Below are positions 1 through 64,000 of a stretch of 64,000 nt of DNA, in pieces. This DNA comes from Isurus oxyrinchus (taxonomy: Eukaryota). The stretch covers positions 11,532,001-11,596,000 of the forward strand of contig JANJGN010000038.1 of NCBI GenBank assembly GCA_026770705.1, written 5' to 3'. The position numbers and the translations under genes are program-made. The notes beneath the pieces are model-generated. The model did not search any database. It was not told the origin of the DNA and saw nothing but the letters and a program-made list of their open reading frames with translations. The first letter of the stretch is position 1; the number at the start of each line of letters is the position of its first letter.

Positions 1-886
1 CAATAGATTGAAAGAGTATTTAAACGCCCTTTTCAGCTCCACGTTGTATTTAGTCTGGGTCCCTGCATATATAAATGTATCCTTACAGGGTCTAAGGAGT
101 TAAAAAACTATCGGCTTTGCTGCAGAATAAATTTTGTGTCAATGGAAATGGAACTGATAGATCAGCTATTTCCCATACTTTGTGCAAACAGGAAACGTAC
201 AATATGCGTCAAGGCCAGCTGGAGGAAACTGCCTGAGATGGAGAAGAGTACAACAATAGACTTGCTGTGGCTCTTCATCTCTGACTCACTCTGATTCTCT
301 CTATTCCTGTGGGATCAGAGTCTGCTGCAGGATTTACTTATCAGTAGAATATTTCAGGATGCCTCAATATCGAGCAGCAAAGTCAGGAGAAAGGAGAGAC
401 AAGGGGTTAGAATACAATCCAGCCAGTCAAACATTCTCCATGGAAATAAATATAAAATGCATCATCTATGATAGAGCACCGAGTTACGTTGTTAACGATA
501 TAAATAAGTTCATATATGAAATAAAAAAGTGGTGTTTATTAAAGAGGACTGCACACAGATCATTCCTAAATTTCCAACTGCTGTTTTCTAACTGCAGTAT
601 TTTATTTTCAGCTCCTGGTGACAAATGGTTGGGAGCAGTAAAAGGTGAACTTGAAGGTTGACCAGAGAGTACAACCTTTCGAACCAGAGTTTAAAGCAAC
701 AAAGATGACATAGAGGAATGGTGGACAGAAAACTGACTGGAAAATAAACAGCCGGAAATGGGCTTATTGTCACGCTAATGCTAATGACAAGGAATTCTGT
801 CACCACCATGGATACCAGATACTGCGTGATACATCAGGAGAAACCACAAATTCCTCGGGAGAAGATCACAATCATTAGAAAGTTAG
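1..886 (-). pseudogene. GPR139-like class A GPCR pseudogene, exon 2 (runs off the left edge)
   Basis: On the minus strand a (TC)n tract + ttacag acceptor precedes 886, then ANFLMIVIFSRGICGFS*CITQYLVSMVVTEFLV...FPVSFLS...ICHQELKIKYCS*...FIYAGTQTKYNVELKRAFKYSFNLL. This is colinear with the GPCR at 14843-15750. TGA at 834-836, further stops and frameshifts. Confidence 0.9.
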
Positions 887-2791
887 CTGTAAGGCAGAGA
901 GCGAGAGAGAGAGAAAGAGGAGAGTGAGAAGAACAGAATTAGTGCTGAAACCCTCAACTACACCTGCAGTTTGGTGGGAGAGGGTATGGAATTTGTATCA
1001 TGAATACTTGATTCAACGTTGGAACTGATTAATTTAATAATGTAGTGCGATTTTTTTTATTAATATTGTCCCAAATACATTGGAAGTTGGAACATGAAAT
1101 AACACAAAACACTTATTTTCTGATTCTTGTAAAGTTTATGCAATCTAGAAGTAGCAGGAATTGAACAGGACTAACGTATTAAATTGACAAAAGGGCAGCC
1201 TGAAGATGGCATTACGTACAGATAATTAATCAATATATTTAGTCGTTTAAAATCCGGTAAATACTAACGTTATGAAATGTTAAACCGCTATAATACTTAA
1301 AGCAATAGAATGACAGGAAATAAGATATGGGAAATAAATCATTCCTAAGAAATAAATGAGGGAACCACGGGACGATGGAAAATAAAGTTGAACGAACGCC
1401 ATTGATTCAATTCGGGTTTAGTTCCTGTGGAAACAGGTCAAAGAGCATCAGCAGTTTTTTTTTGCAGCTCAATGATTGCTGAAGTGGGAGATTAGGTCTC
1501 GTATTATTAGTGAAGATTTTTAATTGAAGAAGCAGAAAGTCCTCTGTTTAGAGTCTCATCAAAAGAGCGACAGAGCAGATAGTGCTGTCCTTCCTCAGGA
1601 GTATGCAGCTAGGTTAGGGACTCGAGATCGGGAGTAGGGCTCAAACCCAGGGCTTGAACACTGATATTTCAAAATTTAGATCCCCGAAATAAAGTGGCTG
1701 TGAGCATAATAAATACTGGCTCCGATGAGTATCACACAGCCTTGGCAACAAAATGCATCTTAGGAGAACTGAATGGGGCAGTTAAAATTAGCAACAGAGT
1801 TAAAAAAAAGTCTTCATAACTGTTCATCGATTGCAACTATTTGATAAATTTATGAATAAACATGTGGAGGGTAAACAAAAATACGGAAAAATACATACCA
1901 CTATCATTTATAGTTTCACGCCAATTAGAAAATATGCTGATCTGTAATGGTTAAGCTCAAAGTGCCACAAAAAAAAAAACTCCCTCCCACAAATTATATT
2001 CCTTCTTCCACAGTTTGCTCATTCAGTTATCCAACAACAACCCTTCACAATGTCCTCTTCTTATCTAAAATATTTACTGTGCCACATGGCTTATTTTCGG
2101 CAGCAATTTGGATACGAAACTTACTATTGCTTCATTTTGAACCTTCTAAATGCGGTGAAAAGCTGAGACCCAAATACAAATCTTGCGAATCAACTGTCAT
2201 CCCCTGTCAATTGAAATGAGTTCACATCATGAACAAATTAAATTTTTACACACCACAGCCATCGCTATTTAAATTTAATTCGATATCAATGTAAATTAAC
2301 ATCTAGGCATGTAAAATAAACGACCTGTTTAACTAAGAAATTCAGGTGTTAATGACTTTATTGAAGTAACAATTAAACTACATTGTGTAGCATTTGTATC
2401 ATTGCCAAAAAGTCCTTGAATACAAGACACAGAAATCGCAGGAACACATAAAGCAATCTTGAATTCTTTGCTGTTGGAGGACAGCCAAACATCCGGAGAA
2501 GCTAAACAGTAGACATCTGACCCTCAAGGCTTCACAGTTAAAAAAAAATGGAAAAGACCTAATTCCGGAAAAAAATACGTAGACTACAATGAATTCAGAT
2601 TCAGAATGTTTCTGTTTCGTATTTTGAGTGATTCAGAAAAATGACTGTAAAATAAATAGCCGTAAACCGGCTTAATACCAGTGTAATGAAAATACAAAGG
2701 AAATCTATCACCGCCATGGACACTGCGTATTTAGAAAGACCACATCTTCCTCGGGAACGTTTCACGATAGTCAGAAAGTTAGCTCTAAGCT

Positions 2792-2824
<33 letters not shown>

Positions 2825-4530
2825 TAGGGAAGAATTAGTGCTGAATTTCCCAGCTACAACATCCGTTTTGCGGAAGAATGATATGGCATCTGGACCATCA
2901 ATACTTTATTCAACGCTGGAACTGATTAGTTTACCAACGTATAAATGCTGGTCCGTTTTTTATTTATAGTGTCCCAGATAAAGTGGAAGTCGGAATATAA
3001 AATGACACAAAGCACTTACTTTCCGATTCCTGTAAATTTTATGTAATCTAGAAGTAGAAGGAACTGATCTTCACTAACGTATTAAATTGACAAAAGGACA
3101 ACCTGAAAATGGCATAGAAATACATATAAAAGCTCAATACATTTATTCATTTAAAAATAAGTAAATAATAACGTTATGAAACTTTAAACCACTATAATAA
3201 TGAAACCAGTTTAATGACAGGAAATATGGTATGGGTAATAACGAATTCCTAATAAGTATCAGAAGGAACCAAGGTACGATGAAAAAGAAAATTTGAGCAA
3301 ACACCATTGATTCGATTTGGGTTTTGCCGCTGTGGAAACAAGTCAAAGCGCATCAAGGGCTTTTTTTCAGTTCAGTGATTGCTGTAGTGGGAGATTAGGT
3401 CTCGCAGCTGTAGTGAGGATTTTCAACTGATAAAGCAGAAAGACCTCGGTTTACAGCCTCGTCAGAAGGACGACAGAGTAGAAAGTGCTGGACTATCTCA
3501 GCGGCATGGAGCTGGGCTGCAGACACGCGATCGGAAGTAGGGAACAAACCCAGGACTTTCCAAACGAAGAATGAGATTTCCAAATTTAGCTCAGCTAAAT
3601 AAAATGACTACGAGTATAATGAATTCCGGCTCCGAAGCGTATCACACAGCCTTGACAACAAAGTGCACTACTAAGGAGAATTGAATGCAGCTGTTAACCG
3701 CAGCAACGGAGTTAAAAATGGTCATCACAGTTCATCGACTGCAATGCTTGACGCATTTGTTTACGCATTGTTAATCGAACACCAATAAACATGTGGTGGG
3801 TAAACAAAAACATGGAAAATACTTACCACTATCATTTATAGTTTCACCCTAATTAGAAAATATGGTGACGTGCAATGGTTAAGCTTAAAGCGCCAGAGAA
3901 AAACAGCCTTCCCCAAATGGTATTCCTTCTCCTACAGTTTGCTCATTCAGTTATCCAACAACAGCCCTTCGCAATGTTCTGTTCTTCTCTAAACTATTTA
4001 GTGTACCACATGGCTTATTTTCGGCAGCAATTTGGATACGAAACTTACTGTTGCTTCATTTTGATCCTTGTAAATGCGATGAAAAACAGGCCCACATACA
4101 AATCCTGTGAATCAGCTGGCACCGCCTGTCAATTGCACTGTATTCGCATTATCCATCAACAAATTAGATGAGCTTTGTACACACCGCAGGCATTGTGACT
4201 TAAATTTACATCGATATCAATGTAAATTAACATCTATGCATGTAAAATAAATGACCCTTTTAATGAAAAAATTGAGGTGTAAATTACAATAATGAAGTAC
4301 AAATTAAACTATATTATGCATCATCTGTATCATTGTCAAAATTCCTGTCAACACAAGAAACAGCACGCCTTGGAAAATATAAATCAATCTTGAATGTCTT
4401 GCCATTGGAGCGCAGCCAAAAACCGGTAGAAGCTAATAGTAAACATCTGACCCTCAAGGATTCACAGTTAAGCAAATGTTGATAAGAACTAATTTTGGAA
4501 AAAAATATAGAATACAATGAACAATGCCAG
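887..4530. repeat. Tandem duplication of a ~1.9-kb unit (GPCR intron + upstream region), two diverged copies ~887-2780 and ~2783-4530
   Basis: Matching blocks about 1.9 kb apart: agttagct..(GA)n at 881/2778; aacgtattaaattgacaaaagg at ~1173/~3076; aatggttaagct.aaag at ~1946/~3874; cacatggcttattttcggcagcaatttggatacgaaacttact at ~2083/~4007. Confidence 0.9.
2625..2782 (-). pseudogene. Truncated GPR139-like exon 2 fragment (end of TM1 to ECL1)
   Basis: (TC)n acceptor then ANFLTIVKRSRGRCGLSKYAVSMAVIDFLCIFITLVLSRF. Homology is lost after ~150 bp. Confidence 0.75.
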
Positions 4531-5789
4531 ATAGTACAGTAAGCTACAGAGACAAGACGTATGTCCCTGTAAAAGCCATTACCCAGACACAAAACTACAG
4601 AGACATGGCTCAGCCATCTTTAGGATACAAAGGATTGAGTTATGAGAGAATTCCGTTGAAAAGTTAAGACAAATGTACACCATACGACTAAGAAATTATA
4701 CTCGATTTTAAGAATAACTTCTACAAATAAATATTTGTTTGAATATCCAGATTGTTCAATAAAGTGGATTTATAATCTTATGCTTTCTTGCATAGCATTG
4801 CTAGGTTATATTCGGTGATATTGTATTGATATACATATGAGTTGTAGCCTCATACTGAAATCCTCACGAACCCACATATAAGTAACAATAACGTAGAAAT
4901 CATAAGTTTGCTTTCTAAGTGCGTATAGTGGTAAACTGTTAAAGAGTTTTTTCTTACTGTAGTATACCTGTAGTAATATTCTACCCTGGCATAATTTTGC
5001 TGGTTCGACAACTCCGAGGAGCTGTCTGAGTTGTTTTGAATTCGTACAGAGCAGTTGTTGGGGGCGGGGAGTGGCGGTGGGGGAGTAAAGCAGTCGGATC
5101 AATGTTACATTTCGAAAAGGCTATAGGGAGTAATAATTGATTAGGATCGATACTTGGCTATAATGAGAGAGCAGGGTCATGGAAATATTTTTGAATGAAT
5201 ACTGTGCTGCAATGCGAATGACGGGCAGTGCCAATTATTTTGGATTGATGTTAGCCTATAGCGAGAAGAAAGAAAATTGTGAATTATTTTGGATTGGTAC
5301 ACTCTTATTGTGAGAAAAAAAAGATCAGTGTGAAATATTTCGGATTGCCGGAGGCTTACACTTAGAAAAAAGGGTGGAGTGAATTGTTCCAGGTTCGTAC
5401 CATGTTGCAGCGAATTGCTAGGCAATGTGAAATGTTTTGATCTGAGACAGGCATGTAATTAGAGAGCTGAGCAGTATGAATGCCCTTGGATTGATACAGG
5501 GCTGGAGTGAAAAGGCAGCAATGTGTGAATTTCAAGGATTCTTATACAATAGGGACATGGACGAAACAGTGAATGATTTTCGATACATTCAGGCCTGTAG
5601 TGAGAGGGCAGGGCCGACAAAATTGTTTTGGGATGATACAGGGCCACGGTGATAGAGTAACGCACTGTGAACAATTTGGCTTTCTGCATTCGTATGTTCA
5701 CATTGGGTAATCCTCATATCATAACGTTACTAGGACATTTGGAGACAGAAGGAATTCATTCAGTCCTTCGCAAACATACAGGATCTCTG

Positions 5790-6560
5790 AAGCACAGTTC
5801 AGTCAGTCTCCTCCTCCCCATTTTATCTCAGTGGCCCTTCACGTTTATTTCCGTTAAGTAGCTATCACATTACCATTTGAAATCACGAGTCATTTCCGTT
5901 TCCACCACAATTGTAGGCAGCATTTTGAGGTCATGACCACACTCTGCATCAACACCTTTGTTCATCACGTGCTGCCAGCACATTTCGCACGGTCCTTAAA
6001 ACGTTGCACCCAAGCAACTTTACGATCAGTAACTGGGAACATATTTTCTGCTATCTACCTTATCTCAACCCGTTTAATCTAGGAAGTTTCTACCAAACAT
6101 CTCATCAATTCCGTTTCCTCTGATGAGTACAACCCAAGCTCCACTCACCGAATATTGCTGCCAAGGCGCCGCATCCCTGTTAACATTCGAGTAAATCTCC
6201 TCTACACTGCATAAAGGACACAAATATTTTACCTGGTGCATGGTGACCAGAAACGGACGCAGCAATTTAATTATGGTCTAACCAGAGTGTAAATTGTTTC
6301 AGCACAGCTTCCTCGTATTTATGCTCACTTTCTCGATTTATGTACTCGGAAATTCCAAATCCTGTTGTAACGATACTTTCAACATGTCATGGCACCTTCG
6401 AATATCAATTCACATGGACCCTCAGGTCCCTCTGTCCTTGCGCACTGTTTAGAACCTTAACATTAAATGGATATTGTTCCTCACTGGCCATTTTACTAAA
6501 TCTAGCATTTCCTGTGTTAGGTCCCATCTGCCACTTTGATTCAGCTGCTGTAGACCTTTG
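5790..6560 (-). mobile_element. Decayed CR1-type LINE 3' (RT) fragment
   Basis: Minus-strand remnants such as LRPFLVTMHQVK and aaagtggcagatgggac match the CR1 RT C-terminus seen at 17112-18512. Confidence 0.6.
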
Positions 6561-6819
6561 AAATTGGAACTCCTCTTCCTACCTCTTTCCAACATTCTGG
6601 TATGTCAGAGTCCTCGTAGTATTGCCTATGAAATAGGTTAAATGTTGCGTTTCTAGTTTGATCTAAAACTAGCATTGCCGTCTTCATGTTGTTTCTCGCT
6701 TTTATTCCAGTAATTGGGTGAGCACAGGCTTGGCCAATTTAGTTTAAATTATTCGCAACTACACTAGCTGTGCAACATTACTGGTCACAGCTCTGTTGTT
6801 TTGCACACCGTCCCTACTG

Positions 6820-8060
6820 AACAAGTGCCTACAACTGATTCGCACCCCCCCCCAACCCACGTGACCACCCGCTCCGCTTCCCACACTTCCCTGATGAATC
6901 TGTACTGCTCCATGTTGAGCGCCACTTGTAAGAAAGACTAAGAGTTGCAAGGTCCCAGAATGAACTCAGGGGGCTTCAGTGTCCATCACCAAGTGTTTCT
7001 CCGAAGCAGCGATAAATATTGACCTGGCTGCATGCCCAAGGAAACACCTACCAGATTTTGCCTGTAGTAGGTGGTGAGGGAGCCAAAAATAGGGAAGAAC
7101 ACAAGTTACCTGATCATAAGTAAACTACCTGTAGCAGATGCACCTGTCCACCATAGTATTGGGAGAAGCCTCCAGTACACATCTGTATAAACATGAAAAC
7201 CATCACACTGTCGTGCTGTGTGGCGCTACCATTGTGCTAAATCAAATCAAGAAAATCAAAGCCGGATTTTCGTCAGGTGCAGTGAGCCATCAGTAGTTGT
7301 AGCATTGTATCAAATCTTAGTTTGTAAACTTATGGCCCGTTATATCTCTCACTTTGACATTACCAACAGATGAAGGGATCAATTCTGACAAAGTGAAGGG
7401 TGTATAACAGCATGCCAGGGGCACAAGGGACATTAAAAGGAGGTTTCGACCTGGTGAAGTAAAAAAAACAGAAACCTTTGCATGCCAAGCAATTGAAAAA
7501 GCATGTGATTGACAGCACAAAAATATCCCACCAACAATTGGTCAAACCAAAGATCTGCAATCCTTCCACATCCAATCATGAACAGCGGTGGGCAAAAGAA
7601 GAATAAAGAGAAAGAGGATATTCCACAAATATCCCTAACCCTAAAGATGGGGGAGTCCAGCATATCGGGGCAAAAAGAGATGGCTGAAGGACTTTAATCC
7701 ACTTTCAGCCAGAACTCCCGAGTGGAAGATCCATCTCAGACTCCTCCTGAGGTCTCCATCGTCCTCACCCAATTCGATTGATTCCAGTTAATATTAAAGG
7801 CAATTGAGTACAACAAATGCCACAAAGGCAATGGGCCCGAAAAAAGAGCCGGCTGTAGAATTGAAGATTAGTGCTTCAGAACGAGCCGACTCAATTTCCG
7901 TCTTCAGTACATCTTAGAAAGTTGGCAATGACTCAAATAATTGGAAACTGCCCAAATATGACCTGTCCAGAGAAGGAAGGAAGAATCCAGTCCGGTCAAC
8001 TATCGCCACATTAGTCTACATTGCATTACAAGCAAAGTGATGGAAAGTCTCGCCATTTTT
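6820..8060 (+). mobile_element. Decayed non-LTR retrotransposon (second family, L2/CR1 group), endonuclease-to-RT fragment
   Basis: Degenerate APE-like segment (ctgatgaatctgtactgctccatgttgag...ggcttcagtgtccatcaccaag) and pre-RT segment (aactatcgccacattagtcta, NYRHISL). Confidence 0.55.
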
Positions 8061-10024
8061 GTTAATGGTTGGTCGAAAGTCATTCATGTGAAAGGCGCTG
8101 TGCTTCAAGAAGCGCTTCGTGGTATCTTTGTAACGTTTTCCCTGTCCTTCCCTGAAACGTTGGCTACTTAAGTGGTGGAAAATTTAGAGAACGTGGTGTG
8201 GGGTCGATTTCCTTGAGGCATGAGCATAAATTTGAAATGAATAATAGTTCATTGCAGTATTAATGGAGAGATGCGCTGATTGAAGTTCAGCCAGTCGGGT
8301 GGCATCTAAAACTTAAGCAATTTTCACGATCCCAGGTGGATGCAACAAACATCATGTGGAGCAATTTGGCTTGGAGGCGCTTTATATAAATTAAAAATAT
8401 TCTATTTTTGCCCATAGCTTCGGTCGCATTGAGCAAAACCATGTTGCCATGGACTGTGCGTCGACCAAGTAATCTATTAATACTGAAACATACACAAAAG
8501 TATCGGAGTGCATGTGTGTAAAAGTACAAAGATTGGTCAGAGGGGAATATGATATTCTAACGATAATAGAAATCTACCACAATATGTGGCGTGATTGACA
8601 GTTTCATATTCCTGTTTGCAATGCATTTTGAATCATTCTTTTTAACTCTTTGCAAAGTAAACTCCTCTCACCTTCCCACTGTTCTGCGAGTGAAGGAACA
8701 TCCCAGGTAGTGTGGCAGCTCAAGTATGATTTATCAGCTCCCAGCAGTTGGGTTATGTGTTTGTTATGAGGAGGAAATTCTTACTAGGACTGAAATATTG
8801 TCTCCACTCAATACTGATACCACCATTTTTTATTTATCCCTGCGATATAGCCCTGGGTGGCAAGGTCAATCTTTATTGCGAATTGCTAATTTTCTTTAGA
8901 ATTTCGTGGTGAGCTGCCTTCTTGAGCCCCTTCAGTCCATGTGCGCTATCTTCATCCATAATGCTAGAAGGCAGGAATTTTCACAGTTTGACCAATTGAT
9001 GAAAACTATTTCAAATTTCGAGCGTGAGTGTGATGCAGCTGCTGGTGTTTCCACGTGCCTGTTACCTTTGTTTCCCAAGACAGTAAAACCCGAAGTTTCG
9101 AAGGTGTAGTTACAGAATACCTGATAAGTTGATTCTTTTTTTCTTGGAATGTGGGCATCGTGCAGAAGGCCACATTTGTTGTCAATTTGAGCACAGTAAA
9201 GAGGCAGACATTTTACTGTGGGTCTGCAGCCACATATAGGTCAGATCGGGTAAGGACGGCACATTGTCTTCCCTACAGGACATTAGTGAAGCCAATAGGT
9301 GTTCGCAACAATCGAAGACCGTTTTCGTGGGCACAGTTACCGAGACGAGCTTGATACTCCAATCGCATTATTTTAATTAGGTGCCATGTTATGATTTAAA
9401 ACAATGTCACAAAGGTATGTGCCTCGGCCTCAGGATCACCCTATCACACTGCCCCTAATGTTGATGTAGGGTGTTCGACTATCGCAATTACATTAAATTT
9501 CAAGGGGAAGATGTTTGACGTCCTCATCCTGGAATTGGTAAAATTCTGCTGTATCCTTCCTGAATACATTCTGCACCCCTGGATCCCTTGTTACAGGTTA
9601 GAATCACAAAATACTGTTCATTGTCGCTATAAACATATAATACTGCTGAAAAAGACCAGTCCAGAGTGGTAGATATTGCGCACAACTGGACCTGCACACA
9701 CTGAATGTAACCAATGAAGTAGCAATGTGCACTCTAAACCTAACTACGATGATTTTAAGGTGGTCGCATTGCTTGCAATACTGATGAATTGGGATTGTTA
9801 ACATTGAATCTAATGAGTTTGAACTGGAGTAGCCCACGCCGGCAGTAACTGTGTATAACTGAACCAGTCCCCTTTGAAAATCGGTGTCGAGAAATGACAT
9901 TTGCACATTGAGAATTACTGTGCAGACCTGAGTCAGTTCACACTCATTATAGACCAGCAGGCCCCGTCTTTGTGGAAAACAATCATACATAAATTGAGCA
10001 TTTCACACTTGAAGGAAACCATGT

Positions 10025-11618
10025 CGATGAAATCAGTGCGAGAGTGAGAGAGGGTTATTGGCTCAGAAAATCTAGATGTAGATGCAGTCTGGGTGGAGCT
10101 ATGTAGCAACAATGAGTGGAAAAGATCACTTATCTTTAGACATCCAGACAGCAGTGCCGACATAGGGGACGGCATAAAACAGGAACTTGGATGTGCATGT
10201 AACAAGGGTGCTACAGAAATCATGAGTGACTTTTAACTACATATAGAGTGTGCAAACCAAATTAGCAATAATAAAATTGCGAATGGATTCCTGTAGTGTG
10301 TACGAAATGTTTTTTCCCGGACTCGTATGTCGAGGAACGGACTGGGGATCAGGCTAACCTAGATTTGGTATAGTGAAATGAGAAGCATTAAATTAATAAT
10401 CTTGTTGTGTGGGGTCCTTTGGGGAACATTGACCATAACATGATAGAATTCTTCATTGGAATGGAAAGTGAAGTAGTCTGGTCTGAAACGAGGGTGCTAA
10501 ATCTTACAAAGGAATCGACAAATTTAGGAGATTTGAGTTGGCTAATATCGATTGGAGTACTTTATTAAAAGGAAAGATGGTGTGTAGACAAAGTCCAATG
10601 ATTAAGGAACGAGGACATACATTTCAAATGTTATACTTTCTTTTCTGGCCCAAAAGAACAAGACAGTAAAAGCGGCCCAACCATGGGTAAAAAAATAAAT
10701 TAAGGATAGCTTTAGATCCAAAGAGGAGTCGTATGAAGTTGCTAGAAAATTTAACAAGCCTAACGATTGGGAACAGTTTAGAACTCAGCAAAGGACGACC
10801 AAGAATTCGAATAAGGGGGGAAAATATTGGATGAGGATAAATTTGCAAATAACATAAAAACGGTCATTAACAGCATCTATAAATATTTTTAAAAAGACCT
10901 TACAGTCTGAAACGGGAGACTTTATAACAGAACAATTACTTTTGCTCGGTCTTCACGTAGGGAGACATAAATAGCTTCACAGAAATACGATGGAATCTCG
11001 GGTCCATTGAGAAGCAAGAATTCAACGAAATTAATGTTACTAACACAATTGTGCTGGAGAAATTAATCGGACTGGAAGCCAATCAATCCGCATGCCTGAT
11101 AATATACATCTTGGGGTACTAAAGGAGGTGGCCATGTAAATAGTGAGTGTAGTGGTTGTCATCTTCCAAAATTATGTAGATTCTGCAACAGTCCCGGCAG
11201 ATTGCAGGGTGTTAAATATAACCCCGCTATTTTGAAAAGGAGTGAGGGAGAAAACAGCGAATTGCAGACCTGTTAGCCGAACCTCAATAGTAGGGAAAAT
11301 GCTAGAGTCTATTGTAGAGTATGTGATAACAGGACTCTTTAAACTTATCAATGGGTTGAGACAAAGCTAACATGTATCTATCAAAGGAAATCATGTTTAA
11401 CAAACCTACTGGAGTTTTAAAGGACGTAATCTGCAAAAAGGATAAGGGAGAACCAGTGGCTGTGCTGTAGTTGGATTATCAGAAAGCCTTTGACAAAGAC
11501 CCAAAGTTAGCGTGTAAAATTAAAGACAGGAAAGAAAGCAAGAATAATTCGGTCTTCTTTGGAGGGGCAGGCAGTGACGAGTGGACTAACAGGGATCAAT
11601 GCTTGGGCCCGAGCACTT

Positions 11619-11694
<76 letters not shown>

Positions 11695-12325
11695 CACGTT
11701 GTCCTTTATTGCGAGAGGATTTGAGTGCAGGAGCAACGATGTCTTACTGCAGCTGTGCATGGTCATTGTGAGATCACACCTGGAGTAGTGTTTGCAGTTC
11801 TGGTCCCCTTACCTAAGAAAGGAAATACCTACCGTAGAGGGAGTTCAGCCAAGGTTCATCAGGCTGTTTTCTGGCCTGGCAGAATTATAGTATGAGGAGA
11901 GCTTGGGCCGGCTAGGCCTTTATTCATTGGAGAACAGAAGAATGAGAGGCGATCGCATTGAAACATATGAAACTCTGACAGGAATGTACAGACTGGATGC
12001 GGGGATGATAATTCCTCTGGCTCGGGCGTCTAGAACAAGGGGTCACAGACTCAGGATACGGGTTAGACCATTTAGGACTGAGATGAGGAGAAACGTCTTC
12101 AATCAGAAGGTGGCGAACATTTGGAATTCTCTAGCACAGAAGGCTTTGGAGGTCAAGTCACTGGATATATTTAAGAAGTAAATAAGTAGACCACTAGCCT
12201 TCAAACGCATCAAGGGGTGTGGGGAGAGAGCCGGTCTAAGGCGTTCAGATAGAGGATCAGCCATCATCAAACTGAATGGCGGAGCAAGCTCGAAGGGCTC
12301 GAAGGAGTAATCATACTCCTATTTT
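10025..12325 (+). mobile_element. CR1-type LINE, 5'-truncated and decayed (endonuclease C-terminus + RT + 3' UTR)
   Basis: AVWVEL, DFNY, KSCLTNLLEF, DYQKAFDK, LGLYSLENRRMRGDRIETY and RTRGHRLRI motifs; CR1 3' tail ~12250-12325. Confidence 0.92.
11622..11692. repeat. (TA)n microsatellite inside the CR1 RT
   Basis: ~70 bp of TA with one TG interruption. Confidence 0.98.
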
Positions 12326-13390
12326 CAATATTTTGGTGGACATTTTTTTCCAGACACTGAAAGTAAGCATGAGGAATTAACTACCTGCACAAGGTTTGTA
12401 ACACTGCTTCACATGTGCACATTGAAGATAGCAGTTAAAATGGGGCCTGTCCATATTCAATGCAAGATGACTGAACTGGGCCTTTGCAGACTTAGTGCAG
12501 CCGTGCATAATCTCGCCTGGCGCCACGGAAAGCAATTTACGGGAAATGGATGTGCACACTTACCCTTCCTTATCCGTCATGAATGAATGTAACGTGGCAG
12601 AAATGGAGCCTCGACACATCACATAACCATTCCGAACTGGAGCGGTCCACATTAACTAGAATCGTGCTCAACTGGACCTCCGTTTACGGAGTTTAAGCGT
12701 ACTCTCTATAATTATGCATAATTAACGCATAAGCGCTTGATTGCATCTGACCAAATAAAACGTAGCCGTTCACAGCTACACAGCTATGCGCACTCACTAG
12801 AGTTGGATTTGACATGTCTGCAATGAACCTAACTGAAGTGGAATAATCCACACTGCAAGAAGCCGTACAGAAGAGGATTTGAGTACTTTAAAGCTAAAGG
12901 TGATGAGTTGAACATTTCCACACCAAATGCAAACAAGCTTATGTGAATGAGACAGAAAATGCTGGAAATACGCAACAGACCATTCAGCATCTGTGGAGAG
13001 AAAACGGTAAAAGTTCAGATCCATGACTTTACATCGAAGTTGGGGAATAGGGAGCAATGGAAGAGTTCTTGTTTTCACTATAGCGGCGGGAAACGGTTGT
13101 GATAAAGGGCAGATGATAAAGAAACATCAATGTAGGTTTGTGTTAATGTGGAAGACAGAAGGGCACTTTGTGAGGATGTTCCGTCAGAACAATGTCAGTG
13201 ACCTTGAAGAGCTTTCTACTCTGTCAAAATAAAGACAATTTCCTGACAGCTGCAGCACGAGCATCTTTGTTTCAATTTCAATTATTGCAAAAGATCAAAG
13301 CGTCTAATTGTCTCCCTGGAGGCTGGCCTGACATATATATGTGACTGTCTTTAGTTGTGGTGCAGAACACACTCGCAGCTGGTGACAGAA

Positions 13391-15750
13391 ATGCATGGAT
13401 TGCCAAAATGTCTGATTTTCATCATATACTATCCCGTCCTTGCAGCGATCAGGATTCCAGGTTAAGGATTTTGGTTTGCTATGTTATTGAAATCATTGTT
13501 TAATCACTTTTCTTTGGTTTGCTTTCATTTTAGTGAATCGTTGTTCGTATTTAGCAGCTTTGCTTCTGCATGGTACGATATTCTTTCTCCCATTAAACAG
13601 AACAATCTATCAACATTACGCGACATCTTTCCACTTTATCAGCTCGACAATGTCACTTTTTTCCACTTCAAGGGAAATGTTTAATTTAATTCTCCATTTT
13701 AGCAACAAAATTGTTTTCTTTTACTGACATGATTAGTCGTCATCACATGTCGAGTCGCTCAAGTTTTTCCGTGTCATTTCTTCCCTTGCACATAATTTCT
13801 CCCCAACGCCAGAATAATAGTTCAGCAGTAACAATGCACTATCTTCCCTGAGCTAGTAATATTTAGTCAGTTTAATTGGACACTTTCATCTGTTTACCTC
13901 CACCATTCGAGGTTTCAGATGTTATTTTATTTTATGCTTGGTGTTTTTAAAAAAGGTTATGTATAACGCTGTTACCACTGAGGAAATGTTTTTCTGTTGT
14001 GTCAATGGCATTCTCATCGTGTGTGAATTATTACAGAGGAACTGTATCTGTATTATCTCATGCATTTCCCTTTCACCTATCGCTCCGATATGAACAGTAT
14101 TTATCTGATAAATTTGTGCAGAATATTAAATGACTGGCCGAGAGTTTATTGTCTTAGCGGAAACCTGGCACCCTGGGCGGTGAAGACTTCTCAGGGAGCT
14201 GAAGTTGGTCTTGAATCCAGGATCTTTTGACTCCAAAGCTAGACGACTTTCAACTTAGCAGCAATTGAACCTTTAACTGTGTGTGGATTTCCTCACTGCT
14301 GTGAGGGACAGTTGTGTTCGCTGCACGTCATCATAACTCAGGAGTTGTAGTTACCCTTTATTTCCATCCAAAGGAGTTTTTTTTTTCCATTTTAGCTGTT
14401 TTCATTTGCTGGATTATGCCCACAGCAGCATCACTTTGTATTTAATTCCATTCAAAGCCATCTACTGAGTTTCTGTCAAATTATTAGGTCGATTTAACAT
14501 TGTGTCCCTTCTGTTTTCCAATGTTCTATCCTGTTCTTCTCTAAACAGCAAGCAAGAGGATACTTGATCGTTTTTCAATGAACTGAGTAAAAATTCTGCA
14601 ATTTGAATATTCACTATAGGGCCGAGCCCGCATTCTTCCTGTAAATCAGCACAGTATTGACGATTTGCTGTATTTTGGAATGAGTCTTTCTTTCTCCACT
14701 GGAGCATATAAGTCATAGGACTGAAATGGGAACATTGCTCTCTTTTCATGACCGATGCTGTATTTGTGAGTTTCTCAATATTTTCTGTTCTATATTCATT
14801 TGTCCCCACCGCAAATTTACTGGTTATATTCCTCTGTCACAGCTAATTTGGCAGTAATTTTGATCCTGTCTCGAGGAAGATGCGGTCTCACTGGATGTAT
14901 CACATACTATCTGATGTCGTTGGCCGTGACGGATCTCCTGATCATGATCCTTGCGGTGATGTTAAACCGGATTGCAGGTACATATTTCCCATTAAGTTTC
15001 CTTTCCATCACTCTGGCCTTTGCTCTCAGTCTTTTGTTCATATATGGCGTCAAGGATTCTTCTGTCTGGGTGACAGTTGCTTTCACCTTTGATTGATTTG
15101 TAGCCATTTGTTGCCAGAAGCTGAAAACCAAATATTGCACCAAGAAATCGGCAGCTGTGGTCATAGGAACTGTCTGCGTTGTGCATTGTGCTAAAAGAAT
15201 ACCCTTGTACTTTGCTTGTGAACCTTCTGTTATCACGGACAATACACCCTGGTACTGCAAACTAAAGCCAATATTGTATTCATCACCCGGATGGGTGGTA
15301 CATGACAGCATAAATGCCGTTTTAACCCCTTGTCTCCTATTCGTTCTTATTTTGCTGCTCAATGTTCTGACGGTCAGGCACATTGTTGTGGCCAGTCGAG
15401 CCCGCAGAAGACTCCGAGCCCACAGCAAGAGTGATAACCAAAGCGACCCAGAGATGGAGAAGAGGAGAAAGTCCATCGTTTTATTCTTTGCCATATCGGG
15501 AAGTTTCATCCTGTTATATTTCCTCGCTCTTATAACTTTCCTCTACGCACGAATTGCCAGCGTTAGTTATTTCGATGGCTCGAATTTCAATCAATCAAAT
15601 GTTATACTGGAGGAATGCAGACTTATGCTGCAGCTTTTAAGTTCCTGCATCAACCTGTTTATTTGTGCAGGTACCCAGAGTAAATTCAGAGAGGAGTTAA
15701 AGAATGGCTTGAAATATCCATTGAGTCTGATTGTTAATTTATTTAAATGA
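13391..15750 (+). pseudogene. GPR139-like two-exon GPCR gene (exon 1 13391-13460, exon 2 14843-15750; 325 codons) with one in-frame TGA at 15094-15096
   Basis: Exon 1 MHGLPKCLIFIIYYPVLAAIRIP + phase-1 donor ccag|gttaag. Acceptor tcacag|ct aat. Exon 2 ANLAVILILSRGRCGL...SVWVTVAFTFD*FVAICCQKLKTKYC...DPEMEKRRKSIVLFF...LQLLSSCINLFICAGTQSKFREELK...LFK*. Seven TM segments; ORFs 14800..15096 and 15157..15750 are in the same frame. Confidence 0.92.
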
Positions 15751-16719
15751 TGAAAGCAGTGAAATCCAACATGAATTCTACACAATACCGAACAATTGTT
15801 GTTGTTTGTACATGTTCCATATGGCTTCCAGCCGCAGAAAAAGAGTTACCTCCTGCCTGACGTGTGAATTCAGAATAATATAACTAACTCTGCATTTTTC
15901 CAGTTAGTTTTTATTTTTTGTCCCCTTTCCAGAACGGGCCTGGTACATTCCCAACTGCCCCTAAGGTCTCGGGGTGTCTCGATTTTCATGCAGGAGACAA
16001 AGTGTCCGACAAAAATGTATAACTTGGCAACAAAGTTTCACCATTAAATGTAGGAACCTTGCTATCCCTCCTTCCTTTGTTTTGGATCTGGATGGCGCCC
16101 TGAAATGGAAAGGAACACTGTCCCCATCCATTGTTCTACATTGAGCAGGCTCCACTTCACACTTGAACTCGTTTTCCCATAAACATAGGAACAGGGAATT
16201 GAAGTGTTACAGACACAGATAAAGTAAACATTTTGTTCACCACTTCCATTTGGCAATGGAGGCGAAATCCGCAGGGTCATCATACAGTACAAGTCACATT
16301 GGCAACAATCTCCCCTTTTAAATGATTACAAATCGCAACTGGCCAGAACAAATAAAAAATGCCAAATTTAATGGAAACATTATCTTCACCATCCACAATG
16401 CACTATAAGAGTTTATTGCCATCCTGATACAGAAACAGTAATTAGAATGAAATTGTGGGTTATGCTTCGCAATGACCCCATATCCCAATCGTGGGTAAAT
16501 ACTACACACTTACTATTATTTGAACTTTCCCGTGTCGTGACTTACAACCGCACAGAAAGTCTTAAGATTGAGCATTGCTCTCAGCAGAAAACCCAATCCA
16601 AGGCATTCATGCTGTGTACATATTATCACTCGTTATGTCTTCCAGTGATAGTTGAAACAGACCGATTGCCCTACACTTTATAAGAGCTTTGCATAAAGAA
16701 TTATGTAGCCGAAAAATGC

Positions 16720-17110
16720 ACATGTTGTAGAAACTTATGGTCTAGCACTCATCAGGACAATTTGCAAGAGTTGTGCCTATTTCAACTGATCAAAAGACGG
16801 GAGAACCAGTCTCTGGCTCATGCCCTCATGAAATGTCTTGACCAATCAGAGTCAACATACTTGATTTGAATGTAAACAATGGTTGACAGTTAACTTCCAT
16901 TCATCAAGTCACTATCGCATTCTCTATTGCAATGCCACAAGTGATCCGTTTTCACTCGCCAATCAATCATCACACTCTTCTCATGACGTTAAAAGTGTTG
17001 TCCATTTGACTTTTTTCTTACTCTTGCGAATTGTCCTGATGAGTCCAAGATGAAAAGCTTCGAAAGCATGTGTATTTGATCAGCACTCTCACATTCTGTT
17101 CTACCAAACA
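16720..17110. mobile_element. Penelope-like element terminal remnant with inverted repeats and a hammerhead-like core
   Basis: ctcatcaggacaatttgcaagag (~16748-16770) is the inverted repeat of ctcttgcgaattgtcctgatgag (17021-17043). The same tail recurs at ~23640 and ~45740. Confidence 0.6.
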
Positions 17111-17111
17111 A

Positions 17112-18512
17112 CGAGTGAGTCTCACGTCAGTGGTCGGGAAACTATTGGAGAAAATTCTGAAGGAAAGAATCTATCTTAACTTGGAGAGAGAAGGTTTGAT
17201 ACGAAATATTCAGCATGGATTTTTCAGAGGTAGGTCATGCCAAAAAAATTTTACTGAGTTTTTGAGGAGATGACCAGGTGTGTAGATGATGGTAGTGCAG
17301 TTGATGTAGTTTATATGGATTTCAGAAAAGCCTTTGACAAGGTCCCAAATGGCAGCCTTATAAATAAGGCAAATGTGCATGGGATACAGGGTAATTTGAT
17401 AAAATGGATTATAAATTGGCTTAGTTGTAGGAGACAGAGTGTGATGACAGAAGGCTGCTTTAGTGACTGAAAACTCGAGACCAGTGGTTTACCATAGGGA
17501 TCTGTGCTGGGTCCCCTATTGTTCGTTATTTATATAAATGACATAGATGACTATGTGAGGAGTATGATTAGTAAGTTTGCGGATGACACAAAGATTGGTT
17601 GGTTGGTTTACAGTGAGGTTGAGAGTCTTGGGCTGGAGGAAGATATTGGCGTGGTGGTCAAATGGGCAGATAAGTGGCAGATGGAATTTAACCCTGGAAA
17701 GCGTGAGGTTATACACTTTGGAAGAAGTAATTTGACAAGGAAGTATTCAATGAACAGCATGACATCAGGAAGATCTGACAAACAAAGGGACCTTAGTGCC
17801 TGTGTCCATAAGTCTCTGAAGGCAGAGCGGCGTGTTAATGGGGTGGTGAAGAAGGCATTTGGGACACTTGCCTTTATCAGTCGAGGCACATATTGCAAAA
17901 GTAGAGGGGCCATGTTGGAGTTGTACAGAACCTTGGTGAGACCACAGTGGGAGAGCTGTGTGCAGTTTTGATCGCCAAATGATAGGAAAGATGTGATTGC
18001 GCTAGAAGTGGTGTAGAGGAGGTACACCTGGATGCTGCCTGGGCTGAAACATTTAAGTTATAAAGAGAGGTTGCATAGACTTGGGTTATTTTCAGCATAG
18101 CAGAGAAGACTGAGGGGCGACCAGTTCAAGGTGTACAAGACTGTGAGGCGTATGGACGGGGTGGATAGGGAGCAGCTGTTCCCCTTAGATGAAGGCTCAG
18201 TCACGATGGAACACAAGTTCAAGGTGAGGGGCAGGAGGTTTCGGGAGGATGTGAGGGAAAACCTTTTTTACCCAGGTGTTGGTGACTGTCTGGAATACAC
18301 TGCCTGAGAGGGTAATGGAGGCTGGTTGCCTCACATCCTTTATAAAGTGCCTGGATGAATACTTGGCACGTCCTTACATTCATGGTTGTGGACCAAGTGC
18401 TGGTCAATGGAATTAGTTAGGTAGGTCAGATGTTTCTCACGTGTCAGTGCAGACTCGATGAGCAGAGGGGCCTCTTCTGCACTGTGCGAACCTGTGATTC
18501 TCTAATTCTGTG
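17112..18512 (+). mobile_element. CR1-type LINE 3' part (RT domain + 3' UTR), decayed
   Basis: VSLTSVVGKLLEKI, QHGF, DVVYMDFRKAFDKVP, LGPLLFVIYINDID, ISKFADDTKI, WADKWQMEFN. Confidence 0.95.
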
Positions 18513-19399
18513 ACTACATATTCAACTCTCCATGAAGTGATTGTCATGATTATAAACAGCAGAATCAAATCTCTAAATTCGCTGACCTATCAACAATTAA
18601 AGTGAATGAGCAACTCTCTTCTCACCCAAACATTGTTTTAATCATTTGCTTATATGGGTGAATGTACTTGAATTTGAAAGAATGGGACAACTGGCAATAT
18701 GCTTCCTCGCCAATGGTGCAACTGAACGATTTCTTACCTGTGGAAACATTTCAATAAATCTCCAGCTGGGGTGGGCAAACGAATGCCTTTCTATGGTCCA
18801 GGTATTTCCAAGGTTTGCTTCTGTAGAGTATGTCCTGTCTCTGCCCAGGTTGGGTAATCCGTTGAAACCTAGTCCACAGACAGAAGTGTTGCAGGGTCTC
18901 TCCCCATTGCAAATGCTGCAACTTCAATTGTAATTCTGTGTAAGTGATTGCAGATCATTGGATAGCCATTGCATTGGAACACTCTCAGTTGGGTGCGTGT
19001 TTTCTTGTGCTTCAAGCAACACCGGCCTTTGAAATAAAATTCCACTGATTGTATTGGCAAACATTGATCCTTTTTTTGTTTTACTTTCTGTTCTCCATTC
19101 CCGGGATCCACTCTCGCAGTTGTCTGAAAGAATTGCTTTTGGATGGTTTTAGTTTTGCATTTACCCAGTAGCCTTTGAGTTCCCCTCCTGAAGATATTGA
19201 CTCAGAGGAAAAGCAAGATACATACAGCTGCTCTAATATTTCCTACAATTCAATTAGCTCATGGGTAATCTATATATAATTTGCATCTCCCCACCTTAGT
19301 TTTATTCTCTTTCAATGGTTTTCCTGAAAGTAGTCAATCTATCTAATTTTCGCATGTTTGATTGACTCCGATTGTCTTTGAACCTTTAGGAGAAAATGG

Positions 19400-20050
19400 T
19401 CAAGGGGCATGGTAACATAGTAATTATTTTAATGGAATAAAACACGAAATCTATTTTATTGATTCGGGACATAATTTAAGATCCCACAGCGATGGCTAAA
19501 ATAGTTGAGTTAAGTTCTCTAAATACAGCTGAAATTAAGAAGGCAAAGAAAAAGAAAAATGACGCATCACGAATAATCACCATGAAAGTATATTCTTATC
19601 AAGAAGGAAGAAAATGCGTTCTGTTTCATTAATGCATCTTAGTGGAAGGATTGTGCTTTAGGTCCCCTGCTTAGTGTACATGTGATTCCCGACACAAAGA
19701 GATGTACTTAAGTGTTAACTGTGGTCTGAAATGGTCGAACAAGCCACTATGAAACAAAAAAAAAAGTAACAGTGTGAGGAACACTCGTGATTTTCCTAGG
19801 TGCTGGAAGTTACAAAGGTAAAGCCAGCCCAATCGATCCTGCAAAGCCCTCCTCATTCACATATTGGGACATGACAGCTGATCCACAAACTAGCCAATGG
19901 AAAGTCTGACATTGTCGGACTCGCCGAATCAAACCATTGAGAAAATGTTCCAAACTCTTCCATCACCAGCTCTGATTATGTGTTGTCACAATGGCATAAT
20001 AACAAAATGTATAGTAAAATGTGGCACGCTATTTGGCCACAACAGGATGG
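19400..20050 (+). mobile_element. 5' end of second-family LINE: SINE-like head/core followed by an APE endonuclease start
   Basis: The core matches the reverse complement of the SINE at 48240-48605 up to aacaagccact. It then encodes LANGKSDIVGLAES...VPNSSITSSDYVLS (APE DIVxLxES-type motif). Confidence 0.5.
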
Positions 20051-20649
20051 AACATTTGTCCTCAAAATCCAAAAGGGCAAAATGACAATTAAATTTAAAC
20101 TATGTTCAGATATCTCTTTGAGTTTTGCGAACAGCAATTAGATCTCTTGGCCTTGAAGGAAAAAGCTTTGTAATCCTGAATACAACAATATCATTGCAGT
20201 AAAAATACTACAATGTGCATTCGTTGGCTAGTAATTATAAAAACGTCTATCTTTCAAATTTGCGCCTACAGTTTTGGAGCCAATGTAGTTTTTAACCGCC
20301 AGGCATCAGAAAGGATAAGAAGTAAAGCACACAATTTCAGTTATTGACCTGTTACAGCCATCTTCTTAATTGGGATGATCCATATAGAAAAGTCGTTTTC
20401 AAAGTGGTCATCATATCAGTAGTTGAATGTTGCAATTGTGATCCATCTTTGAAAGTAATAATACCAGGCATCCAGTGTAGTTATACTACAGATAGAATCC
20501 CATGTGAAAGTGTTTTCATAATTATATGCCAATTTGAATTTTGTCTAGTTAGCAAATCTCATGTGAATTTTGATTGCTTCCTATACTAGGCTGTGCTATT
20601 AAAATCAGGGATTTGAATTGTTTATTTCTTCTTGATGCTTTCACATGTC

Positions 20650-20990
20650 CTGGATGTCACTAAGCAGGCCATCATTTGTTGCCCATCCCTAATGCCTTTG
20701 TCCTGAGTGGCTTACTTGGCCATTTCAGAGGGCAGTTAAGAGTCAACCACATTGTTGTGGGACTGGAGTCACAAGTAGACCAGGCTAATTAAGTGAACCA
20801 GATGGGATTTTACAGCAAACTGTGATAGTTCCATGGTCACTATTGCTGGGGCTAGTTTCATAATTTATGATTCATTCAACGAGTTGAAACTCTATCTGCT
20901 GACGTGGTTTGATTTGATCCTCTGTCTCTAAAGTATTAGCCTTGACACCTGGATTATTAGCTTTATGACAGTGCGATGGCGCCACCATCA
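20650..20990 (-). mobile_element. tRNA-head SINE with LINE-derived 3' tail
   Basis: gcccatccctaatgcc...agagtcaaccacattg...ggagtcaca...ctggattattag; same family as 9150-9450, 48240-48605 and 61450-61750. Confidence 0.6.
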
Positions 20991-22289
20991 TCCCAATGAA
21001 ATGGAGAGAAAAAACATACCGGGAAACAGAGAATTTAAGAAATCACACATACAATTGCGCTGCTTTAGGTTACACTGGGGATACGTATCTCCCTTCAGTT
21101 TACTATTGTACTTCAACCAACATATTGGTTTAATTTGTCCAATCCAGATATTTGAAGAAAGTTTATTTCAGTTTTAAACTATTGTATCGCAATTAACCAA
21201 TTATAAGGAACAATAATTCATCGAAATAGATTAAATTATTTGAAAAGCAAGTACACAAAAATATATCTGCAGTCTCTTTGTCTGCAGTGCTTTAGGCAAA
21301 CTCGCAAAATGGCCACAGCCTTCCCTTTCGGGCCTGAAAATACCTGGGTATATCTCAAGTTATCCTGGAAGACTCAAGTAGCCCAAAATTGGAACTCCAG
21401 GTTAACAAAAAAAATGTTGTCATGATGCAACAGCGACACGAGTGGTACTGTTCACGAATCAGTTGAAGAGAATAGAACAAACCAAGTTTCTACTCATCAG
21501 GCAATTGAGTAACGCCGTGTATGAATTCCAGCACCAGGCAAGTGAGTCAGAGGTCCCAGCGATTGGTTGGTCGAATCAAACAAAATGTCCCTCCACCCGG
21601 TTCATAATATACAGAACAAAGATCCAACTGAAGCAGCCCGCGCTTGTAAAACTTGAATCAAAACTCCAACAATTAGAGACGATTCCACGATTGGTCAGCA
21701 TTCGTTGAGCAGTCTTGAGCGCGCTAATTGCGGCACAGTAGCAAGAACTTCAAGGTGATCCGTCAAGTTGGTCACGTGGCTCATTAAAACTTGTCAGGGG
21801 CAACATGCATTCATAAACAAGGACTGGATCTCTGCAAGCTAAATTAATTTTCCAAGGTCTTTCAAAATTTGTGTGCAGAATTAGGCTTCGCTGGCTAGGT
21901 TAACATTTATTGCCAATCACTAATTGTCCTTCGGAAGTTGATGGTGAGCCGCGTTCTTGAACCGCTGCAGTCCATGTAGTGTACATACAGGTACAGTGCA
22001 TTTAGGGAGGAAGTTCAAAGATTTAACCTCCATGACAGTGAAGGAACGATGATCTGATTCAAAGTCTGGATGGTGTGTGGCTTGGAAGAGAACTTGAAGC
22101 CGATGGTGTTCTTATTCATTTCCTGTGCTTGATCTTCCAGGCAGTAGAGATCGTAGGTTGGTAAGATGATGTCTAAGAAGCCTTGGTAAGATCCTGAAAT
22201 GCATTATGTAGGTTGTTCACAACTGCTGCCTCTTTGCATCGGTGCTGCAGGGACTGAATGTTTGTCGATGGGGTGGTAATAGACAAGTG

Positions 22290-23470
22290 ATAATAAGAAA
22301 TTGCAACATCAGTAAGCCATTCGGCCGTTCAACCCTCCCCCCCCCCATTCAATAACACCATGGCTGATCTGCCCCAGGCCTCAACTCCTATGTACTGCCA
22401 GCTCTCCATGAAGATCAACTCACGATATTTCAATAATCTATCCATCTCTTTTTTAAATACCTTCAGAGATCAAGCCTCCACAACTCTCTGGGGTAGAGAA
22501 TTCCAGTCATTCAATACTCTCAGAGAGAAGATATTCCTTCGCAACTCAGTTTTGTATGAGTGGCCCCTTATTATGTAACTATGTCCCCTAGCTCGAGATT
22601 CCGCCACGAGATCGAACATTTTCTCAATATCCACCTGCCAACAACCCCTCCCCTCAGGATTCTGTTCATCTCAATAATATAATTCCTCATTCCTCTAAAC
22701 TCTAATAAATAAAGTCCTAGTCTGTTCAGCCATTCCTGATAAGTCAACTCCTTCATCCCAGGAATCAGCCTAACGAATCCGCTTTGAACTGCATCTGATG
22801 CCAATATATCATTTCTTAAATACGGGGACCGAAACTGTACATAGCACTCCAGGTGTGGCCCCACCGAAGCCAGCACATTTGTAAAAATACCTCCCTATTT
22901 TTAAAACTGTAACCCCCTAGCAACACAGGCCAAAATGCCATTTGCCTTCTTAATTACTTGTTACATTTGCATGTTGACGTTTTGTGTTTCGTACACAAGA
23001 ACAATCAGATCCTGCATGTTTTTGGGGTCTCTCTCCATTTTAATAATAGTCTGCCTTTTGATTCTTCCTACAAAAGTGAATGACCTCACACTTTCTTGCA
23101 TTAATCTCCATCTGCCAAGTGTTTTTTTTTTTTCCCACTCACTCAACCTATCTACAACCCCTTTTATATTCCTTATGTCCTTTCACAACATGGCTTCTCA
23201 CCTATTGTTGTATCTTCAGCAAATTTGGATACATCACACTCTGTCCGCTCCTCCAAGTCATTGCAATAGATAATAAATAGTTTAGGCGCCAAGACTGATA
23301 CTTCTGGCACTCCATTTGTTGCGTCTTTCCAATGCGTCTGAAAAGGACCCATTAATCCAGACTCTCTGTCTCCTGTGTGTTATCTAATCCTCAGTCCATA
23401 CTAATACATTTCTCCCAATACTGTGAGCTCTTATCTTGTGCAATAATCTTTTACATGGCACCGTATCGAA
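22290..23470 (-). mobile_element. CR1-type LINE 3' fragment
   Basis: Minus ORF 22571..22876 PHLECYVQFRSPYLRNDI...LNRLGLYLLEFRGMR. Confidence 0.9.
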
Positions 23471-24249
23471 TGTGCCAGTCAAGCGCATTGCTTTGTCCTG
23501 GATAGTGCTGAGGTTCTAGACGGTAGGTCATCTTTTGAGTTGCCTAAAATCATGGGGAGCTAACGGCTCTCCATTGCATTCTCCATGGCTGCGCTCGGCC
23601 AATCAGCTTCGAGTTCCTTTGATCGTTTGCAATTCGGGATTCATGATGAGTGCAAGACAATAAGCTTCCATAACTTATCCCTCATTTTCAGCAATACACG
23701 TAATTCTGTACTACCAAGTGACAACTTGTGACAGATGTTCCTCATCCCTGTCATCATTTCAAAAGCTATAAAATCCTTGCAAAATGTTCTTCCCAGAGCT
23801 GGACTCAAATGCTCCAGCTGAGCCAAACCGTTCTTGTGTTTTTATCATAGATTGCTACCTATATAATCAAGCTTCCTGTATGCCGATTTATAAACATATG
23901 GAACATGTATTTTGCTCCTGCAATCCCATTACAATCATATCCTTTATTCGAGTTTTCTTATCCTTATTCTTCATTCGAAGGTGATTCACTTGACAGATAG
24001 CTACGTTAAAGTTAAGCTGCCAACTTGTATGCCCATGTTATAAATCTGTCCATGGTTTTTGGAAGTTCAGCACCCCCGTCACATTAGTTTGCAATATTTC
24101 CAAGTTTTGTCACATCTGTAAGCTTTGAAATTATGTCACGTACACTCAAGTCAAAGCCATTATATATATCCAGAAAAAAGGTGCTGACACCAACTCCTGG
24201 CGAAATCTTCCTCCAATTTGAAACATTTTTTGACTCGTCAGGTCACTTT

Positions 24250-24680
24250 TTAAGAATACCGATGTAAGAGGAAAACAGCAATTTATACTGCATGTGAAGA
24301 GAGTGCTGATTGCTTGGCAAGTGGACTCCGGCAGAGGAATTATCATAGAGAATGCACGAATTATGGCGACTGAAAGTTAACTCCTAAGCTTTGTTTGAAA
24401 TTTTAGCTAGGCAGCTTGGCCTTGATTAGTCAATGCATTGCCTTGAGGAATGAGTCAGCGAATGGCTGTCACTTATTGTATTTAGCTGAACCAGGCACAA
24501 TGTGTGTGCATGTCTTTTCTGCTTGCAAAGAACAGGGCCCTGTGTATTGAAATATGCAGCGTCCAAATACATGCAAATGCACCACTCTGCAAGCCCAACT
24601 GATAATCTGAGTTGGTTGTCAGCGTTATTCCTAGCGCAATTAATTTTATTTAGCAAATGTTCTCGAGTTCCGAATCGCAT
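24250..24680 (-). mobile_element. Penelope-like element, GIY-YIG endonuclease C-terminal remnant and 3' region
   Basis: EHLLNKINCARNNADNQ...LDAAYFNTQGPVLCKQKRHAHTLCL resembles the PLE C-terminus pattern (HLL..C...LEA.YI....P.LC.QK). Confidence 0.7.
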
Positions 24681-27600
24681 CCAATTTTGAACACTGTAAT
24701 TTGAGCTTTACCAGCACTGGCTCGTTGGATATGTTCTGTATTTTGCCCGTTTCGAGGTTCAGCCAGCATCAACATTTGCATGATTTACGTCATTTAGAAA
24801 CATTGTGTTTCACTTTCTTACCGCTAAATTGCACGACTTCACATTTCTGCACTTTGTACTCCGATAGAAATTCCACTCCCTTAACCTTTCGACATCAATT
24901 TTCAGCCTCCTTGCGATCTCCTCACAGCTTGCACCCACACCAAGCCTTGAATCGTCAGCAACTCAATTATTTTCCAGGTCTTTTCCTAAGTGATTAAAGC
25001 AAATTGTAGCAGAGGCCATCATTGAAAGTTGTGGCACTCCACTAGTGACAGCCTGCCAGCCTGCCACCCTGAAAATGCCCGGTAGCCATATTATTTGCTT
25101 CCTCGACATTGACCGATCTTCTACCCATGCTAATGTATTCGCTTCAAACCCATGATTCATCATCTTGTGAACTAACCTTTGTGTGGAATCTCAAGGGATT
25201 TAAGTTCGAAATCCAAGTGTACGGCATCAACTGGTGTCAAAATGTGTCAAAAACGATGTCACTATCATAACCCATGAAGATTTCCTCCAATCATAGCATA
25301 AATATCTTAATTAATTGTTCAGAATTCTAAACAATCGATTCCCACAGTTCCTAGCAACCGAAGAAAGGCTCATTGCAATTCTGGTCTACATGTGGCATTT
25401 ATTTTTTACCATTCCTATCTGTTGAAGTGCAAATACTGTCTGTCTCTCCTATTCGAAACATCTTCCTGGAGCTAATCTTTATCAGGTTTTGCAGTCGTCC
25501 ATCTTCAACAGCTTTGTTCCCTCCACAAATTCAGCCATTGTTGTTGTGTCTTTGAGCTTCGGGACATTATCAACTGCATTAAAAAAATAGGTTCAAATAA
25601 GGAGACTCTAGGATATCCACTTTAGGCCAATTCATCTCTGTATCCATGCCGTATAGGCACTATGCATCAACATGCTAGTAACACCTTGTGAAATATATCC
25701 ACCGATTCTAGCAACTGATTCCTAGATGAACTACGTGCAAGGACTGAAAAAGCCAAGTGTATCGCATCCATTAAATGGATCCTACCTGGTGAAGTTGAAT
25801 GGCACAGACTCCCTTTCATGGACATATATCCACTATATATTGAGATTACTTTGCATCCATCTGTTCCATGGCTTTATTTGCAGCAACGGTTGCTCAGGAG
25901 TACACACTCTGAACATCAACTCAATACTTTGTACTTTCCTGGATCAAATTGGCATCTGCTTTCCTGGAGAACCAGCCACTCTTTAATGGTCAGGACTTTC
26001 TCTTTAATTTGTGTGCGGCACCCTGCAATGTGCTTACGTATTTGCATAAGGAAGCTCGATTGAAGTTAACTGGCCACTTAGGTCGACGAATCAGAATTGA
26101 ATATTGGACAGCTGTTCATTAACCATGTTGATCGCAATGTGACCTGAGTCACAACGATTCTCTGACACACTCTAAAACAAGTCATTTTTTTATCCATTAA
26201 ATGCGTGGAGGTGTTTTAAATATCTGCACGAAATTCGCCTATTCCCACGTCTCTATACCTATAAATGTATGTATTTCTGAGTCCCAATTACTGATCATTG
26301 AAAATTTGTCTGTCTCAATATCCCACTCCAATAACATGAAAAAAAATACAATATTAATTTATTGTGCTCCCTTCGGAGACTGTTTATATATGCGAGAGAA
26401 AATGCTGGACACATTTCGTTGACTGGATAACATCTCTGGATTGAGAACAAAAAAACAGGTAACCATTTCAGGTTGATGAGCTATCAACGGAACTTCAAAA
26501 GTGTTAGGGGTGTTTTATGGACGTGCTAATTGGACATCAGTCAACATGCGTGGACTCTTCAGTGGACATATTCGTGAAAAATTCTTCTTGAACATTTAAT
26601 CACTTGAAATTTCCCAATCATCTGCAAATGTTGCGGCATCTATCTCAATGGGCATTCCTTGATTTGTGGAGCATTACCATTCTGGATGACTCCGAGTCTT
26701 AATCTCATTTAAGATCATAATTTCCAACCAATAGTTTGCCTCGGCTTAATCGTCCTACCACATTACAGCACTTCAATCTTGGTCTGAATTAAGTTACTTT
26801 GCCATTTATCCTCATGTTTTTCTGATATTCTTGTATTTGGTCACATTCATCCTTAGCATTAGCAAAACCTCAACCCTTCCTAAGTTAGCATGGTACGCAA
26901 CTTTTTTTATACTATACTTCCCAGCACTGAGATCAGCTCATTCAAGTCCACGGTCGAAAATGGGGGCTAAAGTTTCTATCCCCATGGATTATTACTGCTA
27001 CTTGGCACCCGTAGTAATAACTATATTCAATTCCTGCTCTCTGTATTTCTTTTCTGTTTGTTTTACTTTGGTAGTAGTGGTTAAAAAACCAATGGGAATA
27101 TCTGGACATTTTAAATAAGTTATTCATGGTGACCTGTGTATGCACAAGCTGAACACGTGGTAGAAGCAGACTGGATAATATTTCTTCCAAAAATGAATCA
27201 CTATTCAGAAAGGAAAATAAATTACTATGAGAAAGAGCATTGGAACCGGACAAATGGATTAGCACTTTCAGGAAAAGGAATAATTGGTGTACTGGCCTCC
27301 ATCTGTGCAGTGCAATGCTATGCGTTGTTATCCATTCAGCTACCGCAAAGCTGAAATAAAATGTTAGTAATTTTATCCTCAAATAAATAAACGGCAATAA
27401 AATGGTAGGCAAACGTACACAAGTCAAAAAAGCAACAGCGTAAACGTAACAAAAGACACTGGATGCTGAAGACCTGAATGTTCTGATGAAATGGCGTCGA
27501 CGTGACACCTTGGCTTTCCATCTTTCTCCTCGTGAGTGTTATCTGTTTCTATCTAATAACAGATACTTTCATATGGATAAATTCCAGCTTCATTCCGACA

Positions 27601-27701
27601 TCGCATGATTTTAAATGTATTACATGATTTGTTGTTGTTATTTTTTTTGCTGAGATTAATTGAGGTTCCCATTGGCCAACCCCTCGGTAATATCCGTGTA
27701 G

Positions 27702-27829
27702 ATTCAATAGACCGCATCTGGATTGAAGGCTATGAGGACGATAACGGGAACATCTGGACAATAGCTCCAACATTCATTGCCCTGTTCTTCCTGAGAATTT
27801 TCGACAGCGCTGCCGTCACTCTGGTAAAG
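27702..27829 (+). other. Immunoglobulin heavy-chain transmembrane exon TM1 (IgM-type), orphan, probably degenerate
   Basis: Acceptor gtgtag|at (phase 1), (D)SIDRIWIEGYEDDNGNIWTIAPTFIALFFLRIFDSAAVTLVK, donor aag|gtgaga. It has an acidic spacer and aligns with the IgM TM pattern NLW.TASTFIVLFLLSLFYS..VTL.K. Confidence 0.9.
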
Positions 27830-27976
27830 GTGAGAATATTCAATCCTAGTGGATTGAACACTACAATCTGACAGAAGCGGTTTGAAAACTTTCTAAACAT
27901 CTCAACAATTAAAAACTATAATATGAATGCACCAGATCATAAACATCTGCTTCATTATTTTCTGCCTCTTTTACAG

Positions 27977-27985
27977 ATCAAATGA
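27977..27985 (+). other. Ig heavy-chain TM2 exon (IK-stop; cytoplasmic tail K-I-K)
   Basis: Polypyrimidine tract ttttctgcctcttttacag|ATC AAA TGA, 147 bp after TM1, matching the K|VK* organisation of IgM. Candidate AATAAA at ~28381 and ~28417. Confidence 0.85.
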
Positions 27986-29377
27986 TCGGTTGAATTTGGA
28001 CCCTGTAGCTTTTCCTCAGCTGTGTATTCCAATATAAAATATGTTGTCTTGGTGATTCTAAAAGTGAAATGTCTTCAATTTGTGATCCCAAATCTGTAAC
28101 CGAACCTGTAGCAGTATTTCCTTTTTCATGTATGAAATGTGCGAGATGATAATGGTTGTAATGTAATTGTAGCATCTAATTTCCCTAGAGTTAGGATTTC
28201 AATTGTAATTAAGTAACGTTTTCATTCGTTATTCATTATTGCCCGCTTCCCTTTCCTTTGAGCCACAGTTTTCTCTTTCTGATCTATGTTCCAGTGGTAC
28301 ATACAATTTACCAACTCAGCGTGCATGTGTTCTGTTCCCAACGTGACCTCAGACATTATATTCACTTCTGTTAACTTTAAAATAAACTTTCTTGTGAAAT
28401 ATTCTCTTATATTACTAATAAAGTAGAATGAAAAGTGGACTAACTGTGACTTTGCTGGATTCCTTTCTCCAAGGCCCATTCACACCGCTCCATTTCCCCT
28501 ATTACACATTTCTCCCAGTTTTACCAGTCTTGTCTGGGATCTGTTTGCACCGAAGACCCCATTGGGCCACCCATCGTCCCATCCGTGTAAGGAGACCTTT
28601 ACCTCTGCCTGTTTCTGGCAATTGACTGAGGCGGAATGATTGAACAGGGAAGGTCACCTCGGTGATTTCACTCTGGGTGGTCACAGTCACGTGTCTGGTA
28701 ATTCTAAACTATAGTGTTCGGCTTCATTGGAGGCTGATATAGGACAGGGAATTGGAGCAGAAAACTTCCTTTAAAATACCCCATCAAACACGCCCACCGT
28801 TGGTGCAATCAGGGTCAGAAAAAGGGTAAAGATCCCTCTGCATTGTCCGTTTAAACACTTTGAAGTTGGGATGCCACAAGCTAGATATATAACACAGGCA
28901 GAATATGGAGCACAAACCAAGGGATGTTTCCAGGGACTGGGGCGTGTCTGGCACTGATATATTATTAAGTACACATCCTGCAAATTATTACAGAGCTTTA
29001 GGTCTATTCGACATACTGGGGGTCAGAACCGTGAAAATATTCAAAGGTGGGGTCAAACTTTATGCTGTAAGTAACCATAAACATGGGGCTTGCTCACAGA
29101 TCCTGGGGCCGATCGGATACTGAGACACTGGCTTTGCATTTTCTCTTAAATAAACAAACAGACGTAGCCCGCACCTCGCCCTGGCCCACCCCTTTCCGTT
29201 TAGCATATACATGGTCCTTATTCGGGTAAACACAGGCCGACTCTCCACTTCCACCTTTTCTGTTAAATCCATTAGGGCTGTCATTCGCCCTTCTGCTGTG
29301 ATAATGAACTGTATTCCTGATCAGCTCATTCCTACTAATACCATCTCCCTGAACTCGCTGAACATCACCCCAGGGAT

Positions 29378-29585
29378 AAACACAGAAAACGCTGAAATTA
29401 TCAGCAGGTCTGATAGAATCTGTGGAGACAGAAACAGAGTGGTCTTCTCGAGTCGTTATGACCCTTCTTCAGATGGACTCGAAACATCAACTCTGTTTCT
29501 CTCTCCTCAGATGCTGTTAGGCCTGATGAGTTTTTCCAGCAATTTTTGTTTTTGTTTCAGATTTCCAGCATCCGTGGTATTTTGC
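29378..29585. repeat. Head-to-head inverted pair of a short Penelope-derived repeat (hairpin-forming)
   Basis: cagaaaacgctgaaattatcagcaggtctg..atctgtggagacagaaacagagt is the reverse complement of actctgtttctctctcctcagatgctgttaggcctgatgagtttttccagcaattttt. Confidence 0.75.
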
Positions 29586-29929
29586 ATTTATCACCACAGG
29601 GATTTCGTTCTACCTGCTTCATCGTTTCGTCAGACGATACTTCAGAGCCTCCCGATCACGGGAATAACAGCAGAAGTTTCTCTTCATATCCCACTATCTT
29701 CCAATGTTTTCCTTCTGAAACAGAGCCACTTTTATCTAATGCCCCAGAGTTCAGGCACGAGGTTCCTTGTTGTTGAATATAGGAAGGGTTAGGCAGAGAA
29801 AAATTACCAACACATCTTCAAGACTCGGAATGATATTTATGAATGAGTGAAGTTAATGCTTAAACCCTTTCTATCTCCAAATCTCTCTCCCTTCCTCTAC
29901 TGCAATGGCATTCAGGGCATCTGAATCAA

Positions 29930-30170
29930 CAACAGAAAAGGTTCCAAAAACTCAAAGGTTCTTAAAGCATCTGTGGAGAAAAATATAGAGTTAACATTTT
30001 GAGCCTGCATGATTCTACTTCAGAGTCTTCTTATCTAAATAAAAGTCGGACAGACTCGAAACGTTAATCCCATCTTTCTCTCCAAAGGTGCTGTTGGACT
30101 TGCTGTGTTTTTCCAGCATTTTCTGTTTTAGTTTTAGATTTCCAGAAACTGAAGCAATATTTTGCTTTTT
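29930..30170. repeat. Second inverted pair of the same short repeat
   Basis: gcatctgtggagaaaaatatagagttaacattttgag is inverted relative to ctcgaaacgttaatcccatctttctctccaaaggtgc. Confidence 0.65.
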
Positions 30171-30219
30171 CCATTCAGGACTTCCCTTGTCTGGTGGCTG
30201 CATTTTTCTTTCACCGCTG

Positions 30220-30655
30220 CCATTGCACATGGGATTGGGGATGATGTATTGAGATGGATAGAAAACTGGTTGTCAGACAGGAAATAAAGAGTAGGAAGAA
30301 ACTGTTCTTTTTCTGAATGGCAGGCAGTGACTAGTGGGCTACCGCAGTGATCTGTGCTGGGACTACAGCTATTCACAATATATATTAATCAATTAGATGC
30401 GGAAGCTAAATGTAATATCTCCAAATTTGCAGATGACACAAAGCTGGGTGGGAGGGTGAGCACTGAGGAGGATGCAGACATGCTTCAGTGTGATTTGGAC
30501 AAGCTGAGTGAGTAGGCAAATGCATGGCAGATGCAATATAACGTGGATTATTGTGGGGTTATCCGTTTTGGTAGCAAAAACAGTAAGGCGGATTATTTTC
30601 TGAATGACTATAAATTGAGAGAGGGGAATGTGCAACGGGACTTGGGTGTCCTTGT
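30220..30655 (+). mobile_element. CR1-type LINE RT fragment
   Basis: HGIGDDVLRWIENWL...VTSGLPQ...LFTIYIN...ISKFADDTKLGG. Confidence 0.9.
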
Positions 30656-31254
30656 TGTTTCAGCAGAATGGATGTGTGAGTGAATCACTTGTAGCCACCG
30701 GAGCAACTGAACAACTGCTTCACAGTGGGAACAGACAATTAGAGTTTCGGCGGATCCATTCTTTCTTCTGTTGTTCGTCCAGGGCTGTAAACATCATCCC
30801 AGGCATTTTCTGCTATGCCCCCGCCCCCTCCACACCGACAGGGAGATCCTGGTGTATTGGTAATGTCACAATGCGGATAAGCTAAAAAGACTGAAGAAAT
30901 GTTCAAACCCCGTTACAGCAACTGGCTGAATTTCCGTCAAAAAATCAGGAGTTGAAACCCTTTCACGAATGGGGATGATTTTGGTCTAAATATGAAATCT
31001 CTGGTAATCTGCAAGAATTCCCCACATTCAGGCGGCTCCACGTGATTCCATACTCACAGCAATGTGGCTGGTCCTGAAATAGTCTGGACACCGTGAGTTA
31101 TATCAAACCGCTGCAGACAAGCCAAACCAGATGGAGCACTTCTCTTCAAGAACGTCCCCACCAACACCTTCCCCAGGGAAATGAGGGATGGCAATAAACA
31201 CTGGCTTTGTCCACAATGCTCCCTTCAAATAAACAATGCAAAAAAAATCCAAAC

Positions 31255-32285
31255 CTATTGCATGGAAACAGAGGAACAGGAGAATGCCATTCAGCCCATC
31301 GAACCTGTCCCACCTTTCATTGTGATCATGGATGATCTTCCACTTCAACATCTTTTTCCCGCACTATCCCCATACCTTTTATATCTTTGGTATTTAGAAA
31401 TCTGCCATTATCTGCTTTAAACATACTCAATGATAGAACTTCCACAGCTCTCTGGGATGCAGAATTCCAAAGGTTTGCAAACTTCTGAGTAAAAAAGCAA
31501 TTCTCCTCATGTCAGTCGTAGTGGCTTTCCACTTATTTTGAAATTGTGTCCCCTGGTTCTAGAATCCCCAACCAGGAGAAACATCTGACCTGCGTTTACA
31601 ATTTCTTCCGTTCAGGTGTTTTGTTTGTGTTGATGAGATGTTTTTGCTCATTTTTCGAAAATCTAGAGAATACAGGTCCAGTGTCCCCAATCCTTCTTCA
31701 CAGGATAGTCACACCATCCCTGATGCAAGTCTGGTGAGCCTTCGATTCACTCCCTCAATGACAATTACACCCTTCCGAAGGTAAGGGGGCCACACCTGCA
31801 CATTGTACCCGAGGAGTGGCCTAACCAAGATTATATACAAAAGAAACGAGACTTCGCTACTGCTGTATCCAAATCCTCTTGTGATAAAGACTGACATTCC
31901 ATTCGCCTTCCTAATTGCTTCATATGTATGTGAGGTTTCAGAGACTTATTGATGAGGGCACCCAGGCCCCCTTGCACAGCTACATTTTCTTGGATCTGAC
32001 GTTTTATGAAATAATCTGCACATCTGTTGATCATACCAAACTGGTTAACCTCACATTCTTCCAGGTTAAATTTAATCTTTTCTGTTCTGTCCCCATCACT
32101 AAGTCAGTCCAAATCGCCTTGAAACTGCTTTTCACCTTCCTCACAACACACGTTCCCATCAAGCTTTGTGTCATCCTCCAACTTGGAAATATTAATTTGA
32201 CGCACACATCCAAATCATTGATATGTTGTGAACAGCTGGCTCTCAAGTGGTGTTCCTTGCAGTACCCCACTGGCCACATGCTGAC
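31255..32285 (-). mobile_element. CR1-type LINE 3' fragment
   Basis: Minus LVRPLLGYNVQVWPPYLRK, INDLD and the CR1 3' tail at ~31260-31330. Confidence 0.85.
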
Positions 32286-33186
32286 AAAGTTTGATATTTC
32301 ACTCTAAACACCCCCCCCCCCACCCCAGCACCACAAACCCCACAACAAAAAAGCCCCCACTTAGGCCGCCAGCCCCCCTCACCCCACACCTCACACTTTG
32401 AAATGACATGCTTCAGTTACTGCTGCAGCAGGAGGAAGCCTTTGGATCACCTAAGAGTGCCACAACACTGATGGAAGCCCTTGAAGCATTCGTCTGTTTC
32501 TCGCTACACAAAGGTAGCGAGGGCTGCTGATTATTCCCAGCATTTCTGTTTTTTTTTCAGATCCGAGCACATTGCACCCCCCCCCTCTCTCTCCTCTCCT
32601 GAACATCCTTTTTCAGGCTGGGTTCAGAGTGACATTTGAATTGACGAATTTCACTGGAACATAACTTATGCAGTGGAAATACACCATTATTTGAAACGAG
32701 GAGACTTGCCGCTCCGAGGTTCTGTAACTGTTCAGCTCTAAAAACACTGGAATAAAATCACAGAAAGAATTTGAAAAGCTAACATCACTGACCTTCGAAC
32801 CTCTAGAAAACACCGTCCCATCTGCAGATTGGTCCGAAATGTTTTGAACAAGGTTTCCCTGTGATACTGCAGCATGTCCGCCCCTGGACTGTAACCTGCC
32901 TGAGTGGCTTTTTCCTCCAAAACCCCTTTGCGTAATGACATGAAACTCGAGCCTGGTGGGTGGGAATTTCACACACCATGCCCAAGGACAACAGGAGAGT
33001 TGGAATAGCCTGAAAACCAGCAGGACAAACAGGACTGAGGTAAATTACTTCCCAAATGCACCGTTTCTGTTAGTCATTGAATCCTGGCGGTGAAAGATGA
33101 AAACTGGCCTCACCCTGTGCTCATCACCGAGGTGAAGAGATTGGGAATAAAACAGGGTCAACTCGTATTGATAATGGATATTCTTG

Positions 33187-36100
33187 TCACTGTTTAATAA
33201 ATTTAACAATTACAGAAAAGGGATATTTCACCACATTCTTCAATTGCTGAATTGAGTCTGGGTCACTGCATAAATGGCCGTGTTAGTGCAACAACTTAGG
33301 AGCTGAATTTAAATCCCAGTTCCTGCACAAACCTAGGAAGGTATACAGGAATAGCATCTAACAAATATAGTCTATTACAAACAAAATGTATCATAAAAAC
33401 TACCCACAACAGGATAAAATTCCCCGATAAAGCAAATAGTAAAATGATGGATTTCCTGCGTTTCTCCATCTGTGGGTCCCTGGGTCTCTCCCCACTGCAG
33501 TGAGCCCGGAGTCTCCTGCGGCCTCTGCTCAACACTAAAATATATCTGACAGTTAAAGCGTTCAACATCAAAATCAAAACAAGTGGCGCAAATGGTGTTA
33601 AAATATAATGAAGACATTCGATTGTTGCCCACATTGATGAGAATTCAGCATCCGTCACTAATGTGCAAAACCAAGGAGCATTGGAAAGCGAATATTGACC
33701 TACATACATAAAGTACCAGAATGTATCCTTCACACAGAATAGCAGACTGACTGTTCCGAGAACCACAGCCGCCACATGCTCTGTGCAATATTTTTTTTCA
33801 ACTTCTGGGAACAAATAGCCAGAAATCTATCAAAGGTGAAAGAGACTGTGAACCAGACAGAACAATCTGTGGCCGCATAAAGCAGGACTGCATGGATATT
33901 ATACACTTTAAACCTCGACAAGAACTGAAACTGAGCCCAGTAAATAATAGCAATTTGCCTGAATATGAGATCAAGGATAACGACCAGTAGATCCGCGGTT
34001 GCCATGGACACCAGGTGAAGGGAAAGACATTTTGAGAGACCGCACCTTCCCGGAGACAGTGTCACAATAGTCAGTATGTTCACTGTAAGGAAGAGAAAGG
34101 CAGGATAGTTATTGTTTAACTTAGAGCAACGGTTACAGACTGATGGAGTGACATTTGAACAGAGTTATCCAAGGTCAGAATCTAATTACTTTACCAGTGC
34201 TTCAGCTTTATGCTGGAGGGAGTGTTTCGAGTTAAACACCATCCTGTTGTAGCAGGAAACCAAATCCTGCAGCAGGTCCCATCGCCACTTCCCTAAATTA
34301 TTCATGGAATTCGGAGTGAAAATCATTCACCCCATTACTAGTCCTGCTCAATATCCCATGAACATGCTGCAAACTGCATCACAACGATATGTAAGATGGG
34401 CTGTGATTTGTACTGAAGGAAAATGGTTCATTTGTTTTTGAGAAGACATTTGAGTGGAACATTAAGGTTGTGTAAAGAAGTAAATACAGATTTGAATTCA
34501 GAAATTGTATTTCAAATCAGGATGTCCAAATGTGCCTTGCTGATAATTATTGACTTCGCCAAAAGGCACAATGAACGCTTAGACTGTATCCCAGTAACAA
34601 ATAGACTCTCGAAAATAGATAAAGAACAGGGAGATAAATGGATCGCTAGACTGAAGAAAATAAATTAGAGATTGAATCAGAGCTGGATATTGGCCAACAC
34701 TAAGGAACAGCAGAGAGTGGCAGAACCCAAAATCAGGCTGGCTAGCAGGAGAGAATTTACCAATGGATCGGATATCTGTGTTTTGGGCCAGGAATTAAAT
34801 GGGCCAGTGGTTGGGAAATGAAGTTGTTACATAAGAATGCAAGAACTAGGAGCAAGAGCAAGCCATATTTCCCTTTGGCCAACTCTAATGTTCACTAAGC
34901 CCATGGCCATTCTTCGACCTCTACTTTCCAAAACTATCCCCATTTATCTTAATGGCCTTAGAGCAGAAAGACCTACCGACCAACAGCCCTCGAGAGTTGA
35001 TAATTCCGAAATTTCTCCACTTTCTGAGTGAAGAAGATTCTCTTCATCTCAATTCCAAATGGCCGACATCTTATCTCAGGGATCGAGTTCTCGACTCCCC
35101 ACCTAAGGGAAACATTCTCTCAGCATCCATGCTATGAGGACACTAAATGATTTTCTGTGACACGATGAGATAATCACACATCCTTTCAATTTAAGAAGAT
35201 GCATGTCAAATTTGATTGATGGATTGATTACTTAAGTATATTTTTCCTTAGGCAAGGAGGCCAAAACTGTACACATTAATCGATATGTTTTCTCACCAAT
35301 TACATGCATAATTCTATCAAAAGTTCCTTACTCGAATACAGGGAAGACTGCCATTTATTATCCTATTCACTTGCTATATTGCTGTATCCTAACCTCATTA
35401 CAGCTTTGTTTCAAACATGGAAAAAAGAGCTGAACTCCCGGGGGAAGGTGAGAGTGGCTCCCCTTGACATGAAGGCAACATTTCGCAGAGTGTGGCATCA
35501 AGGGCCCCCAGCAAACCTGGAGTCAATGGGAATCAGGGGGGAAATCTCTGCTGCTTCTAACCATACCTAGCAGAAAGGAAGATGGTTGTGTTTGTTGGGG
35601 GTCGATCATCTCAGCGCTAGGACTTCACTGCAGCATTCCTTCAGGGTACTGTCCTCGGCCCAACCATCTTCAGCTGCTTCATCAATGACCTTCCTTCCAT
35701 CACACAGTCAGAAGTGGGATGTTCGCTACTGATTTCACAATGTTCAGCACCACTAACGACTGGGGTACTGAAGTAGCCCATGCTCAAATGCAGCAAGAGC
35801 TGGACAATTACCAGGCTTGCACTGACATGTGGCAAGTATCTTGTGCACCGCTCAAGTGTCAGGCAATGACCATCTCCAACAAGGGAGAAACCAACCATCG
35901 CCCTTTGTCATTCAATGGCATTAACATCACTGAATCCCCCACTATCAAATCCTGGGGTTTACCATTGACCAGAAACGGAAGTGAACGAGCCATATAAATA
36001 CTATGGCTACAAGAGCAGATCAGAGGCAAGGAATATTGCGACGTGTAACTCACCTCCTCACCGCCAAAGCCTGTCCATCATCTGCAAGGCACAAGTCAGG

Positions 36101-39100
36101 AGTGTAGTGGAATGCTCCTCCCTTGCTTGGATGGGTGCAGCTCCCAGAACGCTCAAGAAGCTTGACACCATTCAGAGCAATGCACCTCGCTGGATTGGTA
36201 GCACATCCAAAAATATTTACACACTCCACCACTGTTGCATAGTAGCACCAGTGGGTTGCATCTCCAAGATGCACTGCAGGAACTCATCAAGGCTCTTTCA
36301 GCTGCACGTTCAAACCCCGACCACTACCATCTAGAAGGAGAAGGGGAGCAGACAGATGTGACCGCCACCAAACGGAAGTTCCCCTTCAAGTCATTCACCA
36401 TTTTGACTTGGAAATATATCGCCGTTCCTTCACTGTCGCTGGGCCAAAATCCTGGAATTCCCTTCAGAGCAGCACTCTGGGTGCACCTACACCCCGAAGA
36501 CTGTAGCAGTTCAAGAAGGCAGCTCAGCACCACCTTCACAAGGGCAACTAGTGATGGGTAATAAATGCTGGTCCAGCCAACGAAGCACATTTCCCATGAA
36601 TGGATAATAATAACACATATTGCATGTTCGCTTTCTCTAGATTGTGTACTCGAGCACCCAAATTATGAAAATTTACAATTTTTACCAGTTTCTCGCCTGT
36701 TTAAACGCTGGATGAGGATAGAATGAACCTCGTCTGTGTTATTATCTCAGGGAATCTGAAGGTTCTGGTGCAATATTAACACAGGGCTTTGATGCGTGTG
36801 TAAATTAATATGTGAGATAATTCATAAAATTAATGGTCCTGGCCTCCCATTTGGTGGCGATACTCGGATAATCAGCACTGATTGTAAATGTTATTAAAGC
36901 CCTATCTTTTTCCACCCTTGCAGCTTGTTTTTCTTGCCTACGTAGCGGGGAGGGGGAGATGAGGTGTGTATGACATGCGTAGATGGCGGGTGATCAGCAG
37001 TTGGGATTGGGATGGGTGAGTAGTTAACCTGCTTTGCAGTCGGTTGGGGGTTGAATGGACGGGCGATGGTTAGTGAGAGCTGTGCAAGTGGATCGACGGG
37101 AAGGCAATCGAGTCAGATTAGATATTCTGGGGTCAGCAGTTGGGGGTGTTGTGGGTTGCTGTGTGTGGGATGAATGTGGGAGTTCTGTAGGTGGGGGTTG
37201 GGCGTGCATGGGCTTTGCTTGAAAGTTATTCACTGACACATGCTAGAAATTAATAGCGGGAAAATACTACGCCAAGCATCTGTCACACAACAGGCACAAC
37301 AGTCCAAAACTAAAGGCAGTATTGGAGTCATTGTTAGAGGGGCCTGGGCAATACAAATCTGCCCATCTGAAGTTTAAAGTTCATGGGAAATTACCATGCA
37401 TGCTCCTGGATCAAGATTTCAGATGGGTCCTGATATGCAGAGCGGCAGACATTGCAATATTCACCACTGTTGGCATCAGGAGTTCCGGTTAATGATATAG
37501 TCAGTATTAATTTCACGGCAATGGACTCCAGACACCAGCTGCAGAAAGAGGGAAATTGCACAAGAGCGAAATGGAGATCAGGTCAAAGAAGGCTGGCTTA
37601 GGGCGAATAACAATAAAGAACACATTTTAAGAATTATCTTAAAGGATGATAAGTTTGTGGCGAGGACAAAGGATTTAGGAGGAAATTCAGAACATGAAAC
37701 TCTTAATATTTCATTGTGGTCACCCATGACAAAGGCTGCAGACATGTCGAGAAAAGGGAAGAGAGGCAGCTCGACATTAGCAGAGTCACATCAGATATAA
37801 TTTGTGCCTTTGCTAAGGACGGTGTAAGAGTTGTAATAAGGTAGAAAAATGGTTAGAAAGATTTAAGCATGGTGTCCCTGGAAGATGGGGCAGAAACGTG
37901 GGGGGTAGCAGCAGGGACAAGGAATTTGTAGAGGAAAGAGAGGTTAGAGATGGACTGTTTGCTTACAAGGACTGAGGCAACAGGGGTTGCTTATTTACAA
38001 GGGCAGGGGTAATGACTACAGAATGGAGCAGCAAAGAACAGTAGCTAAGCAGATGGAACTATTAATTATATCAGCAACTGAGGAACATGATGAGGAAGTT
38101 CGGTGTTCAGCAGTTTGGTGGGAGTACGGTGAACCAGTCCCCACCAGCAGCCGCCCCTCCGCCCACATCCTACACCATGCCTCCCATCAACCCAATCAAA
38201 CGCCTGGAAATCTCGCATCTGAAACATAATGGAACTCTCACTACTCATCAGTATGGTTATCAGAGCAACACCCAATAAATAGAATCACGTTCAATAATGG
38301 AATAGATTTTCCATCAGTGTCCGTCCATCATTAAACTTGCTATTTCTCCACCTCCACCTCTGTGGATGCAGGAAGAATGTCTACAGAATCAACTACAACA
38401 ACACACCGGGGCTACTTCGACAGCACGTACCAGCACAGCAAAATGCAGAAGGTGTGCAATGCCGTGAGATTCACCTTCTCTAACGCACCATCCTGACTTG
38501 GAACGGTAACCTCTCCCTTCATCAGCGTTCCGGAATTCCCTAACAGCAGGTAGGAGCACAGTCAGCAGAGGGAATACTTCAGCTCAGCAAGAAGACTCAG
38601 CACCAACTTCTCAGCTCACTTCCGGATGGGTAATAAATGGAAGTTTGTCACAAGAATCCATTTCCCAAGGACACATTTTGAAAATAAAAAAACTTTGGGA
38701 GGGGGATAATGATTTGCAGCTCTAAATAACGTCATGCAGAGACAAGGGAAGGAAATTAAGTCTATGGTCAGAAATGGGAACGGAGCCAATTTTTGGTGAG
38801 GGGAGCAAATATTGTTGAACAATTATTACATTTTGAATTCTCTCCTAAATATCTAAATTTGGTTATTGTTAGGCAAAGCGGGAGATGGTGGAATGGAATT
38901 TGCCTGGAGCTGAATTATTATGTGAGATCTTCCCTCGTTCCTGTCTGCCCTAATTTCCGCAGATCAGGGCAAATTACTATCTGCATCGCACTGCAAAACC
39001 AATACCTGCGCAACATATTCTGCTCAGATATTGGGGTTCAGTTTAAACAGCAGACTGCAGCTGTTCAATAGATATAATTCATCACTAATATTTATTGCGT

Positions 39101-39449
39101 AAAATATTACACCAGCCAAATTCTGAAGAAAAAAGTCACTTGAAGCAAGTCTTGAGATGTACAAACGGTCCAATGAACTGTGAACAGTGAATCAGCAACT
39201 GCTGAAATGCTACTTCACAGAAGCACAGGGCATTACATGTCACAGGACACAAAAATTACAGAGAATAAAATTAATTAACTCACGTTAAGGGCAAGGACAA
39301 CAAACATGGTGAAAGATGTTTTATAAAATAAGTTTCCAAAATAATCACTCACCAGGAATGCCAACAGCAGCGAGGAGCGGAAAGTAAATCCTTTGCAAAT
39401 CATAAATCACCCAGACAATCCGAAGTGCAGTTGGAATTTCAAAGAACAT
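33187..39449 (-). pseudogene. GPR139-like two-exon GPCR pseudogene (exon 1 39449-39353, exon 2 34082-33187)
   Basis: Exon 1 MFFEIPTALRIVWVIYDLQRIYFPLLAAVGIP g|gtgagt. Acceptor ccttacag|tg aac. Exon 2 VNILTIVTLSPGRCGLSKC...DCSVWFTVSFTFDRFLAIC...DPQMEKRRKSIILLF...QLLSCCTNTAIYAVTQ...KYPFSVIVKFIKQ*. Three frameshifts at ~33795 (A8 run), ~33308 and ~33248. Confidence 0.92.
35385..36605 (+). mobile_element. Second-family non-LTR retrotransposon (L2/CR1 group), RT + 3' tail, inside the GPCR intron
   Basis: VRVAPLDMKATFRRVWH, PQGTVLGPTIFSCFINDL, MFATD (FADD equivalent), KAQVRSVVECSSLAWMGA; tail gggcaactagtgatgggtaataaatgctgg. Confidence 0.9.
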
Positions 39450-40009
39450 GATCTCATTTGCTGTGAGATCCAATGATCGCTGTTTATACTGGCAACCACA
39501 CTCTGTCAAACACCCATATACACATTGAAAACATTGCCTAGATATAGGCGGAGGAGAGTCCTGGTGATTCAATTAAACAATACACTGGCTGGCATTAATT
39601 ACAGTCACTTAACAAACAAGATGCCTTAACCCTTTCATCCCATCACTTTGTATGGAAAAAATATACTAAAATCTGCATGGCATTCCTATTCAAAGCAAGC
39701 ACGTGACGTCAGCCACTTTTGTGATAAACAGGTTACGGAATTCTGCAGGCTTGCAGCACAGATAAGAAAAGAAAAACAGACTCAAATCCAGAGCTTTGAT
39801 TATTCCGGAGATAAAATGCTGCCAAACAATTTCATGGTTTCAATTAATTTCTCAGGGGGTGAACACAAGTGCCAGAGTATGGACAGAAGCAGTAACTGTC
39901 CAAAAGGATGCATAGTTGATCATTGTGTAGTGATCAGAAAGGGAAATAGTAGACTGATGATTTGAAACTGCTTGGTTTAACAGTAAACGTAAAACTGATG
40001 CTATGAATC

Positions 40010-40560
40010 AACAATTACCATGGAAATGATATGAGAGTTTAACTTTAAAGCTGACCTGGAAAATGATGCCCCGTTGTAACTAAACCCTGTAATTGAAATC
40101 CATGGAATATTAGTGTCCATGTGAATGACACTACACAATCTAAAATGACTTTGTACCTGACACCACGGACTTACAGTGACCATGCAACTAATACCTGGTC
40201 ATACAGTGCTCATTTGAATTATGCATAAGTCCATCAGTGGGCTTCCTACAGATACTGTTGTCAAACGGTGACCATGGGATTGAAATATAGTATCCTATTC
40301 GCCTTGTACCCGAAACTTCGCTGTAACTGATAATCGAGTACAACAGTGACGTTGTAACTGATATCCCGATCTTACATTGACCATGTACATGACATTCCAG
40401 TCTATCAGTGCTATTCTAACTGATAATTCAGTCTAACAGTGGCTTTGTACCGGATACCCCAATTTGAACGTGAACATGTACCTGACGCCCCGGTCTAACT
40501 GTGACTTTGGAACTGGTATACCAGTTTAATAGTAAATTTGTACCTGATACTGCGGTGAAA
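40010..40560. repeat. Degenerate ~31-bp tandem repeat (minisatellite), ~17 units
   Basis: Consecutive 31-mers gtgacgttgtaactgatatcccgatcttaca / ttgaccatgtacatgacattccagtctatca / gtgctattctaactgataattcagtctaaca / gtggctttgtaccggataccccaatttgaac / gtgaacatgtacctgacgccccggtctaact. Confidence 0.85.
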
Positions 40561-41159
40561 AATTCACCTTCTGTTACCCATGGCTAGTGTCATAATTCAG
40601 CTGATTTTCAATCCAATTGTTAGTTTTAGGAATTAAAGATTTAACTGTAGGCAGTGGGGATATCTGGTGGCAAAAACTGGTAAAAGCAGCCGTAACTTAA
40701 ATGCAATTTAACCAACTTTGAAGTTTATTATTCTTAAAAGTTTGGAACCATGTTGACTTAAGAGGCTCACAGCTAAAATTACAAGATCATGATAATGTGG
40801 GCGCTTTTAATTAGCTAACGACAAGGAGGCAGGATCTTTGAAGTTATTCCAGTAAATAAAAAGCTTGTTACGTCGTTTCCCAAGGTTAAGGTAAGTTTTG
40901 GAGCTAACAGGTAGTTAAATTGCATTTCTCAGTGGTAACAGACCTTGTGTATCACTTGAGGATCGGTGAAGCTCAGTTGAGATTTTAGAACAAGGTGGAG
41001 TGAAGGAAACGTATTTGTCATCAGAATTCAGTTCAAATTCTGGGTGTTTGCTTAAAGAATTAAATCTTTTGTCATCTTCAGAGTTTTTTCAACGCTGATT
41101 TAAATGTCTGGTTTGGCCAAGCTAAGGGAGCAGAGAAGGAATGATTTATAGATACAACC

Positions 41160-42116
41160 CTCCATAGTCGGAGATGATCACAGCAAGGGGACCCCTGGCT
41201 GGAGGCCGCTACGTCGCCAGAGACAGCGATGTTGAAAGGTGTAGGGGTCCTCCGCCAGTCCGTGGCCTCTCAGTGTTGTTACGGGCTGCCTTCTCCTGAA
41301 AGCACAGAGGAGCATTCATTAGTCCACATCCAACATGCAGCGCCATTACAGCCTGGCGAACACCAGCATTGGGGCGCCTTGCAGGCCACATCCATATCAT
41401 GGCCGGTGATTCACATGGCACTCAGTCAAAGCAGCCAATGCTCAGCAACTTGGCCAGAGCCGGAGTGATTGACAGTTAGGACTCAGGTTCTGACACGCTG
41501 AACTGCATGGGGAGGGCGGCTTGTTCAAAACAATTCCACACACTGACTGATGCCAACACAGCAATCACCTTTTCCGAGTGCAGCAGGTCAATCAAACGCC
41601 TCTGGCACTGCACCCAGGTGTGCCTTATGGCTGTTCACCAAGGCTGCCTCTTCCTCCCAATGCTTCTTTGTGAGGTTTGGAGGCGTCCTCCTTCCATCTC
41701 TTCAGACAAGGGTGTCCCTTCCGGCAGCCACCCCCTCCATGAGGTCAGCGAGGCACACCTCAGTAAAACTGGGGGCCGAATGCCCAAATAACATGCCCTC
41801 CAGCCTGGTGTGTGCTGCCACACAGGAGTCTATCTTTGCAACAGCAGACAGAGGTCATTCTCCAGCAGCCTTCCTGGGGCTGCCTGGGCCGTTTTCAAAC
41901 TGGCGGCTGGATCGCCATTGGACCCGGCGGCCGAGAGGCTCCCATCCCCGCTCGGCCCCTCCAACCTGTCACCAGCTGAGTTTCACGCGGGGTGGCCCTT
42001 AATTGACCTGCCAGCGTGAAATCGCTTTCCGGCCCTGATCGCGGGCTGGCAGTCGCATTCCGGAAAGCTCCTGTCCACCTCTCTGTGCCCGTCCGATGAG
42101 GACAAAACTCCTCCCT
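41160..42116 (-). mobile_element. PIF/Harbinger-type DNA transposon remnant encoding a spliced Myb/SANT-like protein
   Basis: GC-rich island. The minus strand reads SAPSFTEVCLADLMEGVAAGRDTLV*RDGRRTPPNLTKKHWEEEAALVNSH..TWVQCQRRLIDLLHSEK|gt, then tttcag|EKAARNNTERPRTGGGP, the Myb/SANT signature of Harbinger ORF1. The putative terminus gggaggagttttgtcc is at ~42116. Confidence 0.75.
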
Positions 42117-45100
42117 TTGACCTAGTGGCCATTGGTAAAATCCCCATCTCTTTCATCATAAACTGCACTCTCTATAGCGTGATGGAGAATTGAGAGTTTA
42201 ATTTGAGTCCATTTTACTTTGGAAATAGGTTCAGACTTCGTGACCTGCTGAGAAACCTATAAGTCCACACCTGGTCTGTGTAATTAGCCTGCCATGTGTG
42301 CAGGAGAGAATGCACCTACTGTCCAACCTGCTGAGTTTCTAGTGGCTCTATGCAGACCAAGCGATGTGGCTTAATTGGTTAATCACCATTTAGATCCGTT
42401 CACTCACACGTTCCACCAATAAAGGCATAATTGCATTCAGATACAGTAAGAGCAAGAAGAGATCTACTGCCCCTCCTCAATACTGTCTCATACAGACAAC
42501 CACACCGGTGAGTAGCTGTTACCCACTCCCAATGACTTCAATCTTCCATTTCACTTGGTGACTCATTGACACAGCGATACCAAAGAGTGGACCTGCAACA
42601 GTCCGGGCTGTGGCCAGGCGTTACTTTCTGCTTATGCACTAGAGTATTCACATTGATAAGAGGTCAAATATCTCTTTGGCGTTTCTGTGGGATTTCAACC
42701 AGCAAATATCACTGCGAAAGGGATATCATGCACCTGTTCCAGCTCTGAGAAGGGCTGTGCATAGTTGCCCTTCACAATGAGACACGAACGTCCTTGAGTA
42801 ATGGGGGGAGGGCACTGGAATATATAGATATATTTTTTCAGAATATCTCTTAGAGAGAAAAAAATGCCTGATCTATAATTTACATCATTATATGACTCTA
42901 GAAAAAAGAGGATATAGAACGTTTTGAAAATTGACTCATGGGAATTTGAAGTCGTTCCTGTGCTGTAAGTTCACTATTGTGTCACATAGTTTGAGCTATC
43001 GAAGTCTTAGAGCAATTTCGGGCCTCAATTAGTTGCTTATCGAAAATATTACAATAGCTTCCAGAAAGAACCTGAATTGGCATCAAATTTGCAAACACAA
43101 AAATAGTTTCAAGCCCCTGGAAGAGTAACGATTGGTGTTTGGAATTAAAATGATTCTAGGATTTATCCAGTTTACTCTTTTTTTTTGAGTGACATGAGTT
43201 GAAAGATGCTGTTCAGAGTCCGGAGATTTGCAAGCATTTTTAAATTATGTAAATTGAGGATTTCCTTCACCATCCATTGCTCCTTGTTCATGCCTCTACT
43301 GGTACCTTCTATTTAACTAACTTAGCCAGCCGTCACGTGTAGCTAATTGTGGACACTGATGTGACTGGTAACTGATCAGTCACTGGACCAAAGAGTAATA
43401 GATAGTCGTTGAGCATGTGACCTTGATATTCATCACCAAGCGGTGTATAAAAGATCAACTTAACACTGTTGTGTGATTGCCTTCTGAAATGTTAGGCATA
43501 AAAGCCTGTGTTTGGGGATCCTTATGGCCTTGGTAACTGCTTGAATGTAAACGTTTGTTAAGTGAATATGAACCTGAACTGTTTGAGGGAACAACTGCAG
43601 CGCCACCACTAGCGATACACGGTGGTGGTGGCATCACGGGTGTATGAGCAATGTTTACTCCCCTCCTCCTTGCACCCTGACAGTGTTGTTGGGTTCTCCA
43701 TTTTGATAGACTGTGCATTAATAAAATAAGTCAAAATAGCAGCCAATGTTCTTGCAGTTTGTCCGCCTCTATTTCCATTTAAAATGACATAAAATATATA
43801 CAGATACATAGGTGTTGATGTCGAAATGCATGTGGTTGTGTGGGTACGTGCATGTTTGCGTGTGTGCAAGCGCGCCTATGTGTGTACGCGTGTGTGTTTG
43901 TTTGTGTAGCGTCTTTGACAAGTGTCTATGCGCATGCCTGCCTGTGTTATTATAGTTCAGAGCTTCAACATTTTTTTTGACCAAGAGTCTGTTTATCTCC
44001 GCCTTGATGCCAGGTCATTTAAATCTGGCTCTTTCTATGCAAGGAGGTGGGAATGTGACACATAAGTTTTCGTTTAACGTTGTGTGGTCTACGGTTAAAC
44101 TATGTCATCAAATAGCAGATGACAAGATTCACTGGAGCAGGAAGCATGACTTGTGCTGCCTGAGAGTAACTGAGAGCTGTTAATTACCTTTGATCATAGA
44201 TCCGTTGGTTTCTCTGACAATAAACTAAGAAGCGGGTATCCAATGACCCCTCCAGCTTGCAGCAGTTATAATCATTCAAAGGATTTCATTATAATTGTTT
44301 AACTTCCTTAACTTCTCCTTGCACTTTTAGAACATAAAAAATTAAACATCTTATTGATTGGAGAATGCTTAGAGGCCTGATTCTTTGTTCCAAATTTCTG
44401 TGAATTTCATGCTGTACGAGTGAAATTTTAACAGAGCAGAAGTTGAAAATTCAAAAGACCTTTACATCTCCTGGATCTTCATCAAGCATCGTAAATACAT
44501 GGAAAGAAAAAATCACGTTTATATCTCTTTCTTAAGATGTTATTTAAACAGATTCTGTATTTTCCTCTAACTCTATCACTAGATTAAAGGAGTGACTATT
44601 CTTCACTAGATACGCCCTTGTCATTAAGCAACCTGGGACACTCTGAACTATTGAAGGACTTTGTATAAGTTCAGAAGGTGCTGTCTCCCAGTAACTATGA
44701 ATGAATAATGAGATGGAATTGTGAAATGAATGTACAGCTTCTTTCCACTAATTGTCAGTTTCTATGCCTTTTTCCCTTTCCTTTGTCTAGGACTCTCCTT
44801 CAATTTATCTCTGTCGATTTGACTCCGTATCTATCCTTAACTCTTTTTTTTCTCATTTGCTCGCCTTGATCTCTCTGTGTGAAGAATATTCTCGCTCTCG
44901 CTCTGGTTAATTAGGCCAGGGTTGTTTCTAGATCGATTATTGCTCTGACATGGAATTCATAGCTGTGCAATGGATTAGCTCCGATTCAATACAATGAAGA
45001 CCAAATCCATCCCTCACTTTTGATTCAGTACTCGGAGGAACATAGTGTTTTTTTGAGTTGCCATTTTGTATCTATAGCTCTCTGTCCGTCTTCGAATTAA

Positions 45101-45499
45101 ATACGTACAGAGAGAAAGGGAAGAGCCAAAAATATGCAGGAGAACAATGTCTTTATGTTTTTATTCTCAGTTCAAACTGGTTAATAACAAAGACTAATCA
45201 ACAGTGTTTGTGAAGCCGTCGCAAGAGGCTTGGATAAGGAGTGTAACGAAGCTTTGCTGCAAATATATAAGATTTTGCTAACAACACATTTGGAGAACTG
45301 TGTTCAGTTTTGGTCCACCTAACTGGGGCTGGGTAGATCTGCCATAGATTGGTGCAACCAGATTCACCAGTCTCATTACAGCACGGAGCCGGAAAGAAGG
45401 GGAGGGGGGCGCTGTGGTGGCGGGGTTGGGGGGGGCGGAGTGGTGGGGGCGGGGAGGGAGGCATTCGACATACACAGTCTTTGCCGGACCTCCGGAGAG

Positions 45500-45810
45500 C
45501 AAACCAGTCAGATCAGCAATATCATCTTCATCTTCTTCTTCATCATCATGAGAACCGAGTCAGCCTGAACCTATCAGGGTCAAGCTGTCTGGCTTAAATT
45601 TCAAACAATTCTTGGCAGTTAACTGTCCTTCGCCATAGGTGGTGCATTATTCAGGGAAATGCCACTTGCCAACCAATCATCATTCTCCTCACATACAGTA
45701 TAAATTGTGCTCCCCCCTCCCATGTATTTTTATTCTTGCGAGTTTCCTGATGAGTGCAGGGTGATAAGCTGAGACCTGTCTCTTTTTCAGAAATACTCAA
45801 GTTCTGTCCG
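45500..45810 (+). mobile_element. Penelope-like element 3' remnant
   Basis: Reverse-complement homologue of 24250-24450, ending ttcttgcgagtttcctgatgagtgcagg...ctcaagttctgt. Confidence 0.6.
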
Positions 45811-46284
45811 AGAAAAAACCGAAGTGTATTCTTTCTGCATTGAATAACAATGCGCAGTGTTGATTGTTATATGAGTATCCATGACACCAATGTTATATTG
45901 GTGTCCATCACACAACTTGCATCTGGTAAGGAACAGCATATATTGGAGTCAATGAAATATTAAAGATCAATTGTGTCTATTAACTAACAAATGCCATTGA
46001 TGTACCTCGATATTGAGGCCGGGCTATAGATATGAATTTGGATTTTTTTAAATTTTGATTCGTTGCCTTTGTTTGTCTGCCCCACCCCTGCCAGCATCGC
46101 ACCTATCGGCTGCTGGAAGACATCAAACTGAGGAAACTTACATTTGCAATTTTTGTGTTGTTTATAAATCTCGGAGTCATACTCATGTGCAGCTAAAAGT
46201 GGTGGTAGGATGTAACAAATGTCTTGAATATACATCACATACTTCCATACAGCATGGAATTCTGACACAGGATACAACTTCAAC

Positions 46285-46366
46285 ATGTCTTCTGATCGCC
46301 AGTGTGTCTCCTGGACAAGAATAATATTCGTCAAAGTGTTCCTTTTCCTCATAAATGTTCAACCAA
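46285..46366 (+). CDS. Probable leader exon of the TCR V segment
   Basis: ATG TCT...MSSDRQCVSWTRIIFVKVFLFLINVQP followed by a|gtaagt. The phase-1 donor fits the V-exon acceptor in frame (…QP-K-YGQQERLSQ) and there is a hydrophobic core. Confidence 0.6.
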
Positions 46367-46833
46367 GTAAGTATTTCATGCGATTGTAACGCTTTTATTT
46401 TGTTAACTGTATTGTTATTTTTCCTCCAATTTTTCTTCACTCCATTGGTGAGGTCAGCTTCCTCGACTTCGCTCACTGGTCAGTGAGTGTTCGTACAGTA
46501 TCTAAATTAGTCACAAGCTGACCTGTCACTGTCTCAGTGGGCCGGAGAAGGGCTTCTCTATTTCCTGCAGAAACGGTAGTCTTGGCTGAACACTGCCAGA
46601 AGAAATTTACACCGATGATGGCCTGGGATCAGTTAACTGAGGGGTGAAATCGCTGAAGCTCCCTGTTTTTGTTGTTGTCTTCACACTCGAAATGCAGTCA
46701 ACCGTTGTATTGAAGGGAATGATTTAACGTGAGCTCGTGTGTGTGCGCGTGTGCGTGTGCATTGGAAAGCCTATTTCGTCCAAATGAAAAAATCTAAAAG
46801 TTGCATTGATAACATTCTGTTATTGTTTTCCAG

Positions 46834-47141
46834 AATACGGCCAACAGGAGAGACTTTCCCAAACACCCTCAATTGTAGCAGTGAGTGAAGGTGATACTGC
46901 GGTGTTGTCATGTATCTACCCAGCGACATACACAGCTGCTTACCTATTCTGGTACGTACAGTACTCGGGAAAAGGCCTTCAGTATATGCTGCTCAGACAC
47001 ACGGCTGGGAATGAAGAGAATGCACCAGCTTTTGCAAAGCGCTTTTCAGCCGTACAGGATAGGAGCAACACAAACATCCCTTTGAACATCACAGACACCC
47101 AGCTCTCTGACTCAGCCGTGTATTACTGCGCGGCTATGAAG
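46834..47141 (+). CDS. T-cell receptor alpha/delta-type variable (V) gene segment, open reading frame
   Basis: Acceptor ttttccag|. Ig V-set domain RLSQTPSIVAVSEGDTAVLSC..YLFWYVQYSGKGLQYML..RFS..LNITDTQLSDSAVYYCAAMK with both canonical Cys, the Trp and the DSAVYYC motif; followed by an RSS. Confidence 0.92.
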
Positions 47142-47180
47142 CACCACGTTACATAAACCCTTACCACTGGTACAAAAACT
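47142..47180 (+). promoter_or_regulatory. V(D)J recombination signal sequence, 23-bp spacer (heptamer CACCACG, nonamer ACAAAAACT)
   Basis: caccacg (47142-47148) + 23 nt + acaaaaact (47172-47180), directly after YYCAAMK. Confidence 0.85.
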
Positions 47181-48239
47181 ATCAGCTCCAGTTGTTGTGA
47201 ATTCTCTGAATTCCCTGCTTCAATCAGCCGTCGCACTGCTGTTATTCCTTTACAGATTTGTGGATCAGTGGTGGCACTCTGGCCTCAGAATCAGAAAATG
47301 TTATTTTAAGTCCCAGTCTGGAGATTGCGTTTTTAATGTAGACTGGCATTTCGGTGTACAACTGTGGGAGCTTTCGAATGTATTGTACTGAAGCACGGTT
47401 TGCTTTCTCTGTTACACATAAATGATTCATTGGCATATTTCAAGAAGGGCATTGCTGGTCTCCCAGTGCCCTGAATTAATACTTCATGCCGGCAGAGCAG
47501 CAGACTCCATCTGAACATGACTTTAATGGTGGAATGTGTTGTCAACATTGGGAAGGGACAAAGATGAAGAAACTACAACCATTTGCATGCGTTTATTCGG
47601 ACAGCAGGCACGTTCTGTTGAAGAGTCATGCGGACTCGAAACAATAACTGTGTTCCTCCTAGCAGATGCTGTCAGAAAAGCTGAGGTTTTTAGATGTATT
47701 TTTATTTTTGATTTCGTTTAATACAAATGCGGCTCATCCCACCATTTGACAGCGAACACACGGTCTGCAGATTCAACATCAATATCTATTGTATAAAATG
47801 GCAAACTGCATTTGATATTCACAAGTCTATAACTTGGTACTCCGCGGTATATCTGTATGTGCAGGAATGGACAGTGTTAAAGTCACACGGATTCTGCTCA
47901 ATAACAGAACAGTTGTGGTGTATCAGTTGTGGGCTACAACATTCAGTTGTGACAGTGAAAACTTCACATTACATATTGAAGAATTTCGATGGGAGGAATA
48001 GAGATAGGAATGCTGGAATGGAAGAACGAAATCAGGAAGGGGAGAGGAAGGATGAAGTTAGGAAGGTGAGTAGGATAGAAGGGAGGAAACTATAGATCTG
48101 CCTGATCTGTTGGTGAACATCTATTCTCAACCAATATAATAAAAAGGGGTGATATCGTCAGGATCATATTGCTGCTTTTTGGGAGCTTGCTGGGCTCAAG
48201 TTTCCTGACGTGCTTCCTAAATTTATTTTATTTGTTTCA

Positions 48240-48605
48240 TAGGATGTCGGCATCGCTGGCAAGACCTGCATAAGCTGTCCATTCCTAAATGTCACTGAGC
48301 TGAATGGCTTGTTAGGGTATTTCATCAAAGGGCAGTCATCAATCAATCTGGAGTCACATAGAGGCCAGACCAGGTAAGGGCGACAGATTTCCTTCCCTGA
48401 AAGATATGAGTGAACCACATGGGTTTTGTGACAATCACTGATAATTCACAGACACGATCATTGAAATGAATTCTCGTTTCAGATTTTGTTAAGTTAATTT
48501 TACCAGCTTTCCGTGGTGGATTTTGAATATGCATCCTCCAAAGATGAGCCTGAATCTCTGAATAATTACTCTAGTGACATTGCTAATAAGCCATTGTCTG
48601 CTCTC
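48240..48605 (-). mobile_element. tRNA-head SINE with LINE-derived 3' tail
   Basis: Same family as 20650-20990. The tail matches the LINE end at 36541-36600. Confidence 0.65.
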
Positions 48606-49749
48606 TAAGAGGTGATGTTGCACGGCGTAACTTTACAATGAAAGTACTTAAAGAGCAGCCTTGGTTTCATGTTTTGCAGGAAAACATTCCCCACCCCCTT
48701 GTCTGTTCCGATCCTAATTCATGTCCTTTATTTAAAAAAGAATTCTATAATCAGTTCCCTAGAAATGTACTTGGAGAGTGAACATGTGGTGTCACCAGTG
48801 TTTTCAAATGTTGACTCATTTTCTATGAAAATTTTGTCTCATAGAATTGCCCTACTTTCCATTCAGCCTTTTTCTTCTGTCATCACTCAGTTGGAGATAA
48901 GGAGCCGCCGTTAGAGCCGGAAATGCACCTGTCTCGTTCTGTCCCACCTTGTACCGCAACTGTCACTCCCAGGTTACAGCAGCAGCGAGAAGCGTCACCT
49001 CACGAGGTGATTTTAACATAACCTCAACAGTTAAAAATGCCCACGTGTGTTTTACGTCTCATGGAGGCTTTGCTGTGGCAAAAGCGATATCATTAGAATT
49101 TCATTGCCTATGCAAATTATTGCACTTGTTAATGTCACAGAAGGAAGTAAAATACAAAGTATCGTTTTGATAAGCAGTTGGTAACAAATAATGTAACAGA
49201 ATTGTCCAAAGGGGAAACGTTTTATTTATATGTCCCTTGTTTATTTTTTGTGAAATCCAGGCAGGACTCTAATATCCTGGTGCCTCTAATTGAACTCAAA
49301 CAAAAAAACAAAGGTTCAATATTTACAAAATATTCCCTGCAAGTTAATGACTTCTGCCACGTTCTGTGACACGCTACATTATATACAATACGTTGGTGAA
49401 CTTCAATGTACTTGGTGAAATTCAATCGTAATTTCCAGCTGTTAGTCATTGCAACAAGTTCACACTTGCGTCGAGAGTGAATAATCTAAATTTGATGCTG
49501 TCAAAATATATTGCTTCCTTCCCTCTGAATAAACTCGTTATCCTGTTTGGATTTTTGATGCTTGCAGCTTGGTCGATTGTAACGTTTCCTTTCTCATTGC
49601 CTGGAGAATCGTAGCCCTGGTTAACCGCAAAGATTGAACATTACGACATATCAGTGGGGACACAAGAAGGGAACAACGATCCTCAATGCGGCTAGTTTCA
49701 GAGGTCAATTTGTGCCATTTTCTCTAGGTTACTATGTTAATACACGTTA

Positions 49750-50203
49750 ATGAGAGCTGCAGTGCGCTTACTCCTTTTCGGTGCCGTATTTGGAGCATTT
49801 ATCACGGGTAAGTATTATTGGAAGTATTTTTGAACCAAACGTAACAGCACTTTAAAAATGGGTTAGCTTTTGATTTTATTTTCGATTTAAAGCTGGCCTG
49901 ACTCAGGAAATCTCTGTGACACAACACCTCCTGACAGTGCTTTGGACAAAAGGAGGCATTACAACTTCAGAATGCTTCTATTTCAGTACCAAGGGTTCCT
50001 TCCGCTTATTCTGGGTCTTGCAATAACCGGGCAAATAATTACAAATTCTACTTCGCAAGATTTCGGCTGGTTACCAAATGAGAGCACATTCTGCTCGAAG
50101 CCTTTTCTCGTCTGTACTGGTCACTACGAATACCATCATTATCTTAAAATTCTCCAAACTGCGGCTCTCTGACGCAGCCTATGTATTACTACGTATTGAC
50201 GCT
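49750..50203 (+). pseudogene. TCR alpha/delta-type V pseudogene with leader (leader 49750-49807, V exon 49893-50203)
   Basis: Leader MRAAVRLLLFGAVFGAFIT g|gtaagt; 85-nt intron; taaag|ct ggc. V exon AGLTQEISVTQHLLTVLWTKGGITTSECFYFSTKGSFRLFWVLQ*PGK*LQILLRK...LKFSKLRLSDAA/MYYYV. Stops at 50024 and 50036, a +1 frameshift near 50180, and the second Cys lost. Confidence 0.85.
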
Positions 50204-50242
50204 CGCAGCGATTGGAACCAGCCCGACAATCGTACAATAACT
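50204..50242 (+). promoter_or_regulatory. Degenerate 23-RSS (CGCAGCG - 23 nt - ACAATAACT)
   Basis: cgcagcg (50204-50210) + attggaaccagcccgacaatcgt (23 nt) + acaataact (50234-50242). The invariant CAC is mutated. Confidence 0.8.
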
Positions 50243-52329
50243 TGGTTGGCCCATGTGACTTGGAGGTAAGCTCTCATTGCGACTGTGGAACCTGGTAGTG
50301 AGAAGAACAGCACTCGCTATACGGTGTGCTGTCAGGGTCACAGGACAAATATAATATAGCGGTTCAGATAAATATTTGCAAACGGTACCAAAGCCTCAAA
50401 TGTACCAATATGGCTTATAGAGTGGAATGAGTTAGATTTAATTTCCCAGTTATCGATCCAAACATGAAAGTCATATTTCTCTGGTGCATCTCTAGTGAAA
50501 TGGTAAAGAAAGGCTTCAGCAAGGACAGGATTTACATTATAGTGATTTTTTTAAAAAAACTTTGTCGATGATGTGAGTTTCAGTGAGTAGCGCACAGTTT
50601 CATAGAAAGCATTTCCAAGAGGTTAAGGTAGATCAGTTCAATCAAGGGCAGATTTCCTTGCTTGGGAGGTCACTTTGCTTACTATAGATATGTCAGGAAT
50701 GAGCTAGTCTTCATCTCTCTTGGTTATGTGGTAACCTTCAGCTCCATACGGTAGACCCTCAGAAAATGCCTCTATCGAGGCAGGTGACATAAGAAATGCG
50801 GGGAGTCCCTGTTGGGCGCTGTAATTGTCTTCCGTTGAATGATTAGATTGGCAGTTCAGCCAAAGGCAAAGTCTTTTGAGTGATCCTTGCTAAAGCTGAT
50901 TTTCTTTCGCAGCTAAATCGGGAGAAGTAATGGGCTGGAACACGTAACATGTAATAAGAGAGAAAGTAACGTTCAAAGAGTTGATATTAGGGCAGGTACG
51001 AATCAGCCATTCCTGTTCAACCAGGGAGCTGTAATAGGAATTCGCCAGAAACCTGTGTTTCCCGAAATGCTCTATTAAATGTAAAGGATGAATAAAATTG
51101 TTCTGCAATTTCAAACTTTCAAAGCGTCGAAACTACACCTGAGCTCAGAAAAGAAAATGTCATTGCCAAACCGATGACTAATTTCACAGCTATTCTAAAA
51201 TTCATACCGTTAAGATTGTTAATGATGCGTTTTTGCTCATGAAAACATCAGAAACAACTGGAGACGGATTTCACCCGAATTTAATGATACATCACAAACA
51301 ATGGCAATAATATTGAAACCCATAAATTTAAAATGCATTATGTTAAAACGTCATGACATATGTTTTCATACTTAGTTTGTTTATCCTATATCTGCCTTCA
51401 TAGATATTATATTTTAAACCTGCATAAAATGTTGGAAAATCTATATGAGAAATTGTTATCAGTAGTATTTTTCTATGCGTGGGTAATGACCACGAATGCG
51501 AACATATGGGCTTGAACTTACTAAATTGTCAGATAACTTATAATCTGAACATTAAGGGAGACCATTCACTAAAATTACAACACATCGATAAAAGGAAATG
51601 TTTGCCATATTTGTCACATGTCTCACAAAGGCATCAGGATGAAACACATACCACATATCACCATCCCTGTTCTATTCTAGATGACGAAAACGAGCAGAGA
51701 ATGTTAGAATTAATATTTATCTATCCTATTCATATGGATAAAATAGATCAGATACAGAAGTAAGATGACGTTATTTTGAAACTCCAAGCTCCTTTGTCAT
51801 TCGCTAGAATCATGACTAAAATTATTGACTGAAATTCATGGCAACATTTATTTGATTCTCTTTGATTTATCGATTTCTCTCTTGAATACACCTACAGTCC
51901 AATTGCGGTCGAGATTTCCAATGATTCACAATTCTCTGAGTTTGAACATTTATTGCCACCTCAGCTCTAAATGGCCGATCTCTTACTTAGTATGTAATAT
52001 ATTAATTACACCAAAAACACTAAATCTGGACTAGCACCCAGTATTTGACAAGGGTTTAGAGGAAAATCACTCCTCTTGTACGTATTCCTCTATTACGAAA
52101 TCTATGGTGCTGAGAAACCATCTCTGTTCATCCTGTGACCTACAAATTTTGGTTTCATTTAATCCCAGGAGCTCTTGCCCCCTGATAAAATCACGCATTT
52201 AATCCATATTACCTTTCCTCACTATACCTACCAAAATGGATAATTTAATACTTCTCCGAGAATGTAACCTGTTATGTGTCTGTCTATATCGCCAGAATGT
52301 GTCAATTATTTTCCACATCATTAGTGGAT

Positions 52330-52720
52330 TGCATAGCTTCATTGTTTTATCTCTGCCTTTTAGCCTATTTCGATCCCTTCCCTTTACCCCACTCCACCCC
52401 CACTAGGGCTATCTGTACCTTGCTTGTCATGCTTTCTACCCTTAATTAGAACATTCCTTAGATAATATCACCACCTTCAATCCGTCTTTGTCCTTTTGTC
52501 TGTGACATCATTTGGTTATCTCCAACTATCACTGGCCCTCTATCCAGCTCTACCTGTTCCCCATCCCCCCGACACCCCACTTAATCCAGCTTATATTTCA
52601 CCTCTCTTCTATTTTTACTTAGTTCTGTTGAAGAGTCATACGTACTCGGAACATTAACTGTGTTCCTCTCCACAGAGGCTGCCATACCTGCTGAGTTTTT
52701 CCAGGTATTTTTTATTTGTG
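52330..52720 (+). mobile_element. Penelope-derived 3' repeat (pyrimidine-rich body, hammerhead-like tail)
   Basis: Ends agttctgttgaagagtcatacgtactcggaacattaactgtgttcctctccacagaggctgcc...gagtttttccagg; a sister tail is at 47612-47710. Confidence 0.6.
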
Positions 52721-52934
52721 TTACCTAAATCTGTATTCCTCCTTCCCCTTGCAGTAAGCAACAGCAATCCATTTGCCATCCACATCAATTGTTGCATCTG
52801 GATTCCAGCTTTCCTTTTGTTATTCATGTAGCAGAACACAAAGCTCCCTCTGTACAGAAGAATTTTGCAATATCTTTCAATTTAAATATAATAGTGCTTT
52901 TTGTTCTCCACTATCCTGCCAAGTGGACACCGCA

Positions 52935-53700
52935 ACAGTTCCATGTGCCCTAAATTCCCACTTAATTAACAGTCCCTCTGTATCCTCACTGACCATTCGT
53001 TCATCAGTTCCCATGTTTCTGAAATTTAATTTCATGATTGCTCCAAATGTATCCTTCCTGACCAATGCATTAAGAGCCCCATAGGCCTGGGCTGCCGATT
53101 CTTTATTAGTCGTCATATATTCTTGCCGACCACGCCATTGTTAGTCCTGGATTTCTGAATGAACCCGTTGTTATCAGTCTCCATATCTCGGATTTTACCT
53201 TGGGATTCTTCGTCTCCATGTAACCTTACTGCCAATTCAATCATCATACAAGTATCCTGACGGACCATAGAATTTTCTGTCATCATATACCCTTATTGAA
53301 AGTTCAGTAGTCTATATTCTTGCATTCACAGAAAACATTTTATTTATGCTCCCCATCTATTCTACTGAGCATTTAATTCTCAGTCCCAAAGTATCCTTCA
53401 AGACCATTGTATTAACGTTTCCCATGCATCATTCCAGGCCATTCGATTGCTTTGCCCCATGTATCCATCCTGATCATTCAATTTTTAATACGCGTATTTG
53501 ATCACTGACTTGCTTTATGAATCATCATGCTTAATTACAGGTCACTTCGTTGACAGTTCCCATGTTCCCTTACAGACCATTGCATTTTCAAACCTCACGT
53601 TATTATTAGCCCCTTTGTGTCCTTAATAATTTACGAATTTGCAGTCCCCGTTTATCCATACTAGCCATATATTATCAATTCCCGTTTGTCCTTGATCTGC
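52935..53700. repeat. Highly degenerate ~34-35-bp tandem repeat
   Basis: Recurring unit cagtccc(c)atgtatccttactgaccatt..: cagtccctctgtatcctcactgaccattcg, cagtcccaaagtatccttcaagaccattg, gccccatgtatccatcctgatcattc, cagttcccatgttcccttacagaccattg. Confidence 0.7.
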
Positions 53701-54139
53701 CTCTTTCAACTCTGTGAAGTTGTTAGATAATCATTTAATTTGGAAGCCTGATATTGCATGGTAACATGATATCACATGGACACTGATTACCATGTATATG
53801 AATCTGTTCCATTCAGACTAGTTGCTGTGAGACTGCATTGCTCACCTAATTTGTCTTCCAAAGTTGCTTTTTTAAAGTTATTTTATTCATTTTGGATAAA
53901 TTTACTCTGTTTAGATGGCACGCTATTTTTGATGTACTATAAAATAGAAAATCATGGGATAAAAGCATGAATTCACGTTGTTTGGTCCTTGACTGTAATT
54001 AATGTAAACCAGTGTGTAGTTGTATTGCCTCAGTAGGGAGTTCCTATGTATTATAAATAGATATTATTTTTGCTGTGAGTACCGGTGTTTAGTTGACTGT
54101 TGTTCACGTTACAAACCATAATCTTTGGATACCACTAAC

Positions 54140-54245
54140 AGTCATATAATTTTCTGGAACCTTCCAATTCGAGTCCAGAAACTTTGGACAATTTATGATT
54201 TAGAAGAAATTTACTACCCACTCATTGCTACACTAGGTTTGCCAA
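54140..54245 (+). pseudogene. Orphan exon 1 of a further GPR139-like gene (donor mutated, no exon 2 in the window)
   Basis: NFWNLPIRVQKLWTIYDLEEIYYPLIATLGLP followed by a|ttgagt. It parallels IVWVIYDLQRIYFPLLAAVGIP g|gtgagt at 39449-39353. Confidence 0.75.
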
Positions 54246-54695
54246 TTGAGTTATCATTTCGTAAGTTACTTATGGACACTGCACTTCACTACACATAAGC
54301 TAATTTACATCAGATTATTATTTGTTTACTGCATAATCCACGTGCTCTGTTTAAGATGCTTGTGAAATGTAATATTTGATCTTTCGCTGATTCTGTCTTG
54401 TATTTCAATAAACATTTTGATTTTCTCATGACCTGCTTCAACTAGCAGTCTCTGAAGTCTTGCACAATATCCATTCATATTTCAGGTCCCTTCAGTTTGC
54501 TTTCTTTCCACCGTCTCCTGCTCCTTCATGTCATGACTGATTCTGGATTGACAGTGTAGATGAAAACCTGTAACACATGTTCTCGTAAAATGTTTATTCG
54601 ACTGATAGCTGGGATGGGGTGTGAGGCTTATTTTATGAGGACAGTTTGGTCAGGCCTGGGACTGTAACCATTGGAGTTTAGAATATAGAGAGATG

Positions 54696-54752
54696 ATACC
54701 AGATACTGCGTGACACATCAGGAGAGACCACAATCATTAGAAAGTTAGCTGT

Positions 54753-54805
<53 letters not shown>

Positions 54806-57800
54806 AGAACAGAATTAGTGCCGAAACTCTCAGTTACAGCTGCGGTTTGGTGGGAGAGGGTAAGGAATTTGCATCATGAATACTTGATTCAACGCTGGAA
54901 CTGATTAATTTAGCAAAGTAGTACGGCTGGTTTCTTTTATTAATATTGTCCCAAATAAATTGGAACTTGGAACATGAAATAACGCAAAACACTTATTTTC
55001 TGATTCTTGTAAAGTTTATGCAATCTAGAAGTAGAAGGAATTGAACAAGACTAACGTATTAAATTGACAAAAGGGCAGCCTGAAGTTGGCATAACGTACA
55101 GATAATAAATCAATACATTTACTCGTTTAAAATGCGGTAAATAATAACGTTATGAAATGTTATGGAACCGCTATAATAGTTAAAGCAATAGAATGACAGG
55201 AAATAAGATATGGATAATAACTCATTCCAAATAAATAAATGAGGGAACCACGGGACGATGGAAAATAAAGTTTAGCGAACGCCATTGATTCAATTCGGGT
55301 TTTGTTCCTGTGGAAACAGGGCAAAGAGCATGAGCGTTTTTTTTGCAGCTCAATGATTGCTGTAGTGCGAGATTAGTTCTCGCATTATTAGTGAAGCTTT
55401 TCAATTGAAGAAGCAGAAAGACCTCCACTGATTAAAAGTGCGACAGAGCAGATAGTGCTGTCCTTCCTCAGGAGTATGCAGCTAGGTTAGGAACTCGAGA
55501 TCGGGAGTAGGGCTCAAACCCAAGGCTTGACCACTGATATTTCAAAATTTAGATCCCCGAAATAAAGTGGCTATGAGCATAATAAATGCCAGCTCCGATG
55601 GGTATCACACAGCCTTGACAACAAAATGCATTTTAGGAGAATTGAATGGAGCAGTTAATAGTAGCAACAGAGTAAAAAATAAAAGTCTTCATAACTGTTC
55701 ATCGATTGCAACCATTTGATAAATTTACGAATAAACATGTGGAGGGTAAAAAAAATATAGAAAAATACATACCACTAATATTTATGGTTTTCTGCCAATT
55801 GGAAAATATGCTGATCCCTAATGGCTAAGCTCAAAGCGCCACAAAAAACACCCTTCCATAAATTATATTCCTTCTCCCACATTGCTCATTCAGTTATCCA
55901 ACAACAACCCTTCGCAATGTCCTCTTCTTAACCAAAATATTTACTGTGCCACATGGCTTATTTTCGGCAGCAATTTGGATACGAAACTTACTGTTGCCTC
56001 ATTTTTTAACCTCCTAAATGCGGTGAAAAGCTGAGACCCAAATACAAATCGTGCGAATCAGCTGTCACCCCCTGTCAGTTGAACTGTATTCACAGTATCC
56101 ATCAACAAATTAGATGAACATTGCATATACCACAGCCATCGTGACTTAAATTTACATCGATATCACTGTAAATTAACATCTAGGCAAGTACAATAAACGA
56201 CCTGTTTAACTAAGAAATTCAAGAAATAATGACATTAATGAAGTAACAATTAAACTACATTGTGCAGCATTTGTATCATTGCCAAAAAGTCCGTCAACAC
56301 ACGACACAGAAATCGCGGGAACACATTAAGCAATCTTGAATCTTTTACTGTTGGAGGACAGCCAAACATCCGGTAGAAGCTAGACAGTAAACATCTGACC
56401 CTCAAGCCTTCACAGTTAAACAAAGATTGAAAAGACCTAATTCCGGAAAAAAAATACATAGAATACAATGAATTCAGATTTAGAATGTTTCTGTCTCGTC
56501 CTTTGAGTGGCTCAGAAAACTGACTGGAAAATAAACAGCCGAACACAGGCTTAATACCAGTGCAATGATAATAACATGGAGATCTGTCACCGCCATGGAT
56601 ACTGCGTATCTGGAAAGACCACATCTTCCTCGGGAACGGATCACGATGGTCAGAAAGTTAGCTGCAAGCGAGAGAGAGAGAGAGAAAGAGATGAGAGAGA
56701 AGGGAAGAATTAATGCTGAATCTCCCAGCTACAACGTCCGTTTGGCGAGAGAATGGTATGGCACATGGGCCATCGATACTTCATTCAACGCTGGAACTGA
56801 TTAGTTTACCAATGCATTAATTCTGGTCTATTTTTTATTTATATTGTCTCAGATAAAGTGGAAGTCGGAATATAAAATGACACAAAACTGTTACTTTCCG
56901 ATTCATGTACATTTTATGTAATCTAGAAGGAGAAGGAATTGATCTTCACTAACGTATTAAATTGGCAAAAGGACAACCTCAAAATGGCATAAAAATACAG
57001 ATAAAAGCTCAATACATTTATTCATTTATAAATACAGTAAATAATAACGTTATGAAACTTTAAATCACTATAATGAAGAAACCAATCGAATGACAGGAAA
57101 TAAGGTATGGGTAATAACGAAATCCTAATAAATATCAGAAGGAACCAATGTACGTTGAAAAAGAAAATCTAAGCGAACACCATTGATTCAACTTGGGTTT
57201 TGTCCCTGTGGAAGCAAGACAAAGCGCATCAAAGGCGTTTTTTCAGTTCAGTGACTGCTGTAGTGGGAGATTAGGTCTCGCAGCAGTAGTGAGGATTTTC
57301 AACTGATAAAGCAGAAAGACCTCGGTTTACAGCCTCGTCGGAAGGATCACAGAGTAGATAGTGCTGGACTTCCTCAGGGGCATGGAGCTGGGCTACAGAC
57401 ACCAGTTCGGAAGTAGGGAACAAACCCAGGGCTTTCCGAATGAACACTGAGATTTCAAAATTTAGTTGAACTAAATAAAGTGGCTACGAATATAATTATT
57501 TCCGGCTCCGAAGGATATCACACAGCCTTGAAAACAAAGTGCCTTTAAAGAGAATTGAATGCAGTTGTTAACAGCAGCAACGAAGTTAAAAATGGTCTTC
57601 ATAACAGTTCATCGACTGCAATGATTGATGTTAAAGTTACGCAATGCAAATCGAACACCAATAATCATGTGGCGGGTGAACAAAAACATGGAAAATACTT
57701 ACCACTATCATTTATAGTTTCACGCTAATTAGAAAATATGGTGACGTGCAATGGTTAAGCTTAAAGCACCAGAGAAAAATACCTTTCCACAAATTGTATT

Positions 57801-60800
57801 CCTTCTCCCACAGTTTGCTCATTCAGTTATCCAACAACAACCCTTCGCAATGTCCTGTTCTTCTCTAAACTATTTACTGTACCACATGGCTTATTTTCGG
57901 CAGCAATTTGGATACGAAACTTACTGTTGCTTCATTTTGATCCTTCTAAATGCGGTGAAAAGCTGAGGCCCACATACAAATCCTGCGAATCAGCTGTCAC
58001 TCCCTGCCAATTCAACTGTATTTGCATGATCCATCAACAAATTAGATGAGCTTTGTACACACCGCAACCATCGTGAGTTAAATTTACATCGATATCAATG
58101 TAAAATTAACATCTAAGCATGTAAAATAAATGACCCGTTTAATGAAGAAATTGAGGTGTAAATTACAATATTGAAGTAACAATTAAACTATATTATGCAG
58201 CAACCGTATCATTGCCAATAATCCTGTCAACACAAGAAACAGAATGCCTGGGAACTCATAAATCAACCTTCATGCGTTCCTTAAAACGTTGCACCCAAGC
58301 AACTTTACGATTGGTAACTGGGAACATATTTTCTGCTGTCTACCTTATCTCAACCCGTTTAATCTAGGAAGTTTCTACCAAACATCTCATCAATTCCCTT
58401 TCCTCCGATGAGAACAACCCAAGCTCCACTCACAGAATATTGCTGCCAAGGAGCTGCATCCCTGTTAACATTCGAGTAAATCTCCTCTACACTGCATAAA
58501 GGACACAAACATTTTACCTGGTGCATGGTGACCAGAAACGGACGCAGCAATTTAATTATGGTCTAACCAGAGTGTAAATTGTTTCAGCACAGCTTCCTCG
58601 TATTTATGCTCACTTTCTCGATTTATGAACTCGGAAATTCCAAAGCCTGTTGTAACGATACTTTCAACATGTCATGGCACCTTTGAATATCAATTCACAT
58701 GGACCCTCAGGTCCCTCTGTCCTTACGCACTGTTTAGAACCTTAACATTAAATGGATGTGGTTCCTCACTGGCCATTTTACTAAATCTAGCATTTCCTGG
58801 GTTAAGTCCCATCTGCCACTTTGATTCAGATGCTGTAGACTTTTGAAATCGGAAGTCCTCTTCCTAACTGTTTCCAACATTCTGATATGTCAGAGTTCTC
58901 GTAGTATTGTCTATGAAAAAGGTTAAATGTTGCGTTTCCAGTTTTATCTGAAACTAGCATTGCCTTCTTCATCTTGTTTCGCTCTTTTATTTCAATAATT
59001 GGGCGAGCACAGGCTTGGCTAATTTAGTTTAAATTATTCGCGACTACACTAGCTGTGCAACATTACTGGTCACAGCTCTGTTGTTTTGCATACCGTCCCT
59101 ATTGAACAAGTGCCTCCAGCTGATTCCACCCCCCCCCCCCACCCCACAAGACCACCCACTCCCCTTCCCATACTTCCCTGAAGAATCAGTGCTGCTCCAT
59201 GTTGAATGCCATTTGCAGGACAGACTAAGAGTTGTAAGGTCGCAGAATGATCTCAGGGGGCTTCAGTGTCCATCACCAAGCGTGTCTCCGAAGCACCAAT
59301 AAAAATTGACCTGGCTGCATGCCTATGGACGTTGCCTGTAGGAGGTGGTGAGAGAGCCAAAGAGAGGGAAGAACACACCTTACCTGATCATAAGTAAACT
59401 ACCGGTAGCAGATGTAGATGCACCTGTCCACCATAGTATTGAGAGAAGCCTCCAGTACACATTCTGTGTAAACATGAAAACTGTTACACTTTCGTGCTGT
59501 GTGGCGCTACCATTGTGCTAAATCAAATCAAGAAAATTAAAGTCGGATTTCCATTAGGTGCAGTGAGCCATCAGCAGCTATAGCATTGAATCAAATGTTA
59601 GTTTGTAAACTCACGGCCCGTTATATCCCTCACTTGGACATTACGAACATATGAAGCGATCAATTCTGATAAAGTGAATGGTGTCGGACAGCATGCCAGG
59701 GTTCTGCACCCACCGGACCTAAAAAGGAGGTTTCGACCTGGTGAAGCAAAAAAAAAACAGAAACCTGTGCAATCCAAGCAACTGAAAAAGCATGTGATTG
59801 ACAGCACTAAGATATCCCACAAAGAATTGGTCAAACCAAAGATCTGCAAGCCTTCCACATCCAATCATGAATAGCGGTGGACAATAGAAGAATAAAGAGA
59901 AAGAGGGTATTCCACGAACATCCCTAACCCTAAAGATGGGTGAGTCCAGCATATCGGTGCAAAAAGAGATGGCTGAAGGATTTTAATCCACATTCAGCCA
60001 GAACTTCCGAGTGGAAGATCCATCTCAGACTCCTCCTGAGGTCTCTATCGTCCCAGGGTTCTGTCCTCACCCAATTCGATTGTTTCCATTTAATATAAAA
60101 GACGATTGAGTACAAAATATGCCACAAAGGCAACGGGCCCGATAAAAGAGCCGCCTGTAGAATTGAAGATTAGTGCTTCAGAATGAGCCGACTCTATTTC
60201 CGACTTCTGCACATCTGAGAAAGCTGGCAATGACTCAAACAATTGGAAGGTGCCAAAATATGGCCTGTCCAGAAAAGGAAGGAAAAATCCATTCCGGTCA
60301 AATATCGCCACATTAGTCTACATTGCATTACAAGCAAAGTGATGGAAAGTCTCCCCATTTTTGTTAATGGTTGGTCGAAATCATTCATGTGAATGGCGCT
60401 GTGCTTCACGAAGAGTTTCGTGGTATCTTTGTAATGTTTCCTTGTCCTTCCCTGGAACGTTGGCCACTTAAGTGATGGAAAATTTGGAGCATGTGGTGTG
60501 GGGTCGATTTCCTTGAGGCATGAGCATAAATTTAAAATGAATAATAGTTCATTGCAGTATTAATGGAGAGCTGCGCTGATTGAAGTTCGGCCAATCGGGT
60601 GGCATCTAAAACTTAAGCGATTTTCACGATCCCAGGTGCATGCAAGAAACATCATGTGGAGCAATTTGGCTTGGAGGGGCTTTATATGAATTAAAAATAT
60701 CCCTATTTTTGCCCATAGCTTCGGTCACATTGAGCAAAACGGTGTTGCTGTGGACTGTGCGTTGACCCAAGTAATTTATTAATACTGAAACATACACAGA

Positions 60801-63800
60801 AGTATCGGAGTGCATGTGCTTAAAAGTACAAAGATTGGTCAAAGGGGAATATGATATTCTAACGATAATAGAAATCTGCCACAATATGCGGGGTGATTCA
60901 AAGTTTCATATTCCTGTTTGCAATGCATTTTTGAATCATTCTTTTTAACTCTTTGCAAAGTAAACGTCTCTCATCTTCCCACTGTTCTGCGTCCGATGGA
61001 ACATCCCAGGTAGTGTGGCAGCTCAAGTGCGATTTATCAGCTCCCAGCAGTTGGGTTATGGCTTTGATATGAGGAAGACATTCTTACTAGGACTGCAATA
61101 TTGTCTCCACTCAATACTGATACCACCTTTTCTATTTATCCCTGCAATATGGCCCTAGGTGGCAAGGTCAATCTTTATTGCGAATTGCTAATTTTCTTTA
61201 GAATTTCGTGGTGAGCTGCCTTCTTGAGCCCCTTTCAGTCCATGTGCACTATCTTCATCCATAATACTGCAAGGCAGGAAGTTTCACAGTTTGACCAAGT
61301 GATGAAAAATATTTTCAAGTTTCGAGAGTGAGTGAAATGCAGCTGCTGGTGTTTCCATGTGCCTGTTACCTTTGTTTTTCAAGACAGTAAAACCCGGACT
61401 TTGGAAGGTGCAGTTACAGAATACTGATAACTTGATTTTTTTACCCCATGGGATGTGGGCATCGATCAGAAGGCCATATTTGTTATCAATTTGAGCGCAG
61501 TTAAGAGGCAGACATTTTACTGTGGGTCTGCAGCCACATGTAGGCCAGATCAGGTAAGGACGGCACATTGTCTTTCCTAAAGGACATTCGTGAAGCAGAT
61601 GGGTGTTTGTAACAATCGATGACCGTTTTTTGTGGGCACAGTTACCGAGATGAGCTTGATAATCTAGTCGCATTAAATGAATTAGCAACCATGTTATGAT
61701 TTAAAACAATGTCACAAAGGTATGTGCCTCGGCCTCAGGATCACCCTATCACGCTGCCCCGAATGTTGATGTAGAGGGTTCGACTATCGCAATTACATTA
61801 AATTCCAAGGGGAAGTTGTTTGAAGTCCTCATCCTTGAATTGGTAACATTCTGCTGTATCCTTACTGAATACATTCTGCACACCTGGATCTCTTGATACA
61901 GATTAGAATCAATAGATACTGTTCATTGTCACGGTAAACATATAATACTGCTGAAAAAGACCAGTCCAGAATAGTGGATATTGCTCACAACTGGACCTGC
62001 ACACACTGTATGTAACCGTACTGAAGAGGCAATGTGCACACTAAACCTAACTACGATGATTTTAAGGAGGTCTCATTGCTTGCAATACTGATGATTTGGG
62101 ATTGTTAACATTGAATCTAATGAGGTTGAACTGGAGCAGCCCACGCCAGAAGTAACAGTGTATAACTGAACCAGACCCCTTTGAACACCGGTGTCGCGAA
62201 ATGAGATGTGGACGTTGAGAATTATTGTGCAGACCTGAGTCATTTCACACTCATTATGGACCAGCAGGCCCCATCTCTGTGGAAAACAATCATACATAAA
62301 TTGAGCTTTTCACACTTGAAGGAAACCATGTCGATGAAATCAGTGCGATAGTGAGAGAGGGATATTGGCTTAGAAAATCTAGATGTAGATTCAACCTGGG
62401 TGGAGCTAAGAAGCAACAATGAGTGGAAAAGATCACTTATCTGTAGACCTCCAGACAGCAGTGCCGACATAGGGGACGGCATAAAATAGGAATTTGGACG
62501 TGCATGTAACAAGGGTGCTCCAGAAATCATGGATGACTTTTAACTACATATAGAGTGTGCAAACCAAATTAGCAATTACAATGGCGAATGGATTCCTGTA
62601 GTGTGTACGAAATGTTTTTTTTTTTCAGACTCGTATGTTGAGGAACGGACTGGGGATCAGGCTATCCTAGATTTGGTATAGTGAAATGAGAAGCACTTAA
62701 ATCATAATCTTGTTGTGTTGGGTCCTTCGGGGAACAGTGACCAACATGATAGAATTCTTCATTAGAATGGGAAGTGAAGTAGTCTGGTCTGAAACGAGGG
62801 TGCTAAATCTAACAAAGGAATCGACAAAGGTAGGAGATTTGAGTTGGCTAAGATCGATTGGAGTACTTTATTAAAAGGAAAGATGGTGCGTAGACAACGT
62901 CCAATGATTAACGGAACTGTGCATACATTTCAAAAGTTATACTTTATTTTCTTGCCCAAAAGAACAAGACAGGAAAAACGGCCCCACCATGGGTAACAAA
63001 ATAAATTAAGGATAGCTTTAGACCTAAAGAGAGTTCATGTGAAGATGTTAGAAAAATTAGCAAGCCTGAGGATTGGGAACAGTTTAGAACTCAGCAAAGG
63101 ACGACCAAGAGTTCGAATAAGGGGGGAAAATATTGGATGAGGGTAAACTTGCAAGTAACATAAAAGTGGTCATTAAAAGCATCTATAAATATTTTTTATT
63201 AAAAAACCTCACAGTCTGAAACGGGAGCATTTATAATAGAACAATTACTTTAGCTCTGTCTTCACTTAGGGAGATATAAATAACTTCACAGAAATACGAA
63301 GTAACCTCGGGTCTATTGAGAAGGAAGAAATTCAACGAAATTAATGTTACAAACACAGTTGTGCTGGAGAAAGTAATCGGACTGAAAGCCAATCAATCCC
63401 CAAGGCCTGATAATATACATCTTGGGGTACTAAAGGAGGTGGCCATGTAAATAGTGAGTGTAGTGGTTGTCATCTTCCAAAATTATGTAGATTCTGCAAC
63501 AGTACCGGCAGATTGCAGCGTGTTAATTATAACCCCGCTATTTTAAAAAAAATGAGTGAGGGAGAAAACAACGAATTACAGACCAGTCAGCCGAACCTCA
63601 ATAATAGGGAAAATGCTAGAGTCTATTGTAGAGTATGTGATAACAGGGCACTTGAAAAATATCAATGGGATGAGACAATGTCAACATGTATCCATCAGGG
63701 GAAATCATGTTTAACAAACCTTATGGAGTTTTTAAGGACAAACCTGCAAAAAAGGTAAGGGAGAACCAGTGGCTGTGATGTATTTGGAATATCAGAAAGT

Positions 63801-64000
63801 CTTTGACAAAGACCCACATAAAAGGTTAGCGTGTAAAATTAAAGACAGGAAAGAGAGCAGGAATAAGTGGGTCTTCTTTGGCGTGGCAGGCGGTGACGAG
63901 TGGACTAGCAGGGATCAGTGTTTTGGCCCGAGCTATTTACAATATATATAAATATATGTATATATACGATTTGCATGACGCAACAAAAGGCAAAATTTCC
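54696..64000. repeat. Segmental duplication, copy 2 of ~811-11640 (continues past the window end)
   Basis: Starts gataccagatactgcgtga, as at 811. It includes GPCR exon-2 stubs (54696-54748 and ~56505-56661, minus), the 1.9-kb tandem unit, the LINE fragments and a CR1 copy (62330-64000). Confidence 0.95.
62330..64000 (+). mobile_element. CR1-type LINE, duplicated copy of 10025-11640
   Basis: GKSCLTNLMEF, MYLEYQKVFDKDPHKRL. Confidence 0.9.

Follow-up and report, generated by a model that had tools for sequence, protein, structure and literature searches.

What are two short transmembrane (TM) exons of antibody type, TM1 and TM2, doing without constant-domain (CH) exons in a region that also holds T-cell receptor (TCR)-type V segments? 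They lie in the 64,000-nucleotide stretch analyzed in the present study (the window; G000:C38:11,532,001-11,596,000) of a 4.98-Gb genome. The exon pair is the 3' end of a shark-type IgM antibody gene. We concluded that it is very probably a non-functional 3' IgM fragment, broken 20 bp before TM1 and carried as a passenger in a duplicated block with 33 copies. This reading is based on the IgM origin of the exons, the sharp left junction, the retained intron, the junction common to all copies, the loss of the TM tyrosine, and the lack of CH exons nearby.

The features of the window are summarized in Table 1. The splice sites that the initial annotation had described as intact are all present. 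Its open frame was also found; however, the function of the exon is not intact because Ser15 and Tyr18 have been replaced. In the PDB, the TM1 peptide matched membrane IgM heavy chains best (all of the top six, best E 6.5e-4), and the TM peptide matched nothing in a protein database at E <= 0.01. The TM1 peptide is 79% identical (33/42) to TM1 of the intact IgM clusters of the same genome. Three intact clusters were compared: C38:6.78-6.81 Mb, in which VH, JH, CH1-CH4 with the tailpiece, and TM were seen, and C38:9.12-9.14 Mb and C26:33.59-33.61 Mb, in which VH, three CH domains, the tailpiece, and TM were seen. TM1/TM2 are closest to clusters that have four CH domains and an IgM tailpiece. 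By blastn, 27682-~29420 is 84-85% identical over 1.7 kb to the intact clusters at C38:6.80 Mb and 9.14 Mb and 76% identical to the C26 cluster, and the fragment had no match in 50 kb around one IgNAR cluster. Since the identity to IgM flanks extends into non-coding sequence, an origin from IgW or IgNAR is unlikely. A conventional IgM transcript contig (run X7, presumed RNA) is spliced at borders equivalent to 27829/27977. The presence of IgM miniclusters and an IgNAR cluster in this genome is a hallmark of shark-type cartilaginous fish.

Table 1. Features of the window (positions from its first letter).
Feature	Position	Strand	Remarks
Third GPCR-family gene region	1-630	-	rhodopsin-type
Amplified block	11685..54696	+	tandem repeat directly downstream at C38:11,596,252-11,637,300, 89-97% identity
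Rhodopsin-family GPCR gene	14770..15750	+	in-frame stop at 15094-15096
Reverse transcriptase (LINE-type) remnant	17258..17968	+	Pfam RVT_1, E 4.9e-7
Non-IgM flank joined to the IgM fragment	25600..27681		seen only in copies of the amplified block
IgM-derived 3' fragment	27682..29420	+	20 bp of intron, TM1, intron, TM2, 3' UTR, downstream flank; blastn
TM1 acceptor AG	27700-27701	+	read from the sequence
IgM TM1 exon	27702..27829	+	128 nt, phase-1, open frame; Ser15->Arg, Tyr18->Asp, Ser6->Pro (mouse mIgM TM numbering)
TM1-TM2 intron	27830..27976	+	147 nt, GT..AG, GT at 27830; homologous intron spliced out in the conventional IgM contig
IgM TM2 exon	27977..27985	+	9 nt, Ile-Lys-stop, preceded by AG
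Two AATAAA signals	28381 and 28417 (28381..28422)	+	spacing as in the intact IgM gene
Second GPCR gene	33296..34164	-	split over two frames
TCR alpha/delta-type V	46692..47180	+	likely leader 46692-46728 with in-frame TAA, open V exon 46835-47141
RSS of the TCR-type V	47142-47180	+	23-spacer, non-canonical heptamer
Second V segment	49895..50179	+	contains stops

The initial annotation had found no CH exon, secretory tail, or VH upstream, and our searches agree. None of these was detected by tblastn in 264 kb around TM1 (128 kb upstream and 136 kb downstream). The queries were the VH and CH1-4 of IgM and the V and C domains of IgNAR from the same genome; the shark C-domain search proposed earlier was thus performed on the interval and its flanks with the IgM and IgNAR domains. 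The only matches in the 264 kb were TCR-type V segments and three TM exons, and nucleotide searches of the same 264 kb with IgM/IgNAR exons gave no match. Of the 82 open reading frames of 52 aa or more between 15751 and 27701, none contained a Pfam Ig domain; the CH4 used as a control was recognized with E 3.9e-21. We rejected decayed CH exons directly before TM1 on the basis of all three types of search. Near-consensus RSSs were absent from the window apart from two weak sites. Judged from these VH, CH, and RSS searches, TM1 has neither the VH/D/JH segments nor the CH1-CH4 exons and secretory tail that precede it in a functional IgM minicluster. The upstream interval had been described as mostly transposable-element debris. 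It does contain the reverse transcriptase remnant; however, it is only partly recognizable as such, and 25600-27680 is specific to the amplified block. The blastn matches to IgM regions at 17.8-23.4 kb were repeats, lying outside exons and recurring at several places.

The left end of the fragment is a sharp junction. In the alignment, homology to intact IgM begins abruptly at 27682, approximately 20 bp before the TM1 acceptor. The adjoining flank is restricted to copies of the amplified block, both at 27080-27680 (33/33 candidates) and at 25600-27080 (34 candidates). An empty site for either part of this flank was not found in the assembly, and a deletion and an insertion therefore look alike here. 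The fragment keeps its intron and flanks and has no poly(A) tail, as an unprocessed fragment would. With its intron, its UTR, and the two poly(A) signals preserved, it is a DNA-level copy rather than a processed one, and the retained TM1-TM2 intron led us to reject retroposition.

We infer that an IgM cluster of the C38 type suffered a single DNA break in its CH4-TM intron, so that the tail lost its connection to the promoter, V-D-J, and CH exons. The tail would then have become attached to DNA of the GPCR region and been a passive passenger as the block, with its GPCR pseudogenes, IgM tails, and stray TCR-type V segments, was copied many times. In one intact IgM cluster, the CH4-TM intron contains a 2.3-kb CA repeat (C38:6,800,600-6,802,907; L054:600-2907). 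Since the left ends of three independent CH-less tails, described below, all fall 0.7-2.0 kb downstream of the position of this array, the CA repeat may favor breaks. The open frame and splice sites have probably survived because the target is small (128 nt and three dinucleotides) and the copies are only approximately 6% diverged.

In the assembly, the 600-bp sequence that precedes the junction was found at 33 places (13 on C38, 9 on C42, 3 on C20, and 8 on seven smaller scaffolds). The TM segment was recovered with all 33 copies of this flank, and the junction is common to all of them. The block is a mosaic: besides the IgM tail, it contains two GPCR genes, the first with a stop and the second split, as well as one V segment and one decayed V segment; the genes next to the IgM tail are therefore damaged as well (a stop in the GPCR gene and in the V leader). 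The GPCR genes of the window resemble the 'GPR139-like' annotations of sharks. Together with approximately ten more in the flanking 200 kb, they form a large family of rhodopsin-type GPCR genes, many of which are damaged, dispersed among Ig and V fragments. Positions 726-11647 and 54695-63966 form an internal duplication with 77-90% identity at the edge of the tandem unit. One orphan copy (C42:6,744,876-6,748,283; L019) is placed apart from the orphan clade in the tree, and its alignment with the window is interrupted near 29377, like that of intact IgM; it is possibly a recombinant or converted copy, judging from its sequence.

The tail in the window is not the only one of its kind. A second CH-less IgM tail, which kept approximately 1.4 kb of the intron, lies 54 kb upstream at C38:11,505,476. 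A third, with approximately 0.5 kb of the intron, lies 42 kb upstream in the two block copies checked (on C42 and C20), and no CH match was found near it in the 30-40 kb fetched for each copy.

The TM1 exons of the orphan copies differ from functional ones at a key position. The polar core of the IgM TM consists of Ser15, Tyr18, Ser19, and Thr23, and the window copy has Arg15 and Asp18 in this core (mouse mIgM numbering from the alignment with the PDB matches). Tyr18 is lost in 33/33 orphan copies (32 Asp, 1 Asn) and kept in 22/22 intact-type copies. According to the portion of the report available to us, substitutions at Tyr18 and Ser15 impair the assembly of mouse IgM with CD79 (PMC9860311). 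A frameshift or stop is present in 3 of the 33 orphan copies, and the frame is open in the other 30. The helix is still hydrophobic, with a best 19-residue Kyte-Doolittle mean of 1.85-2.32 vs 2.16.

The orphan exon varies to the same extent as its surroundings. Divergence between orphan and intact copies is 10.9% in the exon, 10.7% in the intron, 10.5% in the UTR, and 10.8% in the flank. Variable columns among the 33 orphans make up 34/128 of the exon vs 356/1217 of non-coding sequence (p 0.61). Among the 22 intact-type copies, the corresponding figures are 9/128 vs 158/1160 (p 0.037), showing that the exon is protected there. Distinct non-synonymous variants in the orphans numbered 25, vs 35.9 expected from flank rates with CpG included (p about 0.03), after the exclusion of one copy with a 22-nt deletion; an alternative estimate gave a ratio of 0.45-0.59 (p 0.01-0.06). 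These counts use the functional gene as the reference and ignore relatedness and gene conversion, and we regard the shortfall as a weak hint of constraint at the sequence level. Synonymous variants numbered 17 vs 12.7 expected, an excess for which changes on the functional reference lineage or gene conversion involving the numerous intact IgM genes could be responsible. The three splice dinucleotides are kept in all 33 copies, for which the chance figure is approximately 10% (42/90 control dinucleotides were kept).

Transcripts were examined in contigs from four runs presumed to be RNA (X7, X8, X10, and X16), three of which (X7, X10, and X16) cover TM1. At the diagnostic sites 27767 and 27769, 32/33 orphans differ from functional IgM; the orphan letters are C at 27767, A at 27769, and, at a further site, G at 27803. 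The whole depth at both sites in the three covering runs carried the conventional IgM letter, and an X10 contig of the conventional form runs from TM1 into the end of CH4. Orphan-type letters were not seen in these contigs, which drop rare variants. Conventional membrane IgM is thus present in the presumed-RNA data, and the orphan form was unseen there, which does not amount to proof of its silence. The junction check suggested in the initial annotation consequently gave a divided result: the TM1-TM2 splice was observed at the expected borders, but in a conventional contig and not with orphan-type letters.

The V segments of the window bear on the nature of the region. Searches of protein databases with the V segment returned only distant, mostly unnamed V domains, and its type therefore rests on comparison within the genome. 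Its closest relatives outside its own family are V segments on C26 and C242 (41-49% identity). In a tree of 13 sequences, it falls outside the starred VH clade, and its placement among the TCR V segments was not resolved. The family has 30 copies including that of the window, 88-100% identical and located among IgM clusters; the V frame is open in 24/30, and the likely leader has an in-frame stop in 6/6 aligned copies. Older V paralogues (88-91% identical; C26:5.96 Mb, C49:0.80 Mb, and C38:10.46 Mb) correspond to the block in their V part only, and no TM was found within the 30 kb fetched for each. This suggests that V and TM were united by the assembly of the block. The earlier statement that the TM exons cannot follow these V segments is geometrically wrong because the tandem block places the next TM 35 kb downstream of the V. 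Splicing from the V into the next tandem copy was nevertheless rejected, as the V of the window has no phase-1 donor before its stop.

All 15 TRAJ-type pattern matches were on C242, with a dense TRAJ array at C242:660-730 kb. C38 holds many intact IgM clusters (many TM and CH4 exons) and an IgNAR cluster. A TCR alpha/delta locus has its V array in cis with TRAJ and TRAC/TRDC, and here TRAJ is on C242, not on C38; what C38 does combine on one linkage group is IgM, IgNAR, and TCR-type V segments, as the antigen receptor complex (AgRC) of elasmobranchs does. Given the TRAJ array on C242, the richness of C38 in IgM TM and CH4 exons, and V segments that are stray copies, the region is best read as part of a field of IgH clusters with stray TCR-type V segments, not as an IgH relic in a TCR locus. 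At C26:23-40 Mb, many TCR-type V segments likewise alternate with IgM CH4 and TM exons along approximately 17 Mb. A 10-kb IgNAR stretch at C26:680,001-690,000 is 99.2% identical to C38:13,287,114-13,297,106; from its sequence, it may be a recent duplicate or an uncollapsed allele, with a possible link between C38 and C26.

Other explanations for the exon pair were weighed against a passively copied fragment. The initial annotation had proposed a novel membrane anchor, in which an unrecognized upstream exon is spliced to TM1 in a new transcript. We consider this recruitment improbable. The preserved splice sites (33/33), frame (30/33), and poly(A) signals are consistent with it, as are an acidic residue at position 18 in 32/33 copies and the mild shortfall of amino acid changes (p about 0.03). 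However, the exon is no better conserved than its flanks, tblastn and Pfam recognized no upstream coding exon, the same-strand GPCR gene upstream has a stop, no phase-1 donor precedes the stop of the V, and the RNA-type contigs show conventional letters only. Moreover, the two main orphan clades altered the N-terminal half of the helix differently, one with a Lys. Under recruitment, the helix Asp would interact with a basic residue on a partner other than CD79. The same low probability applies to the view that the 33-copy family represents a weakly constrained recruited IgM anchor, in which Asp replaced the CD79-binding tyrosine and charges pair as in TCR/CD3 or activating receptors. Recruitment retains this small share because of the non-synonymous shortfall and the splice dinucleotides kept in every copy; the proposal otherwise found no support in the contigs or in the variation of the exon. 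It is highly improbable that an intact IgM cluster far upstream uses these exons as a remote alternative TM. They have splice sites and poly(A) signals, and intact IgM genes occur on the same strand of C38, but no CH exon lies within 128 kb upstream, another orphan TM intervenes at 54 kb, each intact cluster examined has a TM 3.3-5.9 kb beyond its CH4, and the RNA contig joined to CH4 is conventional.

The initial annotation had also suggested the last remnant of an IgH cluster in a TCR alpha/delta-like region. The IgH part of this suggestion stands, with IgM as the isotype, whereas the TCR-locus part does not. Decay of a cluster in place inside a TCR alpha/delta locus, which we regard as even less probable than recruitment, would agree with the TCR alpha/delta-type V 19 kb downstream and its relatives on C26 and C242, and the IgNAR stretch shared by C38 and C26 suggests that the scaffolds may form one antigen-receptor complex. 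The sharp junction without a trace of CH shows a break rather than gradual decay, and the TRAJ array on C242, the intact IgM clusters of C38, and the older V paralogues without a TM, which indicate that V and TM were joined by block assembly, also argue against it. An assembly artefact in the junction or the copy number is the least credible explanation. Over 3.4 kb, some C38 and C42 copies reach 99.4-99.9% identity; these may be uncollapsed alleles, and 33 is thus an upper figure for the number of loci. On the other hand, orphan copies differ by up to approximately 11% and form well-supported clades with the same junction throughout. A contig of run X5 spanning 27663-27799 with 3 differences also crosses the junction, although with only 19 letters on its left side (tool rule: 31); the contigs of run X1 do not reach across it.

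The IgM fragment resembles the 3' part of an elasmobranch IgM minicluster (VH-D-D-JH-CH1-4, secretory tail, TM1, TM2) in its TM exons, intron, UTR, and poly(A) signals, with approximately 85% DNA identity. In contrast to a minicluster, it retains only the final 20 bp of the CH4-TM intron and nothing further 5', and Tyr18 is lost in all orphan copies and Ser15 in the window copy. Pseudogene clusters of nurse shark IgH (groups 6-8 and G2C) are likewise non-functional IgM-derived loci among functional clusters; as described in the accessible part of that study, they bear VH, whereas the present tail is V-less, CH-less, and amplified in a block (PMC2435157). The AgRC of elasmobranchs has been described as an arrangement in which TCR alpha/delta-type V exons lie between clusters of IgM and IgNAR, in linkage with PSMB5, UrIg2, and TCR constant genes and with coordinates in four species in table S1 (PMC12227049). 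C38 conforms to it in its IgM, IgNAR, and TCR-type V segments. Neither CH-less TM tails nor GPCR genes nor a block of 33 copies come up in the portions of that account available to us. The intermixing of Ig and TCR segments in sharks has therefore already been described (PMC12227049), and we add nothing new on linkage; the fragment, which had been put forward as possible physical evidence of Ig-TCR locus mixing, is not new evidence in this respect. Another source refers to Ig-TCR linkage, in the part available, in general terms only (PMC3964593). IgH-TCR delta chimeras (trans-rearrangement, NARTCR, and TAILV) are also known and, like the present region, have Ig and TCR parts in one neighborhood. 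As far as the available sections describe them, they combine an Ig-type V with TCR delta D-J-C (PMC12227049, PMC5931798), whereas here an Ig TM tail lies beside a TCR-type V without a J, a C, or any sign of a joint product. A literature survey, mostly at the abstract level and with subscription papers and supplements largely outside its scope, found no report of CH-less IgM tails in an amplified block.

These results give a picture of turnover in the shark antigen-receptor region: breaks at the CH4-TM intron have repeatedly detached IgM tails, which were copied in large blocks that also hold GPCR pseudogenes and stray TCR-type V segments. Their significance would be much greater only if a spliced transcript of the orphan type were found; otherwise, they are a small piece of genome anatomy. 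Counts of IgM and TCR V genes that are based on TM or V matches in the present assembly are inflated, as 33 TM matches belong to one CH-less family and approximately 30 V matches to one V family. Approximately 28 further TM matches in which the last residue is unmatched look like copies of the second and third tails, judging from the five checked (C38:11,505,476; C42:1,655,922 and 1,669,054; C20:77,593,012 and 77,606,084).
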